Part shown: piece by piece, positions 1 through 64,000 of the stretch
How the letters are laid out: each line of letters begins with the position of its first letter
Numbering within the stretch: position 1 is the stretch's first letter
NCBI GenBank assembly: GCA_039811685.1
Contig: JBDHZC010000009.1
Location: 64,001-128,000 of the forward strand
Direction: 5' to 3'
Length of the DNA stretch: 64,000 bases
Source: Armatimonadota bacterium
Lineage (GTDB): Bacteria > Armatimonadota > UBA5829 > DSUL01
Program-made: the position numbers and the translations under genes
The notes under the pieces: model-generated
Seen by the model: the letters and a program-made list of their open reading frames with translations, nothing else
Told to the model about the DNA's origin: nothing
Databases searched by the model: none

Positions 1-1
1 C

Positions 2-550
2 GATCCGTATCGCAGCTCCAGCGTGGTAGTGGTCTATGCACCGCCGGAGACGCGCTACAACGTGATCGAGCGTACCAAAGTCGTTTACACTTCTACAGAC
101 GCCCCAGAACAGCGCCGCAGTGTAAGTGAAGATCAGGACGTTGCGGGCGTGCGCTATCCGGGAATTGAAGAGGACATCTCGGACGCGGAGAGAGTAGCCA
201 AGGATATTGAGACCGCCTGGGAGCGGGGCAATCTCTCCAGACTGGCCGGGCATGTGGACCCGGAGATGCCGGTACGCATTTACGACTCTGGCGAGTATCT
301 GGAATACCTCAAAGACCGCGAGTTTCTTCTGCGGATGCGGGATTTGATGGACGACAACGGCACACGCGCGTTTCTCACACAGCGGATTGTGCCGGTGCGC
401 CCGGGAGAGGTGATGATCTACGCCCGTCACGACCTTGAGACGCCGACAAAGCGGGCGGAGACGCTCTATGAACGCTATACTATCGAGCGCCTTGGGAAAA
501 GATGGCTGATCTCGGCGTATGAATCCAGCCCGTCGCGCCTGCTGGAGTAA
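2..550 (+). CDS. Hypothetical protein, 5' partial (C-terminal domain possibly NTF2-like)
   Basis: Frame is open from the window edge to TAA at 550 and is followed by a terminator hairpin. Confidence 0.6.
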   Translation, partial: DPYRSSSVVVVYAPPETRYNVIERTKVVYTSTDAPEQRRSVSEDQDVAGVRYPGIEEDISDAERVAKDIETAWERGNLSRLAGHVDPEMPVRIYDSGEYLEYLKDREFLLRMRDLMDDNGTRAFLTQRIVPVRPGEVMIYARHDLETPTKRAETLYERYTIERLGKRWLISAYESSPSRLLE

Positions 551-606
551 GTCCACTCTCAGCGCGCGCCCATGCACTGGGTCTGGGCATAGGACAGTTC
601 AAAAGG

Positions 607-635
607 AAGCCCCGGGGATTGCTCCCGGGGCTTTT
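607..635. terminator. Intrinsic terminator between convergent genes
   Basis: AAGCCCCGGG...CCCGGGGCTTTT hairpin with A/T tracts on both sides. Confidence 0.75.
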
Positions 636-702
636 CGGCACCTAGTGTATTTTGCGAAGGAGTGTCACAATCGGGAAGCGCTGCGCAAGCATAAGAAGCC
701 CC

Positions 703-1113
703 TTAGTGCGCCCAGATCAGGGCGTCCAGGCTCCACGGGCCGGCGCCGAAGGCAAAGAACAGCAGAAACGCAAAGCAGAACAGAACCGCCATCTCGCCCT
801 TGTTCTGAATCGGCCACAGCGCCTGACGCTGATGCACCATGAAGTACGCTACAGCCATTTCACCCGCCAGAACGAAGCCTGCCGGCCTTGTGAACAGACC
901 AAGCAGGATCAGCAGCCCGCCGAAAAACTCCAGAAATCCCGCCAGTCCCATTTGTGACATGAGTGGGAGCGCTTTACCGTCACCCTGCGCTCCACCAAAG
1001 GCGCCGAACAGTTTTTGCGCCCCGTGTGGGATAAACAGGATTCCCACGACTATGCGAAGCAGAAAAAAGGTAATAATCTCAAGTTGCGGCCAATAGGCGC
1101 TCATCTCTGTCAC
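703..1113 (-). CDS. DoxX family membrane protein
   Basis: LRIVVGILFIPHGAQKLFG, EFFGGLLILLGLFTR and GAGPWSLD motifs. Confidence 0.9.
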   Translation of the reverse strand: MTEMSAYWPQLEIITFFLLRIVVGILFIPHGAQKLFGAFGGAQGDGKALPLMSQMGLAGFLEFFGGLLILLGLFTRPAGFVLAGEMAVAYFMVHQRQALWPIQNKGEMAVLFCFAFLLFFAFGAGPWSLDALIWAH

Positions 1114-1244
1114 CGTCCATTTCCAAAAACGGCATAAAGCGTGGATCTGCGCTCACACCGCGCTTTTTCCAGCCGCTTGTATCGTACCATCAACGGGCGC
1201 TGTCTAAACACAGCCGGCCGGTCGCAGTTTGTGGAGCGGCTTTA

Positions 1245-2465
1245 GTGGAGGCACACATGTCTTTTGAAAGAGGCGCGCCGGAGGAGAGGCCTGCTCAAGA
1301 GCTATCTGCTCAAGAGCTATCTGCTCAAGAGCTATCTGCTCAAGAGATTGAGCGCTACTCCAGACACATTCTGATTCCGGAAGTGGGGCTGGAGGGGCAG
1401 CTCAAACTTAAGAAGGCGCGAGTGCTGCTGGTGGGGGCGGGTGGACTGGGCGCTCCGGCCGGGATGTATCTGGCCGCGGCGGGTGTCGGGACACTCGGGC
1501 TGGTGGATTTTGACGCGGTGGAGCACAGCAACCTTCAGAGGCAAATCCTGTTCAGTGGAGCAGATGTGGGAAGCTCAAAGACTCAGGCGGCCAGGCGGCG
1601 ACTGGAGGGAATCAACAGCGAGATAGACGTGATAGCTCACGAGGTGAAGCTGAGCGCAGAGAATGCGCTGGAGGTTTTTACCGGCTACGACGTAGTCATT
1701 GACGGCACGGACAACTTCCCCACACGCTATCTCATTAACGACGCGTGCGCCCTGCTTGGCAAGCCGGATGTCTATGGCAGTATCTTTCGCTTTGAGGGGC
1801 AGCTAAGCGTCTTTCGCGCCCGCAGCGGGCCGTGTTACCGCTGTCTGCATCCCGCGCCGCCACCACCAGGCGCAGTTCCGAGCTGCGCTGAGGGAGGAGT
1901 GATGGGAGTGCTGCCGGGGGTCGTCGGCTCGCTTCAGGCAATGGAGGCTCTAAAGCTGATTCTGGGAGTTGGGGAGCCGATGACAGGGCGGATGCTGCTG
2001 TTTGACGCTCTTGCCGGGCGCTTTACCCAGATGAGGCTGCCGAAGGATCCGGCCTGTGCGCTGTGCGGTGAAAACCCGAGCATCACCGGGCTGGTGGATT
2101 ATGAAGAGATGTGCGGTCTGAAGCGGCCCCGCGAACCGCTTCCACCGGAATGGGAGATCGGCGCTGCGGAGGTGAACGAGATGAGGCGCAGCGGCCGGGA
2201 TGTTGCGCTGCTGGACGTGCGGGAAGCTTCGGAGCGGCGAATCTGCCGGATTGAGGGCGCAAAGTGGATTGCGCTCGCAGAGCTGGAAGCCCGCTTGGAG
2301 GAGCTGGACAGAGCGGTGGAGCTGATTGTCTACTGCCGTATGGGAGTTCGCAGCGCTCAAGCCGTGCGCACCCTGCGGGCGGCGGGCTTTGAGAGGGCAC
2401 GGAATCTGTCCGGCGGAATTTTGGCCTGGGCGGATGAGGTGGACAGCTCTATGCCAAAGTACTAA
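1245..2465 (+). CDS. moeB: MoeB/MoeZ adenylyltransferase with C-terminal rhodanese domain
   Basis: RYSRH, GAGGLG, SNLQRQ, CYRC and C-terminal YCRMGVRS; true start may be ATG 1257. Confidence 0.9.
   Translation: MEAHMSFERGAPEERPAQELSAQELSAQELSAQEIERYSRHILIPEVGLEGQLKLKKARVLLVGAGGLGAPAGMYLAAAGVGTLGLVDFDAVEHSNLQRQILFSGADVGSSKTQAARRRLEGINSEIDVIAHEVKLSAENALEVFTGYDVVIDGTDNFPTRYLINDACALLGKPDVYGSIFRFEGQLSVFRARSGPCYRCLHPAPPPPGAVPSCAEGGVMGVLPGVVGSLQAMEALKLILGVGEPMTGRMLLFDALAGRFTQMRLPKDPACALCGENPSITGLVDYEEMCGLKRPREPLPPEWEIGAAEVNEMRRSGRDVALLDVREASERRICRIEGAKWIALAELEARLEELDRAVELIVYCRMGVRSAQAVRTLRAAGFERARNLSGGILAWADEVDSSMPKY
1291..1346 (+). repeat. 15-bp in-frame tandem repeat (CTGCTCAAGAGCTAT, about 3.7 copies) encoding AQELS
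   Basis: Directly visible. Confidence 0.9.
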
Positions 2466-2474
2466 GCTGGCGCC

Positions 2475-3752
2475 TCACGCAGTTGAACGCGACCGCTGCT
2501 GGAACGACCCCAGAATGACGAGGCTCAGCAGCCACGACAGCGAAAGAAACGCCGCTGAGAGGTAGATGGGCACGTCGTGCGGGGAGAGGCTGAAGATGTC
2601 CCTACCCCAGTGGTAGAGCTGCCCTCCCGCAACTGCTCCGATGATAGCGCCGAAGCCCTGAGCCATCCCCGCCGCGCCAAGCACAGAACCTCTGGCCTGT
2701 TCATCCGTCACGTCCGCCACCAGCGCCATCCACGCGGGAAACGCCAGCAGAAAGCCGATGCCGACCAGAATAGCGCCGCCCGCCAGAATCAGATGGCTGT
2801 TCACAAATGGAAGCGCCCACAGCGCCGTCGCGCACAGGAACATGCCGCATCTGATGGACGCCAGACGCCCCCACCTGTCCCCGAGACGCCCGAGTGGCAC
2901 AGCCACCAGCGAAATGACGACTGCGGGCACGACGAAGAGCTTACCAAAAGTCTCCTGAGTAATTCCGAACCGATCCAGCGCGTACAGCTCCAGCACAGGA
3001 ATCAGCAGACCAATGCCGAGAAACGTGATAAACGCCAGCAGCATCAGCCTCCACACACGGATGGCGGCTGAGGCCATGGGGCCAAAACCGGTCCACTCTT
3101 CCTGCGCGTGTGCTGGCGCATGGGCAGCGCTCTTGACTGCTTTGCGCGGAACAACCAGCAGGGCCATCACCGCCGCGCCGATGAACAGAGCGGTTGAGAG
3201 GTAGAACGCGGCGTGGTACACGGGATGTCCGGGCGTTGAGTACAGGCTGTTCACCCACCCTCCGGCCAGCGGACCGAAAGCCAGACCCACCATATACGCG
3301 ACGTTCAGCACACTCATACCGGTGCTGCGGTTTTCCTCTGAAGTGTGGTCGCCGACCGCCGCAAAGACCGCAGGCCAGAAAGCGGCTGCGCCAAGCCCGT
3401 CAAAAACGCGCACGCCAACGAGAAGGTACGGATTGGCGGTGTGCATCACCAGAAATGATCCGGCTGCGGACATGATAGGGCCGAAGAAGATCAGAGGTCT
3501 GCGCCCGACAACGTCGCTCAGAGCGCCCAGCCAGAGACGTCCGACAGCCTCCGCCAGCAAAAAAGCGCCCATGACGATGCCGACCCAGCCGCCCAGCCCC
3601 AGCTCTTTGGAGACGTAAACGGGGATAGCCAGAACGTTGACGACGGCATAGGCAAGCTCTACCAGAGCGCAGAGAAGTCCCAAACCGATGATAGTCGCCA
3701 GAGAAGAGCGTCCGGATAGCGCTTGTGAAGGCTGCTGAGTCGAGTGGTCTAT
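2475..3752 (-). CDS. MFS transporter (start uncertain)
   Basis: About 12 TM segments; motif A GALSDVVGRR and GRLGDRWGR; the track start at 3857 lies in the upstream terminator. Confidence 0.85.
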   Translation of the reverse strand: MDHSTQQPSQALSGRSSLATIIGLGLLCALVELAYAVVNVLAIPVYVSKELGLGGWVGIVMGAFLLAEAVGRLWLGALSDVVGRRPLIFFGPIMSAAGSFLVMHTANPYLLVGVRVFDGLGAAAFWPAVFAAVGDHTSEENRSTGMSVLNVAYMVGLAFGPLAGGWVNSLYSTPGHPVYHAAFYLSTALFIGAAVMALLVVPRKAVKSAAHAPAHAQEEWTGFGPMASAAIRVWRLMLLAFITFLGIGLLIPVLELYALDRFGITQETFGKLFVVPAVVISLVAVPLGRLGDRWGRLASIRCGMFLCATALWALPFVNSHLILAGGAILVGIGFLLAFPAWMALVADVTDEQARGSVLGAAGMAQGFGAIIGAVAGGQLYHWGRDIFSLSPHDVPIYLSAAFLSLSWLLSLVILGSFQQRSRSTA

Positions 3753-3855
3753 GGTCTGTACCTCGCCCGGCTCCCGTCGGTGGCGCCTGCGGCGGCTATG
3801 AGCGTTTCTTCTCCGCAGGCGCTGTGTTGCCCTCTTGAGAAAGCTGATCTGGTAC

Positions 3856-3897
3856 AAAAAAAAGCCCGGTCCTGAACAATTTCAGAACCGGGCTTTT
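3856..3897 (-). terminator. Intrinsic terminator of the prepilin-like gene
   Basis: GCCCGGT...ACCGGGC stem followed by 8 U on the minus strand. Confidence 0.85.
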
Positions 3898-3933
3898 CAA
3901 CAAGTGAAAGTCAGATCACACGATAGACTTTAC

Positions 3934-4701
3934 TTACTGCACCTCATCCCGGAACTGGGTGGGGTCGCAGGAGTTCGTCGCTACGCCAGTCGCAAAGATC
4001 GTGTTGGTGTTGATGTTGTAGTTGAAGTACATCGGCCACCCGGGTGTGGTGAAGGCTGTCGGCGCAGGATCAGCGTTAGAGCCACCGCCCGCCTTGGATG
4101 TCTGATACTGAACGTGACCATCCAGGAAGCCGGCGTTCATCTTCACACCTACCTTGAAGCCCTTGCCGGACTCACCACTGTGGAACCCACGGCGCTCGAT
4201 AAAAGCCATCTGGCTGGCTGGGCTGTCGAAGCTGCTCTCATTGGAGAAGCCGTTAACGCACGAGCCATCCACAGCCGGGCGGTAGTAGTAGGATATCTCT
4301 CCCGTGTAGTTAGCCGGAGCAAAATCCAGGCTGTCAGACGGGCAGAACCAGACGTCCTTGGACTTCTGATAAGAGTAGAGCGCCGTTGCGATAGTGGCAG
4401 CGGCCGGGCCGATGGTCTGCGGCGGATACTGCCCCAGAGTCGTGCAGAAGGCGGGATCCGGCGCTGATGCGTTCTGGTTGCGGATCTTGCTGTTGGGAAG
4501 CTGCTGACCGTAATCGTCAACATACATCTTCATCGCCTTGACCAACTGGTTCAGGTTGCTCTGGCAGGACGACTTGCGCGCCGCTTCACGGGCCCGGGCA
4601 AACACCGGGAACAGAATGGCTGCCAGAATTGCGATAATGGCAATAACGACCAGGAGCTCAATGAGCGTAAATCCCGATCGGTTCTTTCTCAATACGGACA
4701 T
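3934..4701 (-). CDS. Prepilin-type N-methylation / DUF1559 / H-X9-DG protein
   Basis: [39 protein letters not shown] and H...FLDGHV. Confidence 0.9.
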
Positions 4702-5213
4702 TATAGTCTCCTCGAATCTGTCTCCCTGTGAGGAGGGTCAGACCTTTGCGATACACACGGATTATTGAGCTCTCCAGGTTGATGAAGAAGGGCTCATCTC
4801 GCTTTCGCCAGACAGGGCGCTCTGGGCGTCTATCCGGCCGGGCGCATCAGAAGCAAAACAGATAAGCGTGTTGTCCAGGCGCAGGGGCGTCTGGATTCCA
4901 GTCGCCCCACCAGGTCAACTCCCAGGCCGGTCACGGGTTTCCGGGAGCGCGTGAGAGAGCAAAACGCTACAGTTGCCTGCTTCTGAGGAGTCTCCCGGAC
5001 ACAGGCTGCCTGTCAGGGCAGTTGAGCGCAGTCATGCTGGAAGCCGCACTGGGGATGATTCAGAGGATGACATATGAATAAGGCTTGGTTACTTCACAAG
5101 CAGAATCACCCGCCGCGGCCCCCGAAGCAGACTTACTCTTCCGGGTCCAGGATCGTCACAGAACGCTATTTGGTTTGTGTTTCAGGGCCGGATTTGGCCG
5201 GCACATCCATAAG

Positions 5214-5250
5214 GAGCCGCTTCGTACTCCCAGGGGCTGCGAAGCGGCTC
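5214..5250 (-). terminator. Hairpin just downstream of the 5267-6094 gene (terminator or processing site)
   Basis: GAGCCGCTTCG...CGAAGCGGCTC 11-bp stem. Confidence 0.6.
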
Positions 5251-5266
5251 TCAAAGTATTCTCAGC

Positions 5267-6094
5267 CTACGGCGTAATCCAAACTACCGGTGAGCCGCTG
5301 GCGTTCTGGCAGACCCAGTAGCCCGGGCGCTGCGGGTTGTTGTTCACAACATTGGTGTCCATCAGCGTCTCGTTGGGGAACGACTGCACGTGTCCATCCA
5401 GGAAGACGATGTTGCTCTGCCCGCCGTGAATCTTCAAGTTTGCGCGTCCACCGAACGTGCTGTGAGGATTTGTGAGGAAGATGTTCTGCGGACGCCCATT
5501 TGGCGGGGAGACCTGTTCGGTAGTCCACGCACAGCAGAAGGACTGATCGTTGATTCCCAGCTCCCGGAACATCATCGTGGAGGCGGGGAACTTGGCGGTG
5601 CCGTCCGTCTCTTCGCAAATGCCGAAGTTCATGGCGTATGTGATGCGGGAATCGCCGAAGCCTGGAACCGATCCGTTGGCGCTGGGCGCATACTGCTGGC
5701 CCACGGCGGGGCACTTCCACACAGTGACCGTATCCTTGGTGCCGGAGTTCTTGATGTACTTGTCCAGACCCACAACGAACGGAAGCTGCGTGTAGTTGGC
5801 GGCCGGCGGGATGGTCGGGAGGAACACCCGCATAGCAGGCAGCGGCGCATTCGAAGCCAGTTTGTTCGTAGGATACGTTTCTTCGTTATCCTGCGTGTAC
5901 ATCATGACCGCTTTGCCAATCTGGTTCAGGTTGCTCTGGCAGCCAGCCTTCAGCGCGGTCTGGCGAGCCTTGGCAAACACCGGGAACAGAATCGCCGCCA
6001 GAATCGCTATGATGGCGATAACCACCAGAAGCTCAATAAGTGTGAATCCGGACGGAGAACTCAAGCCCCGCTGGATTCGCTCACGCTTAGTCAT
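5267..6094 (-). CDS. Prepilin-type N-methylation / DUF1559 / H-X9-DG protein
   Basis: [29 protein letters not shown] and HGGQSNIVFLDGHV. Confidence 0.9.
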   Translation of the reverse strand: MTKRERIQRGLSSPSGFTLIELLVVIAIIAILAAILFPVFAKARQTALKAGCQSNLNQIGKAVMMYTQDNEETYPTNKLASNAPLPAMRVFLPTIPPAANYTQLPFVVGLDKYIKNSGTKDTVTVWKCPAVGQQYAPSANGSVPGFGDSRITYAMNFGICEETDGTAKFPASTMMFRELGINDQSFCCAWTTEQVSPPNGRPQNIFLTNPHSTFGGRANLKIHGGQSNIVFLDGHVQSFPNETLMDTNVVNNNPQRPGYWVCQNASGSPVVWITP

Positions 6095-6507
6095 TGCGCA
6101 TCTCCTGCCCCGAGCATTCCGGGGCTTGCCTTCGACAGAAGGTCTTGCTGATTTGTAAAGAAGCCTTTTGGTATTCAGGCCGCTACATTGCCAGCACTTT
6201 AACCACCGGAATATGTCGGATGGTCAACCGCAAGGTTGACCGCACGTCCGCGGTAGTGCCCTGCCCGCGGCCCACGCTCTGGCAAAAACAGCTCAAATCC
6301 AGAAGCGTCCATATCCGGTCCGGCAGATTGACTGAAGCCTTTCGGCCTCAAAGCCCGCATCTGCCCACACGTTGTGCAACCGATTCCACACCTGACGGCA
6401 CGCCCGCCACAAGGCTTGAAGCCACACGCGATGAGCCGGTACGCCGAAGGCGGGGTAAGGAATCGAAGCCGCCTGAGTCAAACCCCCTGCAGGCTCCACA
6501 CTCTCGA

Positions 6508-6536
6508 ATCGTACTATACCGCCCCTTCGATGTCAA
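6508..6536 (-). promoter_or_regulatory. Sigma70 promoter TTGACA-17-TACGAT for the prepilin-like genes
   Basis: Perfect -35, 17-bp spacer, near-consensus -10. Confidence 0.65.
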
Positions 6537-6870
6537 GCGAAACTCTCGCAGGTTTTCCTGAAAGACGCGCCACATTGACAGCGAAGCCCACTCGGTGAGC
6601 CGATGCGCCAACTGAGTATTTCATTGACGAAACGCCCGCCGAAGATGTTCCAGCAGCACAGCGGCTGCACTCTTATTTTTTCACCATCCGCCACACTGCG
6701 CAACAGGGCCGCCATTCCGGCAGGTAAAACAGGCTTCTCCGGGTGTCTTGTGGCGCATCTGGCATCTCTGAAATTGACCTGCGACAAGGCAGATCCATTT
6801 CTTTTGGAGCTATCATCGGCTTTCGAGACAGCAATCTGAAGAGGATGTAGCCCGGAGAGGACGTGAAAAA

Positions 6871-7191
6871 ATGGATATGAAAGTCTATGATCTCACAGTG
6901 AAGGCAGAGTTCGCGGAGAGCGGGATCGTCAGCAAGACGCTGGTGGATGAGCCGTTTACGAAGGTTGTGCTTTTTGGATTCGCCAAAGGCCAGTCTCTTT
7001 CGGAGCACACCGCCAGTATGCCGGCAATCATTCACATTCTGTCCGGCCGGGGCGAAGTGTTGATGGGAACCGAGCGCCACCAGGCGCAGGCGGGAAGCTA
7101 TTTCTTTATGACTCCTCAGACAGTTCACGCAATAGAGGCGGCGGAGGATATGGTGATGCTCCTGACTATGTTTCGCAAATGGAGTGAGTAA
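6871..7191 (+). CDS. Cupin domain protein
   Basis: GQSLSEHTA...HAIEA cupin motifs. Confidence 0.85.
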   Translation: MDMKVYDLTVKAEFAESGIVSKTLVDEPFTKVVLFGFAKGQSLSEHTASMPAIIHILSGRGEVLMGTERHQAQAGSYFFMTPQTVHAIEAAEDMVMLLTMFRKWSE

Positions 7192-7200
7192 GGCGCGGGG

Positions 7201-8142
7201 ATGATGCCCGACCCGGCGGATACCCTGGAAGTCTCCCGCTACTGCATGCGCACGCGCTTTGAGATTGTCATGCGGGGCGCTTCCGCACAGAGGCTGCGGG
7301 CGGCAGGCGAAGCGGCGCTGGATGAGGTGTCGCGCATTGAGACCGCCTTGAGCTTCTACGATCCCGCGAGTGATATCTCCAGGCTCAACAGTCGCGCGGC
7401 GCGCGAAGCGGTGCGCGTGGATCCGCGCCTGCTGCATCTGCTTGAAACGGCAAAGCGCATCTGGACGGAGACGGGCGGGGCGTTTGACGTCACCGTTGGG
7501 CCGTTGATGCGGGCGTGGGGCTTTACGTCGGGCTCCGGCCGTGCTGCGGATGAGGATGCTGTGCACAGCGCGCTGGAGGTGACGGGAATGGATAAGCTCC
7601 TTCTGGATGAGGCGGGGATGAGCGTGCGCTACAGGCGCGAGGGCGTTCAGGTCGATCTGGGAGCTATTGGCAAGGGTTTTGCTGTGGACGCGGCGGTGGG
7701 GACTCTGCGGGAGTGTGGCGTGAGCAGCGCGCTGGTTCACGGCGGCACGAGCAGCGTTTATGCTCTGGGCGCTGGGCTCGGAGAGGAGCCGTGGCCTGTC
7801 AGCCTGCGCAACCCTCGCAACGCGGATGCGCCGCTTGCTGAAGTGCGTTTGCAGGACGTTTCTCTGTCGGTCTCCGCCAGTCACGGCAAGTCTTTTGTAC
7901 AGGACGGGCAGGAGATGGGGCATGTCCTGGATCCACGCTCCGGCCGGCCGGCTGTAGGGGCGCTTGTGGCTGCCGTCATCGGCCCGTCAGCGACGGAAGG
8001 CGACGCTCTTTCTACGGCGCTCTTGGTGCTGGGAGAAGAGGGCTTGAGGATGCTGGAGCGGGTGGACCCGGATCTTTGCGGGCTGGTGGCGCTGCGGGAC
8101 GGGCGTGTGGTGACGCGCGGAGACGCGTGGATGGCGCATTGA
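7201..8142 (+). CDS. apbE: FAD:protein FMN transferase ApbE
   Basis: GAFDVTVGPL, DLGAIGKG, GHVLDPRSG and DALSTA. Confidence 0.9.
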   Translation: MMPDPADTLEVSRYCMRTRFEIVMRGASAQRLRAAGEAALDEVSRIETALSFYDPASDISRLNSRAAREAVRVDPRLLHLLETAKRIWTETGGAFDVTVGPLMRAWGFTSGSGRAADEDAVHSALEVTGMDKLLLDEAGMSVRYRREGVQVDLGAIGKGFAVDAAVGTLRECGVSSALVHGGTSSVYALGAGLGEEPWPVSLRNPRNADAPLAEVRLQDVSLSVSASHGKSFVQDGQEMGHVLDPRSGRPAVGALVAAVIGPSATEGDALSTALLVLGEEGLRMLERVDPDLCGLVALRDGRVVTRGDAWMAH

Positions 8143-8167
8143 CTGCGGGCGTCTGCCGTCCTATAAT
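8139..8167 (+). promoter_or_regulatory. Sigma70 promoter TTGACT-17-TATAAT
   Basis: Near-consensus match upstream of the 8228 gene. Confidence 0.7.
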
Positions 8168-8227
8168 GCGCCTCAGACGACGCCGGTGACTCTCCCACTC
8201 CGGCGGCTACAGGAGACGCTCAAGCCG

Positions 8228-9520
8228 ATGAATCGCTCTCACAAGTTCCGGACCTTTCGCCTTGCCAGCCTGGCTATCGCGCTGATGGCTGCGGGCTCTG
8301 CATATGCGCAGGCGCCCTCAGCTTCACCTTCTTTTGCGCCGGGGTTTATCCTTGAGCGCTCTCCCAACATTGACGGCGTACGCGAGGCGGATGAGTGGAC
8401 AGTTTTTTCGACAGTGAAGACCGGCGATGGGGATGTGCTGGGCGCAGCGTCGTGGGATTCCGACAACCTTTACCTCATGGTTGAGGGGCCGGTTCTGTCC
8501 TCAGCGGTCGTGTATCTGGATGTCAAGATGGATGGATGGTTGAACGGTACGGACAATTACCAGATAACCGTCACGCCCAACGCGGACAAAGCTGATGTTC
8601 TGACTGAAGTGTACAGCTCTGATGCGCCTTCCCCCGCCACAGCCCTGACAAAGGTGGCCGTCGGCGTGCGCGCGGCTTCCAGGACAAGTGATGGCCGCAC
8701 GGTTGTGGAGATTGCCATTCCCAGGGATGGCCTTGCGGACCTGAAACTGGCGCCCAGGACGAAGGTGGGAGTGTCGTGTGGGGCGACGCTTGCCTCAGAC
8801 CCCGGCAAAACTTACCCTGCCGACCCGCGCGAGCGTATAGAGCCGCTTTTGCTCGTGAACGAGCTGAGCTCGGGCGTGGATGGGGTGAATCTGGAATTGA
8901 GAATCCGCGACCGGCGCGTCGTTCCCGGGCAGACGCTGAGCCTGGACTTTTTTGCCAAGAACACGTCTGAGCTGCCTCTCAAATACAACAACTTCGCGAT
9001 CGGCGGAGAGGCGCGCGTGGCTGATCTGGTGAACTACCTGCGCGTGCGCGGCGGTGAGCTTGAGGCAGGCAAGACGCTGAAGTGGGGCTATTCGACGGAC
9101 CTGCCTCAGACTATGCCCCTCGGAGCCTACGTGATGGAAGCGCGCTTCAACCTTGCGGACGGCCGCCAGGGTACGGTGCTGTCCAGCTTTGAAGTGGTTG
9201 AGGTACTGGACGCCAGTCTGGACCTGGGAAACGGCCCGATCAGCCCCATCAGTGAGCGCAAGATGTTCGTGGTTATCCGCAACAACAAGAATCGCTCTAT
9301 CAAGGGGACTGTAACCCTCAAGCTGCCCGCAGAGCTGGCGTCGGGGTTGGACCGCACAGAGGCGAAGTTCTGGATTCAGGCTGAAAATGAGGTGATCCGG
9401 GCGCCGTTCAAGTTCAAACCGAAGGAGCCTGTCGCCGCCGGGCATTATCCGGTGACAGCAGAGGTCTCAAGCGGAGACTTCACCCGGACGCTGGACGCGG
9501 TGCTGCAGGTGGGGCGCTGA
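8228..9520 (+). CDS. Secreted hypothetical protein (CBM9/DOMON-like plus Ig-like domains)
   Basis: Signal peptide ending AYA; IDG...EW, WDSDNLY and EIAIP motifs. Confidence 0.65.
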   Translation: MNRSHKFRTFRLASLAIALMAAGSAYAQAPSASPSFAPGFILERSPNIDGVREADEWTVFSTVKTGDGDVLGAASWDSDNLYLMVEGPVLSSAVVYLDVKMDGWLNGTDNYQITVTPNADKADVLTEVYSSDAPSPATALTKVAVGVRAASRTSDGRTVVEIAIPRDGLADLKLAPRTKVGVSCGATLASDPGKTYPADPRERIEPLLLVNELSSGVDGVNLELRIRDRRVVPGQTLSLDFFAKNTSELPLKYNNFAIGGEARVADLVNYLRVRGGELEAGKTLKWGYSTDLPQTMPLGAYVMEARFNLADGRQGTVLSSFEVVEVLDASLDLGNGPISPISERKMFVVIRNNKNRSIKGTVTLKLPAELASGLDRTEAKFWIQAENEVIRAPFKFKPKEPVAAGHYPVTAEVSSGDFTRTLDAVLQVGR

Positions 9521-9544
9521 CAAGAAGAGAAGCCGGGAGCCAGA

Positions 9545-9618
9545 TAGCGGAGGTCGGACTCGAACCGACGACTCCACGGGTATGAACCGTGTGCTCTAAC
9601 CAACTGAGCTACTCCGCC
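9545..9618 (-). tRNA. tRNA-Met (CAT), probably elongator; CCA not encoded
   Basis: GGCGGAG acceptor stem, TAGCTCAGTTGGTTAGAGC D-arm, CACGG-TTCATAC-CCGTG anticodon arm, GGTTCGAGTCC T-arm. Confidence 0.95.
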
Positions 9619-9697
9619 ACAAAAATGCCTCTGCTATAGGCGCCTCTTTGGCAGGCGGTATTATATACAAAACCGCACGCGGCCTTCAACAGAGGGC

Positions 9698-10093
9698 TCA
9701 CGACTCCCAGACAGACGTGGGTTTGGCGTCATCCAGAGAGCCGTCCGCAGGCATTGGCGTTCCCTGCTCATTGAAATGGATGGGGCGCTGGCAGAAGTCG
9801 CAATCAAACTCCGAGACCCCCACAAACACCGAGTTGGCGTTGTCACAGTAAGGACAGCGGATTTCGCGGCGCGGCGCTTTTTGCAGGTGGATCATCCAGA
9901 CAAAGACGCCAAACATCAATATCCCGCTCAGAACCATGAGTGGAACGGCCAGGAGCACCAGCGGAGCCATCAAGAACATGAGGAACCCGACGCCCATCAC
10001 CACGCCAAGCGGCTTGAGCAGTCCGTAACAACTGCGCTCAAGCTGGCGGATTGTGGCGAACTCTTTGCGCCAGATAACTGATACAGCCTTCAC
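9698..10093 (-). CDS. Small two-TM membrane protein with C-terminal zinc ribbon
   Basis: Two hydrophobic helices, CPYC...CDFC; AGGAG RBS before GTG at 10093. Confidence 0.65.
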   Translation of the reverse strand: MKAVSVIWRKEFATIRQLERSCYGLLKPLGVVMGVGFLMFLMAPLVLLAVPLMVLSGILMFGVFVWMIHLQKAPRREIRCPYCDNANSVFVGVSEFDCDFCQRPIHFNEQGTPMPADGSLDDAKPTSVWES

Positions 10094-10130
10094 ACTCTCT
10101 CCTGTCTTGCCCGCGATCTTATTGAGAAGA

Positions 10131-10159
10131 ATTCTACCCTGCGCCCGGTGGGGTGTCAA
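10131..10159 (-). promoter_or_regulatory. Sigma70 promoter TTGACA-17-TAGAAT
   Basis: Near-perfect consensus. Confidence 0.7.
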
Positions 10160-10184
10160 ACGAGCGGATAGGGAGGTGGTGAGA

Positions 10185-10316
10185 GGCGGCGGTTGAAACC
10201 GCATTGGGTTCGACGGTCACAGCCGGCGGTTGAAACAGTCGCGGAAGCGGCATCGGGTTTAGCGCAGCCGGCGGTTGAAACCGCGCCTGCGCAAACGAAG
10301 TCTGCCTTCGCAGACT
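10185..10316 (+). repeat. REP-like palindromic repeat cluster (two partial copies, one full)
   Basis: GGCGGTTGAAAC three times; the last continues CGCG...ACGAAGTCTGCCTTCGCAGACT. Confidence 0.8.
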
Positions 10317-11496
10317 AGTGCGGAGTTGTTTCCAGTATTTGTTGCAGGGTGGCGGGGTCGGTTCTGTGGCCCATTTGCACCGCCAGGACAAACTCCAGAT
10401 TGTATCCTCTCGCGGATGGGCGCTGGCTGGAAACGCGGTAGCGTTTGTACGGCCTGTGAACCCAGGAGAGGCGGCCATGTTCCGACAGCATTGTGAGCAC
10501 GCGCTCCAGTGGAATCAGGCCGTCCGTCGAATAGCTCATCAGCACCCAGCGAGCCCTCAGACGGCCCAGAAGATCCCGCAGCGCCGTCTCCGCATGCCAC
10601 CGCCGGCAGTAAGCGCTGTTGCGCAGTGTGCGCCAGTCGCGCCGTATGGCCGCTTTGTGTCCGCGCTCACCCGGCGTTACCCGCGCCGGAATGGGCGGTT
10701 TATCCCACAGAGCTACTGTGTTGAGCAGGTGGTAGTTGGCGCCGTACTGGTGCTGGTTGTAGGGTGGGTCCAGATAGGCGATGTCGCAGTCTATGTGCGC
10801 TGCGAGTGTTGCGGCGTCTTCCTGAAACACCAGATTGTGCTCAGAGTTGTCCAGCAGCACAGGCGCGCGCAGCACCAGCGGCTCTTTTATCCGGTACCAG
10901 GCCGTCTGCGTTGCGCCACCCCAGCCCCGGTGGAACCCCTTGAATACACCGGAGGTGTTGGAGCACCAGCTCGTTCCCCACACCAGCGCGGCTGTCAGCA
11001 GGTCGCTTTCGGCTGGCGTGAGTTGTCCGGTCTCGGTGAGGTCGAATACGCGCTGGCGCATGGCATCCAGACGGCGTCCGTTGGCCTGTGTGAAGAACAT
11101 GCGCTCATGATCCAGGTCCGGGCGTTCATCGTCAGCCGGGCAGTAGTGACGGGCGATGTATCCGCGCTGTCCGGGAAGACTGTTAAGATAGCCGAAGGCG
11201 GCGTCCATGCCCCCCAGGGCTGCGAAGGCAGGCGGGCGATTGAGCGAGATATAGGTATTGTTGATGCAGCGGGTGTACGGCTCCCAGTCATTGGCTATCA
11301 CCCGAAAGCCAAGGCTCTTGGCCAGGCGGCTCACAACGCCACTTCCGGAAAAAGCGTCAAAGAAAACACCTGTGCGGAGTCCCGTAAGCGCAATAGCTTC
11401 CGAGATGAGATCGCGCAGCTTGCGCTTGTTGCCAATATAGGCGATGAGTTGGTCGGTAACGTAGTCCCGCGACGCCAGGCGCCGAGCCTCCGTCAT
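10315..11496 (-). CDS. DNA adenine methyltransferase (D12/MethyltransfD12 class), orphan
   Basis: YIGNKRKL, DAFSGSGVVS and YLDPPYN; ATG overlaps the upstream TGA (ATGA). Confidence 0.88.
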   Translation of the reverse strand: MTEARRLASRDYVTDQLIAYIGNKRKLRDLISEAIALTGLRTGVFFDAFSGSGVVSRLAKSLGFRVIANDWEPYTRCINNTYISLNRPPAFAALGGMDAAFGYLNSLPGQRGYIARHYCPADDERPDLDHERMFFTQANGRRLDAMRQRVFDLTETGQLTPAESDLLTAALVWGTSWCSNTSGVFKGFHRGWGGATQTAWYRIKEPLVLRAPVLLDNSEHNLVFQEDAATLAAHIDCDIAYLDPPYNQHQYGANYHLLNTVALWDKPPIPARVTPGERGHKAAIRRDWRTLRNSAYCRRWHAETALRDLLGRLRARWVLMSYSTDGLIPLERVLTMLSEHGRLSWVHRPYKRYRVSSQRPSARGYNLEFVLAVQMGHRTDPATLQQILETTPH

Positions 11497-12671
11497 TTGC
11501 GGGCCGCTTTGAGAACCGGAGACCATGTGGCGGAGGAGTTTGATCCCTGACCCCTGGTGAGGTTGAGCGTCTTGCCGGTCTTCATGTCGTAGCGCCATAG
11601 ATCGCCGCCAGACTCATACAGCATCCATTTTCCATCCGGGCTGAAGAGCGGGCGGTGAGCGTCTCCCTTAACAAGTTGACGCAGCGTGCCGGAGCCGTCC
11701 GCAGCGACCAGCCATATCCCCTCTGGAGTCTGCGTGAGGTCGGAGGCCAGCCTGATGCGCTCAAAGCCGATACTCGCTGCGTCAGCGGTGAAGGCGGGAT
11801 TGCGGAATCCGTCAGTCTTTGGCGACACGCTTATCAGCGCTCTGGCAGGCGCTTCAAAAGGAATGGGACCCTGCTCACTCTGCTGGGGATCGGGTTGGTA
11901 GATCGCCAGAAAGGAAGGACTCTGGTCTCCGATGCTTGCGACCGCCAGCGTGGAGCCGTCGGGCGACCAGCCGTACGTGCACTCGTTCACCAGCATTGGC
12001 GCGTTGGCGACATCCAGCAGAGTGCGCGTGACTGTCTGGTCGCCCAGTGAAAGGTAAGCCCGCTCTCCGATGAACAGATCGTCCTTCGCGCCGGAGCCCT
12101 GAGATGTTGCGGCGATCCAGCCGGTTTCAGGCGCAAAGACAGCGTTGGAATAGCGGCGCAGCGACGGTACGTCTGCTTCGTTGATCTGAATGGCTTCATC
12201 CGCGTGCGACGGGAGGACTTTTTCCAGACCCTTGCCATCGAACCCGCACGCAAAGACGTGGGAATTGCTGATGTAGCCGATGACGCCGGCTCCTGCGGAG
12301 ATATTTGACTGAGGCCCCTGCACGCTCAGCAGGCGACCGGAAGCGCGGCCGTCCGGGCGAACGCGCCCGAGCTGGTTGGTGTCTTTGGCATATTGAGCGG
12401 TGTAAAACACCCATTCTCCGCTGGCAGCGATTGCTGTTTCGCGGATTTCTCCTGGTTGGCCGACAACCTCTTTTGCTCCAGAGCCGTCAGCGTTCATACT
12501 CCACACCGCCGGTCCGGAGCCCCGGTCGCTGACGAAGAATATCTCGCCGGGCCGGGCAACTGAGTGTGTCCAGCCGCCCGCGGCCAGCCAGTTGGCCACC
12601 CAGATGAAGCCTACAACCAGCACAAAGGCAATCAGAATAAAAACGGCAAGGCTGCGTCGCTCTCTACTCAC
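11493..12671 (-). CDS. TolB-like PD40 beta-propeller protein with N-terminal membrane anchor
   Basis: FVSDR, MNADGSG, WSPDGS and FSPDGKW repeats. Confidence 0.8.
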   Translation of the reverse strand: MSRERRSLAVFILIAFVLVVGFIWVANWLAAGGWTHSVARPGEIFFVSDRGSGPAVWSMNADGSGAKEVVGQPGEIRETAIAASGEWVFYTAQYAKDTNQLGRVRPDGRASGRLLSVQGPQSNISAGAGVIGYISNSHVFACGFDGKGLEKVLPSHADEAIQINEADVPSLRRYSNAVFAPETGWIAATSQGSGAKDDLFIGERAYLSLGDQTVTRTLLDVANAPMLVNECTYGWSPDGSTLAVASIGDQSPSFLAIYQPDPQQSEQGPIPFEAPARALISVSPKTDGFRNPAFTADAASIGFERIRLASDLTQTPEGIWLVAADGSGTLRQLVKGDAHRPLFSPDGKWMLYESGGDLWRYDMKTGKTLNLTRGQGSNSSATWSPVLKAARK

Positions 12672-12686
12672 GTCACTTTCTCCGGA

Positions 12687-14294
12687 TTACGCTCGCGATT
12701 CCCTCAGCACACTCCCGCTCTGGACACCGGTGATTTTGTAGTCTCTCAGCGCAAACTCCCCGTTGACCAGCACGTGCTCAATACCCGCAGAGAGCTGATG
12801 AGGCTCAACGAACGTTGCCGTATCCTGCACGGAGACGGGGTCAAAGACGACGATGTCCGCTTTGCATCCGGCCTGCAGGCGTCCTCTGTTCTTTATTCCC
12901 AGACGGTCTGTAGCAAGAGAAGTCATCTTCTGAATCGCCAGCTCCAGCGGGATCACGCCCCGGTCGCGGACGTAGTGGGAGAGGATGCGCGGAAACGTCC
13001 CAAACGCGCGCGGGTGCGGCCTTCCCTTGCTCATCGGTCCACTGCAGGCGCGCGCAGTTGCGTCTGAACCAAACAGCGTGTATGGCGTGCGCATGACAGC
13101 TTCCACGTCCGTTTCCGACAGACAGAAGTGAACCATCCCGATTTCGAAATCCTCTTCAAGCAGGAAATCCAGCAGCGCGGGCACAGGCTCTTTGCCGAGC
13201 TTAGCGGCAATCTGCGCCATATTCAGCCCTTCCGTCCAGCGGTTTTGCTCTGTGCGCACTGAAGAGATGACGATGCTCTCCATCCCACCGGCATCATACT
13301 GATACCCGCCAGGCTCAAAGTCTCGCGTCACCTCCGCTTCAATCTGCGCCCGGGTCTCAGGGTCCGTCAGGCGCGCGCGCATAGCCTGTGCCCCTCCGGA
13401 GTGCGCCCAGGCGGGAATGGCCGTATCCAGTCCTGTGCTGGTGGCAATGTAAGGGTACTGATCCGCCGTCACATCTACTCCGCGAAAACGGGCCTGCTCG
13501 ATCAGTTCAAGCGCGCAAATGGCGTCTCCGTGGTTGGATTTCCCACAGGCTTTCAGGTGAGAAATCTGGACTTTTGCGCCGGATTTTTCTCCGATTTCGA
13601 TGGCTTCGCGAACGCTGTTCAACAGATCATCAGCTTCGCTTCGCATGTGAGTGGCGTAAATGCCCCCGCGAGCGGCCACCGGCTGACACAGCGCGACGAG
13701 CTCCTCAGTGGAGGCGTAGCAGCTCGGAGGGTAGATCAGGCCAGTTGAAAGACCGATCGCGCCCTCATCCATCGCCCGCGCAACGACGGACTGCATTTCG
13801 CTGATTTCTGAGGGTGTGGCGGGTCTGTCCTCTTCACCGACCACCTGACGGCGCACATTGCCGTGTCCGAGAAGCGTGCAGAAGTTGACACTCGATCCGC
13901 GCTCTTCCAGCACGTCCAGCATCTCGCCCATTTCCGTCCAATTGAGATCAATCCCCATCCGCTTCCAGGCGTCCTGCGCGCGCCGCCGGGCTTCGGGCCC
14001 GCCGATCGGAGCGTCTGAGGCTCCGCAGTTGCCATTGACCTCCAGCGTCATCCCCTGAGAGATTTTGCTCTCGCAGGTCGGGTTAACCAGCAGCGTCATG
14101 TCTGTGTGGGCGTGAAAATCCACAAAGCCGGGACAGACAACTTTGCCAGAGACATCCAGCAATTCAGCGCCGTCGCGCGGCCCTTCGTCCACCCAGGCTA
14201 TATCCTGTCCGGATAAGCGCACGTCTCCTCTGCGTCCTGCGCTACCGGTACCGTCCACAATCGTCCCACCCGTCAGAATTATGTCCTTGTGCAT
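12687..14294 (-). CDS. N-acyl-D-amino-acid deacylase (amidohydrolase)
   Basis: PGFVDFHAHTD, GNCG, GLSTGLIY, HMRSE, SHLK and HPRAFGTFPR. Confidence 0.9.
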   Translation of the reverse strand: MHKDIILTGGTIVDGTGSAGRRGDVRLSGQDIAWVDEGPRDGAELLDVSGKVVCPGFVDFHAHTDMTLLVNPTCESKISQGMTLEVNGNCGASDAPIGGPEARRRAQDAWKRMGIDLNWTEMGEMLDVLEERGSSVNFCTLLGHGNVRRQVVGEEDRPATPSEISEMQSVVARAMDEGAIGLSTGLIYPPSCYASTEELVALCQPVAARGGIYATHMRSEADDLLNSVREAIEIGEKSGAKVQISHLKACGKSNHGDAICALELIEQARFRGVDVTADQYPYIATSTGLDTAIPAWAHSGGAQAMRARLTDPETRAQIEAEVTRDFEPGGYQYDAGGMESIVISSVRTEQNRWTEGLNMAQIAAKLGKEPVPALLDFLLEEDFEIGMVHFCLSETDVEAVMRTPYTLFGSDATARACSGPMSKGRPHPRAFGTFPRILSHYVRDRGVIPLELAIQKMTSLATDRLGIKNRGRLQAGCKADIVVFDPVSVQDTATFVEPHQLSAGIEHVLVNGEFALRDYKITGVQSGSVLRESRA

Positions 14295-14333
14295 CTCGAC
14301 AGAGGTTTATCCGCGCGTGACCGGCTTTCCTTT

Positions 14334-14423
14334 ACGGCCACTGTGGCCGACACGGCCGCTCTGGCCAACACGGCCACTCTGGCCGACACGGCCGCTCTGG
14401 CCAACACGGCCACTCTGGCCAAA
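14334..14423. repeat. 18-bp tandem repeat, 5 copies (ACGGCCRCTSTGGCCRAC)
   Basis: Directly visible between divergent genes. Confidence 0.9.
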
Positions 14424-14488
14424 GCATCCAGTCGTCCGCTATGCTTCCACAGGCGCAGCTTGACAGGGCGGCCCGCAGGGAGATTTGT

Positions 14489-14902
14489 ATGAAAGCGTAC
14501 ACAGACTATCTCTGGTTCAACACGGAAAAGCAGAAGGAGTTTGTCAACATCACATCAGACTGTGAGCGGATACTGAGAGAGTCCGGCATCCGTGACGGGA
14601 TGATGCTGGTTTCGGCGATGCACATCACCGCCGGAATCTGGGTAAACGACAACGAGTCTGGAATTCTCGCGGACGCGATGGAGTTTCTGGAGCGTCTGGC
14701 TCCGTTTGACAGGGGCTATCGCCATCATCGCACGGGTGAGACCAATGGTGATGCGCACCTGAAGAATCTTCTGACGCACCATCAGGCGATTATTCCCGTC
14801 ACTGCCGGAACACTGGACCTTGGCCCGTGGCAGACGATCTTTTATGCGGAGTTTGACGGTCAGCGCCGCAAGCGGGTAGTCGTCAAGGTGATGGGAGAGT
14901 AG
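14489..14902 (+). CDS. yjbQ: YjbQ/UPF0047 family protein
   Basis: HITAG, NGDAHLK and LGPWQTIFYAEFDG. Confidence 0.9.
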   Translation: MKAYTDYLWFNTEKQKEFVNITSDCERILRESGIRDGMMLVSAMHITAGIWVNDNESGILADAMEFLERLAPFDRGYRHHRTGETNGDAHLKNLLTHHQAIIPVTAGTLDLGPWQTIFYAEFDGQRRKRVVVKVMGE

Positions 14903-15092
14903 CCTGACGTCTCAGGTGCGCTGTTGACGGGCTTCGAAGCGCGAGGTAGCGACGTCGAGCTTGTCGTGCCTGGCGCGAGCTCCGTGGCAGGTCTTCGGGC
15001 AGGAACAACAACGGCGCGGCGCGCTTGCGCCGGGTGAGGGCATCGGGTATTGTGCGTGTGACTTTCAGGAACTATGCAAAGGAGTAGCTAAA

Positions 15093-16928
15093 ATGGCTCT
15101 GCGTCCGCTCATCCCCCGCGAGATTCTCTTCGGCAATCCCGAGCGTATGAATGTGCGCCTGTCGCCGGACGGCTCGAAGATCGGGTACATCGCGCCCCAT
15201 GAGGGTGTGCTTAACGTCTGGGTGCGCTCGCTGGAAGGCGGCGACGACCGGCCGGTCACCTTTGACAAACACCGCGGCATTCACGCGTTTTTCTGGGCGT
15301 TCGACGGGGAGCGGCTCTGCTACATTCAGGATAAGGACGGCGACGAAAACTGGCATGTTTACGCTGTCAATATCCAGTCAATGGAGGCGCTGGATCTCAC
15401 GCCTTTTGAGAACGTACAGGCGCATATCATCTCTGTCCGGCCGGAACATCCGGACCGCATTCTCGTAGGGCTGAACAAGGAGGAGCCACAGCTTCACGAC
15501 GTGTACAGCGTCAACATCCGCACCGGTGAGTGTGAGCTGCAGGTGGAAAACACCGGCGACATCCTCGGCTGGGACGCGGACTGGCACATGCAGGTGCGGG
15601 GCGCGAGCGCGCAGACGGGAGACGGCGGGACGGACCTGCGTCTGTATCACGCTGATTCCGGCGAGTGGGAGACACTGCTGCATGCGCCCTTTGGCGAAAT
15701 GATAGGCGCGGTGGCTGTGACGCCGGATGGCGACGGCTTCTACATTATGAGCACGCTGGAATCCAACACCATGCGCATTCTGACTCTGGATTTCAGCACG
15801 AAAGAACAGCGCGTTATCGCCGAGCGCCCGGATGTGGATGTGGACGGTAGCGCGGTTATCCACCCCACCAGGCACCATCTCCAGGCTGTGTCCTTCACAC
15901 GCGCGCGGCAGGAGTGGATGTATCTGGATCCAGAGTTTGAGGCCAGCTTCAAAGAAGCGGCGCGGCTGCATCATGGAGATGCGGATCTCGTCAGCCGGGA
16001 CATTGAAGACCGCGTCTGGATTGTGGCGTTTTCTTCTGATACAGACCCGGTACGCTACTACATCTTCAACCGGCAGAGCGGCGAAGCGCGCTATCTGTTC
16101 AGTCAGAACTCCCGCCTGGAAGAGGCTCCTCTCACGCCGATGCAGCCTGTGGACATTGCCACCCGTGACGGTTTGACGATGGTGTGCTACCTGAGTCTGC
16201 CGCCCGGAGTGGAGCCGAAGAATCTCCCGCTGGTGCTCAACGTCCACGGCGGCCCGTGGGCGCGCGATGAGTGGGGTCTCAACTCGGAGGTTCAGTGGCT
16301 GGCGAATCGCGGCTATGCGGTTCTGCAGGTGAACTACCGCGGGTCAACGGGCTTCGGTAAAGACTTTGTGAACGCCTCCAACAAGGAATGGGGCGGCAAG
16401 ATGCACGAGGATCTGATTGACGCGGTGAACTGGGCGATTGAAAAGGGCTATGCAGACCCCGAGAAAGTCGCCATCTTCGGCTGGTCCTACGGCGGCTATG
16501 CGGCGCTGGTTGGCATGACGTTTACGCCGGAAGTCTTTGCCGCTGGAGTCGCCGGCGTTGGCATCAGCAATCTAATCTCCTGGTATCATACGATTCCTCC
16601 CTACTGGGAGCCTTACCGGGAACAGCTCAATTTGAGGGTGGGCAATGCGGACACGGAGGAGGAGTTTATGCGCTCGCGTTCGCCTCTGTTCAGGGTTGAT
16701 CAGATCAGAAATCCACTGCTGATAGCGCAGGGCGCCAACGACCCGCGAGTGCCGCGCGCAGAGGCGGACCAGATGGTGGAAGCGCTGCGCGCGCGGGGGA
16801 TTGCCGTGGAGTACCTCCTGTTTGAAGACGAAGGGCACGGATTTGCGCGCCCTGAGAACCGGCTGACATTTTACGCCTCGGCTGAGAACTTCCTGTCCAG
16901 AGTGCTCGGCGGGCGTGTGGAGGCCTAG
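15093..16928 (+). CDS. S9 family peptidase
   Basis: HGGPW, GWSYGG nucleophile, DPRV and DEGHG. Confidence 0.92.
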   Translation: MALRPLIPREILFGNPERMNVRLSPDGSKIGYIAPHEGVLNVWVRSLEGGDDRPVTFDKHRGIHAFFWAFDGERLCYIQDKDGDENWHVYAVNIQSMEALDLTPFENVQAHIISVRPEHPDRILVGLNKEEPQLHDVYSVNIRTGECELQVENTGDILGWDADWHMQVRGASAQTGDGGTDLRLYHADSGEWETLLHAPFGEMIGAVAVTPDGDGFYIMSTLESNTMRILTLDFSTKEQRVIAERPDVDVDGSAVIHPTRHHLQAVSFTRARQEWMYLDPEFEASFKEAARLHHGDADLVSRDIEDRVWIVAFSSDTDPVRYYIFNRQSGEARYLFSQNSRLEEAPLTPMQPVDIATRDGLTMVCYLSLPPGVEPKNLPLVLNVHGGPWARDEWGLNSEVQWLANRGYAVLQVNYRGSTGFGKDFVNASNKEWGGKMHEDLIDAVNWAIEKGYADPEKVAIFGWSYGGYAALVGMTFTPEVFAAGVAGVGISNLISWYHTIPPYWEPYREQLNLRVGNADTEEEFMRSRSPLFRVDQIRNPLLIAQGANDPRVPRAEADQMVEALRARGIAVEYLLFEDEGHGFARPENRLTFYASAENFLSRVLGGRVEA

Positions 16929-17026
16929 TCTCCCACGTCACTCACCAGCGAGATGTGAGCGGATCTGATCGTGGCGGTTGCTGTGGCGGTCTATTGCGGA
17001 TTGTACGGGAGACAGCGTCTGAACAA

Positions 17027-17518
17027 GTGCTGAGACATCAGTTCTGGGAGATTATTGAGCGCAGCAGAAGCAGCTATGCGGACTGTGCGGATCATGCGCG
17101 AAAGCTGAGCATCCTGCTGGAGGCGCTGAATCCGGAGGAGATCATCTCCTTTGACGCGCAACTGCGAGAGCTGCTGGTGCGGGCCTTCCGCTGGGATGTG
17201 TGGGGAGCGGCTTACATAGTGCTGGGCGGGTGCTCGGATGAGGAGTTTGAGTCTTTCAGGCTGTGGCTGATTGGTCAGGGTGAGGATGCTTTTGAGCAGG
17301 TTATCGCCGAACCCGAGGCCGTGCTGGAGTATCTGGCTGAAGAGGAACCTCCGCAGTGTGAAGAGCTGCTCTATGCGGCTTCCTGGGCCTATGAAAACCA
17401 GACAGGCCGCCCTCTGCCGATCCCCGAAGTGAGCCACCCGCTGGAGCCGGAAGGAGAGCCGTGGGACGAGGAGGACCTGCGTACGATGTTTCCTGATCTC
17501 TATGAAGCCTGCCGCTGA
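17027..17518 (+). CDS. DUF4240 domain protein (start uncertain)
   Basis: FWEIIE, WGAAYIVLGGCSDEEFESFRLWLIGQG. Confidence 0.8.
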   Translation: MLRHQFWEIIERSRSSYADCADHARKLSILLEALNPEEIISFDAQLRELLVRAFRWDVWGAAYIVLGGCSDEEFESFRLWLIGQGEDAFEQVIAEPEAVLEYLAEEEPPQCEELLYAASWAYENQTGRPLPIPEVSHPLEPEGEPWDEEDLRTMFPDLYEACR

Positions 17519-17640
17519 GAACACTCTCCGGCTGGACGGATTTCATCCGGGTACAGGCAGGGAAGCGCGGGGATTTGCCGAACCCATACGCTGTTTGTGT
17601 AAGTCATGCGAACAGCACATTTGCGTAAGGATTACTAACC

Positions 17641-18372
17641 ATGGGCGATATTCGAGTAACAGTCTGGCACGAGTTCCGGCACGAAAAAGACGGGCAGCAC
17701 CCTTCCGGCAAGATTTACCCGGAAGGCATGCATAAACCTATCGCGGACTATCTGAACGCGCAACCGGGCCTGAGCGCGCGCACGGCCACTCTGGATGAAC
17801 CGGAGCACGGTCTTACCGAAGAGGCGCTGGCCAACACCGACGTCCTGACGTGGTGGGGGCACATGGCTCACGGTGACGTGCGGGACGACATCGCCGAGCG
17901 CGTTGTGCAGCGGGTCTGGCAGGGGATGGGGCTGATTGTTCTGCATTCGGCGCACTTCTCCAAAGTCTTCAAGCGTCTGATGGGCGCTTCATGCGACTTG
18001 AAGTGGCGGGAAGCCGATGAAAAGGAGCGCATCTGGGTTGTGGAACCCGGACACCCTATCGCCAACGGTCTGCCTCACTATTTCGAGCTTGAAAAGGAGG
18101 AGATGTACGGCGAGCGCTTCGACATTCCACAGCCTGATGAGCTGGTGTTTATCTCGTGGTTTGAGGGCGGCGAGGTCTTCCGGTCCGGCTGCTGCTGGAC
18201 GCGGCAGAAGGGGCGCATCTTCTACTTCCGGCCCGGGCATGAGTCTTATCCCACCTATTACAATGAGACCATTTTGAAGGTTATCGCCAACGGCGTACGC
18301 TGGGCTGCGCCGCAGGAAGGCGCAGAGCAGGTGTACGGGCACTGTGAGCCGCTGGAGCAGATAGGCAGATAG
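17641..18372 (+). CDS. thuA: ThuA trehalose-utilisation family protein
   Basis: [17 protein letters not shown] and YFRPGHE. Confidence 0.9.
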
Positions 18373-18397
18373 GGAGCAGGGAAGGGGAGAGGCGGAG

Positions 18398-18964
18398 TTG
18401 ATGCTGGATCCGAAAATTGATTCGTTCCTGAAGGAGCTGGAGGGCTTTGCCCGTGAGAATGACCGGATGTGGAACATCCCGCCGGAGACCGGACGATTCC
18501 TGCACATGCTCGTGCGGGCGACCAACGCCCAGAGCGCTCTTGAAGTCGGGATGTCCAACGGCTATTCGGGTATCTGGATAGCTTCGGCGCTGCGCAGCAC
18601 TGGCGGTCACCTGACCACGCTGGAAGCTGACCCGTGGAAAGTGGAGCTTGCGACAGAGAACTTCGCAAAGGCGGGTTTGCAGGACATCATCACGATCGTG
18701 GAGGGCGATGCGCGGGAGAATCTCGGCAGTCTCGAGGGCGTCTTTGATTTTGCGTTTGTCGATGCGACGAAAGATCAGTACCTCACCTACCTCAAGCTCA
18801 TAGAGCCGAAGATGGCGCCCAATTCCCTGATTTTCGCCGACAACGCTATCAGCCACGGCGCCAGTATGCAGGACTACTTTGATCACATCCAGAGCTCAAG
18901 CGGCCTGGAAGGTGTCATGGTTCCCATCGGCACAGGCGTCATGATGGCGCTGAAAGACGCGTGA
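18398..18964 (+). CDS. O-methyltransferase (Methyltransf_3)
   Basis: LEVGMSNGYS, FDFAFVDATK and ADN. Confidence 0.88.
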   Translation: MMLDPKIDSFLKELEGFARENDRMWNIPPETGRFLHMLVRATNAQSALEVGMSNGYSGIWIASALRSTGGHLTTLEADPWKVELATENFAKAGLQDIITIVEGDARENLGSLEGVFDFAFVDATKDQYLTYLKLIEPKMAPNSLIFADNAISHGASMQDYFDHIQSSSGLEGVMVPIGTGVMMALKDA

Positions 18965-20136
18965 GCCCGGCGAGAGTGCCGGAGGTCTGCGGAATCATCG
19001 TGGCTGCGGGGCAGTCATCGCGCTTTGGCGGGCGTGCGAAAGTGCTGGCGGCTCTTCTGGGACATCCGGTGCTGGAGTGGTCTATCCGGGCGCATGCCGC
19101 CTGCGAGGCGGTCCGGCAGATAGTTGTCGTAGGGCAGCGTGAGCATCGCGCCGAGATCGAGCTGATGCTTCAGGAGTGCGGCGCAGGCGGCAAGGCTTCG
19201 GTCTTTGCTGAAGGCGGCGCAGACCGGCAGGCATCTGTGCGCAGCGGACTGGCACACGCGCGCGGAGATCTGGATCTGATTTCAATTCATGACGGGGCCC
19301 GCCCGGGTGTAAGCGCGTCTTTGATTGAACAGGTAGCGGCGCAGGCAGAGGTGAGCGGCGCGGCTGTGGCGGCCCAGAGGGTGCACGATACGGTGAAGCG
19401 GTGCACGACCGACGGGGTGGTGGAGGAGACGCTGGATCGGTCGCGGCTGTGGCGCATTGCGACACCTCAGATTTTCCGCCGGGAGCTGATTGTCCGGGCG
19501 CATGAGGATTCCTCTGAGGCGGCAACCGACGATGCGGCTCTAGTGGAGCGCAGCGGGCACAGAGTCAGTGTAGTGGAAGCGGATGAGCGGATTGGAAAGA
19601 TTACGACGGCTCTGGATCTGCGCGCGCTGGAAGGGATGCTGGGAGGCGAGAGCATGCGCGTTGGCTTTGGTTACGATATTCACAGGACTGATCCGTCACG
19701 CTCGCTTTTTCTCGGAGGTGTGCATTTTCCAGAAGGGCCCGGCCTCAGCGGGCACTCAGATGCGGACGTGGTGTGTCATGCGGTGGCGGATGGGCTTCTG
19801 GGCGCCGCAGCGCTGGGTGATATCGGACGCCACTTTCCCAACACAGACCCGCGCTATGCCGGTATTTCCAGTCTGGAGCTGCTCAGGGAGGTTGCCGCCA
19901 GACTGAGAGAGGCTGGAGCTCGAGTCATAAACGTGGACGCGGTGCTGATTGCGGAGCGGCCAAAAATAGCGGACAGGGTGGATGAAATGCGCGCGCGCAT
20001 GGGGCAGGCGCTTGGAGTGGACGTTGAGAGGATCAGCGTCAAGGCGACAACGGCGGAGAAGACAGGGCCGGCCGGGCGCGGAGAGTGTATGGAGGCGCAT
20101 GCGGTAGCTCAGATTGCATTGTGTTCCGCGCGGTGA
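18961..20136 (+). CDS. ispDF: Bifunctional IspD/IspF
   Basis: AAGQSSRFG, IHDGARP, then RVGFGYDIH and GHSDADV. Confidence 0.92.
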   Translation: MSPARVPEVCGIIVAAGQSSRFGGRAKVLAALLGHPVLEWSIRAHAACEAVRQIVVVGQREHRAEIELMLQECGAGGKASVFAEGGADRQASVRSGLAHARGDLDLISIHDGARPGVSASLIEQVAAQAEVSGAAVAAQRVHDTVKRCTTDGVVEETLDRSRLWRIATPQIFRRELIVRAHEDSSEAATDDAALVERSGHRVSVVEADERIGKITTALDLRALEGMLGGESMRVGFGYDIHRTDPSRSLFLGGVHFPEGPGLSGHSDADVVCHAVADGLLGAAALGDIGRHFPNTDPRYAGISSLELLREVAARLREAGARVINVDAVLIAERPKIADRVDEMRARMGQALGVDVERISVKATTAEKTGPAGRGECMEAHAVAQIALCSAR

Positions 20137-20172
20137 GCCTGCCTGTGCCTCAGTGCGAGGGGGTGGGTTCGT

Positions 20173-20201
20173 TTGACAGCCACCCGGCTATTTGGTACAC
20201 T
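20173..20201 (+). promoter_or_regulatory. Sigma70 promoter TTGACA-17-TACACT
   Basis: Consensus -35 with extended -10 TG. Confidence 0.65.
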
Positions 20202-20240
20202 TTGAGGCGAAGAGAACAGATGGGAGAAACTGCCCGGTCA

Positions 20241-20804
20241 ATGCTGGTAACTGTCAAAGGGAAGAATGTCGAGGTCACCCCGGCCTTGCGAGATTACGCT
20301 GAGAAGAAGCTGTCCAGGCTGTCGAAGTATTTCGGGGAGATAAAAGAAGCGCGGGTCGTGCAGAGTGTCCAGCGCAATCAGCACATTGTCGAGGTGATGC
20401 TGGAGGGCGATGGGGTGCTGCTGCGGGGCGAGGAGCGCGGAGCGGACATGTACGCGGCCGTCGATCTGGTGCTGGAGAAGCTGGAGCATCGCGTGAAGAA
20501 GTTCAAGGGCAAGCTCCACAACCGCGCCCACCAGCAGGGGCCGCGCGAGAAGGAACACCTCAAGGAACGGACGGTCACGGAGGCGCAGACACCCGAGGGC
20601 GTTGTCCCGGAGGAAGAGTACGAACCCACCATTGCCCGCGTCAAGCGCTTTGCCGCCAAGCCGATGGCGCCAGAGGAAGCGGCCCGGCAGATGGAGCTTC
20701 TGCATCACGACTTTTTCGTTTTTGTTAACTCTGAGTCTTCTGAGGTGAGCGTGGTTTACCGGCGCAAACATGGAGATTACGGTCTCTTGGTGCCGGACTA
20801 CTAG
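20241..20804 (+). CDS. hpf: Long ribosome hibernation promoting factor
   Basis: GKNVEVTPAL, DMYAAVD, C-terminal KPMAPEEA...VVYRRKHGDYG. Confidence 0.92.
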   Translation: MLVTVKGKNVEVTPALRDYAEKKLSRLSKYFGEIKEARVVQSVQRNQHIVEVMLEGDGVLLRGEERGADMYAAVDLVLEKLEHRVKKFKGKLHNRAHQQGPREKEHLKERTVTEAQTPEGVVPEEEYEPTIARVKRFAAKPMAPEEAARQMELLHHDFFVFVNSESSEVSVVYRRKHGDYGLLVPDY

Positions 20805-20945
20805 TACCGGTTTTGGCGCGGCTATGGCCGCATTGAAACACTGATTCTTGCAGGAGAGTTGTACGGACTACAGTATTATCTGCTCTTGCCGCTGCGTTAG
20901 CGGCTGACCAGGACGCCGGTGTCTGACAGGCAAAACAGGACAAAA

Positions 20946-22616
20946 ATGATAGACACACAGCGCGCTGCTGACGCAGTTTCCCCTCTGGATCGCATCCGGC
21001 AGGCTTACCAGCCTCGTCTTCCTCGCGGGCTAAGCGGATCGATTCGGCTCCATCTGGACCCGGAGCCGCTGGTCTCTGACTACCCGGCTCAGATTCTCGA
21101 GGAGTTTCCGAACTCACTCAACAAGCCGGTGGTCCGCTTTGTGCAGGGCGAAGGCGGCCTCACGACTGAGGCGATTACTGTTGGTGTTGTGTTTTCCGGC
21201 GGACAGGCGCCTGGCGGACACAACGTCATCGCGGGGCTACTGGATGCTTTGAAGAGCGCCAACCCGGAAAGCCGGCTTATCGGGTTTCTCGATGGGCCTA
21301 TCGGCATTGTCAAAGACAACTGGATTGAGCTGACTCCAGAGCTTGTACAGGCGTACCGGAACACGGGCGGGTTCGATATGATCGGCTCGGGGCGTGACAA
21401 GATCGAAAAGGCGGCTGATCTGGCGGCCTGCAAAAAGACTCTGGAAAGCCATAACGCGCGGGGTCTGGTGGTCATCGGCGGGGACGACTCCAACACAAAC
21501 GCCGCCGTGATGGCTGAGTACTTCCTGCAGCAGAAGAGCAGTGTTCAGGTGATTGGCGCTCCAAAGACTATTGACGGGGACCTGAAGAACGATCTGATTG
21601 ACGCGAGTTTTGGCTTTGATACGGCCGCCAAGGTGTATTCCGAGCTGGCTGGTTCTATCTGCCGCGACTCCGCCTCCGCGCGCAAGTACTATCACTTCAT
21701 TCGCTTGATGGGACGCGCCGCCAGCCATGTGACTCTGGAAGTGGCGCTTCAGATTCATCCAAACCTCACAATCATTTCCGAGGAAGCTGAAGCCGCCCAG
21801 TGGACTCTGGAGCAGGTGGTTGATCAGATTGTGGATGTGGTTGTCCGCAGGTCGGCAGCGGGTAAAAACTACGGCGTGATTGTCATTCCGGAAGGTCTGC
21901 TGGAGTTTCTGGCTGATGTTAAGGTGATGATCAGCGAGCTCAGCGACATTCTTGCCGCGGATGAAAGCCACATTAAGACCCTCAAGCGCCGCACAGACCG
22001 CGTGGATTACTTCAACCAAAAGATGTCACCGGCCGCTGCGGCGACCTACGCCTTTCTGCCGGATTCCATCCAGCTTACGCTGCTCAAGCGCGACAAACAC
22101 GGCAACATTCCGCTGTCGCAGGTGGAGACGGAAGAGCTTCTGATGGGTCTGGTGTCACAGAAGCTCAAAGCCCTCAAGAGCGAGGGCAAGTACAGCGGGT
22201 CGTTCTCTCCGCTGGGGCATTTCTTCGGGTATGAGGGACGGTGCGTGCAGCCCTCCAACTTCGACGCGGACTACTGCTATGCGCTGGGGTACACAGGCGC
22301 GCAGCTCATTCGCGGAGGTGTTACGGGCTACACGATCAGCGCACAGAATCTGGCAGCGCCAGTAGAGGACTGGCAAATGGGCGGTGTTCCGGTCACAAGC
22401 ATGCTGGTCATTGAACAGCGCAAGGGCAAGCCAAAGCCAGTCATAAAGAAGACGCTGGTAGATTTGCAGCGTGGGCCGTTCCGCTACTTCGCCAGCCACC
22501 GCGGCGACTGGGTGGAGAAAGACGCTTTTCTGTATCCCGGTCCGATTCAGTACTTTGGGCCGTCAGATGTCTGTGACGCGCGCACCAAGACGCTGGAGCT
22601 GGAAGCCGAAGACTGA
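20946..22616 (+). CDS. pfp: Pyrophosphate-dependent phosphofructokinase
   Basis: SGGQAPGG, GGDDSNTNA, PKTIDGD and MGR. Confidence 0.93.
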   Translation: MIDTQRAADAVSPLDRIRQAYQPRLPRGLSGSIRLHLDPEPLVSDYPAQILEEFPNSLNKPVVRFVQGEGGLTTEAITVGVVFSGGQAPGGHNVIAGLLDALKSANPESRLIGFLDGPIGIVKDNWIELTPELVQAYRNTGGFDMIGSGRDKIEKAADLAACKKTLESHNARGLVVIGGDDSNTNAAVMAEYFLQQKSSVQVIGAPKTIDGDLKNDLIDASFGFDTAAKVYSELAGSICRDSASARKYYHFIRLMGRAASHVTLEVALQIHPNLTIISEEAEAAQWTLEQVVDQIVDVVVRRSAAGKNYGVIVIPEGLLEFLADVKVMISELSDILAADESHIKTLKRRTDRVDYFNQKMSPAAAATYAFLPDSIQLTLLKRDKHGNIPLSQVETEELLMGLVSQKLKALKSEGKYSGSFSPLGHFFGYEGRCVQPSNFDADYCYALGYTGAQLIRGGVTGYTISAQNLAAPVEDWQMGGVPVTSMLVIEQRKGKPKPVIKKTLVDLQRGPFRYFASHRGDWVEKDAFLYPGPIQYFGPSDVCDARTKTLELEAED

Positions 22617-22738
22617 CGAGTCCCCGGACTCCGGACACGCTCTGAACAGATAGCGCACAAAGCCGGCTGAGCCTCGCGCACCGTCAGGGACTGTACTCAG
22701 CCTCGCACTCAAGCACACATAGTCAACACGAGGAACGC

Positions 22739-23722
22739 ATGAAGCTCAACCAGTCGGGAAAATATATTATTGGCGTGGACATCGGCGGTACAAACGTGCG
22801 CGCCGCGGTGACGGACCGGGCGGGCAAGGCTTTCGGTGAGAGCCGCAACAAGACGCTGGCGGACGATGGCCCCAAGGCTGTCCTGGCTCAGATTGTCAAG
22901 ACAGTCCAGGAGGCTATGGCCAGTGGCGAGGTCACGGCGGAGCAGATTACCGGCGTCGGTTGTGGAATGCCTGGAAGGACCAACCGGGAAGGTGTTGTCA
23001 CCTGGTCGCCCAACTTCGTTGACATTGAGGGCTTTGAGCTGGTTGGCGGGCTGAGCAAGGCCCTGAACATGGCCGTGCTGGTGGAAAACGACGTCAATAC
23101 CGCCGCGGTGGGGGAGTTTCGCTTTGGCGCTGGGCAGGGAGTTGACAGCCTCGTTATGCTCACGCTTGGCACGGGCATAGGTGGCGGCATTATCCTGAAC
23201 CGCCAGCTCTGGCGGGGAGCGAATGCGGGCGCGGCGGAGATCGGTCACATGGTGGTCAATCCGGGTGGCCGGAAGTGTGAGTGTGGCAATCACGGATGTC
23301 TGGAAGCGATGGCGCAGCGCGACGCGATCGTGGAGCGCGCGGCTCGCAAGATGCAGGCGGGGATGCCAAGCTCTCTGGCGGAAGAGGCGGACTATCAGGT
23401 GGACAAAATCACTCCTGAGATTATCTCCCGCCATGCCGCCAGCGGCGATGAGCTCTGTCTGGAGACCCTGGCGGAGACCGGTCACTGGGTCGGCATCGGA
23501 ATCGCCAACTGTATCAATCTGCTCAATCCCGATATGGTCATCGTGGGCGGTGGCATCGCTCAGGCGGGTCCGCCGCTCTGGGAGCCGCTAAAGCGCGGAG
23601 TGCGGGCGTATGCCATTCAGGAATCCAGAGTTGTCTGCCAGGTAGTTGAGTCCAAACTGGGTGACGACGCGGGGATTATGGGCGGAGTTGTGCTTGTGCT
23701 GCAGGCGCTGGAGAGAGCGTAA
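22739..23722 (+). CDS. ROK family sugar kinase (glucokinase-like)
   Basis: DIGGT, ENDVN, GTGIGGG, EIGH and CECGNHGCLE. Confidence 0.9.
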   Translation: MKLNQSGKYIIGVDIGGTNVRAAVTDRAGKAFGESRNKTLADDGPKAVLAQIVKTVQEAMASGEVTAEQITGVGCGMPGRTNREGVVTWSPNFVDIEGFELVGGLSKALNMAVLVENDVNTAAVGEFRFGAGQGVDSLVMLTLGTGIGGGIILNRQLWRGANAGAAEIGHMVVNPGGRKCECGNHGCLEAMAQRDAIVERAARKMQAGMPSSLAEEADYQVDKITPEIISRHAASGDELCLETLAETGHWVGIGIANCINLLNPDMVIVGGGIAQAGPPLWEPLKRGVRAYAIQESRVVCQVVESKLGDDAGIMGGVVLVLQALERA

Positions 23723-23888
23723 ACTCCAAAAGCTCAGGCTGAGGAGCCGAATCGCAGGCCTTGCGCGTCTCATACAGGGTATCCGTGTGATGTGTCCCTC
23801 AGCAGGTGACTGCAAGTAAGAAACCTGCCAGCAAAACAAGCCTTCAGCGCACTGCCGGGCTGAGGACGAAGGACAGGAGAAAGAAACA

Positions 23889-24848
23889 ATGACCGTTTCG
23901 AAACTGCTGCGAGCTCTTCTGGCGCTTGTTGCGGGAGTGTGCGTAGCGTCCCCGGGGTGTTGTGATTTTACGTTCGTTCAGATCAGTGACATCCACGTGA
24001 CTCCTGAGAAGTCCGAGGTCGGGCAGAATTGGGCCCGCAACCGCGAAGCTTTGATCCGTCAGGTAAACGCGCAGCGGCCGGACTTTGTCATCGTTACGGG
24101 AGATCTCACAGAGACCGGCGCAAGCGCGGATTTCCGGGCGCTGAAGGGCTGGCTGCGCAAGTTTGACGCGCCGGTTTACGTGGTGCCTGGCAACCACGAC
24201 GTCGGCCGCAGAGTCAGCCGCTCCCCCGCTCGCTCCGCCAAGCCTCCTTACACCCGCTCTTTGCTGAATTACGAGCGAGTTTTCGGGCGGTCTTTCTATT
24301 CCTTTGCGCACGAGAACGCCTACTTCATCTTCATGAACTCCGGACTGTTTTCGACGGATAACCCGCGTTACCCGTATCAGCGTATGCGCGAGATGGAAGC
24401 CGCGCAATGGCTGGATTCTGAGCTGCGCTATGCGAACAATGCGGCCTACCCCCTTGTGTTTGTCCTGCAGCACTATCCGCTCAAGGAAACTCAAGGGTTG
24501 GGTGACACGCTGAATCGCGCGGAGGTTTCAGCGCTGATGTTTGGGCATATCCACCGTTTTACAAGTGGCGTGAGAGGCAGGGTACTGACGGTGTCTGTAT
24601 CTTCGTCCAAGGGAGGCGCCGCGCCAAACGCGCTTCCGTGTTTTGCGCTCGTAAAAGTCAGCGGGGACGGCGCTATCTACAACTATATTGCGGCGAACGG
24701 AGAGGTTGTTCGTCCGCCCGTGAGTATCCCGGCGAGGGCTGTCGGTAGCAATACGCTGTGGGACGTGCGAAGCGCGCTCTTTCCCCGGCTTCCGGCTGCG
24801 TCGCTGGAGCGCATACTCCCGGAGCCACGTGAGGGACACAGACTATGA
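23889..24848 (+). CDS. Secreted calcineurin-like metallophosphoesterase
   Basis: SDIH, GDL, GNHD and GHIH. Confidence 0.85.
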   Translation: MTVSKLLRALLALVAGVCVASPGCCDFTFVQISDIHVTPEKSEVGQNWARNREALIRQVNAQRPDFVIVTGDLTETGASADFRALKGWLRKFDAPVYVVPGNHDVGRRVSRSPARSAKPPYTRSLLNYERVFGRSFYSFAHENAYFIFMNSGLFSTDNPRYPYQRMREMEAAQWLDSELRYANNAAYPLVFVLQHYPLKETQGLGDTLNRAEVSALMFGHIHRFTSGVRGRVLTVSVSSSKGGAAPNALPCFALVKVSGDGAIYNYIAANGEVVRPPVSIPARAVGSNTLWDVRSALFPRLPAASLERILPEPREGHRL

Positions 24849-25939
24849 GAAAATGCAGGTGGTCTAGCGCTATCTCGGCCGGGCTGCTGATTGCTGTTGC
24901 TCTTTCGAGCACAGCTTCGGCGACGAAGGTCGTTTTTAACGGAGACGGTGTGGCGGTTGTGGATGGGCGGCCTTTCTTTCCGATTGGCATCTACTGTTAC
25001 AACCTTACCAGCGACATAATGGCTGATTTACACGAGCGGCGCTTCAACACGATAGTCAACATTGTTACGGGATTCGAGGCTTCGCAGCTTGACTTCATTC
25101 ATCAGAATGGGCTGATGAGCGTTGTTCCTTACACTCCGGAGTGGGTGAAGGCCGCCAAAGACCACCCTTCTCTGCTGGCGTACTATCTGACGGATGAGCC
25201 GGAAGGGCACGGCGACGTGGTAGAGAAGGAGCGGGAGAAGTACCTGGAGATGCGCCGGGAAGACCCGAACCATCCGGGCGGGTTGTGTCACTATCTCTTC
25301 GGGGCGATCGAGCGCTTCAAAGACGCATGCGACTTCACGATGAGCGATGTGTATCCTGTGACGGCCAGCCGGGATACGCCGCTGCGAAATGTCGGGGTTC
25401 ACATAGACGAGGCGCACCGCGTACACGGGCGCATGTGGCCGACGTGGGCGTGGATTCAGGTTTTTGGCGGGCCGGATACCGATGGTGGCAAATGGGCGCA
25501 GCCTCTGGCGCAAGAGGTGCGCTGCATGACTTACATCGCTCTGGCGCATGGAGCAACGGGGATTCTCTACTTCTCTTACTGGCCGAAAGCTCCGGAGACT
25601 TGGGGGTCGTTGGGTGAGTTGAACCGGGAGATAGAGGTGATAACTCCCTATCTGGTTGCTCCGGGCAAAGAGAGTGCGGTGTCTTCTGACAAAAATCAGA
25701 TCGAGATGCGGGCTCGCAAGTGCGTGAGTGGAGGGGTTGTCATAGCCGTCAACACTCAGCCAACTTATGTCAGCGCAAAGCTGAAGGTGGACGGTTTGCG
25801 CAACTCTCTGGAAGCGCCCTTTGAGAACCGCGCGCTGGAGACGGAGAACGGGTCCTGGCAGGATCGCTTCGCGCCCCATGAAGCGCATGTGTATGTCTGG
25901 GGAAAGGCTCCGAAAGTTGAGCTGGGAGGGATGAGATGA
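24845..25939 (+). CDS. Secreted glycoside-hydrolase-like (TIM barrel) protein
   Basis: Signal peptide, DGRPFFPIG, YYLTDEP and DVYP. Confidence 0.6.
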   Translation: MRKCRWSSAISAGLLIAVALSSTASATKVVFNGDGVAVVDGRPFFPIGIYCYNLTSDIMADLHERRFNTIVNIVTGFEASQLDFIHQNGLMSVVPYTPEWVKAAKDHPSLLAYYLTDEPEGHGDVVEKEREKYLEMRREDPNHPGGLCHYLFGAIERFKDACDFTMSDVYPVTASRDTPLRNVGVHIDEAHRVHGRMWPTWAWIQVFGGPDTDGGKWAQPLAQEVRCMTYIALAHGATGILYFSYWPKAPETWGSLGELNREIEVITPYLVAPGKESAVSSDKNQIEMRARKCVSGGVVIAVNTQPTYVSAKLKVDGLRNSLEAPFENRALETENGSWQDRFAPHEAHVYVWGKAPKVELGGMR

Positions 25940-26823
25940 AGCTGGCGATGGGTGAGCGTGAGATGGAGCTGGGCGGCCCTTACCTGGGCACGTTGCCGGA
26001 GGCCACACATCTTATGGGAGATGCGGATGCGTTGCGTGAGCAGATGGAGCGTGACGGATTTTTGCTGATCCGCAAGCTGCACGATCCGGAGAAGGTGAAG
26101 GCGGCGCGGCGGCTGGTTCTGGAGAATCTGCGCGACAACGGCCAGCTTGACTCGGAAGCGTCGTTGGAAGAAGGGTTGCTGCGCGAAGGCGGTCGCGGCG
26201 CGTTTCTGGGAGGCTCAAAAGCAGTGACGCACACACCAGAGTTCCTTTCGGTCGTGGAATCTCCGGAGCTGATGCGGTTCTTCAGCGATTTTCTGGGGGC
26301 GCCGGCGCTGACTTTTAGCTACAAATGGCTGCGAGCAGTGGGGCGTGGGGAGTTCACGGGCGCGCACTACGACGTGGTCTATATGGGGCGTGGAACAGCA
26401 CGGCTTTTCACATGCTGGACTCCACTGGGCGATGTGTCTTTTGAAAACAGTCCCCTGGCTATTCTGGAGGGCTCGACGCGCATTGAGCGGCTGAAGCAGA
26501 CGTACGGGCGGATGGACGTGGACAGAGACAACGTCGAAGGGTGGTTTTCCAATGATCCTGTTGAACTGGTCGAAAACTTCGGCGGGCGCTGGCTGACTTC
26601 AGAGTTTGAGATGGGCGATGCTTTGATCTTCGGGATGTATCTGATGCATGGATCGCTGAGGAATATGACGAATCGCGTACGCCTGAGTTGTGACACGCGC
26701 TATCAGAGCGCAAATGAGCCGGCGGATGAGCGCTGGACCGGGGAGAATCCTCTGGCGCACTACGCATGGGGACAAACTGAGATGACTCCAATGGCCGAGG
26801 CGCGCAGACGCTGGGGCGTCTGA
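25936..26823 (+). CDS. Phytanoyl-CoA dioxygenase (PhyH) family
   Basis: HYD...H facial triad and RLSCDTRYQ. Confidence 0.85.
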   Translation: MKLAMGEREMELGGPYLGTLPEATHLMGDADALREQMERDGFLLIRKLHDPEKVKAARRLVLENLRDNGQLDSEASLEEGLLREGGRGAFLGGSKAVTHTPEFLSVVESPELMRFFSDFLGAPALTFSYKWLRAVGRGEFTGAHYDVVYMGRGTARLFTCWTPLGDVSFENSPLAILEGSTRIERLKQTYGRMDVDRDNVEGWFSNDPVELVENFGGRWLTSEFEMGDALIFGMYLMHGSLRNMTNRVRLSCDTRYQSANEPADERWTGENPLAHYAWGQTEMTPMAEARRRWGV

Positions 26824-27050
26824 CGAATCGTCGCTGTCTCTTCAGAAATTCGCCTGTAAGTGCGCGCCAGTCGCTGTCGCGCCTTGAGAAAGACGCGCGC
26901 CGCACACGCCTGTATGCCGTCAATCTTTGCCCGGCCTCGTTAAACAGCGCCTTTTCTGATTCCACTGCCTGCTTACTCCTCACGGTCTAGCGCCGGTTCG
27001 CGCTTCTGATACTCGCACGAATTTAGTTCTTATATTTTTGCATAAAGTAC

Positions 27051-27079
27051 TTGCATTTGCCTAAAACGCCTGTTATGAT
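27051..27079 (+). promoter_or_regulatory. Promoter TTGCAT-17-TATGAT (extended -10) of the capsid cluster
   Basis: Visible in an AT-rich stretch upstream of the 27113 gene. Confidence 0.7.
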
Positions 27080-27080
27080 A

Positions 27081-27094
27081 CGAACAAATGTTCT
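27081..27094. promoter_or_regulatory. Putative LexA (SOS) box CGAACAAATGTTCT
   Basis: GAAC-N4-GTTC palindrome immediately downstream of the -10. Confidence 0.7.
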
Positions 27095-27112
27095 GTTCAA
27101 GGAGGGCGAGGA

Positions 27113-27475
27113 GTGGTCCACGGTGCGGCGGTGGCGATCGGTTCTTCGCGCGGGTTGGCGCAGACGCTCTGGCGGCCGGCGCTGGAGGCGGTTGGCTCTG
27201 AGGGCACAGAAGCGCAGACGGGAGTGGCGTATCTGCTGGAGCGCGAGTTTCGCGAAGTGGTGGCGCTGGCGCGGATGAGCTTTCGGGAACGCGAGGCTCT
27301 GGAAATGGCTCGCTGCGGATGGAGTGAGACGGAGATGGGCAGGGCGCTTTCTCTCAGCCGCTCTCAGACGACAGAGTTGCTCTCCAAAGCGCGACGGAAG
27401 CTACAGGCGGCGCGCGAGAGATATCCGTTTGCGGGTCTGTGGGAAGTTTACCGGGATGAAGTAGCGCGGCTGTAG
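27113..27475 (+). CDS. Sigma70 region 4-like HTH regulator (putative late activator)
   Basis: SFREREALEMARCGWSETEMGRALSLSRSQTTELLSKARRKL; AAGGAGG RBS. Confidence 0.7.
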   Translation: MVHGAAVAIGSSRGLAQTLWRPALEAVGSEGTEAQTGVAYLLEREFREVVALARMSFREREALEMARCGWSETEMGRALSLSRSQTTELLSKARRKLQAARERYPFAGLWEVYRDEVARL

Positions 27476-27506
27476 GCACGGTGGTGGAGGTTGGGCTGAA
27501 GGGACT

Positions 27507-27887
27507 TTGCTGAAGAAAAAACAGAGCCAGGCAGTGGATCTGCTGTTTCTGGGCTCCCCGGAGAAGGTGGCGCAGAAAGTGGGCGTGCGGCACTCGACGC
27601 TGCAACGCTGGCTGGAGGACAGGCGCTTTCAGCAGGCGTTGAAGGCGCGGGCAAAGCAGAAGCGCAGGGCCAGCGAGCGCCTGGCGCTGCAGGCGGTGAT
27701 GATGGCATCGAGCGCTCTTGAGGCGGCTCTTCGAACAGGTGAGGACCGGCCCGTGACGCGAGCGGCTCTGGAGACGTTGAAGATCAGCGGCGTATTGCCG
27801 GGCTGCCTGGAAGCGACGCGGGACAGCGCGGACTCTCTGGCGGATGTGATTGCGCGGGTGAAGGCGGAGATGGATGAGCACGGTTAG
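27507..27887 (+). CDS. Putative terminase small subunit (HTH)
   Basis: EKVAQKVGVRHSTLQRW HTH; overlaps the TerL start. Confidence 0.6.
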   Translation: MLKKKQSQAVDLLFLGSPEKVAQKVGVRHSTLQRWLEDRRFQQALKARAKQKRRASERLALQAVMMASSALEAALRTGEDRPVTRAALETLKISGVLPGCLEATRDSADSLADVIARVKAEMDEHG

Positions 27888-29235
27888 CCGGGCGGGAAGT
27901 CAACCTCGGCTCCGGCTGGCCCTGGCTAAAGCGCTATGGAACTGGCAGGCGCATCCGACGCAGAGAGAGTGGCTGTTGTGTGACGCTTCTGTAAAAACTG
28001 CGGCTTGCGGGCGGCGGTGGGGAAAGACGGAAGCGCAGGCCGTGGACGCAGCGAGCTTCGCGTTGGTGCACGATGGCTCTGAACAGATAGTGGTTGCGCC
28101 GACCTACGACCAGGCGTCACTCATTGCGCGCGGGGTCGAGCGCCTGTTGCTCGGCTCACCGGCAACGCGCACGCTAACGCAGGTGCGCCGGACTCCCTAT
28201 CCGTTGATTACTGTTGGTCGGAGCCGGATTTCCGCCCGAACGGCGGATGAAGACGGGCGCGCTCTGCGGGGACACCGCGCGGATCGCGTGATTGTGGACG
28301 AGGCGGCTTTTGTGCGTGACAGCGTTATCTCGGAGGTCATCCAACCTATGCTGGCGGACTCCGACGGGCAGCTTATCCTGATCAGCACTCCTTACGGGCG
28401 CAACCTGTTCTGGAAGCTGTGGAGCCAGGGCGCCTCCGGGAACCCGAAAGCCGCCTTCCGCTTTCCGTCCAGCGCAAATCCGCACATCAGCGCCCGCTAT
28501 GTGGAAGAGCAGCGGGAGCGCCTGCCCGAGCGGGCCTTCCGGGCGGAGTATCTGGCTGAGTTTGTGGACGATCAGGCGCAGGTGTTCGCGTGGACGGATA
28601 TTCAGCAGTGCTTTGAGCTTGGGCGCACGCCTCACCAACCCTCTAGCTCTGTGCGGGAGCGGCGCATTGTGGCGGGGATTGACTGGGCCCGCTACTCGGA
28701 TTGGACGGTGTGTGCGGCGGTGGAGTGCGCCTGCGATCCATGGCGCGTTGTGGCTCTGGACAGGTTTCAGGGGCTGAGCTGGCAGGCGGCGGTGGAGCGC
28801 GTGGCAGGTTTTCTGAAAGACACTGAAGCGTGCGCTGCGCTCTCAGACGCAACCGCAACAGGAGGAGATGCGCTCCTGGAGCAGCTTTGCGTGGCTGTAG
28901 CGGGAGCGGGTTGCGAGGTAGATGGTTATGTCTTCACGTCAACGTCCAAGCAGCATCTGGTGGAGAATCTGAGCGTGGTTATGGCGCGTGGCGGCCTTGC
29001 GCTGCCGCCGGAAGAGCTTTCGCATTCTGGGGCGCTGATTCACGAGTTGAAGAGCTATCAGTATGTCCAGCGCCCTGGCGGCGCTGTCAGCTTTGGCGCA
29101 GCGCCGGGGGAGCATGATGACTGCGTCACAGCGCTGGCTCTGGCCGTGTGGCAGGCGAAGAACGCGCCGCAGTGGCGGATTATGACATCGGGTGCGCTGC
29201 TCGGCGATCGGCGGCGCGGGCGCGCGTTGTGGTGA
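27874..29235 (+). CDS. Terminase large subunit
   Basis: Walker A GRRWGKT, Walker B VIVDEAA, ISTP, nuclease GIDWA and HDDCVTALAL. Confidence 0.92.
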   Translation: MSTVSRAGSQPRLRLALAKALWNWQAHPTQREWLLCDASVKTAACGRRWGKTEAQAVDAASFALVHDGSEQIVVAPTYDQASLIARGVERLLLGSPATRTLTQVRRTPYPLITVGRSRISARTADEDGRALRGHRADRVIVDEAAFVRDSVISEVIQPMLADSDGQLILISTPYGRNLFWKLWSQGASGNPKAAFRFPSSANPHISARYVEEQRERLPERAFRAEYLAEFVDDQAQVFAWTDIQQCFELGRTPHQPSSSVRERRIVAGIDWARYSDWTVCAAVECACDPWRVVALDRFQGLSWQAAVERVAGFLKDTEACAALSDATATGGDALLEQLCVAVAGAGCEVDGYVFTSTSKQHLVENLSVVMARGGLALPPEELSHSGALIHELKSYQYVQRPGGAVSFGAAPGEHDDCVTALALAVWQAKNAPQWRIMTSGALLGDRRRGRALW

Positions 29236-29286
29236 TAAGTGAGCAGTCTCTCTGGTTAGGGCAGGGACACTGAGAAGGAGGGTTTT

Positions 29287-30384
29287 GTGGCAATAGCTGG
29301 TCTCTTGAAGCGTCTGAGGCGTGAGGGGAAGGGGTCTGAAGCGCCGGTGGAGCTGGCGGCAGCCAGGCGACGGTACTTATCCGGACCGGGCGCCTTGCTG
29401 CCGTACAATCCGGACGACCTTGCCCGGCGCGAGGGGCTGGAAGTGTACGACCGGATGCAGACGGATGCCCAGATTGCGGCGGCGCTGGTGACGAAGAAGT
29501 TTGCGGCACTGTCCGGGGGCTGGCGGGTTACGCCCGCTTCAGAGCGGCGCGAGGACGTGCAGGCGGCGCAGTTTTGTCACCGGGCACTGGAGGAGATGAA
29601 AGGGACGGTGGAAGACGCGCTCTACGGAGTGCTGGACGCTCTGGCAAAGGGCTACTCGGTGGCTGAGATGAACTTTGCGCGCGTTGGAGACCGCGTCGGT
29701 CTGGCGTCTATCAAACAGAAGGATCCGGCGCTGTTTGAGTTTGAGACAGACGAGTATCTGAACATCACAGCGCTTGTCAGGATAGGAACAGACGGAGATG
29801 AGCCCCGGAAGCTGCCTGTGGAGAAGTTCATCATCTACACCTACATGCCCACCTATGCGGACCCGCGGGGACGCTCGGATCTGCGCTCATGCTACCGCCA
29901 CTGGTGGACCAAAGATGTCATTCTGCGCTTTTTCGCGTCGTATCTGGAGCGCTTTGGCTCACCCGTGGTCAAGGGGACGTACCGCCGCGGGGCGACGCGC
30001 GCCCAGCAGGAGGATCTCCTGCGGATTCTGGACCGCATCCAGCAGGAGACCGCCATCGTCATTCCGGAGGACGTGACGGTGGATCTCCTTCAGGCGGGGC
30101 TGCAGGGCGAGAAGGGATTTCTGGAGGCCATCGCCTATCACGACCGGCAGATGGCCAAAGCCATCCTCGGAGAAACGCTGACACAGGAAGAGGGGCTGCG
30201 CACGGGCGCTCTGGCTCTGGCGAAGGTGCATCAGGATACGCTGAAGCTGCGTCTGCAGAAGATCAAGCGCGATCTGGAGGAGACTGTGGCGCGTGAGCAG
30301 ATTCTGCGTCCGCTGACACGGCTGAACTTTGCCGGAGCGGCTGTACCGCGGTTTGAGCTGGGCGCATTCGACGCCAGCGTGTGA
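29287..30384 (+). CDS. Portal protein (DUF935 / Mu gp29-like)
   Basis: DALAKGYSVAE, PRGRSDLR, YLERFGSP, KAILGETLT and AKVH. Confidence 0.85.
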   Translation: MAIAGLLKRLRREGKGSEAPVELAAARRRYLSGPGALLPYNPDDLARREGLEVYDRMQTDAQIAAALVTKKFAALSGGWRVTPASERREDVQAAQFCHRALEEMKGTVEDALYGVLDALAKGYSVAEMNFARVGDRVGLASIKQKDPALFEFETDEYLNITALVRIGTDGDEPRKLPVEKFIIYTYMPTYADPRGRSDLRSCYRHWWTKDVILRFFASYLERFGSPVVKGTYRRGATRAQQEDLLRILDRIQQETAIVIPEDVTVDLLQAGLQGEKGFLEAIAYHDRQMAKAILGETLTQEEGLRTGALALAKVHQDTLKLRLQKIKRDLEETVAREQILRPLTRLNFAGAAVPRFELGAFDASV

Positions 30385-30463
30385 AGCGCATGTGTTGGGT
30401 TTGGGCGGCGGACCCTGAGAGCCCGCTGACAGCAGGTAGGTTTGCCTGTTCTGCCTAAATTGA

Positions 30464-30492
30464 TTGACATAAACTACCGAAGAGGGTATAAG
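30464..30492 (+). promoter_or_regulatory. Promoter TTGACA-17-TATAAG of the TAC cassette
   Basis: Near-consensus match. Confidence 0.75.
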
Positions 30493-30514
30493 ATAATTAA
30501 CCTGGAAGTTAACA

Positions 30515-30898
30515 ATGCCAGTCTCGCTCTGTAAGCTGCCGCTCGCAGAGAGGGTCCCTGCTGTTCAGTATGAGTTCTACCTGTGGACGGATGGTGAGCG
30601 CTCGCCCGTTGCCGAGTTTCTGAGTAGCCTCCAGCCCGCAGACCTGGACAAGGTCAAGGCGTTGCTGGTCCGGGTGGCGCGCTGCGGGATTCCGAGGAAT
30701 GGCGAGAGATACAAGCGTCTGGCGGGGAACTACGAAAATCTCCATGAGTTCAAGTTGCACCAGGTGAGGCTCTATTTCTTTATGGAGGGCAAGAAGATTG
30801 TCTTCACGGAGGCAGAGATCAAGAAGAGGGACCGGTCCAACCCCCAGGCGCTTGCCCGAGCTGATGCGCGACGACGGAGATATTCCAGTGAGAAGTAA
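30515..30898 (+). CDS. RelE/HigB (Gp49-like) toxin
   Basis: SPVAEFLSSL...KRLAG...LHEFK...RLYFF...KKRD pattern. Confidence 0.8.
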   Translation: MPVSLCKLPLAERVPAVQYEFYLWTDGERSPVAEFLSSLQPADLDKVKALLVRVARCGIPRNGERYKRLAGNYENLHEFKLHQVRLYFFMEGKKIVFTEAEIKKRDRSNPQALARADARRRRYSSEK

Positions 30899-30911
30899 AA
30901 GGACAGGCGAA

Positions 30912-31340
30912 ATGGCTGTAGATGATTTGTTGAAGAAGATGGCCGGGGGCGCCGAAAGCCCTGTCTATCAGACGGAGAAGGTTATTCTGGATTTCACGGA
31001 GCGCATCTGTGAGATTATGGAAGACTCGGGAACAAGCCGTGCTGAGCTGGCTGAACGGCTCGGGCGCTCTCGTCCGTGGGTGACCAAGCTCCTGAGAGGT
31101 GATCAGAATATGACCATTGCAACGATGGTCGGGGTCATGCTGGCTCTTGGCTACGAACTGAGGCTTGAGGCGCTGCCACGTGACAGGGTCGCTGCGCAGT
31201 GGCAACTCATTGAAGAGAGCCATCCTCCGGTGATTAAACTCTTTCCCAGGGCTGCGCGAGATATCTCTTATGAGTTTGAGGAAGAGCTGGTTGCAGCGGA
31301 AGCAGGGAGCACAGCCGATGGACACACTGTCGCCGCTTGA
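30912..31340 (+). CDS. Xre-HTH antitoxin (HigA-like) with C-terminal extension
   Basis: SRAELAERLGRSRPWVTKLLRGDQNMTIATM; alternative start GTG 30888. Confidence 0.8.
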   Translation: MAVDDLLKKMAGGAESPVYQTEKVILDFTERICEIMEDSGTSRAELAERLGRSRPWVTKLLRGDQNMTIATMVGVMLALGYELRLEALPRDRVAAQWQLIEESHPPVIKLFPRAARDISYEFEEELVAAEAGSTADGHTVAA

Positions 31341-31776
31341 GGCGAACCGGATCTGGGTGGAGCGTCTGGATATTCGTTTTGCGCAGGAGCTTAGGGCGCA
31401 CGACTGCTCGGCCTACGATCTGAAGATTGAGCCAAAGGCATGGAAGGACGCCAGTGGTGTCTCATACAAAGTGCGCCTGGCTTTTGCGCTGCGGCCTCGA
31501 GAAGTGGACCAGTGCTGCTACTCAAAGCTGGATGTCGCGATCGTTGGGGTTTTTACACTTCCTAGTGATACGGATGAGGCGATTCGTAGAAACCTGATTC
31601 CACTCAACTGTTATGTGATTCTCTACGGTTTTGCGCGCGGTCTTGTTGCACAGGTTACCGGTCTGAACCCGGGTGGGCCGTTTCTCTTGCCAGCGGTCAA
31701 TTTTATGGAAGTCCTGCGCGCACAGCGGGCTCCGCGTCGCAAGGCCCTGAGGAGTGAGGTGGCGCAGGCTCAATAG
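31318..31776 (+). CDS. SecB-like chaperone
   Basis: VAIVGVF...NCYVILYGFARGLVAQVTG...PFLLPAVNF resembles the SecB C-terminal signature. Confidence 0.78.
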   Translation: MDTLSPLEANRIWVERLDIRFAQELRAHDCSAYDLKIEPKAWKDASGVSYKVRLAFALRPREVDQCCYSKLDVAIVGVFTLPSDTDEAIRRNLIPLNCYVILYGFARGLVAQVTGLNPGGPFLLPAVNFMEVLRAQRAPRRKALRSEVAQAQ

Positions 31777-31810
31777 ATAGGCGCGTTTTTCTGATAACGG
31801 CGGTTTTTTG

Positions 31811-31845
31811 AAGGCTCTTCGGACTTGTTCCGGAGGGCCTTTTTC
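31811..31845 (+). terminator. Intrinsic terminator closing the TAC cassette
   Basis: AAGGCTCTTCGGA-CTTGT-TCCGGAGGGCCTTTTT. Confidence 0.75.
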
Positions 31846-31888
31846 ATTGCCTGGCTTCGGTGTGAACCAGGAGAAAGGAAGGGTAGGC

Positions 31889-32032
31889 ATGGGGCTTCGT
31901 TGGCTGACACCTTTGTGGGCGGTGGTGCGCTCGGCGGTGCGGCGCAGGCTGCATGAGCTTGTAGATTCTGTGGATGAAGAAGATGTGGAGCGCTTTCGCG
32001 AGCGGCTGCACACCTGTATAGACCTGCTGTGA
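31889..32032 (+). CDS. Small hypothetical protein (47 aa)
   Basis: Purine-rich RBS, amphipathic N-terminus, lies just before the protease gene. Confidence 0.45.
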   Translation: MGLRWLTPLWAVVRSAVRRRLHELVDSVDEEDVERFRERLHTCIDLL

Positions 32033-32046
32033 GAGGAGATGTTCGT

Positions 32047-32847
32047 ATGACGCAAGGCAACAAGGGGACGACGCGCGGCCCGCTTGATGGGCAGCGCGCC
32101 GTAGTAGAACGCGAAGCGCTGCTGTTTGAAACCGGGGACTACCCGGACAAAAACCTGAGCGTTACAGAAGAGACTCTGACGGCAATGGAGAGCGCGTTTG
32201 CGGCTCCAGCGCCCATTCGAGTGGAGCATACGGAGTCTCCAGTGCGCTTTGGCTGGCTGACAAAGGTCTGGAAGAGCGGACGGGCGCTGATGGGCAAGCT
32301 CTCGTTTACGCAGGCGGCATGGGAGTTGGTGCGTGAGAGCGGGGCGCGTTGTCTGTCCATCGGACTCAACCGCGACACACTGGCCATCGAGGAAGTCTCG
32401 TTGGTACGCAGTCCACGTGTGGCTACCGCGCGCATCTTTTCAAACGAAGCGCTGGCCATTTTCACGGCCGATCTGACAGAGGCTTTTTCAGCGGACTCAG
32501 TTGGCGTGGAGGTGGCAAAGCTGCGCTCGGAGCTGGCGCTGCGGGACGCAAAGGAGGATGTGCGGCGCTTTCTTGAGCGCGGCAAGCTTGCTCCCGCGGC
32601 TCAGGACGCGGCGCTGGCTCTGTTGGCGGCCCGATCGGAGCGTGTCAACTTTGGTTCTGAGCCTACCTGCGTAGCTGAGGTGTTCCGGCAGTTTATGGAA
32701 GCGCAGCCGCCTGTGGTACTGTTTGGCGAGCTGGCACCCGGATCTGCTGCGAAGGCCGGCCGGTTCGGCCAGGAAGATAGAAGGGTCTTTGCTCTGATGG
32801 GGATCAGCGAAGACGACATTGCGCGATTTGAGAAGGAGGGAGACTGA
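32047..32847 (+). CDS. Capsid maturation protease/scaffold (Mu gpI-like)
   Basis: VEH, GWL, LSIG and VSLVRSP followed by a helical scaffold-like C-terminus; gene position. Confidence 0.7.
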   Translation: MTQGNKGTTRGPLDGQRAVVEREALLFETGDYPDKNLSVTEETLTAMESAFAAPAPIRVEHTESPVRFGWLTKVWKSGRALMGKLSFTQAAWELVRESGARCLSIGLNRDTLAIEEVSLVRSPRVATARIFSNEALAIFTADLTEAFSADSVGVEVAKLRSELALRDAKEDVRRFLERGKLAPAAQDAALALLAARSERVNFGSEPTCVAEVFRQFMEAQPPVVLFGELAPGSAAKAGRFGQEDRRVFALMGISEDDIARFEKEGD

Positions 32848-33261
32848 ATGGCGGCATTGACACAGGACAGGGACATCTGGCGCAGGGAGGGTCAGATTCT
32901 GAGCGTACCGGTGAAGGGCAACAAGGTGATTTTCAAAGGGGCGCTGGTGTGCTCCAGCGCGGGTTTCGCCACACCCGGCTCTGATACGAACGGGCTGCGT
33001 TTCTGCGGTGTGGCGCTTGAGAGCGCGGACAACACGGGTGGCCCGGACGGCGCGCTGAGTGTGCGAATCTGGCAGAGCGGTGTCTTTCCCGTCAGCAAGC
33101 CCTCCGCAACAGCTTCCGACATTGGCGCGGAGGTGGCGGTCGTGGACGATCAGACAGTTGATCTGCTCAGCGTCACGACCAATGACGTGAAGTGTGGGCG
33201 GATCGTCCGGGTGCTGTCCTCGAGTGAAGTGGAGCTGAAGGTGGATGGCTACGCTTATTGA
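32848..33261 (+). CDS. Capsid decoration/cement protein
   Basis: IFKGALV, GVALESADNTGG and DDQTV; position before the major capsid gene. Confidence 0.7.
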   Translation: MAALTQDRDIWRREGQILSVPVKGNKVIFKGALVCSSAGFATPGSDTNGLRFCGVALESADNTGGPDGALSVRIWQSGVFPVSKPSATASDIGAEVAVVDDQTVDLLSVTTNDVKCGRIVRVLSSSEVELKVDGYAY

Positions 33262-33265
33262 GGGA

Positions 33266-33467
33266 GGGTGTCGGTCTTGATGGCCGGGTGCAGGTGGCCG
33301 GCGGATAAAACCGCGCTTTCGAAGCGAAGTCTCCCTTCGGAGACTATTCGCTTTGTCACGTGTCGGGGGTGCCGGTCTTGATGGCCTGGTGCAGGTGGCC
33401 GGCGGTTAAAACCGCGCTTTCGAAGCGAAGTCTCCCTTCGGAGACTGTTGGTTTTGTCACGTGTCGG
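33266..33467 (+). repeat. Two tandem 101-bp units, each carrying a REP palindrome
   Basis: GGCCGGCGGWTAAAACCGCG...AAGTCTCCCTTCGGAGACT twice. Confidence 0.85.
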
Positions 33468-33523
33468 GGGTGGGCCGGTGATGCGGGTGCGGGTGCGGGA
33501 AAATAGGGAGGTTAGAAGAAGCT

Positions 33524-34420
33524 ATGGGAATTGTAAAATCGGACATTCCCGCCGGGCTGACGGCGGGCGTGCGGGCGCTGTTTCTGAGATCAATGGAGAC
33601 AGCGCCCTCGCACTACCGGAAGCTGGCGATGGTGATGCCATCCACAAAAAGTGAGGAGAAATACGCCTGGCTTTCGAGCGTGCCGGGCGTGCGGGAGTTC
33701 GTGGACGAGCGCCGGGCGGCGAGTTTGCAGGAGCGCTCCTTCACCATTGAAAACAAGACGTGGGAAGCGACTATTGAGGTGGAGCGCGCGGCGCTGGAAG
33801 ACGAGCAGTATGGGCAGATCAAACTGAGAGTGCAATCTCTGGCTGAGGCAGCGGCGCGCCACAAAGAGCAGATGGTCATAGACCTGCTGGCCAGAGGCTT
33901 TACTGATGAGTGCTATGATGGAGAGCCGTTCTTTTCCAGCACTCACCCTGCCGGGAGCGCTACACAATCCAACACGGGCGCCTCCGCTCTGTCTGCGTCT
34001 GCTGTGCAGTCAGCTATCTCTCAGATGGCGAAGCTGACGGACGAAGAGGGGCGGCCGCTGGGAGTTGTTGCGGACACGCTGATTGTGCCCCCCGATCTGG
34101 AATGGAAAGCTCTGGAGCTGGTAGGCAGTATTCTGGGTCCGGAGACGAGCCTGAACGCGATCAACCCTCTGCGCGGTCGTCTGGAAGTTATCGTGAGTCC
34201 GTACCTGACAGACGCGAACAACTGGTTTGTCGCAGCGACGAAAAGCGCCCTGAAGCCGTTCATTCTGCAGGAACGCACGGCTGTGGAGTTTGAGGCTCTG
34301 GATGGGCAGTCCGGCTCTGAGAGCGCCTTCATGCGGGATCGCTTCTACTACGGTGTGCGCGCCCGCTACAACGCGGGATACGGGCTTTGGCAGCTTGCCT
34401 ATGGCAGCGCGGTTAGCTAG
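33524..34420 (+). CDS. Major capsid protein (Mu gpT-like)
   Basis: EKYAWL, ENKTWEATI, CYDGEPFFSSTH, LIVPPDLE and YGLWQLAYGS. Confidence 0.9.
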   Translation: MGIVKSDIPAGLTAGVRALFLRSMETAPSHYRKLAMVMPSTKSEEKYAWLSSVPGVREFVDERRAASLQERSFTIENKTWEATIEVERAALEDEQYGQIKLRVQSLAEAAARHKEQMVIDLLARGFTDECYDGEPFFSSTHPAGSATQSNTGASALSASAVQSAISQMAKLTDEEGRPLGVVADTLIVPPDLEWKALELVGSILGPETSLNAINPLRGRLEVIVSPYLTDANNWFVAATKSALKPFILQERTAVEFEALDGQSGSESAFMRDRFYYGVRARYNAGYGLWQLAYGSAVS

Positions 34421-34445
34421 CCGGCTACGGGTATCAGCTTGTTTC

Positions 34446-34480
34446 GGAGGCCCCGGATGGATTTCCGCGGCCTCTTTTTT
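34446..34480 (+). terminator. Terminator after the major capsid gene
   Basis: GAGGCC...GGCCTC stem followed by T6. Confidence 0.75.
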
Positions 34481-34501
34481 CATCTATTGAAAGGAGCGGA
34501 T

Positions 34502-35005
34502 ATGAGCGATTCTAGAAACGTGCTACCCGTAGCCGTTGATCTGGCGACAAAGCTGGCGGGTGAGGATCAGGTTAACGACTGGACAAAAACGGTGCGTGGC
34601 GGCCCGAGCGCCGCTCGCGTCTATACGCCGGAAGACACCGGCATCAACGGCCAGACGCTCGGGTCGGCGCTTGCGGGCAACTGGGTGGACACTGCGGGCT
34701 TTCGCACTGCCGTCGCGTTCATCCGCGTCGCGGGGACGTACGGCGGGTCCCCTTACGGTCTGGACCTGCTCGGCAGTCCCGTCGGCCCTGGAGACACCTG
34801 GGGGACGGACAATCAGTGGGCGGTGTCTCTTGGAAACCGCAGCGGTCTCACGGCGCTTGGCAGCTTCGTGCTCGGCAACACAGGCGTGGGCAACTACGCG
34901 TCGTCCTCGGCGTGGACTGGCTGCGTTGCCCGAAAGAGCCGTGTGGACGTCGGGGCAGCCGGCGCGAGCGCTCAGGCCTGGGCCTATCTGGTTTGTCTGC
35001 CATGA
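34502..35005 (+). CDS. Hypothetical Gly/Thr-rich protein (possible head fibre or spike)
   Basis: AAGGAG RBS; stop overlaps the next start (ATGA). Confidence 0.6.
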   Translation: MSDSRNVLPVAVDLATKLAGEDQVNDWTKTVRGGPSAARVYTPEDTGINGQTLGSALAGNWVDTAGFRTAVAFIRVAGTYGGSPYGLDLLGSPVGPGDTWGTDNQWAVSLGNRSGLTALGSFVLGNTGVGNYASSSAWTGCVARKSRVDVGAAGASAQAWAYLVCLP

Positions 35006-35691
35006 GAGCCAGATTCCACTACAGACGCATCTGGTTTCTGGGCGACAGCCTGACTGCTGGCTATGACGCATCCGCTGAGAGCGCGTGCTTTCGCACTGTC
35101 GCTACAGCATCGCTGCAGGCAGCAGCCCTGCTGCAGGACGCAGGGGCCCTGGTGATCCATTCAGCCAACCAGTACGGTGGAAAAGTCAAAGACGGCGTAC
35201 GGCAGGCCATTGCGGAGGCCTCCTTTGCCGCAGACATCGCGGTGCTGCAGTTTGGAGAAAATGACCGGCCCTACGCTGTAGCCTTTCCAGAGCAGTACGC
35301 CCGGCTGATTGCCCAGTTTCAGCGGGAAGGGCGGCGGCCGCTGATTGTGGCTTTCTCCATCTGGGCGCCAACGCCAGACGCCTACAGCGCAGCCGTCAAT
35401 GCCGATATTCGCGCTCTGGTAGAGACTTCAGGAGGCGCTTTTGTGGACATTCAGGCGGCGGCATCCGATCCGTTGAACCGCGAAGAAGGCCGGGATGTCA
35501 CCTGGCTGGGGGATGAGCAGCACACTCTGTCTGACAGTTTTCATCCCAACGACAGAGGGCATGCAAAGATGGCCACTGCCCTGATAGACGCGCTGTCCCC
35601 GTGGACAGCAGCAGGGCCACGGCGTCTCGCGGCTTCCGGGCGGCAGAGCTCGCAGACGCGCGGGGCTGCAGCGGAGCGGGTGAGCGCGTGA
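35002..35691 (+). CDS. SGNH/GDSL hydrolase
   Basis: LGDSLT, GEND and DSFHP blocks. Confidence 0.85.
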   Translation: MRARFHYRRIWFLGDSLTAGYDASAESACFRTVATASLQAAALLQDAGALVIHSANQYGGKVKDGVRQAIAEASFAADIAVLQFGENDRPYAVAFPEQYARLIAQFQREGRRPLIVAFSIWAPTPDAYSAAVNADIRALVETSGGAFVDIQAAASDPLNREEGRDVTWLGDEQHTLSDSFHPNDRGHAKMATALIDALSPWTAAGPRRLAASGRQSSQTRGAAAERVSA

Positions 35692-35707
35692 GCGAAAGGA
35701 GTGAGCA

Positions 35708-36142
35708 GTGAGTCTGACTATCACAAAGGCGGATGTCAAGCGCAAATGCATGATTGATGCGGCGGACACAACCTGGGATGCCCCGATTGAGTCGCTGATT
35801 GACGAGATGCAGCCAGCCATCGAGTACACGCTGGATGAGAGCGCTCTGAACGATCCGGAAGCGGGGCTCCAGGCGCTTCTACAGCTTGGCGTCCTGGAGC
35901 TGATTGTGGCGGAATTTCTGGCGCAGCGGTTCCGGGAGGCTGGCTATGCGGAGGAGTTTCAGGTTGGCGCAATTCGTATCGGCCAGCTCTGGGAGCGCGG
36001 AAAGGCGATTTTTGAGCAGGGCGCTGCGCGTCTGGCGCCATTTCGAAAGGCGATGGGCGTGTCGGATGCGCAGACGAAAGTCCTGTCAAGCAGCGTATCC
36101 CACCCTCGTTTGATGTCTTCGACTGAACGGAAGGGCTGGTGA
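35708..36142 (+). CDS. Putative head-tail adaptor
   Basis: TKADVKR N-terminus, helical, size and position; AAGGAG RBS. Confidence 0.55.
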   Translation: MSLTITKADVKRKCMIDAADTTWDAPIESLIDEMQPAIEYTLDESALNDPEAGLQALLQLGVLELIVAEFLAQRFREAGYAEEFQVGAIRIGQLWERGKAIFEQGAARLAPFRKAMGVSDAQTKVLSSSVSHPRLMSSTERKGW

Positions 36143-36444
36143 TGGGGGCTTTTACAAAGCGGATGGATGCGAAGCTGGCAGTGTACGGTGAGCTTATCTC
36201 GCTGGGTGGTGTGGATGTGCGCGCGCTGGTGCAGGACATGACCAGCAGCTACATTACTACCTACTTTGACCCGCCGGATCAGTCTTCCGTGATCCGTCCG
36301 GGACTGCTGGCCGTTGTCGGGGCGGACGTTTCGGCGAGCGCTGGGCAGTCGGTAAGTCTGGGCGCGCGGACCTACACCGTGTGGAAGGTGGCGCCTCAAC
36401 ATCTGGCTGGTCAGGTCGTCTGTCAGGTGCTGGCGCTTTATTGA
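36142..36444 (+). CDS. Putative head-closure (stopper) protein
   Basis: About 100 aa beta-rich, G-x-x-V...TYTV pattern; follows the adaptor. Confidence 0.5.
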   Translation: MGAFTKRMDAKLAVYGELISLGGVDVRALVQDMTSSYITTYFDPPDQSSVIRPGLLAVVGADVSASAGQSVSLGARTYTVWKVAPQHLAGQVVCQVLALY

Positions 36445-36455
36445 AAGGAGGGAGA

Positions 36456-36686
36456 GTGGATAGTAGAGATATTATGTCGCGCCTGGCGGTTATTGAGGCG
36501 CGGCTGCAGGATGCGCTTGGGCATCTAGTGGAGATCCGCCGGCATGTGCCAGGCACGCTGATTTCGCATACCGAACGGATAGCCTCTGTTGAGCGCGCGC
36601 AGAGAAGTCTGGTCTGGGGACTGGCGGCTGCGTTTGGTGGGTTCTTGAGCGCTTTTGTCGCTCACATCTTTGGAGGATTGCCATGA
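36456..36686 (+). CDS. XhlA-like holin / lysis membrane protein
   Basis: Coiled-coil N-terminus plus one C-terminal TM helix; AAGGAGG RBS; precedes the lysin. Confidence 0.55.
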   Translation: MDSRDIMSRLAVIEARLQDALGHLVEIRRHVPGTLISHTERIASVERAQRSLVWGLAAAFGGFLSAFVAHIFGGLP

Positions 36687-37141
36687 TAAGCGCGCAGAGC
36701 GCCGGCGCCCAGCTCGCCGAAGTTTGTGCCCATCTGGCGCACTGGCGCAAGGGCGCGGCCAACCCGGAAGGACGTTGTCTGGAAGCGGTGCGCTGGGCCC
36801 TGGCGCAGGAAGCCTTGAGTCTCCCTGGCCCCTTTGTGCGCCCGAACAACACGGCATTGGGGTGCTTTGATGCCCTGGAGAAAGCGCCGGAGCGGTGGAG
36901 CTGGCAGAGATGGACCCACGCGCAGCATCCCGGACAGAGCCTGCCGCTATGCCTGGTGTTTTTCAAGGACTGCGGGTATCTGTCCGACGGTCGCGTTGCC
37001 GGGCACGTGGCGGTGTACGACCCGGCCCGCCGCCGCCATGAGGCGAATCAGGTATATCCGATGACGCTGTGGTGGGCGCAGCGGTTGATCGGGGCGTTTG
37101 TGCCGCTCAGAAGGCCGGGTATTGGAGGCGCCGGCGGTTGA
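36683..37141 (+). CDS. CHAP/NlpC-P60-like endolysin
   Basis: GRCLEAV...LVFF...GHVAVY...HEAN catalytic pattern. Confidence 0.6.
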   Translation: MISAQSAGAQLAEVCAHLAHWRKGAANPEGRCLEAVRWALAQEALSLPGPFVRPNNTALGCFDALEKAPERWSWQRWTHAQHPGQSLPLCLVFFKDCGYLSDGRVAGHVAVYDPARRRHEANQVYPMTLWWAQRLIGAFVPLRRPGIGGAGG

Positions 37142-37308
37142 AACCGACTCTGCGGGACGGGGAGGCGCCGGCGGTTGAAACCGCGCCTGTGGGACGGGGA
37201 GGCGCCGGCGGTTGAAACCGCGCCTGTGGAACGAAGTCTCCCTTCGGAGACTTTTGGTTGTGAGCCTGCGAAGGCAGGCTTTGTCTGGTTAGAGGCGACT
37301 TCAGTCGC
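37124..37308. repeat. REP cluster: three 37-bp tandem units plus one inverted REP (REPIN-like)
   Basis: GGAGGCGCCGGCGGTTGAAACCG at 37124, 37161 and 37198; inverted copy at about 37262-37308. Confidence 0.85.
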
Positions 37309-37675
37309 TCAGCTCTCTTGACCGGAGAGAATCGACTATCTCCTGTGTCTGGTACACGACTCGGGACTCGGTCCAGGAGGGATTCTGGACGTGGAGCAGC
37401 TCATGCACAATGTCCTCCAGCGTCAGAATTCGCGTGTGATAGATGGTCGCGATATGTGTGTCATAGACCACTCCGACCAGTGACCAGCCCGGGCGGCCGT
37501 CTTCGCCCGTCACCTGAAACCGGCTGATGCGCTCCAGAATGATGCGCTGGGGTATGCGCAGGCGTTGACGCCAGAAATGCGCCGCATCTCTGGCCTGGTC
37601 GTCAGTCAGAGGCTGAAGAGGCGCTCGATGGGATATCTGTGTGTGAACGTGCTGCAAAGACTCCGGCTCCGACAT
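37301..37675 (-). CDS. Small HExxH (zincin-like) hypothetical protein
   Basis: DIVHELLH motif; start uncertain. Confidence 0.5.
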   Translation of the reverse strand: MSEPESLQHVHTQISHRAPLQPLTDDQARDAAHFWRQRLRIPQRIILERISRFQVTGEDGRPGWSLVGVVYDTHIATIYHTRILTLEDIVHELLHVQNPSWTESRVVYQTQEIVDSLRSRELSD

Positions 37676-38028
37676 CCTGCGATGTGAGTGATCCGCCGCC
37701 GGTCTCATCCTGTGCGGCCTTTGCGGACAAGACTTTCACTTGCGACATGTCTAATCATCGGCACAGTTCTGACAGGTCTCCAGTCCTGCTATTCAACGTA
37801 GAGGAGGCTGGCGCGGGCGGTCAGGCGGTGGAGGGCTTCGGACCAGCGCGCCCGCAGAGACTCTCTCACAAAAGGCCCTGCTCAGGCGCCTGCGGCTTCA
37901 GAAAATGGCGAATTCTGGGCTCTCAGTAGAACAAACCGGGCGGTGTCACGCGTCTTTATATGTGCGCGTGTAGAGGGATTGCGGGCGCGCCTTTGTTGTC
38001 CGGCATCGGAGTAAATGAACCAGAGCCT

Positions 38029-39156
38029 ATGAAAGCGTCATCTAACGCACAGCAACAGGAAGGGTCAACTGCGCAGGCGTCCGAGCCGAGACTGCGGGAG
38101 GCGATCGCAAGCATTCCGGAGCTTCTGCGCCCCGCCAGACCATCCATCCCCAAAGGACTGGGGTATTTCGCGCTGGACTTGGCGCTGTATCTGGTGTCGC
38201 TGTGGGGAATGATCTTAGGCGGAGTCTGGCTCTATCTCCCGTCGCTTGTCCTCAATGTGTTCTCTATCGGCGGGTTATTCATCGTCGCTCACGACTGTTG
38301 TCACGGCTCACTTTTCGGCAACAAATCCGCCGTGCGGCGTATGCTTAGCTATATCGTAGGGCAGAGCGCCATGCTCACAGGAGCTCACATGTATCAGGTG
38401 TGGGAGTACGGCCACAACCGCGTACACCATGGCCACACCACCAAGCAGTCTTTCGACTTCGTCTGGCATCCCGTGACGCCTCAGCAGTACCAGCAGCTTG
38501 GACGCCTGGGGAGATGGTGGCACAGGCTCTGCTGGAGTCCTTTCGGGCATGGACTGTACTATCTGGTGCATATCTGGATCGGGAAGATGTGGGCGTTCAG
38601 GGGTCTGCGGGACGGTGCGCTCAAATGGCGCATGACGCGCGATAAGCTCATCGTTGCCGCTTACCTTAGCGTGGTGGCTGTGCTGTTTTTCCGCTATCTT
38701 GGCTTCTGGGCCTGGGCGCGCGCGGTGCTTGTCCCATTTCTTATCTGGAATCACTACATCGGCTTTGTGGTGTACGTGCAGCACATTCACGAGATGGTGA
38801 TCTGGCGCGTGCGCAGGTCGTGGACTCCCTTTAAGGGTCAGGTAGAGGGAACTGTGAGCTTTCGTTTTCCCTCTGTCCTCAACTTTTTCTCGCACAACAT
38901 CTTCGTCCACACTCCCCACCATGTGGACATGCGTATTCCTTTCTACTACCTGCCCAAGGCCATGGCGGCGCTGCGCGATCAGTACTCAGGATACGTCATT
39001 GAGCACCCATTCAGACTCAGGGAGTATCTGCGCACGGTGAGACAGTGCAAGCTGTTTGATTTCGAGCTGGGATGCTGGTTTGAGAGTCTGAAGACACATC
39101 AGATGGCGCTTGCCCATACCCGCCCCGATGCTGCGCTGCAACTTGGTGACCTCTGA
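38029..39156 (+). CDS. Membrane fatty acid desaturase (delta-12-like)
   Basis: His boxes HDCCH, HNRVHH and HTPHH. Confidence 0.88.
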   Translation: MKASSNAQQQEGSTAQASEPRLREAIASIPELLRPARPSIPKGLGYFALDLALYLVSLWGMILGGVWLYLPSLVLNVFSIGGLFIVAHDCCHGSLFGNKSAVRRMLSYIVGQSAMLTGAHMYQVWEYGHNRVHHGHTTKQSFDFVWHPVTPQQYQQLGRLGRWWHRLCWSPFGHGLYYLVHIWIGKMWAFRGLRDGALKWRMTRDKLIVAAYLSVVAVLFFRYLGFWAWARAVLVPFLIWNHYIGFVVYVQHIHEMVIWRVRRSWTPFKGQVEGTVSFRFPSVLNFFSHNIFVHTPHHVDMRIPFYYLPKAMAALRDQYSGYVIEHPFRLREYLRTVRQCKLFDFELGCWFESLKTHQMALAHTRPDAALQLGDL

Positions 39157-39168
39157 GGCGGACGGGTT

Positions 39169-39606
39169 TCACTTTATCTTTTCGTAGGTGACCAGAATCT
39201 CTCCCATGCGCTGAGGCACAGAGGTGAGCTTTCTGTTGTCGTCGCTGACGTTGAAGGCGATAGGCTCTCGATCAGCTTCGGGGGAGGGCTTCAGCAACAG
39301 GTTTTGTCCGGAGAGCTTCCATGTGCCTGAAAACTCCTTTTCGACAGTCATCATGAACGTGTGGTTGGGGTAGAGGGTCAGCGAGCTGTTGCCGAGCCGC
39401 GCGTTCAGCTCCGCTACCTGCGGGTCTGGCTTAGTGGAGCGCAGGGGCCTGGTCTCGTTTTCCCCGGGCATTGGTCCAGGAATCAGAAAATAGGGTTGGC
39501 GCGCTGAGATGGGCTGATACTTCCATACGCCAATCAACTCCGGCGCGCGCGCTGAGCATCCCGCAACTGTCGCTACGGCGATCAGCGCTGCAACAAATCG
39601 CTTCAT
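39169..39606 (-). CDS. Lipoprotein, hypothetical
   Basis: MKRFVAALIAVATVAGC lipobox; GGAG RBS. Confidence 0.7.
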   Translation of the reverse strand: MKRFVAALIAVATVAGCSARAPELIGVWKYQPISARQPYFLIPGPMPGENETRPLRSTKPDPQVAELNARLGNSSLTLYPNHTFMMTVEKEFSGTWKLSGQNLLLKPSPEADREPIAFNVSDDNRKLTSVPQRMGEILVTYEKIK

Positions 39607-39781
39607 TCTCCTATTATGCGCGGTGTCTCGTGTGCGCGGTGGCGGGACGAGCGGAGGTCTCCCAAATACCGAAGCGCCAGGCTGCGGCCGCCCGGGCGGG
39701 ATCGGTCTGTCCAGAGCGCGGTACACAAAATCGGCTCCGGGGTCTCCGGAGCCGAGTGAAATCCTGCGTCTGCAGTGTGCT

Positions 39782-41167
39782 TCAGGCGGCGCTTGCCAGC
39801 GTCTGGCGGATCTGTTCACAGGCTTCCGTCAGTACCAGCGTCTCCTCATTCTCGCAGGCATGTGTCGAGGTGACCACCAGCGGTTCCCCCTGTTCGATGG
39901 CGACAAGCACGTCTGTGAAGTTGGAGGCCTCCTCCGGGTAGGTCACGAAAGTCAGCGTTCCGCGCAGAGTCAGAAGCTCCTGTGCGTGTTCCCCGTTGAG
40001 CTGCTCGACAATGTCGCGGATGCGCTCGCACACTCTGGCGCCGGCGCTACCCGTATGCGGCAGCACCAGCCCTATCTGATGATCGTTGTAGCGGGCGACG
40101 ATGTCAGCCTTGCGCACCCGGGAGCGAATGATCTGACCAATACGGAACAGCCGCTCGTCCGTGGACATGGGCGTCCATCCACGGCCAGAGTCGCACATGT
40201 ACTCCATTGTCAACACCATCGCGGCTACGGGATAGCCATGGCGGCTGGCGCGTGAGAGCTCTTCTTCCAGCCTTGCCAGAAAATAGGCTCGCGAATACAG
40301 CTCTGTCGCTGAGTCTGTCACCTCAGCCGCAGGAGTCACACCGCGCGCGCCCGCATGCTTGTGCATGGAGCGCATCTGGATCTGAACTTCGCGGATATCT
40401 TCCGTTGTGATGATCTTGCGCAGTTTCTTGGTGGAGTTGCGCAGAATGTGCGACACGTAGTTGCACGAGATTCCCAGCTTTCGCGCAATCTCCGTCTGGT
40501 TCAGGTCTTTGAAGTAGTACTCGTGAATGACGTCCTGCTCGATGTTCTTCAGACGCTCCACAGAGGTTTCCAGCACCATCCGATCTTCCAGGGGCAACTG
40601 AAAAGTCTCGTACTTCAGGCGTTTGGCGGACTCGGCGTCCGCCGCCAGCGAGCCAGTGGGGTCGTCCCGGTCGCCGTCCAGCGATGATACCTTGAACACC
40701 TCCCGCGTCGTCAGCATCTCTCGCACGTCATCTTCGCTGATTTTCATGACAGAGGCAATCTCAGCTTCCGCAGGCGCGCGGCCAAACTGCTGGGCGAGTG
40801 ACTCTATGACGCGCGTCATCCGCTGGTTGAGCTCCTGTAGCCAGGCTGGCTCCTTGATGATCTTGCCCTTGTCTCTCAGATAGTGCTTAATCTGCCCGAT
40901 GACAAAGTGCGTCGCGTACGTGGAGAACTTGACGCCTTTGCTGACGTCGAAGCCTTCCACTGCGGAAATCAGCCCGATGTAGCCCTCCTGAACAAGGTCC
41001 TCCACAGGCTCTCCCGCGCCTGCAAAGCGGCGGCCGACAGACTCCACCAGATTAGTGTACTGCGTCACCAGCCGGTCCCGGGCGCGAGTATCCCGCTTTT
41101 CCCGATATCTGTTAAGTAACTTGAGTATCTGCTCTTCCGTGAGCCGTGATGCTTGCGTGTTTCTCAT
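39782..41167 (-). CDS. SigB/F/G-type sigma factor fused to a degenerate GGDEF domain
   Basis: EDLVQEGYIGL, FSTYA, region 4 NQTEIARKLGIS; C-terminal DSATELYSR...RKADIVARYNDHQ. Confidence 0.85.
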   Translation of the reverse strand: MRNTQASRLTEEQILKLLNRYREKRDTRARDRLVTQYTNLVESVGRRFAGAGEPVEDLVQEGYIGLISAVEGFDVSKGVKFSTYATHFVIGQIKHYLRDKGKIIKEPAWLQELNQRMTRVIESLAQQFGRAPAEAEIASVMKISEDDVREMLTTREVFKVSSLDGDRDDPTGSLAADAESAKRLKYETFQLPLEDRMVLETSVERLKNIEQDVIHEYYFKDLNQTEIARKLGISCNYVSHILRNSTKKLRKIITTEDIREVQIQMRSMHKHAGARGVTPAAEVTDSATELYSRAYFLARLEEELSRASRHGYPVAAMVLTMEYMCDSGRGWTPMSTDERLFRIGQIIRSRVRKADIVARYNDHQIGLVLPHTGSAGARVCERIRDIVEQLNGEHAQELLTLRGTLTFVTYPEEASNFTDVLVAIEQGEPLVVTSTHACENEETLVLTEACEQIRQTLASAA

Positions 41168-42387
41168 TATTGGATGTTGTTCACAATCTTGAACATAGGC
41201 GCCATGATTGAGACAGCGATAAATCCAACTATCCCACCCATGATGACAATAAGAGCAGGTTCGATCATCGAGGTGAGTCCTTTCACCGCGTTGTCGACCT
41301 CGTCGTCAAAGAAGTCAGCCACTTTGACGAGCATTTCTGAAAGCCGGCCAGTTTCCTCACCGACGTCGATCATGTGAGTTACCATTGCCGGGAACACGCC
41401 GCTGGCGGCCAGTGGCGCACTCACTTTCTGACCCTCCCGGATGGAGTTTCGCGCCTGGTCCACGGCCCGGGCAATCACCATGTTGCCGGAGGTCTCCCCG
41501 ACAATCTCAAGTGACCGCATCATTGGGACGCCGCTCGCGATGAGCGTGCCGAATGTGCGCGAAAACCGTGACACCGCCATCTTCTGCACCAGTTCTCCGA
41601 CAACGGGCATGCGCAGCTTCAACTGGTCGTAGTGGAAGCGCCCGGCAGGCTGTTTGAGCACCCATTTGATGCCAAACCATCCAGCCAGACCCAGGCCAAT
41701 CGGAACATAGATGTAGTGTCTCAAAATATCGCTCATTGCGAAAAGCATGGCGGTTGCGGGCGGGAGCTCCGCGTTCATGGAAGAGAATATCTCCTTGAAC
41801 GTGGGCAGGACGAAGATGAAGATACCGTTGACCATGCCCGCAGCAAATATGAGAACGATGATGGGGTACATCATAGCGCTCTTGATCTTGTTGCGGATCT
41901 CCTGTTCCTTCTCCAGGAATCCGGAGACGCGTTCGAGAATTGTGTCCAGAATACCGCCCGTCTCCGCAGCTTTGATCATATTCACGTAGAGCTTGTTGAA
42001 GACACCGGGATGTTTGCTGAACGCCTCGGTGAGGCTGACTCCGCCCTTGACATCTTTCTTGCAGATGTCAATAACCTCAGCCAGTACCGGGTCTTTCGTC
42101 TGCTGCCCCAGAATCTCCAGACACTTGATAATCCCGATTCCAGCCTCGATCATTGTGGCCAACTGCCGGGTAAAGACGACAAGCTGCTGCAGCTTGATCT
42201 TCTTGCCTTTAGTCGAGACACTTTTGGTTTTGGCGCCCGTAGTGGCGCTGCGCCGCTTCTTGATGTTGACGACGTGAAAGTGCTGCTGCTGGAGCTTACT
42301 GAGCACCAGGCTCTCGGACTCTGCTTCGATTCTTCCGCTGATCGTCTTTCCGGAGGGATCGACGACGCTGTACTGATAAACTGGCAT
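41167..42387 (-). CDS. pilC: Type IV pilus platform protein PilC
   Basis: FTRQLATMI, AAETGG, AMMYP, GEETG and IEP. Confidence 0.92.
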   Translation of the reverse strand: MPVYQYSVVDPSGKTISGRIEAESESLVLSKLQQQHFHVVNIKKRRSATTGAKTKSVSTKGKKIKLQQLVVFTRQLATMIEAGIGIIKCLEILGQQTKDPVLAEVIDICKKDVKGGVSLTEAFSKHPGVFNKLYVNMIKAAETGGILDTILERVSGFLEKEQEIRNKIKSAMMYPIIVLIFAAGMVNGIFIFVLPTFKEIFSSMNAELPPATAMLFAMSDILRHYIYVPIGLGLAGWFGIKWVLKQPAGRFHYDQLKLRMPVVGELVQKMAVSRFSRTFGTLIASGVPMMRSLEIVGETSGNMVIARAVDQARNSIREGQKVSAPLAASGVFPAMVTHMIDVGEETGRLSEMLVKVADFFDDEVDNAVKGLTSMIEPALIVIMGGIVGFIAVSIMAPMFKIVNNIQ

Positions 42388-43562
42388 TAGGACTCCTTCA
42401 GATAGCGGTCAAACGATTCAGGATCAATCGTGCGCGCTCTCGCTTCGTCGTAGGAGATGTATCCTCTGATGTGCAGGGTAGCCAGCGAGCGGTCCATCAG
42501 AATCATCCCTTGAGACTCGCTGGTTTCCATAGTGTTGGGAATGAGGTGTGTCTTGCCTTCGCGCACCAGGTTCTTGATAGCCCCGGTGGCGGTCATCACC
42601 TCGACCGCCGCGATACGGCCGCCGTTTTGCATGGGGACGAGTAGCTGAGAAACGACACCAAGCAGATTGTTGGCAAGCTGCGCCTTCACCTGTCCCTGTT
42701 GGTGAGGCGGAAAGACGTCCACAATGCGGTCAATCGTCTGGGCGGCGCTGCGGGTGTGCAGTGTGCCAAACACCAGATGTCCGGTCTCCGCAAGCGTAAG
42801 AGCGGCGGAGATCGTCTCCAGGTCCCGCATCTCACCGACCAGGATGACGTCCGGGTCTTCCCGCAGTACGGCTCGCAGTGCATCGCTGAAGCTGGCGGTA
42901 TCCGTGTGCATCTCACGCTGAGTCACCATCGCGACCTTGTCACGGTGGAGGTACTCGATTGGATCCTCTATTGTCACAATGTGCACGGAGCGCTGCTGGT
43001 TGATAAAATCAATCATTGAAGCGATAGTGGTGGACTTGCCGGCGCCTGTTGGGCCTGTGACGATGACAAATCCGCTGTTGCGCCCGGCGAGTTCCCGGAT
43101 AACCGGTGGCAGCCCGAGGCTCTCGAAGCTCGGCACTTCGTACGGTACAGCCCTCAGAGCGACACTGAGCGATCCGCGCTGACGGTAGACGTTGGCGCGG
43201 AAGCGTCCCAGATCTGTTGTCGAATAGGAGAAGTCCAGCTCGTGCTTGTGCTGGAGAATGGCGATCTGATCGTTGTTCAGAATACCGTAGATCAGCCGCT
43301 CCACCCCCTCGGGCGTCAACACGGGAAATCCGGTGCGCTGCAGGCTGCCGTCAATGCGGATCATCGGCGGAAGCGCCGCCCGCAGATGAATGTCCGAAGC
43401 GTTGTGAGCGAGCCCCTCCCGCAGGACGTCGTCGATGTGGGCGGTCGGGCTGTCCTGACTCTGCGCTTCATCGGCAGAGTCTGATGACTCAATGCTCAGC
43501 AGCTCCACCGGGCCCTGATCCTCCTCAGGCAGGCGCTCAAAGTTGAAGGCGAAATCGTTCAT
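42387..43562 (-). CDS. pilT: PilT retraction ATPase (copy 2)
   Basis: GPTGAGKST, TIEDPIE, LREDPDVILVGEMRD and AIKNLVRE. Confidence 0.9.
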   Translation of the reverse strand: MNDFAFNFERLPEEDQGPVELLSIESSDSADEAQSQDSPTAHIDDVLREGLAHNASDIHLRAALPPMIRIDGSLQRTGFPVLTPEGVERLIYGILNNDQIAILQHKHELDFSYSTTDLGRFRANVYRQRGSLSVALRAVPYEVPSFESLGLPPVIRELAGRNSGFVIVTGPTGAGKSTTIASMIDFINQQRSVHIVTIEDPIEYLHRDKVAMVTQREMHTDTASFSDALRAVLREDPDVILVGEMRDLETISAALTLAETGHLVFGTLHTRSAAQTIDRIVDVFPPHQQGQVKAQLANNLLGVVSQLLVPMQNGGRIAAVEVMTATGAIKNLVREGKTHLIPNTMETSESQGMILMDRSLATLHIRGYISYDEARARTIDPESFDRYLKES

Positions 43563-43596
43563 AAATGAATCTCCAGGGCGCCGCATGCGCCGCCCG

Positions 43597-45033
43597 TTAC
43601 TGATTTTTCAGGTAGCGGTCGAAGTTTTCAGCGTCCAGCGCGCGGACACGCGCCTCTTCCAGCGAGACAAGCCCCTGAAGATAAAGCTGTGCGAGCGATT
43701 TGTCCATCGCCACCATTCCCATTGCCTGCCCGGTTTCCAGAGCGGTGGGAATCTGGAATGACTTGCCGTCCCGAATGAGATTGCGGATGCCTGACGTGGC
43801 GACCATGACTTCAATAGCTGCCGTGCGGCCGCCGCCGTTCATCGGCAGAAGCAACTGAGAGATGACTCCCTCCATCGTGTTGGCAAGCTGCACGCGGATC
43901 TGCTCTTGCTGATGGGGCGGAAAGACGTCAATGATTCGGTCAATGGTCTGGGAAGCGCTGCGTGTGTGCAGAGTGCCAAACACCAGATGTCCGGTTTCCG
44001 CCAGCGTCAACGCTGCGCTGATAGTCTCAAGGTCGCGCATCTCACCCACCAGAATGACGTCCGGGTCTTCCCGCAGCACGGCTCGCAGCGCGTTGTCGAA
44101 GGAGTCGGTGTCAGAGTTCAATTCGCGCTGATTCACCATGGCCTTCTTGTGCTTGTGAAGGTACTCGATGGGGTCTTCAATGGTCATGATGTGCACGGCG
44201 CGCGTCTGGTTGATGTAGTCGATCATGGACGCGATCGTGGTGGACTTACCTGAACCGGTGGGCCCGGTCACCAGTATCATTCCGCTGTGGCGCGTGGTCA
44301 TCTCTTTGGCGACTGGTGGCATCCGGAGCTGTTCAAGAGTTGGGATTTCGCTCGGGACTGTCCGGAAAGCTGCGCCGACAGACCCGCGCTGACGGTAGAT
44401 GTTCACACGGAAGCGCCCAAGCCCAGCCACGCCATGGGACATGTCCAGCTCCCGCATTTTCTCGAACCACTGAATCTGCTCGCCGGACAAAATATCATAG
44501 ACCATGCGCTGGATGATCTCGGGCTCCAGCGGCGCGTAGTCCATCTGGACCAGCTTGCCGTCGACGCGAATGGTGGGTGACAATCCGGCGGTAAGGTGGA
44601 TGTCCGAAGACCCGCGGCTGACGCCTTCCCGCAGAATCTCCTCCACATGCACATTGTCAGCGCTGCGCCGGGAAACAAAAGCCGGCTCCTCGTCCAACAG
44701 CGGCGCCATGTCAATGTCGTCGTCTTCAGAGAGTGGCTCGATTGGCATTTCCTGAAATTGTGTCACCTCAGATGGGGGCGATGCGCTCCACTGTGACAGG
44801 TCCATCTCGGTATTGACGCGCGACTCGCCCGCAACAGCCTGCGGTAAGGGTGATTCCTCATCCAGAGCCGAAGAATCGGTTCCTTCTGAGGGAACTTGTT
44901 GGCCGGGTTCAAGGCTGTAGCCCCAGGATGCGTCTACCACGGCGGTGTCCTGGGCTTCTCCCGGCGCTGCTTGCGACGGGGTCTGCTCCTGGTCGTCCAG
45001 AGGATCCAGATTAAAGATGGATGCTGATTCCAT
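43597..45033 (-). CDS. pilT: PilT retraction ATPase (copy 1) with long acidic N-terminal extension
   Basis: GPTGSGKST, TIEDPIE and GIRNLIRD. Confidence 0.9.
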   Translation of the reverse strand: MESASIFNLDPLDDQEQTPSQAAPGEAQDTAVVDASWGYSLEPGQQVPSEGTDSSALDEESPLPQAVAGESRVNTEMDLSQWSASPPSEVTQFQEMPIEPLSEDDDIDMAPLLDEEPAFVSRRSADNVHVEEILREGVSRGSSDIHLTAGLSPTIRVDGKLVQMDYAPLEPEIIQRMVYDILSGEQIQWFEKMRELDMSHGVAGLGRFRVNIYRQRGSVGAAFRTVPSEIPTLEQLRMPPVAKEMTTRHSGMILVTGPTGSGKSTTIASMIDYINQTRAVHIMTIEDPIEYLHKHKKAMVNQRELNSDTDSFDNALRAVLREDPDVILVGEMRDLETISAALTLAETGHLVFGTLHTRSASQTIDRIIDVFPPHQQEQIRVQLANTMEGVISQLLLPMNGGGRTAAIEVMVATSGIRNLIRDGKSFQIPTALETGQAMGMVAMDKSLAQLYLQGLVSLEEARVRALDAENFDRYLKNQ

Positions 45034-45232
45034 TCAGTTCTCCCGCGGAGGCCGTGCGAAGGCTCTCCAGTGAAGGCCGCCCTCATCGGGACGTCCTGTT
45101 TCTTAAACGGCACGCAAAGACGCCGCATCCTGCGGCTGTTATTGACGGACACCCTTATTATCGGCAGTCCGATGGCTTTGGTTGAATCCCCCAAAACCCA
45201 AATTTTCACGCTCAACTCGGGCGGCGAGAATG

Positions 45233-45351
45233 CCCGGCGATTGAAATCGCGGCTGCGAAACGAAGTCTCCCTTCGGAGACTGTCTGGCTCCTCAACTAAC
45301 GCCCCCCGGCGATTGAAATCGCGGTTGCGAAACGAAGTCTCCCTTCGGAGA
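45233..45351 (+). repeat. Two REP copies
   Basis: CCCGGCGATTGAAATCGCGG...CGAAGTCTCCCTTCGGAGACT twice. Confidence 0.85.
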
Positions 45352-45412
45352 CTGCTGGACGCTTCAAGTCATCTCTGTAGTCGGTACGGGACGCTCTCTT
45401 TCGGCTCTTTGA

Positions 45413-47131
45413 CTATCCGGAATAGATCACTCGCAGAGACTCCTCAAGGGTGGTCATCCCGAGCAGAATTTTCTCCATCGCGTCATCGCGCAGGGTTTTC
45501 ATTCCCTGCTCCACAGCGGCTTCCTTGACCGCGTACGACGATGCCCGCGCCAGAATCAGATCTCGCAACTGGTCAGTGATGGGCATCAGTTCGTAGATGC
45601 CGATGCGGCCTTTGTAGCCGATTCCCTTACAATGCCCGCAGCCCTTGCCGCGGAAAAACGTGAGCTTGTCAGGGTCATCCACCTGCATTCCCAGGCGCTT
45701 GATAGCGTCGGGCGGCGGCTGATAGGATTCCTTGCACTTCGGGCAGATGGTGCGCAGGAGCCTCTGGGCGTTAACCCCGATCAGCGCGGAGGCGATCAGA
45801 AACGGCTCGATACCCATGTCCACCAGACGCGTGATAGCTCCGGAGGCGTCATTGGTGTGCAGCGTGGAGAGCACAAGGTGTCCGGTCAGGGCCGCCTCCA
45901 TGGCGATGAGCGCGGTCTCCTGGTCGCGGATCTCACCCACCATGATGATGTCCGGGTCCTGGCGCAGCATCGTGCGCAGTCCCGAGGCGAACGTGAGCCC
46001 CGCCTTCGGATTTACCATCGTCTGCGTGATGCCTTCGAGGTCGTACTCCACCGGGTCTTCCAGCGTCAAAATGTTCTTCTCACCCGAGTTCAACTTGGCC
46101 AGAATTGAGTAAAGCGTGGTTGACTTACCGGATCCTGTAGGTCCTGTGACCAGGATGATTCCGTAGGCGCGCGAAATCAGATTCTCAAAGCGCTCCAGAG
46201 TGTGCGGCAGAATTCCGAGCTTGTTCAGGCCGACATGGATGCTGCCCTTGTCCAGAACGCGCATAACGATCTTTTCGCCGTAAACGCTCGGCAGCGTGGA
46301 GACGCGGAAATCGTAATCGCGCTCATTCACCCTCGCGGAGATGCGTCCGTCCTGCGGTGCCCGCTTCTCGGCGATATCCATATCCGCCATAATCTTGAAG
46401 CGCGATGTCAACGACCCCTGGGCCTTCTTGGGTACGTCCAGCGCCTCGTGCATGATCCCGTCAATCCGGAAGCGGACTTTCAGGATGCTCTTTTGTGGCT
46501 CCATGTGCAGGTCGCTGGCGCCGTCCGAGATTGCCCGCGAAATAATCATGTTGGCCAGCTTGATGATCGGAGCTTCTTCGGACAAAGTCCGCAACTGCTC
46601 GATCGACTCTTCTTCTTCCTTTTCGTGCTCCGTAATATCAACCAGGTCGGAGCTGATGTCGCGGATAACGTCAGAGACAACAGCGCTGACTTCGGTTTCG
46701 GAGCGATAGGCGCGGTTGAGCGCCTGGACAACGTCCTCTTCCGTGGCGATGACCGGTTCGATCTCCGCTCCGGTGATGAGGCGGATCTCGTCGATGGCGA
46801 AGATATCCAGCGGATTCTTCATCGCCAGGGTGAGCTTGCCGTTCTCTCTGGCGAGAGGGACGACTTTGTAGCGTCTGGCGATGGACTGCGCGAGGGATTT
46901 GACGGCGTCGGTGTCCAGGGGATAGTCCGCCAGATCGACAAACTTCACACCCCACTGATCGCCCAGGCAGCGCACGCGATCCCGCTCGGTGATAAGCCCC
47001 ATGCTGACGAGCATGTCTCCGAGCGACTGATCGCGGTTGATGTGTCCCTGTTTCGCGAGGACATCGGCGAGCTGCTCTTCAGTTATAAGACCTGATCTTA
47101 CGAAGATCGCGCCGATACCGCGAAGTTCCAT
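45413..47131 (-). CDS. pilB: PilB/GspE assembly ATPase with MshEN-like N-terminus
   Basis: GPTGSGKST, LRQDPDIIMVGEIRD and CPKC...CGHC zinc site. Confidence 0.92.
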   Translation of the reverse strand: MELRGIGAIFVRSGLITEEQLADVLAKQGHINRDQSLGDMLVSMGLITERDRVRCLGDQWGVKFVDLADYPLDTDAVKSLAQSIARRYKVVPLARENGKLTLAMKNPLDIFAIDEIRLITGAEIEPVIATEEDVVQALNRAYRSETEVSAVVSDVIRDISSDLVDITEHEKEEEESIEQLRTLSEEAPIIKLANMIISRAISDGASDLHMEPQKSILKVRFRIDGIMHEALDVPKKAQGSLTSRFKIMADMDIAEKRAPQDGRISARVNERDYDFRVSTLPSVYGEKIVMRVLDKGSIHVGLNKLGILPHTLERFENLISRAYGIILVTGPTGSGKSTTLYSILAKLNSGEKNILTLEDPVEYDLEGITQTMVNPKAGLTFASGLRTMLRQDPDIIMVGEIRDQETALIAMEAALTGHLVLSTLHTNDASGAITRLVDMGIEPFLIASALIGVNAQRLLRTICPKCKESYQPPPDAIKRLGMQVDDPDKLTFFRGKGCGHCKGIGYKGRIGIYELMPITDQLRDLILARASSYAVKEAAVEQGMKTLRDDAMEKILLGMTTLEESLRVIYSG

Positions 47132-47277
47132 GCTTGCTGCGTCCCAGAGTATAACGTTCGGTCGAGGCTGCTATCGCCGTCTTGAGACTGTCGCCGCCGT
47201 GGCGGCAGCCTTAAGAAAGCGACTTCTGTCTGCCGCCCCCCTGCCGTGACCTGGTAAAGTGGGCAGGGGAGCCGGTC

Positions 47278-47310
47278 CCTGCGCCCCCCGGAGAAGCAGA
47301 GGGGCGCAGG
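47278..47310 (-). terminator. Hairpin after pilQ (no clear U-tract)
   Basis: CCTGCGCCCC...GGGGCGCAGG stem. Confidence 0.5.
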
Positions 47311-47327
47311 TGTTTCAGACAGGCGTA

Positions 47328-50300
47328 TTACACGTCCTTTAGAATGGTGGAGGTGATGAAGATCATCAGCTCCCGCTTGCTGGAGCTCTTGTCGCGATGG
47401 CGGAAGAGCTGTCCCAGGAACGGCAGATCGCTCAGATACGGGATCTTTGTCAGCGTGTTGCTTTCGGTCTGGCTGATAAGCCCGCCGATGACAATGGTCT
47501 GCCCGCTCTTGACGCGGATTGTCGAGTCCGCATAGCGGGTCGCCACCTGTGGCAGAGTGATGCCGGTTCGCGGGTCGGTGATGAAGGTGGGCGTGCTGGC
47601 CTCCGGATGGATGCGCATGGTCACGCGGTCACCGGCCACGTCAATCAGCGGCATGCACTGCAGATCGACACCAGCGCTGACGTTGCCCGTGGTCACCGTC
47701 GTTCCGTTGGAGTTGGCCTGGATGCTTTCAATGTAGCGAATCACGTCGCCGATGAAGATTCGGGCCTGCTGTCCGTCCAGCACGGATATCTTCGGGCTGG
47801 CCAGAATGTTGCCGTTCACGTTGACGACTTTTCCGTCAATGGTCGCGGTCAGACGGGTGGGCAGCATGCTAAGGTTCGGATTGACCTGCTCCGGCTGGCT
47901 GAGTGAGTCCAGATTCCCGACGTTGTTCACAACGCCGACCGTGTAGCCGTTGCCGTTCCAGTCGTAGGTGATGCCGAGCTTCTTGCTGTCGCTGGCGTCC
48001 ACGTCCACGACCTTGGCTTCTATCAGCACCTGCGGAAGAGGCGTGTCAATCTTGTCCAGAATCGAAAGCGCTCGCTTGACCAGCGCTGTCGGTCCTGCAA
48101 GCACGATGGTGCGCGCTCCGTCACCGCTGCTTGCGTTGCTGTCCTGCGCGGAGCCACCAGCCGCAGGTGGGGCTGATCCCATGTCGCTGGCGCCTGCGGG
48201 CGCTCCTGCGCCTCCGCCCATTCCGCCTGTCGTGCTGCCGGTGCTTCCGGAGCCGGGCGTCGTCAGGCCGGCCGGGGCCGCTCCCGGGGCGCTCTGGACG
48301 CCAGGGACGAGCTTGTCAAGCACCTTCAACAGGTCCTTGGCCTTGCTGTAGCGGATGCTGTAAACCTCGACAGTCGGGTCGTTGACAGACGGGTCTATCA
48401 CGGCATCCATGCGGTTTATCATTCCGGCGGCTTCAGCAATCTGATTGGCCGGACCGGTCACGATCAGCGTTCTGCCGTTTCCATCCCCGGCGGGAATTGT
48501 CGAGGAGAGACTCGGGAACTGAGAGCTGACCAGCTTGAGCATTTCAGAGGAAGTCGCGTTGTTGAACGCGATAACCTGGGTTGTCGGCAGGTTTGAGCCG
48601 CCGGTTGAATCAAAGGCCGCCATGGATTTGTCAGAGGCGACGTAATAGGTGTTTCCCTCACGCAGCCAGCTATAGCCGGACAGCTTTGTGATGGAGTTCA
48701 GAGCGCTTTCGAAGTCCACGTTCTGCAGTGAGACAGTCACGTCTCCCTTGACGTCAGTCGCGGTCACAATGTTGGATCCAGACTGCATCGTCAAGGCTTT
48801 GAGTACGTCGTTGATGTCGGTGCCCACGAAGTTGAGACTGACCAGTTCTCTGGGTCTCGCTTCCGCCATTGCTGCGGAGTCGGCCGACGCCATTCGTGTC
48901 TTAGCAGAGGCGTACTGTCCGGCGCGAACAGGTCGCTGGGCAGCAGGCGCAGGTGACGCCGCATGCTCTGCGGCTGGCTCTGCGGCTGGCTCTGCGGCTT
49001 TGGCGACAGGCTGGCCAGTGGTGGACGGTTGTTCAGGAGCGTCCTTGACAACCACACTCTTTGCCTCACCCGTAGCGGGGTCTGTCGCTTTCAGTTCGGC
49101 GGACGGCGGCAGTACATCGCCAGGCTTGAGCTGAGAGGCGTCAATTTCCTCTTTGACACCGGCAACCTTCGTCTCAATGGCCACGGGCGTCTTGTGGGCG
49201 ACTGCGGCGACCACAACCGGTCTGGCCGGCTCAGACAGGGCGAACTCATTGTCCTGAGAAATCTGAGCGGTCTGGACAGTTCCGGGCGCAAAGTGGACGG
49301 CGGGCGCTACGGAGAAAAGACGCGGCGCATCCAACGTCCCCATAGCCGGTTCGACAAGGGCCGTTATCTGTCGGTCGGACGGCCGCGCCAGCGCCATTTC
49401 GGTCACCGGAACAGGCTGAGGGATAATTTTGCCAGTCTGGAAGTTTGTCGCAGGCGCGACGCCCTGGGGGTCCACTACACCCATGGCGGTCTCGGACTGC
49501 GTCTGGGCAATGAACTCTTCAGGCACATGCGCGGCGACCATTTCGTCCGGCCGGCTGGCAGGTTTGTTCGTACCGGCAGCTACTGCCGCCTGCCGGGCCG
49601 CTTCGCTCTTCCACACTGTAAGAATGACGGAGTTGTTTCCGGTCGTGTCCAGATCGTAGGGCACCTTTTTGGTGACGCTGACGACGACACGGCTCATTGC
49701 CGGGCGGCTCTGGAAGAGTCCGGCGTCCACGTGAACGACGTTCTCATTCAGAATGCCCTGCCACACAGGTTTGGTCTTGTAGTCAGCCATAATGCCAAGG
49801 CTGATGACGCGGCCGTTGAGTCCGCGGTTGCACCATGCGCCGACTTTGCCGTCGGTAATGGCTCGAATCTCAACGCGATCCGGCTTGTCGAAGACCTGCA
49901 TGCCTGTGATCTGCGTTCCCTTTTTGGTCTCAGCAGTCTGAGCTGAGACAGGCTGCGCAGGCGTCTCAACGCGAGAGATAGACGGCATCTGTGGCAGGCT
50001 GGCATTCAGGCTGCCCGGCTTGCCTTTCCACAGCACCCATCTCAGCTGTCCCGGTTCGGACTTTGAGAGGCTGTAGGCGATCTTTCTGCCTGTGGCCACG
50101 GAAACTCTTGAAAGCCCCGGGCCGTTGCCGCTGACGCGGATGTGGCGCACGGCGTCGTTTCGCAGTCCGGTGTCAACGGGGCGCGCGGCGTACTTCGCGC
50201 CAATGTTGAGCACAATCCACTTGCCAGCAGGTGACTGCTGAACGGATGTCCTGGCGCTGCCGCTGACGCTTGTGGTAACTTCCACGCGGTCAGACAGATC

Positions 50301-50405
50301 GCTGACCTTGACGCTGGTTACAGTCGCCGCGGCGGCCAATGTCACGGAGGCGGATAGAGCCGCTCCCATCAGACTCAACATAATTGCCAGCAGTTTTGCT
50401 CGCAT
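47328..50405 (-). CDS. pilQ: Secretin PilQ with AMIN-like N-terminal domains
   Basis: Signal peptide, VSLNF, PQVLIEAKVV and KIPYLSDLPFLGQLFR; alternative start 50444. Confidence 0.88.
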   Translation of the reverse strand: MRAKLLAIMLSLMGAALSASVTLAAAATVTSVKVSDLSDRVEVTTSVSGSARTSVQQSPAGKWIVLNIGAKYAARPVDTGLRNDAVRHIRVSGNGPGLSRVSVATGRKIAYSLSKSEPGQLRWVLWKGKPGSLNASLPQMPSISRVETPAQPVSAQTAETKKGTQITGMQVFDKPDRVEIRAITDGKVGAWCNRGLNGRVISLGIMADYKTKPVWQGILNENVVHVDAGLFQSRPAMSRVVVSVTKKVPYDLDTTGNNSVILTVWKSEAARQAAVAAGTNKPASRPDEMVAAHVPEEFIAQTQSETAMGVVDPQGVAPATNFQTGKIIPQPVPVTEMALARPSDRQITALVEPAMGTLDAPRLFSVAPAVHFAPGTVQTAQISQDNEFALSEPARPVVVAAVAHKTPVAIETKVAGVKEEIDASQLKPGDVLPPSAELKATDPATGEAKSVVVKDAPEQPSTTGQPVAKAAEPAAEPAAEHAASPAPAAQRPVRAGQYASAKTRMASADSAAMAEARPRELVSLNFVGTDINDVLKALTMQSGSNIVTATDVKGDVTVSLQNVDFESALNSITKLSGYSWLREGNTYYVASDKSMAAFDSTGGSNLPTTQVIAFNNATSSEMLKLVSSQFPSLSSTIPAGDGNGRTLIVTGPANQIAEAAGMINRMDAVIDPSVNDPTVEVYSIRYSKAKDLLKVLDKLVPGVQSAPGAAPAGLTTPGSGSTGSTTGGMGGGAGAPAGASDMGSAPPAAGGSAQDSNASSGDGARTIVLAGPTALVKRALSILDKIDTPLPQVLIEAKVVDVDASDSKKLGITYDWNGNGYTVGVVNNVGNLDSLSQPEQVNPNLSMLPTRLTATIDGKVVNVNGNILASPKISVLDGQQARIFIGDVIRYIESIQANSNGTTVTTGNVSAGVDLQCMPLIDVAGDRVTMRIHPEASTPTFITDPRTGITLPQVATRYADSTIRVKSGQTIVIGGLISQTESNTLTKIPYLSDLPFLGQLFRHRDKSSSKRELMIFITSTILKDV

Positions 50406-50487
50406 AGTGATGCTCCCTGCAAATGCTCCTCTGGATTGAGACATATGATTTCCCCACCCGGCATGGCAGACGGGGACGCTCGCCCGT

Positions 50488-51210
50488 TTAGCGAGGCCGA
50501 TCAGACGCCTTCGCATCTTGCGCTCCTCCTAATTTCAGAAAGACCCTCTGGTCTTTGTTTTTCAGGACCACCCCGCCGGGGGAGATCATGCTTACAACAT
50601 AGCCATTGCCAACGCTCTGGCCCTGGCGGACGAAGTAACGGCTTCCGCCCTCGCCACGGATGATGGCGATATCTTCCTTGCCTCTGACCACGCCTGTCGC
50701 CGTATAAGGCGATTGCTGCTCAGACGGGGACATCCCACCGGAGACGCTGGAGCCAGACGGCCCCTGCACCTGCAGATCCGGGAGTCCCTTAAACTGATAG
50801 GGCGCCAGGGAACCTGGCTGTGGGAAGCGCAGTTTTGACCCATTTGCGGCCTTGGACGTCCGCGAGCGCTTCGCTGGTTCGGGCGGCGCGGAGGGTGGGG
50901 CCTTTATGAACCCGCCATGCGCTTCGCCGGGCATTGCTCCCTGCATTTGAGGAGCGAAAGGATCGCGCGGAGGGTTGCCCACAAAGTGGTACTGGGCGCC
51001 TTCGCCGTCGTCTGCCGGAGCCGCCATTGCCTGCTGGGGCTCAGAAGTCCCATCGGCGGTTTTTCCGGCGCCTGCTTCCTGCGTCTGCTGCGCCGGGGCC
51101 GCCGCCTGGCCGGAAGACAACGATTTCTTCACGGAATACAGCACGGCCAGCAGCAGCACCGCGGACAGCGCGATCAATACTGGAACCTGGTTTTTCTTCT
51201 CAGATGGCAT
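50488..51210 (-). CDS. PilP-like protein
   Basis: RDPF motif, C-terminal beta domain (YFVRQGQSV), located between pilO and pilQ. Confidence 0.6.
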   Translation of the reverse strand: MPSEKKNQVPVLIALSAVLLLAVLYSVKKSLSSGQAAAPAQQTQEAGAGKTADGTSEPQQAMAAPADDGEGAQYHFVGNPPRDPFAPQMQGAMPGEAHGGFIKAPPSAPPEPAKRSRTSKAANGSKLRFPQPGSLAPYQFKGLPDLQVQGPSGSSVSGGMSPSEQQSPYTATGVVRGKEDIAIIRGEGGSRYFVRQGQSVGNGYVVSMISPGGVVLKNKDQRVFLKLGGAQDAKASDRPR

Positions 51211-51313
51211 TGTTCAGTAGCTCTCAATGTCAGACCGCACCCCTGAGGGGGCGGCCATCAATGTCAGTCCAAGCCCGTAGTCAGAGCTCGGTGGCTAAAC
51301 CATGTTCGGTTGT

Positions 51314-52048
51314 TCACACGTCTGGCTGAAGGGCTATGCCGCTGCCAGCTGGTGTCTGGGCCGTCTTTTTGACATCCGGTTCCCCCTGCTGCGGATTCTT
51401 CGGAGCGTCCAGAACGAAGGCTGTCACGTTGATCTTGATGTCCAGCCGTCCCGTGGCGTCAATCCTGGAGCCTCCCCCGATAGGGCTCATTTCCACCGAG
51501 TTGACGGTCATAATCTTCGGAAATGTCGTCAGGCGGTAGAGAAAGCTCAGGGCGTTTGAGTAGCTGCCCTGAAAACTGATGTCGATGCGCTGCTCTTCGT
51601 AGGGAGGTTTGGCGGCCTTGGGTTTGGGCGTCTGCTCTTCTGCCTTGCTGTCGCTGTTGTTCTCGGCAGCGGGTTTGGACTGCTGCGGAGCTTCCACAGG
51701 CTGCACCACCGGGCGCACAGCCACCACCTTTAGATCAACAGAGCGTCCGAGCGCTTCGAGCTGTTTGAGTAGTGTGGGAACGTAGGCTCTGGTGGAGACA
51801 GACTTCTCCAGGTAGTGCAGCTCCTTCTGAGAGTTGAAGTAGCGTTCCTGGGCGAGGTCCACCTTTCCCGCGTTGGTTTCACACTCCTGAGCCTGCGCTT
51901 TGCGCTGTGTCAATTCGGCGTTAGCCGCGTTGATCCGGCTCATGCCAAAGAGCGCAACGCCGCACAGCGCCAGAAACGCAATGCCTGACGTGGCCGTCAG
52001 CAGCATCACAGAGTTGCGCGTGGGTTCAAGATTTAGTCTGGTTCGCAT
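51314..52048 (-). CDS. pilO: PilO
   Basis: TM helix plus coiled coil, GSYSNALSFLYRL; position. Confidence 0.75.
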   Translation of the reverse strand: MRTRLNLEPTRNSVMLLTATSGIAFLALCGVALFGMSRINAANAELTQRKAQAQECETNAGKVDLAQERYFNSQKELHYLEKSVSTRAYVPTLLKQLEALGRSVDLKVVAVRPVVQPVEAPQQSKPAAENNSDSKAEEQTPKPKAAKPPYEEQRIDISFQGSYSNALSFLYRLTTFPKIMTVNSVEMSPIGGGSRIDATGRLDIKINVTAFVLDAPKNPQQGEPDVKKTAQTPAGSGIALQPDV

Positions 52049-52688
52049 TTGCCTCTCCTTCCGCCGGGGCGTTGGCCTTCTGCGTGGCGGTATCCACAAA
52101 GATGGCCGGCAGATCCTTGATATTGGTGGCGACCTCAAACTCGACTGTCGGAGTTTCGCCAATCTTGCCTTCCTGCGTGTAGTGCAGCTCCACTTTGTCC
52201 AAAAGCGCGGAGTAGCGGTTCAGGCTGAGCATGGTTTCGCCGACCAGCTTTTGGCTGAGCGTGATCCCCTGCACATTCACTACGGCGTTAGGCGGGGGCG
52301 TGCCCGGCTGCTGGACCTGCTGGCCTGTTGCCGGAGAGATTCTCGTCAGCCAGGTGTTTTCAGGCAGACTGCGCGCAACCACCTGGAGGTAGGAGTACCA
52401 CCTCAGCGTATGCTCGCGTGACTCCCCGTAGAGGTTGATCTTCGGCTGCAGGGCCGCCGTCTGTTTGTCGAACTCCTCCACCTTGTCTATTCTGGGTTGG
52501 AGCTTCTGGATTTGAGAATCCAGCGACGTTATCTCCCCTCTAATCCGGAACCACTGGGCGGAGAGCATGAAAAACAGCAGCCCGGTGGCGACGACAAGGG
52601 TACTTGTCAGAAGAAAGAGCCTGCGGATTAGCCGTTCGAGCCTGGCTTTCTCCTGTCTTTTCTGTGCTATCAGGTTAATGTTGGGCAT
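52026..52688 (-). CDS. pilN: PilN
   Basis: INLI N-terminal motif, TM helix, LPENTWLT. Confidence 0.8.
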   Translation of the reverse strand: MPNINLIAQKRQEKARLERLIRRLFLLTSTLVVATGLLFFMLSAQWFRIRGEITSLDSQIQKLQPRIDKVEEFDKQTAALQPKINLYGESREHTLRWYSYLQVVARSLPENTWLTRISPATGQQVQQPGTPPPNAVVNVQGITLSQKLVGETMLSLNRYSALLDKVELHYTQEGKIGETPTVEFEVATNIKDLPAIFVDTATQKANAPAEGEANANQTKS

Positions 52689-52761
52689 AGTCTTAAGTTC
52701 CGCTTAGTCTGAGTCGCATAGCAGAGCGCGACCCGATGGCTTTGAGCCGGACTGTGGTCTG

Positions 52762-54528
52762 TCAGGCCGCCTTGTCGGTTGACTGACCGGGTACTGTCTC
52801 CTCTGGTGATCCTTCAGCAGAAGCGGCCGTCTGGTCGTCGGCGGCATGCTCGGCTGTTGCGCGCGTGACACGCTTGCGTTTCTTCGCAGGCGTTTCTTCC
52901 GAATCTGGCTGTGCGGCGGCTTCGGGCGCGCCGCTCGCTTTGAGCAGTTTGCTCTCCTCCCCGGGGGCAACCGGGTGAGAGTCGTGCAGCTTTTTCAGCG
53001 CCTGTGCCAGCGCGTCTTCGGCTTCGGGTTTGCGCTGCGCTGTTTGAGCCTCAGGAGCCGGCCTGACAGCGGCTTCACCTGGGACTGGCCCCTGAGCCGC
53101 CTGCGGCGCTGGCGTCACCGGAGCGCCTGGAGCACCGCTGTGCGGTGGGGCGGACGGCTGAGCCTGCGCATGCGCGGCTGGCTGAGGCTGAGAAGGTTGT
53201 GCAGTTGGCTGTGGCGCAGGGGGTCGCGGTGTCTGCGGCGCCTGATGTTGCGCCGGACCCGGCGCTGCGGGTGATGAAATTGACGTTTGAGCCGCCGGAG
53301 GCGGTTGAATGTTCGGCGCGGGCTGACGCGGACCGTGGTAGCCTTCGGGCTGAGCTGCCGTTTGCTCAGTCTGATCCGGGGCTTGGGCAGCCTGCGGTTG
53401 CGCGGAGTGCGCTCTTGAAGGCGGCGCGGCGTCTTTCAGCGCCAGACCCGCAGCGATTCCAAAAAGCGGCCCATCGCTTTTGGCGTCTTCTTCTGTCAGA
53501 CTGCCGCGCTGAATGACGCCATCGCTCAGTAGGTTCAGAAGCCGCGCTCGCACGCCGAGCTTGGCCGAGATATAGTCCGCAAGTCCACTCATCCGCGAAG
53601 TCCCGCCAGTCAGCAGAAGCCGGCTGACCGTCTTTTGCTGCTGGTTATCCGGGAACTGAGACTGGAAGTAGTGGAGTGAGCGCCTGATCTCCCGGAGAAG
53701 CTCATCCAGCAGGGGCTGGATAGCGCGAGCGGCCTTTACGAGATTCTCATCCGGGGTTTCGGTGGATGCGGCAAGTTTCGGGCCGATATGCACGGCCTGC
53801 TTGAGCGCTTCCGCCTGCGCGTCCTCACAGTTGATAAGCGACTTGATGGCTTGGGTGAGGCTGTTTCCGGCAATCGGAATGTTGCGGGTAAGAGCGAAGC
53901 GCCCTTCAGAAACTATGTTGAGATCCGTGTGCCCTGCGCCCATATCCAGCAGGGCCACTGTATCCTGCGCGATGCTCGGGTCCTGCGAATGCTCAACAAG
54001 TGAACGGATCAGGGAGAAGGCCTCGACGTCCACAACAAGCGGCTCCAGCCCCACCCTTTCAATAACCGCGACACGGGACTCAATCAAATCCCGCGGAGCC
54101 GCCACGAGCATGACCTGCATCTGCCCGTCGGCGGTCTCGTGGTCGATAATTTCAAACTCTACAATGCTGTCTTCGACGTTGGCGGAGATGTACTTGGCCG
54201 CTTCAAAGCGGATAGACTTGCGCAGGACGGCTTCCGACATCTTTGGAAGCTGAACCTGTCGCACCAGTACCTGCGACCCGGAGACTGCCGCCAGAGCGCC
54301 GCTCGCGTGGATATCCGCCCCGCGCAGCGCGTCCTTGACAGCCGTGGCCACCGCGTCGATATCCGTCACCATACCGTCGTGACACGTGCCGGGAGGCGTC
54401 GGATGCACGACAGCTCGCGATACACGCCAGCTTCCGCCGGAGGCTTCGATCTGCATGATTTTGATCAGGACGCTCCCGATGTCTATGCTAATCGTCCGGT
54501 CTTTACCAAACAGGTGGGAAAGTGCCAC
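52762..54528 (-). CDS. pilM: PilM with long Pro/Ala/Gln-rich C-terminal tail
   Basis: IDIGS, LDMGAGHT, LTGGTS and AAGLAL. Confidence 0.88.
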   Translation of the reverse strand: MALSHLFGKDRTISIDIGSVLIKIMQIEASGGSWRVSRAVVHPTPPGTCHDGMVTDIDAVATAVKDALRGADIHASGALAAVSGSQVLVRQVQLPKMSEAVLRKSIRFEAAKYISANVEDSIVEFEIIDHETADGQMQVMLVAAPRDLIESRVAVIERVGLEPLVVDVEAFSLIRSLVEHSQDPSIAQDTVALLDMGAGHTDLNIVSEGRFALTRNIPIAGNSLTQAIKSLINCEDAQAEALKQAVHIGPKLAASTETPDENLVKAARAIQPLLDELLREIRRSLHYFQSQFPDNQQQKTVSRLLLTGGTSRMSGLADYISAKLGVRARLLNLLSDGVIQRGSLTEEDAKSDGPLFGIAAGLALKDAAPPSRAHSAQPQAAQAPDQTEQTAAQPEGYHGPRQPAPNIQPPPAAQTSISSPAAPGPAQHQAPQTPRPPAPQPTAQPSQPQPAAHAQAQPSAPPHSGAPGAPVTPAPQAAQGPVPGEAAVRPAPEAQTAQRKPEAEDALAQALKKLHDSHPVAPGEESKLLKASGAPEAAAQPDSEETPAKKRKRVTRATAEHAADDQTAASAEGSPEETVPGQSTDKAA

Positions 54529-54794
54529 TCGTAATCTCCTTCTGACGGCTGGACGGACAATTCCCCTACCGCACGGGGGTTGATTGTGTCCCTGTACAAA
54601 TGAGCTTCCGAAGCGCCACCGTCAGAAGGCTCACAGCCGTCACTGTCTGTACCAGTCGCAGATGTCGAGTGCGCCTCGAACCGTGTATGGCAGGCTGTCC
54701 TGCCTGCTGGCGCAGCGACTCCGCAATAAGAGTATCGGCAGGCGCGGGAGATTCTGGAGAGTTGCGTTTGCAGAAAAGGGGCGAGGAAAGCGGA

Positions 54795-55394
54795 TTAGCC
54801 GGCGGCTTGCTGGAGAAGTTTGCCTATCACCGCGCGCATCGCCTTGCCGCGGTGGCTGAGGCTGTTCTTGACCTCCTGCGGGACTTCGGCGAGCGTCTTG
54901 CCAAGTGAGGGAATGAAAAAGATCGGATCGTAGCCGAATCCTCCTGTGCCCGACGGCCGCTGGGTGATAACACCTTCGCAGGTTTCGAATGCTTCCAGTG
55001 TCTTGCCGTCCGGAAAGGCGATGCAGGCGGCGCAGGCAAAGCGCGCGGAGCGCTGATCTTCAGGAGTGCGCCCGAGCAGCCGCAAGAGCGCCTGATTGCG
55101 TTCTTCCGGTGTGCTGTGGTCGCCAATGAAACGGTTGGAGTGGATTCCCGGCGCTCCACCAAGCGCATCCACGCAGATGCCCGAGTCGTCTGCCAGACAG
55201 ATTTCCCCGGTTTTCCGGGCAGCGGCGCAGGCTTTGAGGCGGGCATTCTCGGTGAAGGTCTGTCCAGTCTCCTCCGGCAGCTCTGTGTCCGGATACTTAT
55301 CCAGACCCACAACGTCAACGGGAAAGCCGTGGAGAATGTTGCGGATTTCGTCAACCTTGTGCGGGTTTGACGTGGCGACGACCAGGCGCTTCAC
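54795..55394 (-). CDS. rdgB: dITP/XTP pyrophosphatase
   Basis: ATSNPHK, ADDSG, GFGYDP and SHRGKA. Confidence 0.93.
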
Positions 55395-56113
55395 TGTCCG
55401 TTCAGCGCCGCTTTCTGAATCTGCATCAACTGACGTATTCCGCGCTCTCCCAGATCCAGCAGCTTGTTCAGGCGGTCCCGTCCGAACGGCGTGGCTTCGG
55501 CTGTGCCCTGAATTTCCACGAACTTGCCCTCGCCAGTCATGACCAGGTTCATATCCACCTGCGCCACGCTGTCTTCTTCGTAGCACAGATCCAGAAGCTC
55601 CGCCCCGGAGACAATGCCTACGCTTACAGCGGCCAGTGACGTGGAAACAGGTTTGCGGCTGATCAGCTTCTGTTTCGTCAGATAGTCGAAGGCATCCACC
55701 AGCGCGACGTACGCCCCGGTAATGGAAGCAGTGCGCGTTCCGCCGTCCGCCTGAATGACGTCACAGTCCAGCCAGATGGTGCGCTCGCCCATCGCGTCCA
55801 GATCAACTACAGAGCGCATTGACCGTCCCACAAGACGCTGAATCTCCAGCGTGCGCCCGCCCTGCTGCCCGCGTCCTGCCTCCCGCTGGTTGCGCTCCTT
55901 GCACGAGCGCGGGATCATTCCATATTCCGCCGTCACCCAGCCGCCGCCTGAGCCTTTGCGAAACAGCGGGACTTTCTCTTCAACGGAAGCGGTGCAGATG
56001 ACGCGCGTGTCTCCCATCTCGATGAGGCAGGAGCCTTCGGCGTACTTGATGTAGTTGCGGGTTATTTTGCAGGGGCGAAGTTCGTCAACGCTGCGCCCGT
56101 CAATTCTTGGCAT
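55391..56113 (-). CDS. rph: Ribonuclease PH
   Basis: [25 protein letters not shown] and EIQGTAE. Confidence 0.95.
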
Positions 56114-56282
56114 GGGTGTAAAAGGGTAGCCGGTTCAGCCTGAAGATGCACCCAGGCTGGAAAGTCCAGCGCTTGTCTTCAGAAGCTGCGCGCGGTGTGT
56201 GTGTTTGTCCGGTCCAGTTTATCGCCGTCCGACCGTCTGTCGCCGTCCGGCAATCCACTGCCGGGCAGCAATACCGTATAAC

Positions 56283-57119
56283 TCAAAGCGCGGCGAGTTG
56301 GCTACCCCGCGCGGGGCTCAGCTTGAGGTCACCCGGCGCCCAGGGCACAATCTCCAGCTCCGGCAGCGCCTGGCCAAGGAAGCGCGATCCCACCGGCCGG
56401 AAAGTCTCCGAAGGGGCAGAGAGGACAAAGCGGCTCGGGGAGCGCTCGTCAATCTGGTCGCCAGTTTGCGCCAGAATCTCCCGCACAGCCTCTTCGGCCG
56501 GGTCAACAAAGGCCGTGTCAGGCGGGCAGAGCTCGCGCATACAGGGCACAAGAAACGGGTAGTGCGTACAGCCGAGCACGAACACTTTCGCTCCTGCGTC
56601 CAGGCCGGGCTGAAGGCACTCTTTTACTGCGTCTTCCACCCGGGGGCCGGTGAGTTGCCCACTCTCGATAAGCGGCACGAACTGTGGACAGCCAGTCTGA
56701 ATCACCTGCACTGAAGGAGCCTCCGCCGCGATTGCCCGCAGATAGCCACCACTGGCGACCGTGCCAGCCGTAGCCAGAACCGCAATTTTGTGCTGAGACA
56801 GGCGCGCTGCCGCCCTTGCTCCGGCCTGAATGACGCCGATTACGGGAATGTCCGGATGAATCCGGCGAGCGTCATCGAGCGCAACGGCGCTGGACATGTT
56901 GCAGGCCATCAAAATAGCCCCGGCGCCCTCTGCCAAAAGGTAGTCTATGATGCCAAGCGCAAAGCCGCGCACTTGCTCGCCCGGGCGGTCCCCGTACGGC
57001 ACATGCGCTGTGTCCGCGAAATAGATGATGCTGGCGTCTGGATTGACGCTGAACAGCGCGCGGACAACGGACAGGCCACCGAGTCCCGAATCAAAGACGC
57101 CAATCTTCACACCGCTCAT
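56283..57119 (-). CDS. murI: Glutamate racemase
   Basis: FDSGLGGLSV, PYG, ACN and LGCTHYP. Confidence 0.93.
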   Translation of the reverse strand: MSGVKIGVFDSGLGGLSVVRALFSVNPDASIIYFADTAHVPYGDRPGEQVRGFALGIIDYLLAEGAGAILMACNMSSAVALDDARRIHPDIPVIGVIQAGARAAARLSQHKIAVLATAGTVASGGYLRAIAAEAPSVQVIQTGCPQFVPLIESGQLTGPRVEDAVKECLQPGLDAGAKVFVLGCTHYPFLVPCMRELCPPDTAFVDPAEEAVREILAQTGDQIDERSPSRFVLSAPSETFRPVGSRFLGQALPELEIVPWAPGDLKLSPARGSQLAAL

Positions 57120-57697
57120 TTGGGAATGACCACCATCGTCCTGTCTGGAATCTGGGGGATTGTGAGGTCTGCCGCGCCTCCCAGAGTCTCCATCTCTCCG
57201 CTGTCTGAGACTATCCTGACAGATTTTGTCCCCGGATAGCTTTCGGCCAGAGTCAGGACCAGCGCGTTCACCGCCGCCGCTTCTTCTGAGGTGCCGCCTG
57301 TAAAGTTGCGAATCTGGTCTGTGAGCACCAGCGTCAGATGTCCTTTGCCATCGTCCTTGACGCTGGAAACGTGCGTGCCCTCCGGGTAGAAGCGCTTGCC
57401 GCCAGCCTGCGCTTCCAGCACCTTGTTGACAGGCTCGTATTTGGGCGCGTCTTCCGGCAGTGTCACCTTTTCGGCGCTGACCTTCTGCTCTCCGTTAACG
57501 ACTGAGGGGAGATAAATTACGCTCGTGCGCTCTACAGGGGCAGCAGGCGGCGCTGGTGGTTTGGGTCTGGGAGCGGCAGGGGCGCTTGGCGGAGGTTGCG
57601 GCGGCTGATGCGTGCATCCTGCCCCGAAGAGAGTTGAGAGCCCCAGACAGACTGCCGCGATAAACGGAATCTTCACTTTCAATAGTCGCTCACGCAC
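57116..57697 (-). CDS. GerMN domain lipoprotein
   Basis: Lipobox GAGC, PEGT and GGTSEEAAAVNALVLTL. Confidence 0.75.
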   Translation of the reverse strand: MRERLLKVKIPFIAAVCLGLSTLFGAGCTHQPPQPPPSAPAAPRPKPPAPPAAPVERTSVIYLPSVVNGEQKVSAEKVTLPEDAPKYEPVNKVLEAQAGGKRFYPEGTHVSSVKDDGKGHLTLVLTDQIRNFTGGTSEEAAAVNALVLTLAESYPGTKSVRIVSDSGEMETLGGAADLTIPQIPDRTMVVIPK

Positions 57698-57706
57698 TCA
57701 GAGATG

Positions 57707-59431
57707 TTACCTGTCTTTGTACGCTTGACCGGCTGAGGCGTAGTAGTTACCCAAACCCAGACCCGGTCGAAGGGGGCCTTTTGCCTGCACTGGCGCCCCC
57801 AGATACACAGAGATACCGTCAACGATCGCCCTGGCCACCTGTTTCTGGAAGTCTGCGTCACCCAGGCGCGAAGCGTCTCTGGCGTGGTTGACATAGCCCA
57901 CTTCAACGAGGATAGCCGGAACGCTGGAGTTGCGCAGTACAAAGAGTCCGGTGCGGTACAATTTTGTGTCGGAACGGGCGCCGCGCGCAGGCATGTCCGT
58001 AGCGGCGGTAATCTTGTCGTGCACAATCTGCGCCAGCGCGCGCGAGTTGGGCTCCTGGTTGTGATAGTAAACCTCCGTTCCCGATGTGCTGTTGGCGCGG
58101 GTGTTGGAGTTGGAGTGAATGCTCACAAAAAGCGAAGCGTTGTTCGGCTTGATCTGGTCTGTGCGATATCCCAGTGACACAAAGACGTCGGAGTCGCGCG
58201 TCAGAACCGGATTGAGTCCTCTATTCCGGGCTTCCTCAGCCGTCGCCAGCCCGATCGCAAGATTGATGTCCTTCTCCCGGAGCGCGTTTCCGGTTGCCCC
58301 TGTGTCTTTACCCCCGTGTCCCGGGTCAATGATAACCGTCGTCCCGCGAAGACCCTGCTCGCTTCCGTCAGGTACGCTCATCTCCCACACCAGCTCATTG
58401 GGAGAGGAGCCAGCCTTGATGCGTGAAACCAGAAGACGCCTGGTCTCGGCGACAAGGCGTGATCTTGGAGGTGAGGAAGGGAAGGAGTCCAGGCGCATGC
58501 TCTGCAGCAGTTGTCCTGCCACGTTCCACTGGCGGTCTGCAGAGACCACAACAGCGGGACTGAAATCCAGCCAGAGCTGGCCTTCGCTCAGGCGTTGTCC
58601 GAGCTCCGGAGAAGCCGGGCGATCTGTCGAGATCACGACGCGCACGATGCCATCGGCGGTATCCAGACGCACGTCTTTGATGGTGAGAGGTCCGGTAGGC
58701 GCCGGGTCTGATGAGCCGCCCGTGGAAGCCGTCTTTGGCTCACTTAAGCCGCCCGGGGATCGGATGGTGACAGCGATAGATTCGGAGCGCTGGGGTGAAA
58801 TCGCGCTGAAATCGAGGCGGCCGACGGTTTCCGCAGTAACGCGGGCGGTGGTGGCGCCCGCCTGCCCCACGCGCAGCGCCTTCACATTTGACGACTTGGA
58901 GCGAGTTTCGTTTGACCCCCCCACCAGAACAGTGTTAGGGAAGTCAATGTAGATGCGCTCCGGTGAGCTGAGGCGCTTGACTTCATACCGGACCGGAAGG
59001 CTTGTGGCGACTCTGATCTGTCCGCCTGCATAGCGCACATCCGTAATGCGCGCCAGAAGCGAGAGGCTGTTGGAGCCGCGCACTGCAGAAGCGTTGAGGG
59101 CTTCCGCCAGACCGTACATCGAGACATAGTCCTGCCCGTCCACGGCCTTGCGCGCTACCTTCTTTGAGCCCGGTGTGACCGCAAAGCTGTTTGCGTCAGC
59201 TTTCAAGGTGATTGACAGAGCTCTGGCGGCGTCATCCGCCGGCGCCCACGCATCCGAGCCTTCGAAAAAAGCGGGTGGGTTGCAGGCCATCGGAGCGCCG
59301 GCAACCGTGATGGCGCAGGCCTGTCTGCCTGAGTGCCCGGTTTTGGCGGCTTGTCCAGGGGCTGCAGCATGGGCGCCGGCGCCCGAAAGCAGTAACAGCG
59401 CAGCCGCAACAGCAGGTTTGCAAATCTTCAA
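57707..59431 (-). CDS. N-acetylmuramoyl-L-alanine amidase (AMIN plus Amidase_3)
   Basis: DPGHGG, EKDINL, SIHSN and LVEVGY. Confidence 0.9.
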   Translation of the reverse strand: MKICKPAVAAALLLLSGAGAHAAAPGQAAKTGHSGRQACAITVAGAPMACNPPAFFEGSDAWAPADDAARALSITLKADANSFAVTPGSKKVARKAVDGQDYVSMYGLAEALNASAVRGSNSLSLLARITDVRYAGGQIRVATSLPVRYEVKRLSSPERIYIDFPNTVLVGGSNETRSKSSNVKALRVGQAGATTARVTAETVGRLDFSAISPQRSESIAVTIRSPGGLSEPKTASTGGSSDPAPTGPLTIKDVRLDTADGIVRVVISTDRPASPELGQRLSEGQLWLDFSPAVVVSADRQWNVAGQLLQSMRLDSFPSSPPRSRLVAETRRLLVSRIKAGSSPNELVWEMSVPDGSEQGLRGTTVIIDPGHGGKDTGATGNALREKDINLAIGLATAEEARNRGLNPVLTRDSDVFVSLGYRTDQIKPNNASLFVSIHSNSNTRANSTSGTEVYYHNQEPNSRALAQIVHDKITAATDMPARGARSDTKLYRTGLFVLRNSSVPAILVEVGYVNHARDASRLGDADFQKQVARAIVDGISVYLGAPVQAKGPLRPGLGLGNYYASAGQAYKDR

Positions 59432-59912
59432 GTTATCTCCTCTTCGCGTGCTGGATGAGTGGCAAACGATGAGCTACTGGCTCACTCATATCACCTTGAG
59501 AGAGATCCGGAAGCTACTCTGGAGCTCGACACCGCTCCAGGTAACGCGCGTCCGGGCCTGGCTCGTCATGATGTCCCTTAGAGCATCTGGCCGGGCGCAT
59601 CTCTTTGGGCGGAGGACGCACCGGGACCTGTCTGTGGAAATCTCCAGGACCTTTCGGCCTGACGCCAGGCTAAAGTTGTCCTAAACAATACACCGACTCT
59701 GGCACTATTTGCAAGTCTTTACCAGCCATTTTTGACGAGATAACCCGCTTCAATAGTAACGCGCAAAAGGCAAATCTCCCTGAAACTGCGCCGTTTGCCC
59801 GCTTCTGCGGCGTCGCTTGCGCGTCTTTCCCCTGCTGCACGGCAGGAAACAGCAGGAGCATCTGAGAACACGCCAGCAACACACACCATGTCATGTATTG
59901 TTGGATACACCT

Positions 59913-61349
59913 ATGAAAAACTCCGTTGACCTCATTCCACATCCCACCAGCGTCACTTCTGGCTCTGGACGCCTGAACCTGACCCGGCCGGTGCGCGTCT
60001 TTGCGTCCGAGTCTGAGGCGGTGCGCCCTGCGCTGGCGGCGGTGGAGCGCTGGCTGGGAGGGACGCGGGAGGCAGACCCGGACAGCGCGCAGATTGCGCT
60101 GGAGCTTGCGCCCGGTGAGATGGCGGCGGAGGCCTACACTCTGGAGGTTGGTGACAGAGTAGTTATTCGCGCTTCTGATGAGGCAGGGCTGTTTTACGGC
60201 GTTCAGACTATGCGGCAGTTGGCTGAGGTTCAGGCCAATGGCTGGGTGGCGCCCCGGGGCCGCATAGAGGACAGTCCGGCATGGGGATACAGAGGGTTCA
60301 TGCTGGACGTGGGGCGCAACTTCATGTCTGTGGAGTTTCTCAAACGCCAGATTGACATTGCCGCCTCTTACAAGCTCAATGTCTTTCACTTTCACCTGAC
60401 AGAGTTTCCGGGCTGGCGCTTTGAGACAAAGGCCTTTCCAGACCTCAAATCCGAGCAGTATTACTCACAGGAAGAGATGCGGGAGATTGTGGAGTATGCC
60501 GCCGAGCGGTGTATGACTGTCGTTCCTGAAATTGAGATGCCCGGACATTCGACAGCGTTTCTGAAGATGATGCCGCACCTGAAATGCACAAACAACACCA
60601 TGTGCATGGGGAGCGAGGAGACCTACGCGACCCTGGAGACAATTCTCACTGAGGTGGCCGGCATCTTTCCCGGTCCCTACATCCACATCGGAACGGATGA
60701 ATGCCGCGGTGGGGTGGGCTGTGCCAGGTGTGCTGCCACATGGGAGGCACTGCAGGGCTACGCCCATCATCCGCCCTCTCTGATGGCCTATTTCATTGGC
60801 CGGATAAATGAGGTGGTCAAAGGTCTCGGCCGCACAACCATGGTCTGGAACGATCAGCTTGACGAAGGGCTTCCGGAGGACGTTACTGTTTTTGCGTGGC
60901 GGCACGACTCAAACGCTAATTCGATTGCTCAGCGGGGCTGGAAGACAGTCAACTGCCACTGCCCCGAGTTGTACTTTGACTACGGCAGCCCGGCGCAGTA
61001 CATCCCGATCATCTACAACTGGTCACCGGACAACGGCCAGTCTGCGGGCGCTTCGAACATCCTGGGTGGGGAAGCGGAGGCCTGGCACGACCCGCCCGTG
61101 GACTTCGAAGAGCAGATAGTTGAAGATCTCGGGTTCTATCCTCGACTGTTGACAGTCGCGGAGCGTGTCTGGGCGGGCGCTGCGGGATCGCCGCCATTTG
61201 AAGAGTTTCACGAGCGCCTGCTGGAGCACAAAGCCCGGTTTTTCAGCAGTCTCGCCTTTCCCTATCCCGAAGCGCCTGAAGAGCCCTGGCAGAAACGCTA
61301 CGAAGGCAAGTGGCCGCCCCCGCCTGAAGCGGGTCTGACGATGGAGTAG
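59913..61349 (+). CDS. GH20 beta-N-acetylhexosaminidase
   Basis: RGFMLDVGRNF, PEIEMPGH and HIGTDE. Confidence 0.88.
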   Translation: MKNSVDLIPHPTSVTSGSGRLNLTRPVRVFASESEAVRPALAAVERWLGGTREADPDSAQIALELAPGEMAAEAYTLEVGDRVVIRASDEAGLFYGVQTMRQLAEVQANGWVAPRGRIEDSPAWGYRGFMLDVGRNFMSVEFLKRQIDIAASYKLNVFHFHLTEFPGWRFETKAFPDLKSEQYYSQEEMREIVEYAAERCMTVVPEIEMPGHSTAFLKMMPHLKCTNNTMCMGSEETYATLETILTEVAGIFPGPYIHIGTDECRGGVGCARCAATWEALQGYAHHPPSLMAYFIGRINEVVKGLGRTTMVWNDQLDEGLPEDVTVFAWRHDSNANSIAQRGWKTVNCHCPELYFDYGSPAQYIPIIYNWSPDNGQSAGASNILGGEAEAWHDPPVDFEEQIVEDLGFYPRLLTVAERVWAGAAGSPPFEEFHERLLEHKARFFSSLAFPYPEAPEEPWQKRYEGKWPPPPEAGLTME

Positions 61350-61606
61350 CGTCCGAACTCCACTTTTCCACCAGCAGCCTCACTGCTTTGCGCAGTCCAG
61401 CCTCCTGACCTCACGTGGGACGGGATTGGAGACGCCTGTCTCATTTGTGGCAAAAGTCTATGGTAAGCCCGCGTGTTTTGCCGCGTTGTGCCCCTCTTGT
61501 CAATCTCTCGCTCTGTGCGCCTGCGCAAGCTCCGCGAAAATCAGGCGACAGGTAAACGGGCCGGTTAGCGCAGACCGGCTGGACGTGCGTCGAAGGTGTC
61601 AATGCA

Positions 61607-63091
61607 TTGGCTGGAAAACTGAAAGTCCTGGTAGTGTCCACCGAAGCCGCTCCGCTGGCGAAGGTTAGCAGCGCTGCTGAGGTGGCGGGAAGCCTGCCCA
61701 AAGCGCTGCGAGCTTTCGGAGTGGACGCCCGCATTATGATGCCGGGCTACAGAGTGATTCTCAAGAGCGCTGAGGCTTATTCGCAGGGCGAGGTTCTTCC
61801 TGTTGCGGGCGCAGGCGGCATAGACCACCCGGCGGAGATATGGATTGCGACTGCCAGTGGCGTGCCGGTCTATCTGGTGGCTAATGAGGACTGCTTCGGG
61901 TGTGCCACAGACTCCAGAAGAATCTACCAGAGCGGCCCAGAAGCCTGGATCTTTTTCTGCCGCGCGGTGTTGGAGTGGCTTCAGAAAAACGCGGAGGGTT
62001 GGGTTCCGGACGTCATCCACATCAATGACTGGCACACGTCTCTGTGCGCAGTCTATCTGGCGACCTATCCGGAGAGCTACCGCAAGCTGGCAAAAACGGC
62101 GGTTGTGTGCACTATTCACAACCTGGCTTATCAGGGTGAGTTTGACGACGGCGTTATTCCCTATGCCAACCTGCCCTGGGACGTTTATCACTACGACAGG
62201 CTGGAGTGCTTTGGCCGCGCCAACTTTCTGAAGGGCGGCATTGTCTATTCGGATCTGGTGAATACGGTCAGCCGCACGTACGCTCAGGAGATTCAGACTC
62301 CGGAGTACGGCTGCCGGCTGGACAGGCTGTTGCGCTATAAGGACGCCAACCACCGCCTGTGGGGAATTGTCAGTGGCATCGACTACAAGGACTACAACCC
62401 GCAGACCGATGCGCTCATAGCGAGAACCTTCTCCTCTGGCGATCTTCAGGCGCGTTCAAAGAACAAGGCGAAGCTGCAGCGCTTGTGCGGTCTGAAAGTG
62501 TCCAAAGCGACGCCCATTTTCGGCTTTACCGGAGGCGCCATTCCTCAGAAAGGCATTGACCTCATGGAGAAGATTCTCCCAAAGATGCTGGAAGTGGGCG
62601 CACAGTTTGTCTTTCTCGGGACGGGTGAGCCCGCTTATGAGAAGTCGCTCACGCGCTTTGCAGTTGAAAATCCGGAGCAGGTCTTTGTAAAGGTGGGTTT
62701 TGACGCCGAGTTTGCCCGGCAGATTTACGCCGGTGTGGACTTCTTTCTGATGCCCAGCCGCCTTGAACCGTGCGGACAGGAGCAGATGATCGCGCTGCGC
62801 TACGGCTCTGTTCCGATCGCGCGCTCGACCGGCGGGCTGGCTGATACGGTCAGTGAGTGGATCGGCGAGGCGGGCTGCGGGTTCGTCTTTGGTGACTACA
62901 CTGCCTTCGCCTTCTGGGCTGCTGTGGAACGCGCTCTGGCTGTGTTCAAAGACAAGGCGCAATGGGAAAAACTGGTGAGGGGCGCAATGGAGCAGGACTG
63001 GTCGTGGTCCCGCTCCAGCAAAGCCTACATCCGCTTCTACAAGGAGGCGATTCGCGTCCACGCGGGAGAGCCCGCGCGCTCCCCAGCATGA
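61607..63091 (+). CDS. glgA: Glycogen synthase-like protein (GT5) with degenerate motifs
   Basis: INDWH, TIHNLAYQG, PSRLEPCG and TGGLADTV. Confidence 0.8.
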   Translation: MAGKLKVLVVSTEAAPLAKVSSAAEVAGSLPKALRAFGVDARIMMPGYRVILKSAEAYSQGEVLPVAGAGGIDHPAEIWIATASGVPVYLVANEDCFGCATDSRRIYQSGPEAWIFFCRAVLEWLQKNAEGWVPDVIHINDWHTSLCAVYLATYPESYRKLAKTAVVCTIHNLAYQGEFDDGVIPYANLPWDVYHYDRLECFGRANFLKGGIVYSDLVNTVSRTYAQEIQTPEYGCRLDRLLRYKDANHRLWGIVSGIDYKDYNPQTDALIARTFSSGDLQARSKNKAKLQRLCGLKVSKATPIFGFTGGAIPQKGIDLMEKILPKMLEVGAQFVFLGTGEPAYEKSLTRFAVENPEQVFVKVGFDAEFARQIYAGVDFFLMPSRLEPCGQEQMIALRYGSVPIARSTGGLADTVSEWIGEAGCGFVFGDYTAFAFWAAVERALAVFKDKAQWEKLVRGAMEQDWSWSRSSKAYIRFYKEAIRVHAGEPARSPA

Positions 63092-63164
63092 AGGCAGAAG
63101 TATTTCTGAAAGAGACTGTGGCAGCCGGCTCAGACGAGCCGGCTGCGTTTCCAATTGAGGAGTC

Positions 63165-63998
63165 TTACTTCTTCGCGGGTTTGACCGGTTTGGTGATGGC
63201 CCGAAACGCATCCATCGGCGGCGCTTCGGTAAGTCTCTTACAGAGCCCATCCAGATAGGCGACCGCAACTGTGCCGTCAGCTCCCCATGAAAGCGCCTCC
63301 GGCCCCACCGGCACGCCCGGATTACCTTCGAAGAAGACGATCAGCTCTGAAGGATTTGCTTCTATCTGCTTGAGCTTCAGCCCGGCCACCTTGTAGTTGT
63401 AAACGTATGGCTGGCCGGTCGTCGGGCTCTTGAAAACGTCCTTGTTCTGAACATAGGGCTCCAGCGCCTTCATCCAGGTTTTCGAAGGGGGAGTCAGACC
63501 GTCGTGGTCATCTGTGTACATCCGCACGGCGACTGCCAACTGTTTCAGATTGGAAAGGCTGACAGAGTCCTGCGCAGCCTCCCTGGCTCGCGCAAAGACA
63601 GGGAACAGGATAGCCGCCGTAATCGCCGGCGCAGCCGTAACATACGCTGAAAACAGCGGTGACTGAGGGGCGATGGTGGTCTTTACTCCAAGCTTCAGCG
63701 TCGCTCCGCTCTCTGTGGTTCCCACCGACAGCCCGATGCCTTCCGTTCCTTTCAGCGTGTCCAGAAGCGGTCGCAGAACTGCAAAGTCCCGTCCGACGAG
63801 GCCTTCGTACATGTAGCCGATGGCGCTGATGGCATCGAGTCCGATCCACGCGTCTGCAATCTGAGGCCCACCGACCAGCGTGTTCACTTCCGAGAAGGCC
63901 GCCCGGCTGGCCAGAGAGTTTTCCGGAGTGACGGCCTCGGCTTTCTGCATACTGCGCAGGTCGCTGGCATAGATAACCTTCGAGCCTGTCTGTGCGAT
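63165..63998 (-). CDS. 5'-partial protein with a C-terminal DUF1559/pilin-like domain
   Basis: Internal [14 protein letters not shown]...SNLKQL...YLDG; frame open to the window edge. Confidence 0.7.
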   Translation of the reverse strand: MAQTGSKVIYASDLRSMQKAEAVTPENSLASRAAFSEVNTLVGGPQIADAWIGLDAISAIGYMYEGLVGRDFAVLRPLLDTLKGTEGIGLSVGTTESGATLKLGVKTTIAPQSPLFSAYVTAAPAITAAILFPVFARAREAAQDSVSLSNLKQLAVAVRMYTDDHDGLTPPSKTWMKALEPYVQNKDVFKSPTTGQPYVYNYKVAGLKLKQIEANPSELIVFFEGNPGVPVGPEALSWGADGTVAVAYLDGLCKRLTEAPPMDAFRAITKPVKPAKK

Positions 63999-64000
63999 GT

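Follow-up and report, generated by a model that had tools for sequence, protein, structure and literature searches.

The genome of an uncultured sludge bacterium of the phylum Armatimonadota carries an intact set of viral genes whose predicted products would make a capsid, load it with DNA, close it and lyse the cell; no tail genes were found among them. Analysis of the surrounding 64,000 nucleotides ('the window') and of related genomes indicates that this set is probably (at roughly 0.6) a phage-derived unit for head formation, packaging and lysis that was domesticated long ago, kept by its host as a 'viriform' in the sense used for gene transfer agents (GTAs), and neither a prophage nor a remnant of one. 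Relatives of the host have inherited the module as they have their own genes, and it thus has the look of a tamed virus. Domestication had been proposed by an earlier, sequence-only reading of the window, and each of the computational checks that were run (presence in relatives, genomic context, selection, phylogeny and tails) favoured it. No published description of this Armatimonadota module was found in the literature.

Gene content of the cluster

The cluster extends, unbroken and entirely on the + strand, over positions 27113-37141 of the window (Table 1). A sigma-r4-like regulator is followed by the small and large terminases (TerS and TerL), a Mu-type portal, a protease/scaffold, a cement protein and a gpT capsid, and 3' of the capsid gene lie two accessory genes, an adaptor, a stopper, a small membrane protein and a CHAP/NlpC-like lysin. 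Internal stops are absent from all of its frames, its base composition is like that of its flanks, and its immediate neighbours are accessory genes missing from relatives in the family. The head and packaging genes that the sequence-only reading had named were found where it had placed them, in open + strand frames with family or fold matches; its list was nevertheless incomplete, the three genes between portal and protease (30515-31776) having been overlooked. The 11-bp gap that it had described between stopper and lysis genes fits, provided that the small membrane protein (h101b) starts at the GTG at 36456. Contigs from RNA libraries match the cluster in parts, but they match its flanks as well and so make no case for its transcription.

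Table 1. Features of the cluster, in window coordinates.
Feature	Position	Strand	Matches and remarks
Small sigma-70 region-4-like HTH protein, putative regulator	27113..27475	+	Sigma70_r4_2 E 5.8e-4, below Pfam cut-off
TerS (small terminase)	27507..27887	+	phrog_7344 E 9.5e-8; phrog_2538 E 6.1e-6
TerL (large terminase, ATPase + nuclease)	27874..29235	+	Terminase_6N E 2.3e-12; phrog_2 E 5.5e-38
Mu-type portal	29287..30384	+	Portal_Mu E 4.5e-70
HigB/Gp49-like toxin, cargo	30515..30898	+	Pfam Gp49 E 4.2e-6
HTH (XRE-type) antitoxin, cargo	30912..31340	+	HTH_31 E 1e-5; phrog_1373 E 3e-12; PADLOC PDC-M64C E 9.2e-9
SecB-like chaperone, cargo	31270..31776	+	Pfam SecB E 1.1e-5 (25.8 bits, cut-off 26); PADLOC PD-T4-9_C E 2e-6
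Mu gpI-like putative protease/scaffold	32029..32847	+	phrog_976 E 2e-12; Mu-like_Pro E 1.1e-4
Cement / virion structural protein	32848..33261	+	phrog_1731 E 7.4e-28; Phage_cement_2 E 1e-3
Two tandem 101-nt repeat units, one hairpin each	33266..33467	.	cement-capsid spacer; outside the machine proper
Major capsid protein (Mu gpT / HK97 fold family)	33524..34420	+	Mu-like_gpT E 1.6e-74; phrog_371 E 6.2e-80
Accessory protein h188	34439..35005	+	no family match (Pfam, PHROG); family f1 only
SGNH/GDSL hydrolase, accessory	35002..35691	+	Lipase_GDSL_2 E 3.6e-16; also present in G004
Head-to-tail adaptor h144 (predicted SPP1 gp15-like fold)	35708..36142	+	AF2 pLDDT 79.6
Stopper / head-closure protein h101a (predicted lambda FII, SPP1 gp16-like fold)	36139..36444	+	AF2 pLDDT 90.1
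Small conserved membrane protein h101b, putative holin-like lysis factor	36456..36686	+	coiled coil + C-terminal TM helix
Putative cysteine-peptidase cell-wall hydrolase (lysin)	36683..37141	+	atlas features 0.93-0.96 to unnamed and CHAP/NlpC-P60/Amidase_5 clusters

In an alignment of 15 genomes, the Walker A (GRRWGKT) and Walker B (VIVDE) motifs of TerL lie among 102 invariant columns, and its ATPase and nuclease motifs are invariant. The portal is a short form that lacks the C-terminal ~165 amino acids of its phage homologue (the alignment covers residues 10-338 of a 505-residue phage portal), while the good match of the protease/scaffold is confined to the C-terminal scaffold part. Terminator-like hairpins are found at 33328 and 33429, within the 101-nt repeat units of the cement-capsid spacer, and one RNA-library contig skips 33263-33517.

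The adaptor and stopper of the window gave no family match in profile searches, and it is their predicted folds, compared by VIA and Foldseek, that agree with the identities first proposed for them. When 413 chains from Foldseek's 421 best matches to the adaptor model were re-aligned with VIA, the best 7 of the 413 were all phage neck adaptors (Z 9.0, rmsd 2.7 and 93 aligned against the P74-26 neck; Z 7.6 against SPP1 gp15). The stopper model matches stopper/FII proteins of T1, lambda, R4C and Pam3 at a Foldseek probability of 1.00, with E values of only 1.6e-3 to 2.4e-2, and a homologue in one relative has a weak Phage_attach match (E 2.6e-4). Selection has kept this stopper, which is of the long-tail type, and this hints at some partner that may still attach to it.

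The h101b protein is ~70 amino acids long and its family, with 15 invariant columns in an alignment of 11 sequences, has no Pfam match (XhlA appears in 1 of the 11, at E 0.32); the 'holin' of the sequence-only reading is upheld as a conserved small membrane protein, its identity as a holin being suggested by topology in place of a family match. The proposed lysin likewise lacks a Pfam match in the window, and it is language-model likeness to CHAP/NlpC-P60/Amidase_5 clusters that points to such a function. Of 16 class loci, 13 have a cell-wall hydrolase on the 3' side of the cluster (in one of them below the Pfam cut-off), and in relatives these enzymes belong to four different families (Amidase_3, M15/VanY, M23 and NlpC/P60): lysins have been swapped in place by non-orthologous replacement, and the position has been kept.

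The first gene, proposed as an 'activator', is present, and a weak sub-threshold match to sigma-70 region 4 is what speaks for that identity; its homologues turned up in no family but f1, where they lie on the opposite strand (the tblastn matches being L014 and L031), and its conservation stops at the family level. An extended -10-like TGTTATGAT at 27071-27079 was spotted by eye and is absent from the scan's listing. Wedged between portal and protease is a toxin-antitoxin-chaperone ('TAC') trio of the anti-phage type, which occurs in 2 of 17 class loci, in two genera, and is common to the window and L013/G004 only; its antitoxin likely starts at the ATG at 30912, within a frame open from 30798. 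The clusters nearest to h188 (dN/dS 0.29-0.36) in the atlas are unnamed viral proteins, at a recognition under the usual level. The SGNH/GDSL hydrolase, which likely starts at the ATG at 35002 within a frame open from 34816, has weak PHROG matches to tail and head-decoration proteins (E 3e-4 to 1e-2).

Conservation, inheritance and selection

Of 41 genomes sampled from the class, the window's own among them, 38 have the capsid gene, mostly as one copy or match, and 37 of the 40 others carry the module; G002 and G014 have neither capsid nor TerL, and G011 has a distant TerL only. Across the phylum it is found in 97 of 301 genomes, clustered by family (30/33 in the window's class, 17/18 in f18 and 0/27 in f8), and TerL, found in 103 of the 301, is distributed in the same way. 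The portal-protease-cement-capsid order is kept in all 16 class loci; TerL adjoins these genes in 13 of the 16, and the adaptor is 3' of the capsid gene in 15. Variable gaps between the cluster genes carry unrelated cargo (the TAC trio, a GNAT gene, a GGDEF-like gene). Flanks are collinear inside genera (L033/L036; L041/L045), and the chromosomal position of the cluster varies between genera. In other Armatimonadota classes, TerL and capsid genes lie from 25 kb to more than 1 Mb apart on one chromosome, mostly still intact. Neither in the 16 loci of the class nor in 8 from other classes did the module sit inside a complete prophage.

Some copies are damaged: a single in-frame stop interrupts the capsid match in G017 and in G029, the capsid frame is broken in G021, and TerL has a stop in G020, G022, G153, G169, G092 and G244. 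In family f29, some genomes hold 2-4 capsid copies and one contig has a period of 15,312 bp, so that some relatives may be mobile and the extra copies episomal.

Pairwise distances for the head genes follow those for RpoB (Pearson 0.72-0.93; 0.85 for the capsid, over 210 pairs from 21 genomes). A concatenated tree of capsid, portal and TerL (15 genomes) recovers the same families and within-family branching as RpoB, and so does a capsid and portal tree of 20 genomes that includes two other families; the agreement of head-gene and host trees expected of a domesticated module is thus observed. The same holds for selection, since dN/dS in three close pairs is 0.04-0.18, far below 1, over TerS (0.04-0.11), TerL (0.05-0.11), portal (0.05-0.06), protease/scaffold (0.07-0.12), cement, capsid (0.04-0.10) and adaptor (0.06-0.16); for RpoB it is 0.02-0.04 in the same pairs, with dS of similar size. 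The module has been retained over families with a mean RpoB difference of 27%.

Tails, mobility and known systems

The absence of integrase, transposase, replication and att features noted from the sequence was confirmed in the flanks. No such gene families occur among 18 flanking ORFs (14961-26823 and 39169-50516), no tRNA lies at the cluster borders, and no flanking direct repeats suggestive of att were seen. The genome's only two tyrosine recombinases are on a different contig, and in 5 genomes no integrase was found closer than 70 kb to the cluster. The claim that the module is tail-less, and the proposed search for a separate tail locus, led to a similar result at limited sensitivity, with no tail genes found at the cluster or elsewhere. 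Eight tail-related Pfam models gave no match in the window's genome, a search of low power (tape measure, sheath and baseplate J models were among the eight); two tail-tube models, Sipho_tail and HK97-gp10 had none in 5 genomes, one of which did have a match to the T4-gp19 tube model. When the neck and tail proteins encoded on three related viral contigs served as tblastn queries, none matched in the window's genome, again at low power, and these searches must be regarded as insensitive because the related phages' adaptors missed the window's own adaptor in that same tblastn. Head-adjacent ORFs from 42 related loci, a comparison also of low power, indicated no shared second locus in the window's genome.

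The nearest phages are Mu-like (IMG/VR contigs L095 and L098), with a capsid identity of only ~40% to the window. Their head genes belong to the same families and come in the same order (Portal_Mu, gpI-like protease, phrog_1731, gpT capsid, adaptor), but the tail genes begin straight after these connectors, Neck1 being followed either by genes for sheath, tube and tape measure or by those for a tape measure and Dit; their portals are of ~500 residues (versus 365), and they possess a Mu F-like minor head protein that the module lacks.

The RcGTA-type GTAs, viriforms of Alphaproteobacteria, are likewise chromosomally fixed phage structural genes without replication or integration genes, inherited vertically with the host under purifying selection, and their release by lysis is matched here by putative lysis genes. 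In contrast, RcGTA encodes a complete tail, where none was found here; its head genes are of the HK97/gp5 type, not of the Mu gpT/portal type; the phyla differ; and its random packaging and transfer have been demonstrated, whereas for the Armatimonadota module both are putative. The small sigma-like regulator at the cluster head may, we presume, be analogous to GafA of RcGTA.

FpGTA of Faecalibacterium prausnitzii (PMC12946183) likewise has a head operon of ~10 kb (10.5 kb, encoding TerS, TerL, portal, scaffold, capsid and conserved hypotheticals), and is near-ubiquitous in its genus; its particles showed no identifiable tails. A second, 5.5-kb tail and lysis operon ~125 kb away supplies baseplate, fibre, receptor-binding, holin and endolysin genes, and the particle is thought to be podovirus-like. 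Unlike FpGTA, the Armatimonadota module has its lysis genes beside the heads and connectors of the long-tail type, and a second locus was not found. The capsid-forming PICIs (cf-PICIs) share its structural gene content (capsid, protease, portal, head-tail connectors, TerS and TerL) and its want of tail genes (10.1101/2022.09.08.507074), and release tail-less capsids that then join foreign tails (10.1101/2025.02.11.637232). However, cf-PICIs have int, alpA and rep, helper-phage induction and horizontal spread, whereas none of these genes is near the module, which follows the host tree.

Competing explanations and proposed function

The module might instead be the head half of a 'split' GTA, with tail, fibre or receptor-binding genes elsewhere on the chromosome, in a single place or in several, and diverged beyond the reach of the searches, and with a normal tailed particle, as in FpGTA and the multi-locus RcGTA. 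This is unlikely, if a real possibility: the long-tail-type adaptor and stopper are kept under purifying selection, FpGTA offers the precedent of a distant tail and lysis operon (PMC12946183), and other Armatimonadota classes have even their head genes dispersed around the chromosome, which makes scattering the local rule; on the other side, the Pfam, tblastn and 42-locus comparisons were all negative (with low power), and the lysis genes sit with the heads instead of at a tail locus. It is improbable that the module is a fixed, immobile satellite whose tail-less, DNA-filled heads, like those of cf-PICIs, become infective only by joining the tails of unrelated phages, inside or outside the cell. 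The gene content and capsid-tail joining described for cf-PICIs, the conserved stopper and the extra, possibly episomal copies in family f29 would suit such tail piracy, but int, alpA and rep equivalents and att-like repeats were not found nearby, inheritance tracks the host tree instead of a cross-species spread of identical elements, and lysis genes of their own do not figure in the cf-PICI descriptions consulted.

A role in defence, in which phage attack would send DNA into dead-end heads, or heads would soak up tails, with early lysis as a form of abortive infection, is very improbable. It would accord with lysis genes kept by position despite non-orthologous replacement, and with an anti-phage-type TAC trio inside the operon in two genera, TAC chaperones being triggered by phage structural proteins (10.1101/2024.02.24.581848); against it, no PADLOC model matches any head protein, the trio is confined to two class loci, and nothing ties expression to infection. 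That the cluster is a decaying, functionless prophage remnant is scarcely credible. Tail, integration and replication genes are missing, and a few relatives show stops or gene loss, but the low dN/dS, the intact frames of the window and the invariant catalytic motifs, retention across such distant families in step with host divergence, and lysins that were replaced in place and not lost all argue against decay.

Under the preferred reading, that of a domesticated module retained by the host, some host signal would switch the operon on in a fraction of cells, and the gpT capsid protein, with the help of the gpI-like scaffold, would assemble onto the Mu-type portal, its shell stabilised by the cement protein. 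TerS and TerL would fill the shell with DNA by a headful mechanism, and adaptor and stopper would close the portal, leaving a head that is sealed and filled with DNA but has no tail. Lysis of the producer, and with it release of the heads, would then fall to the small membrane protein and the cell-wall hydrolase. Particle formation, DNA packaging and lysis by the module are, in short, what we infer from its genes. The description 'GTA-like' is well supported as that of a candidate, its function being read from gene content, and it stays a candidate because tails may be encoded elsewhere, given the insensitivity of the tail searches.

As to purpose, transfer or protected export of host DNA perhaps ranks first. 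We know of no route by which DNA is delivered from a tail-less head; if transfer is the purpose, delivery would need a tail from elsewhere or some other route of uptake.

Gene content and chromosomal setting

All open reading frames (ORFs) of the phage-derived cluster run in the same direction and none is broken; the host genome that carries them amounts to 3.42 Mb in 15 contigs. The Mu-type portal (Portal_Mu, 237.1 bits) and the gpT-type major capsid protein (251.3 bits) both score above their Pfam cut-offs, which identifies the cluster as a Mu-like head module. The remaining assignments, together with the positions of associated features, are collected in the table.

Features of the cluster and its surroundings (window coordinates unless a locus of a relative, L, is named; dN/dS from three close genome pairs, G001/G003, G012/G018 and G028/G040)
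Feature	Coordinates (strand)	Family match	dN/dS
Whole cluster	27113-37141 (+)		
TerS		phrog_7344, E 9.5e-8	0.04-0.11
TerL		Terminase_6N, E 2.3e-12; phrog_2, E 5.5e-38	0.05-0.11
Mu-type portal		Pfam Portal_Mu, E 4.5e-70	0.05-0.06
TAC-type trio	30515-31776; L013 7173-8383		
gpI-like protease/scaffold		phrog_976, E 2e-12 (good match in C-terminal part only)	0.07-0.12
Cement protein		phrog_1731, E 7.4e-28	0.07-0.18
Interval skipped by one RNA-library contig	33263-33517		
Two tandem 101-nt units	33266-33467		
gpT capsid protein		E 1.6e-74	about 0.04-0.09
h188, accessory protein	34439-35005		
SGNH hydrolase		E 3.6e-16	
h144, predicted adaptor	35708-36142		about 0.06-0.13
h101a, predicted stopper	36139-36444		
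h101b, small membrane protein	36456-36686		
Repeat units just after lysin	37124-37262		
135-aa ORF	37301-37708 (-)		
Sigma-70/GGDEF fusion	39782-41167 (-)		
GGDEF-like genes, two f2 genomes	L041 12908-13327; L045 7822-8241		
XhlA-like ORF of G038	L035 7183-7437 (-)	Pfam XhlA, E 4e-6	
RpoB (host reference)			0.02-0.04

Two of the small proteins, h144 and h101a, have no family match, and their structures were predicted from alignments of relatives. The h144 model (pLDDT 79.6) has the fold of a head-to-tail adaptor, the best seven of 413 chains re-aligned with VIA all being phage neck proteins (P74-26, Z 9.0; phage 812, 7.8; SPP1 gp15, 7.6). The h101a model (pLDDT 90.1) resembles the ‘stopper’ or FII proteins of T1, lambda, R4C, Pam3 and Chi at Foldseek probabilities of 0.98-1.00 and E-values of just 1.6e-3 to 5.8e-2, with SPP1 gp16 and an RcGTA chain ranked below. 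For neither model did Foldseek alone reach a match at E <= 0.001, and profile searches of both alignments against PDB sequences returned nothing usable; the two predicted assignments are based on ranking, probability and the second look with VIA.

The gene list of the sequence-only reading, from activator and terminase through to stopper, holin and lysin, is confirmed by Pfam, PHROGs and the modelled folds, the holin being putative by its topology and the lysin by its likeness, in language-model features only, to CHAP/NlpC-P60/Amidase_5 clusters. Between portal and protease, that list had missed a group of three genes, for a toxin (HigB/Gp49-like), an antitoxin (HTH) and a chaperone (SecB-like, matching PADLOC PD-T4-9_C). 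This toxin-antitoxin-chaperone (TAC) trio is common only to the window and to one other genus (g3, genome G004). TAC chaperones have been reported to sense phage structural proteins (10.1101/2024.02.24.581848), and the position of such a trio inside a capsid operon is curious in that light. PADLOC matched none of the head proteins of the cluster. Homologues of the sigma-like ‘activator’ are limited to family f1, and the promoter scan left out a candidate site picked by eye, whose -35 element matches at only 3 of 6 positions. The crude GC3-based gene caller overlooked known genes and served for ORF pre-selection only.

Several local features accompany these genes. In the spacer between cement and capsid genes, a 101-nt unit with a GC hairpin occurs twice in tandem, and a related copy of it, together with three 37-nt tandem units, lies just after the lysin gene; one RNA-library contig skips the first of these regions, so the repeat insert may be polymorphic. 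In the RNA libraries of two studies, contigs match parts of seven genes (TerL, portal, protease, capsid, h188, SGNH and lysin) with 0-2 differences. They match the flanks too, DNA carry-over is possible, and they were not counted as expression. Two DNA runs yielded no contig that joins across the element. Facing the cluster end is a 135-aa ORF with a HELLH motif (HExxH, metallopeptidase-like), for which no family match and no homologue in any related locus was found. Further on, a sigma-70 protein (regions 2, 3 and 4) is fused to a GGDEF domain, and a gene weakly similar to it (26% identity) sits on the opposite strand within the head cluster of two f2 genomes.

The flanks had been taken at first sight for host genes, free of integrase, transposase, replication gene or att repeat, and their annotation bears this out. 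To the left lie IspDF, HPF, PFK, ROK and other ordinary host genes, and to the right a fatty-acid desaturase, the sigma-GGDEF fusion and type IV pilus genes. The flanking ORFs of the window yielded no integrase, transposase or replication gene, and the cluster borders no tRNA or att-like flanking repeat. The window's genome has only two tyrosine recombinases, both on another contig, and the nearest one in four relatives lies at least 70 kb from the cluster. Base composition is the same as in the flanks. An empty-site test was uninformative, the immediate neighbours (PhyH-like and fatty-acid desaturase genes) being without close homologue in G001, G002 and G004. Judged by its genes, the cluster is a phage-derived structural set resident in a chromosome, with no replication or integration gene of its own found, one of the criteria for a gene transfer agent (GTA) or ‘viriform’.

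The lysis genes follow a pattern of their own. Among 16 loci fetched with their context from the window's class, 13 have a same-strand peptidoglycan hydrolase ORF within 2.5 kb past the last conserved gene (Amidase_3 in five, M15/VanY in five, one of them below the Pfam cut-off, and M23 in three), with an additional NlpC/P60 in two; no downstream hydrolase was recognised in L031, L035 and L040. That unrelated enzymes have replaced one another in place points to selection for a lysis function at this position. The h101b protein, about 70 aa long, combines a coiled coil with a membrane helix at its C-terminus; it is kept across the class and has no family match. Its assignment as an XhlA-type protein was rejected, since Pfam PF10779 was found in 1 of 11 homologues at E 0.32 and topology alone is alike. 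Below the cluster of G038 lies an ORF that matches XhlA, a PBSX lysis-associated membrane protein, and shares the layout of coiled coil and C-terminal transmembrane helix with h101b.

Distribution, inheritance and selection

Of 41 genomes sampled in the class, 38 have a match to the capsid protein, as do 27 of 28 genera (both counts include the window's genome); nearly all have a single match, at 48-77% identity. Capsid and TerL are both missing in G002 and G014, and G011 has a distant TerL only. Across the phylum, 97 of 301 genomes carry the capsid gene: 30 of 33 in the window's class, 17 of 18 in family f18, 13 of 19 in f29, 15 of 31 in f13 and none of 27 in f8. The presence of TerL repeats this pattern (103 of 301). 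A metagenome-assembled genome (MAG) labelled Chthonomonas calidirosea (locus L017) has protease, cement, capsid and adaptor genes. Near-identical DNA comes mostly from metagenomes of activated sludge, sludge, wastewater and bioreactors (12 studies), with a few further runs bearing a soil or biofilm label.

All 16 class loci share the gene order portal, protease, cement, capsid; TerL adjoins in 13, and the adaptor gene comes after that of the capsid in 15 and after that of the portal in L035. Intergenic gaps vary, up to 3.6 kb, and hold unrelated cargo, such as the TAC trio (window and G004), a GNAT gene (L033) and the GGDEF-like gene on the other strand (L041 and L045). Host flanks vary between genera and are collinear over the full 20 kb within a genus (L033 versus L036, L041 versus L045).

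Divergence of the head genes tracks that of the host. For six head genes, protein distances between pairs of genomes correlate with those of RpoB at Pearson 0.72-0.93 (capsid 0.85, 210 pairs from 21 genomes), and a capsid, portal and TerL tree of 15 genomes matches the RpoB tree in its family clades and within-family branching. A 20-genome capsid and portal tree, with f29 and f18 added, likewise agrees, the sole difference being an unresolved placement of family f1 (support 45). These comparisons cover kin genomes and one host marker, and report agreement without a formal test. From the trees and correlations, the module appears to have been inherited vertically, a second criterion for a GTA or viriform.

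A third is purifying selection, to which dN/dS values of 0.04-0.18 for the head structural genes, far from neutral, point; their dS is of the same order as that of RpoB in the three pairs. In TerL, the Walker A, Walker B and acidic nuclease residues are all among 102 invariant columns. In six genomes (G006, G007, G019, G028, G034 and G037), the match to TerL is split in two near residue 190 inside a single open frame; this suggests that a short insertion separates the ATPase domain from the nuclease domain in families f2 and f3.

In other classes of the phylum the order is cement, protease, capsid, adaptor, portal, and the head genes lie amid housekeeping genes, for example MnmE, glycogen synthase, QueG and GidA. 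The TerL and capsid genes share a chromosome there but are separated by about 25 kb (G174), 320 kb (G143), 354 kb (G230), 1.0 Mb (G166), 1.36 Mb (G177) and 2.26 Mb (G169); G112 is a further genome in which the distance is hundreds of kb or more. A virus so scattered could work only if run by its host, and multi-locus GTAs show such a pattern. Stops or frame breaks, which count against a module kept intact everywhere, occur in the capsid gene of G017, G029 and G021 and in the TerL gene of G020, G022, G153, G169, G092 and G244.

Up to four capsid matches occur in one genome of family f29. In G300, a 24,958-bp contig (L074, G300:C3:1-20000) is exactly periodic at 15,312 bp, and a related contig (L075, G300:C2) measures 16,096 bp. 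The two share a set of TerL, portal, protease, cement, capsid, adaptor, stopper-like and CsrA-like genes, alongside about 7 kb of ORFs of unknown function, with no match to tail, integrase or replication families. This element may be a head-only small episome or tandem array, and because of it and the extra copies of f29, some relatives may be episomal or mobile.

The search for tails

In the window and its relatives, the stopper gene is followed by lysis genes and then by host genes. Tape measure, sheath and baseplate J models of Pfam found no match in the window's genome (G000); Phage_tail_2, Phage_TTP_1, Sipho_tail and HK97-gp10 found none in G000, G001, G004, G015 and G018, and T4-gp19 matched in G015 only among these five. 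A tblastn search of the genome with 28 neck and tail proteins from three IMG/VR contigs (L095, L098 and L087) returned only two control proteins, a weak result since the adaptors missed h144. Guilt by association, with 2,757 ORFs of 42 related loci, revealed no second structural locus in the genome, the recurrent matches being multi-copy paralogue families and one housekeeping-type amidase only. The earlier view that the locus leaves no room for tail genes holds in so far as none was found there or at a separate locus; the searches are insensitive, and the proper wording is that tail genes were not found, rather than that they are absent.

A capsid alignment recovered 554 IMG/VR stretches that encode relatives, of which the best 80 were kept. 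Among these, the nearest real phages are about 40% identical in the capsid and agree in the order of their head genes, which are followed by adaptor, Neck1, sheath, tube and tape measure in L095 and by Neck1, tape measure and Dit in L098. In the capsid tree, 42 Armatimonadota-type sequences (eight IMG/VR contigs included) separate from six phage sequences. The 22-kb contig L087, with a capsid 52% identical that groups beside family f3 and a portal just 39% identical, has, past a Mu Gp36-type adaptor, four small ORFs of unknown kind and one of 732 aa, and may represent a true tailed phage of Armatimonadota with a related head.

Head genes with no tail genes found

The best-supported interpretation is a domesticated module whose heads would be sealed and filled with DNA and then freed by lysis of the producing cell. 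All formally classified GTAs known so far are tailed. The element has the evolutionary hallmarks of a GTA, a kind of agent defined by random packaging of host DNA and its delivery to recipient cells, and is, as a candidate, GTA-like. A more far-reaching possibility, to which a probability of roughly 0.3 is given, is that Armatimonadota have for very long maintained a viriform, phylum-wide and passed on vertically, whose end product would be tail-less, plugged, DNA-filled capsids. It would export chromosomal DNA by altruistic lysis with no need of its own tail, delivery being tail-independent or by way of ambient phage tails.

Other explanations fare differently. A decaying remnant is highly improbable, because of the low dN/dS and the conserved TerL motifs, and a Mu-like transposable phage was rejected, with no transposase, tail or early genes in the flanks and no sheath or baseplate in the genome. 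A ‘split’ GTA, with its tail genes at another locus, is unlikely yet stays viable, because FpGTA is reported to combine a head operon and apparently tail-less particles with tail genes 125 kb away (PMC12946183); the search of the genome for such a locus is the one described above. Like capsid-forming PICIs (cf-PICIs), which are described as defined by int, alpA and rep together with their own capsid and packaging genes and no tail (10.1101/2022.09.08.507074), the element encodes capsid, protease, portal, connectors, TerS and TerL, with no tail found. Unlike them, it has no int, alpA or rep among its flanking ORFs, and its divergence tracks the host, where cf-PICIs spread horizontally as identical copies through species and genera; it resembles the structural half of a cf-PICI. 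Tail-less capsids are reported to be released by cf-PICIs (10.1101/2025.02.11.637232), and a GTA-like reading has been proposed as well for thaumarchaeal provirus-derived loci (PMC6563490). Among the papers listed on Armatimonadota with GTA, terminase or capsid, no title or abstract opening described the element, nor did wider listings.

If tail-less capsids are indeed the finished product, they would form a new class of domesticated virus beside tailed GTAs and tailocins. The module is also a natural counterpart to the tail-less capsids lately described for cf-PICIs. Known GTAs are few, mostly alphaproteobacterial, and tailed. The present module is head-only and strongly constrained by purifying selection; within a little-studied phylum it tracks the host tree through several families and apparently through classes too, and in some lineages is scattered over the chromosome as host genes are. 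It would broaden the range of tamed viruses, and it raises the question of what use a sealed capsid has without a tail. That question is testable, since carriers occur in activated-sludge and other wastewater-type metagenomes of several studies, where encapsidated DNA could be sequenced, and directly so through the carrier labelled Chthonomonas calidirosea, a species that has cultured strains.

Follow-up and report, generated by a model that had tools for sequence, protein, structure and literature searches.

The window analyzed here, i.e. the whole stretch of 64 kb from the genome of an uncultured Armatimonadota bacterium, harbors at positions 30464-31845 a compact cassette that consists of a predicted promoter, a palindromic putative operator, three coupled genes and a predicted hairpin-U5 terminator. 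Judged from its sequence and from the structural models of its proteins, this cassette is a new member of the toxin-antitoxin-chaperone (TAC) systems of the HigBAC type, which is carried as a moron within a cluster of phage-head genes. The toxin, antitoxin and SecB-like chaperone genes follow each other in the tricistronic order that characterizes TAC systems, all on the plus strand, with a gap of 13 nt between toxin and antitoxin and an overlap of 23 nt between antitoxin and chaperone (Table 1). All three ORFs are intact, and 19 synonymous vs. 7 non-synonymous differences were listed for the three genes relative to a bridging contig from another study, which indicates purifying selection on the cassette. 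We are highly confident that it represents a functional TAC module of the HigBAC kind. The preliminary description of this DNA had proposed an own TTGACA-17-TATAAG promoter, a RelE/HigB-like toxin, an Xre antitoxin, a SecB-like third protein and an own terminator, and each of these elements was recovered at its expected place.

Table 1. Features of the cassette and its flanks (positions refer to the window).
Feature	Position	Strand	Details or basis
Mu-type portal gene, left boundary	29287..30384	+	Pfam Portal_Mu, E 4.5e-70; PHROG 113
Sigma-70-like promoter (predicted)	30464..30492	+	-35 TTGACA 30464-30469, 17-nt spacer, -10 TATAAG 30487-30492
Inverted repeat TTAAC-N6-GTTAA, putative antitoxin operator	30497..30512		Between -10 and toxin ATG
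Toxin, 127 aa, HigB1/Gp49-like RelE-fold mRNA interferase (predicted)	30515..30898	+	Pfam, fold, profile
Antitoxin, 142 aa	30912..31340	+	Xre-type HTH at about residues 30-85, then 57-residue C-terminal tail ending Ala-Ala
SecB-like (SecB-TA) chaperone, 152 aa	31318..31776	+	Pfam, PADLOC, profile, fold
Intrinsic terminator (predicted)	31810..31847	+	Hairpin 31810-31842, then U run
Conserved 47-aa ORF, right boundary	31889..32032	+	Junction DNA alignment; no Pfam family
Mu-like protease/scaffold gene	32029..32847	+	PHROG 976 head maturation protease, E 2e-12; Mu-like_Pro below cut-off

The toxin matches the Pfam family Gp49 with 27.2 bits (cut-off 23.9, E 4.2e-6). Its structural model (pLDDT 90.6) displays a RelE/HigB fold whose best matches are HigB from S. 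pneumoniae (TM 0.67-0.78) and HigB1 from M. tuberculosis (7awk, 7nbu; TM 0.66-0.71), and the profile of nine toxin orthologues matches HigB 6af3 (E 3.9e-6). Searches of the PDB with the single sequences of toxin and chaperone gave no match, hence, the identity of both proteins rests on profiles and predicted folds. Word-based protein searches returned one toxin relative and four chaperone relatives besides the queries. The residues E78, K80, R85, K103 and K104 of the toxin are invariant in all nine sequences, and three of them (K80, R85 and K103) fall on the catalytic residues R68, R73 and K92 of the S. pneumoniae HigB, which would be consistent with an RNase activity. In these respects the predicted protein has the fold and the basic catalytic residues expected for a HigBAC toxin, save for one position, which counts against the TAC assignment: where S. 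pneumoniae HigB has the aromatic core residue F90, the counterpart of F93 in M. tuberculosis HigB1, the present toxin has Glu101. Members of the Armatimonadota clade show Glu, Val or Asp here, whereas Phe is kept in the deltaproteobacterial relatives.

The antitoxin matches several Xre-type HTH models, the best of which (HTH_31, 26.3 bits) lies just under its cut-off of 27. It also matches the PADLOC model PDC-M64C (E 5.5e-9), and its profile finds the antitoxins HipB, HigA and HicB. Beyond the HTH extends a tail with the aromatic residues W97, F111, Y120 and F122, and such C-terminal extensions, which belong to the HigBAC architecture, occur in all 12 antitoxin relatives. From its position and composition, the tail is a putative ChAD. 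The tails align poorly apart from the last residues, a point that was counted against our explanation; these last residues read -AA in 10 and -VA in 3 of the 13 sequences, the window included. In M. tuberculosis HigA1 a terminal Val-Ala and in CmdA a terminal LAA mark the antitoxin for ClpXP (bioRxiv 10.1101/2024.02.24.581848; PMC11618068). Together with a clpP-clpX pair in the genome, the -AA/-VA ends qualify as a candidate ClpXP-type degron, a trait known from several TACs but not from all, and the -AA end of the present antitoxin suggests dependence on ClpXP. The predicted complexes of two chaperones with antitoxin residues 88-142 (scores 0.33, 0.07 and 0.01) carry no weight for or against binding.

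The third protein exceeds the Pfam SecB cut-off of 26 by a narrow margin (26.2 bits), and the fact that both its score and that of the antitoxin sit at the thresholds was likewise counted against the explanation. It matches two PADLOC PD-T4-9_C models (E 1.5e-6 and 2.2e-6), and its profile matches SecB 1fx3 (E 7.7e-7), aligning over the full length with the canonical SecB proteins of H. influenzae and E. coli. The preliminary description had called for a structure prediction of this ORF and had taken the lack of a SecB fold as evidence against its proposal. The resulting model (pLDDT 91, pTM 0.83) does have the SecB fold; among 23 Foldseek matches at E <= 0.001, the M. tuberculosis TAC chaperone Rv1957 with bound ChAD peptide ranks first (5mtw, E 2.1e-7), ahead of SecB 1fx3 and 1qyn (TM 0.64-0.72). 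Hence, this objection does not apply. As in HigBAC, a protein of predicted SecB fold is thus encoded directly after the antitoxin.

The similarity to canonical SecB raises the question of whether the three genes form one system at all, or whether a general export SecB happens to stand beside an ordinary HigBA pair or the cassette has decayed to inactivity. Such a view could draw on the full-length profile match, on the finding that the chaperone is the sole SecB-family match in this genome, which is 97% complete, and on the Glu in the toxin core. However, the scores with the NCBIfam SecB equivalog models do not exceed 30.1 bits at cut-offs of 102.8-223 (143 for the best model), and the family was found in just 13 of the 301 Armatimonadota genomes sampled, so that it is not a housekeeping gene of the lineage. 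Moreover, the start of the chaperone gene lies within the antitoxin gene and both occur together in 12 of 13 loci. A housekeeping SecB, which would be expected to pass the equivalog cut-offs, was rejected on these scores, the patchy distribution and the joint occurrence with the antitoxin. Decay is difficult to reconcile with the intact reading frames, the excess of synonymous differences and the conserved antitoxin tail with its -AA end. We therefore consider it very improbable that the three genes are unrelated or inactive.

The regulatory signals add to the picture of a self-contained unit. The motif TTGACA-N16-18-TATAAK occurs once in the window and in none of 100 shuffles. A consensus scan of the window for promoters and terminators listed neither of the two cassette signals; the promoter was missed because the scan demands a T at the last -10 position. 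An orthologous cassette in another genus (L007) is preceded by identical promoter hexamers with identical spacing and has, at the corresponding place behind it, a hairpin with a U6 run. The inverted repeat is the only match to TTAAC-N6-GTTAA in the window when up to one mismatch is allowed. An equivalent palindrome ends 2-8 nt upstream of the toxin ATG in all eight loci with the toxin-antitoxin-chaperone triad, being perfect in five of them (window, L011, L016, L019, L020) and carrying one mismatch in the other three (L012, L013, L017). The terminator hairpin comprises 14 bp, namely a core stem of 11 bp and three A/G-U pairs formed with the first residues of the U run; counted from the end of the core stem, this run is U5. 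The fold of the 91-nt stretch reaches an MFE of -31.3 kcal/mol (z -2.53), a stability matched by 5 of 200 shuffles.

The claim that the cassette is an insertion was borne out by orthologous clusters: in three sister-genus head clusters (L008, L009, L010) the portal gene is directly followed by the small ORF, with exactly this junction free of the cassette. In L007 the cassette sits at the same junction together with promoter, operator and terminator, and the cassette proteins of the two genera are 51-55% identical. The G+C content of the cassette (0.54-0.58) is lower than that of the flanking head genes (0.59-0.66). The placement between portal and protease in the preliminary description was correct on the left side, whereas the right neighbor is the 47-aa ORF, which lies before the protease gene in every related cluster and shares 58% identity with its counterpart in L007 (E 6e-17). 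The protease itself scores 22.3 bits with Pfam Mu-like_Pro, under the cut-off of 25.2.

Phage morons are independent transcription units that are inserted between conserved phage genes. The cassette resembles them in its predicted own promoter and terminator, its position between two genes that lie side by side in relatives and its G+C content below that of the flanks. It differs in its carrier: in place of a demonstrable complete phage, this is a tail-less, Mu-like cluster of head genes with conservation throughout the phylum. Hence, the earlier designation as a moron inside a head operon holds for the insertion and the composition, but this operon is not an ordinary prophage and no complete phage is evident; the carrier looks like a vertically inherited capsid element. 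Its portal gene was found in 101 of the 301 sampled genomes of the phylum; a pattern search for the portal protein in genome contigs had given 45 matches, none of them confirmed, and the portal relatives were then obtained by a separate genome search. Contigs from two metatranscriptomes (X19, X20) lie on the head genes terL, portal, protease, capsid, orf34439 and GDSL, although such contigs prove neither transcription nor its absence; of the cassette they contain a single 21-nt piece, which permits no inference on its expression.

Among the described systems, HigB1-HigA1-SecB(TA) of M. tuberculosis (Rv1955-Rv1957) has the same gene order. Both share a Gp49-like toxin of RelE fold with a long C-terminal helix, an antitoxin that combines an HTH with an aromatic-rich C-terminal extension and an aliphatic C-terminal dipeptide, and a chaperone of SecB fold, for which the M. 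tuberculosis protein provides the best structural match. The two systems differ in that only 14-21% identity is reached in the structural alignments, in the phylum, in the embedding of our cassette in a phage-head gene cluster and in the core residue of the toxin (F93 vs. Glu). The tail sequence also appears not to be alignable to the ChAD described for M. tuberculosis. The M. tuberculosis system is described as stress-responsive, and the passages covered here report no defense role for it.

The second relative is HigBAC from E. coli NT1F31, which likewise combines a HigB-type toxin, an HTH antitoxin and a SecB-like chaperone and is carried by a prophage (bioRxiv 10.1101/2024.02.24.581848). 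It has been shown to act in defense, with a virion protein as the trigger (Mets et al., bioRxiv 10.1101/2024.02.24.581848), and spaced aromatic residues in its antitoxin tail dock into the chaperone (bioRxiv 10.1101/2024.02.24.581848). This ChAD comprises 96 residues compared to 57 in the tail found here, and the two systems are likened here by their descriptions. Moreover, NT1F31 HigBAC is reported to be ClpXP-independent (bioRxiv 10.1101/2024.02.24.581848), while the -AA end of our antitoxin points to ClpXP. The third system, CmdTAC/PD-T4-9, is encoded in a P2-like prophage (bioRxiv 10.1101/2024.02.24.581848); its antitoxin has a terminal LAA and is broken down by ClpP, and its chaperone senses a capsid protein (Vassallo et al., PMC11618068). 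Its chaperone models match the chaperone of the cassette. CmdT, however, is an mRNA ADP-ribosyltransferase, and the cassette encodes no such toxin but a Gp49/HigB-like protein of predicted RelE/HigB fold that matches none of the PADLOC PD-T4-9 toxin models. Membership in CmdTAC was therefore rejected.

On this basis, the following mode of action can be envisaged. The own promoter would drive toxin, antitoxin and chaperone as a single transcript, and the Xre-type antitoxin probably represses this promoter by binding the TTAAC-N6-GTTAA palindrome. The terminator would prevent constitutive transcription of the cassette from entering the downstream protease and capsid genes. In the resting cell, the SecB-like chaperone may grip the aromatic C-terminal tail of the antitoxin, keeping it soluble and its Ala-Ala end shielded from ClpXP, so that the antitoxin could neutralize the HigB1-like toxin. 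If a competing client occupied the chaperone, the antitoxin would be degraded, and the freed toxin would cut mRNA on the ribosome, stop translation and thereby abort the infection. By analogy with the E. coli systems HigBAC and CmdTAC, this client might be a structural protein freshly synthesized by an infecting phage. It has been shown that prophage-borne TACs defend E. coli when their chaperone senses gpV from the tail of lambda or Gp23 from the capsid of T4 (bioRxiv 10.1101/2024.02.24.581848; PMC11618068), in agreement with what the preliminary description had said of them. As a whole, the explanation of the cassette as a TAC moron with a chaperone-triggered abortive switch appears reasonably likely to us; for defense against other phages as its selected role, which rests on the analogy, the balance is tipped only slightly in favor.

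The distribution of related loci bears on this question. The search of genome contigs with a chaperone profile (13-row alignment) defined 13 loci. In eight of them the triad is present with the same families and order, the hosts being Armatimonadota, an unclassified bacterium and deltaproteobacterial MAGs; four contain only antitoxin and chaperone, and one lies on a contig too short to judge. The same profile found no relative in 2.9 million viral contigs, and tblastn with the chaperone as query gave no match among 50,697 phage records. Therefore, the phage link of this chaperone subfamily rests on the two genomes among 301 (G000 and G004) in which it adjoins the portal. The triad is a mobile stand-alone unit, which neighbors a Mutator-family transposase in L017 and stands among housekeeping genes in L012. 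Such settings agree equally with a selfish mobile TA and with a defense gene. It might be possible that the cassette is an addiction module, which stabilizes its surroundings by post-segregational killing or protects the head cluster from deletion and plays no part in phage defense. The patchy occurrence in the phylum would agree with this, and TA systems were first discovered as stabilizers, for example HigBA on plasmid Rts1, as stated in the HigBAC report (bioRxiv 10.1101/2024.02.24.581848). However, most portal-bearing genomes keep the head cluster without a TAC, so its maintenance is independent of the cassette. Furthermore, post-segregational killing offers little gain to single-copy chromosomal loci, and all TACs for which the cited papers demonstrate a biological role are defense systems (bioRxiv 10.1101/2024.02.24.581848; PMC11618068). 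A purely stabilizing function is thus rated as rather unlikely.

Another aspect is the position in the midst of capsid genes, which could mean that the cassette is wired into particle production of its own element. The capsid or scaffold protein of the element could titrate the chaperone late in induction, the toxin then shutting off host translation; alternatively, read-through from the head operon could raise the chaperone dose such that the own capsid does not trigger the toxin. The cassette is co-oriented with the portal gene upstream and, downstream, the protease gene and the capsid gene at 33524-34420, hence, transcription from the upstream part of the head operon must enter it. It has also been kept at this junction with all its signals in two genera despite the considerable divergence of its proteins, and the known TAC triggers are capsid and tail proteins, an excess of chaperone abolishing defense by CmdTAC (PMC11618068; bioRxiv 10.1101/2024.02.24.581848). 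Yet the three sister clusters and three class-level clusters that were examined have the same gene set without the cassette, the triad also occurs away from any head genes, and the L007 junction also accommodates an unrelated PEP-CTERM gene, which points to a site that tolerates insertions and not to a functional coupling. The terminator stands across the path of any head-operon transcript, which was counted against the moron explanation itself. We see the wiring into particle production as improbable. The same low probability is given to a special form of it that includes defense: read-through would raise the chaperone together with the own capsid and so provide self-tolerance, whereas capsids of foreign, superinfecting relatives would meet only basal chaperone levels and trip the HigB-type toxin.

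Returning to the TAC moron as the preferred reading, its interest lies in the fact that TAC systems have come to be understood only recently as a class of phage sensors, whose chaperone reads newly made virion proteins. The cassette extends the HigBAC type to the Armatimonadota, a barely studied phylum. Three signatures, i.e. the TTAAC-N6-GTTAA operator, the -AA/-VA end of the antitoxin and the E-x-K...R...KK motif of the toxin, could help to recognize such modules. The location of a putative sensor of capsid or tail proteins in the middle of a capsid operon poses the question of how it avoids or exploits the structural proteins of its carrier; should the self-tolerance scheme be true, it would provide a natural example of a capsid-sensing TAC that tells self from non-self. 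The larger surprise, however, is the carrier, a tail-less cluster of head, packaging and possible lysis genes that one third of the Armatimonadota genomes sampled contain.

The preliminary description had proposed a RelE/HigB-like toxin, an Xre antitoxin and a SecB-like chaperone with their own TTGACA-17-TATAAG promoter and terminator, and each of these parts was recovered. [quoted passage not shown] The resemblance to CmdTAC lies in the chaperone, which matches the PD-T4-9 chaperone models of PADLOC (E 1.5e-6), but the toxin family differs and CmdTAC membership is therefore excluded. Prophage-borne TACs are already known from the Mets preprint (bioRxiv 10.1101/2024.02.24.581848) and PMC11618068, hence the cassette belongs to a known kind, and what is new about it is the phylum and the unusual location. 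No TAC inside a head operon was found in the main text of the open-access papers searched, which is weak evidence of absence.

Features of the cassette and of the head gene cluster that carries it
Feature	Position	Strand	Remarks
Carrier cluster	27113 to ~36686		regulator, terS, terL, portal, 47-aa ORF, protease/scaffold, decoration protein, gpT capsid, four or five small ORFs
Regulator	27113-27475		sigma-70 region 4/LuxR-type HTH
Portal	29287-30384		Mu-type; preceded by small and large terminase
Promoter-like hexamers	TTGACA 30464-30469, TATAAG 30487-30492	+	from sequence; 17-nt spacer
Putative operator	30497-30512		perfect inverted repeat TTAAC-CTGGAA-GTTAA
Toxin ORF	30515-30898	+	127 aa
Antitoxin ORF	30912-31340	+	142 aa; 13-nt gap after toxin ORF
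Chaperone ORF	31318-31776	+	152 aa; 23-nt overlap with antitoxin end
Terminator-like hairpin	31810-31842	+	U run directly 3'
Small ORF	31889-32032
Paired hairpins	33328-33345, 33429-33446		identical, 18 nt, between decoration and capsid genes
Capsid	33524-34420		gpT-type; preceded by protease/scaffold and decoration protein
GDSL-lipase/acylhydrolase	34816-35691		Pfam E 3.6e-16
ORF with hydrophobic C-terminal segment	36381-36686		conserved in relatives
152-aa ORF	36683-37141		no family match

The promoter pattern occurs once in the 64 kb and in 0 of 100 shuffles, and the palindrome is the sole match in the window even with one mismatch allowed. A simple consensus scan missed both the promoter and the terminator (its promoter rule makes T obligatory as the final base of the -10 hexamer); hence the support for both comes from the shuffle and pattern counts, hairpin folding and conservation. 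The toxin exceeds the Pfam Gp49 cut-off (27.2 bits, cut-off 23.9), and the profile of its orthologues matches Streptococcus pneumoniae HigB at E 3.9e-6. The structure predicted from nine orthologues (pLDDT 90.6) resembles the same protein (TM 0.67-0.78) and the Mycobacterium tuberculosis TAC toxin HigB1 (7awk, TM 0.66/0.69; 7nbu), with RelE, YafQ, YoeB and HigB proteins as more distant matches (7 at E <= 0.001 overall). In the profile alignment, K80, R85 and K103 correspond to R68, R73 and K92 of S. pneumoniae HigB, which are the catalytic residues according to Mansour et al. (PMC9098466), and E78, K80, R85, K103 and K104 are invariant in 9/9 sequences. Glu101 occupies a core aromatic position (F90/F93 in solved toxins), which would count against toxin activity; the position is variable in the Armatimonadota clade, while Phe is kept in deltaproteobacterial relatives.

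Several Xre-type HTH models of Pfam matched the antitoxin, all with scores near or below their cut-offs, and its assignment is further supported by the PADLOC PDC-M64 components (E 5.5e-9) and by profile matches to the HTH antitoxins HipB, HigA and HicB (15 PDB sequences at E <= 0.01). The HTH at about residues 30-85 is followed by 57 residues containing W97, F111, Y120 and F122 and ending in Ala-Ala. Among 13 loci, the window included, the antitoxin ends in -AA in 10 and in -VA in 3. A Val-Ala end of M. tuberculosis HigA1 and the LAA end of CmdA have been described as ClpXP marks (Mets preprint; PMC11618068), and a clpP-clpX pair is encoded in the genome carrying the cassette.

The chaperone scores barely above the Pfam SecB cut-off (26.2 vs 26) and far under the NCBIfam SecB equivalog cut-offs (best 30.1 vs 143); its assignment as a canonical SecB was rejected. 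A single-sequence search of the PDB gave no match. Exhaustive HMMER searching returned 438 relatives at E <= 0.001, and an alignment of 93 rows, comprising the query, 4 word-search proteins and 88 of the 150 HMMER relatives listed (very long, truncated and many lower-ranked ones were omitted), matches Haemophilus influenzae and Escherichia coli SecB over the full length (E 7.7e-7 to 6.7e-6). Lack of a SecB fold in the third ORF had been named as grounds for abandoning the proposal; the model predicted from this alignment (pLDDT 91, pTM 0.83) has that fold. Its top Foldseek match is the M. tuberculosis SecB-like protein Rv1957 with a peptide of ChAD, the chaperone-contacting antitoxin extension (5mtw, E 2.1e-7), followed by canonical SecB (TM 0.64-0.72), with 23 matches at E <= 0.001 overall. 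Neither another SecB-family gene nor a second toxin copy was found in the genome (3.42 Mb, 97% complete), and chaperone relatives are present in 13/301 sampled genomes of the phylum, scattered across families.

The three genes form one system, and an old one. Scanning of species-representative genomes with a 13-row chaperone alignment yielded 13 loci in Armatimonadota, one unclassified bacterium and deltaproteobacterial MAGs; 8 of them contain the toxin, antitoxin and chaperone families in identical order, 4 have antitoxin and chaperone with a toxin unrecognised by the query, and one contig is too short. All 8 triads possess a TTAAC-N6-GTTAA-type palindrome ending 2-8 nt upstream of the toxin ATG (perfect in 5, one mismatch in 3). 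The triad lies beside a Mutator-family transposase at one locus (L017) and among housekeeping genes at another (L012), hence it moves as a unit. A contig from another study (X6) spans the whole cassette with at least 19 synonymous and at least 7 non-synonymous differences in the three genes, and a second run (X4) likewise has the cassette linked to the portal. Of the 52 differences that X6 shows over 5.8 kb, at least 17 fall within the 384-nt toxin gene (at least 12 synonymous, at least 5 non-synonymous), so that its polymorphism is several-fold that of the head genes around it.

The cassette had been placed between portal and protease as a self-contained insertion. The portal is indeed the left neighbour, but on the right the small ORF comes first and the protease only beyond it. 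An orthologous portal (67-73% identity) is present in 4/5 other genomes of the family, and the search for clusters lacking the cassette was successful: in three head clusters of one sister genus (L008, L009, L010) a few dozen bases separate the portal from the conserved small ORF, the protease comes next, and there is no cassette. Together with the own promoter and terminator and the lower G+C content (0.54-0.58 vs 0.59-0.66 for head genes on both sides), this absence bears out a self-contained insertion. In another genus (G004, locus L007) a cassette occupies the same portal junction with TTGACA-17-TATAAG, operator-like palindrome and hairpin-U6 terminator all present, its proteins showing only 51-55% identity to those of the window and the small ORF 58%. 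The head proteins of both carriers are nearer to each other than to the cassette-less genus (capsid 76% vs 68%, orf34439 72% vs 48%). The simplest reading of these sequence comparisons would be a single gain in the common ancestor of both carriers, although loss in the cassette-less genus could also have produced the pattern. The portal/protease junction is suggested to be an insertion hot spot; at L007 it also holds a 319-aa gene (8211-9170, minus strand) with a PEP-CTERM-like end (weak Pfam match, E 0.0096). The GDSL gene, present in both carriers and absent from the three clusters also without the cassette, looks like a second moron, i.e. an independent transcription unit among phage genes.

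The carrier cluster is bordered by housekeeping genes (PhyH-like dioxygenase, fatty-acid desaturase), and no integrase, nearby tRNA or recognisable tail gene was found at it. Genome-wide, the two tail families searched, Phage_sheath_1 and PhageMin_Tail, gave no match, and its gpT capsid is the only one in the genome. The carrier is not an ordinary prophage. A portal relative, mostly single copy, occurs in 101/301 sampled genomes of the phylum (96/238 good-quality ones), its identity dropping with kinship from 67-69% within the family to 51-56% at class level and 26-49% beyond. Three class-level loci (L028, L029, L030) have the same tail-less gene set without the cassette, and among genomes having both, portal and chaperone relatives are adjacent only in the two carriers. 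Collectively, the carrier resembles a domesticated capsid element passed on by vertical inheritance, which may be GTA-like or a tail-borrowing satellite; the literature searched gave no account of such an Armatimonadota gene transfer agent.

The component set of the cassette and its conservation are established, and its mechanism can be proposed throughout by homology with studied TACs (Mets preprint, PMC11618068, PMC5105189 and PMC4257090). In the resting cell, the own promoter would supply all three proteins and be repressed by antitoxin binding at the palindrome, while the chaperone would grip the aromatic tail and shield the antitoxin from aggregation and ClpXP, so that the stabilised antitoxin keeps the toxin inert. 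A rival client, such as gpV from the lambda tail or Gp23 from the T4 capsid in E. coli TACs (Mets preprint; PMC11618068), might occupy the chaperone and release the antitoxin to degradation, and the freed HigB-type toxin would then cut mRNA on the ribosome. The terminator would bar the constitutive transcript from the protease and capsid genes; it also lies in the path of head-operon transcripts, and no promoter was seen behind it.

Some further observations concern the carrier. The regulator accompanies the head cluster; in the genus without the cassette its gene has the reverse orientation (L008 4679-5164, minus strand). The paired hairpins read AGTCTCCCTTCGGAGACT, and in an RNA-library contig (X19) position 33262 is joined to 33518 with 68 other letters that represent a variant of this spacer between the decoration and capsid genes. 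Three separate parts of the capsid match Pfam Mu-like_gpT, and they do not follow the order of the model (along the protein: 4-148, then 218-289, then 154-218). Finally, the last two ORFs in the table could be lysis genes, as judged from their sequences.
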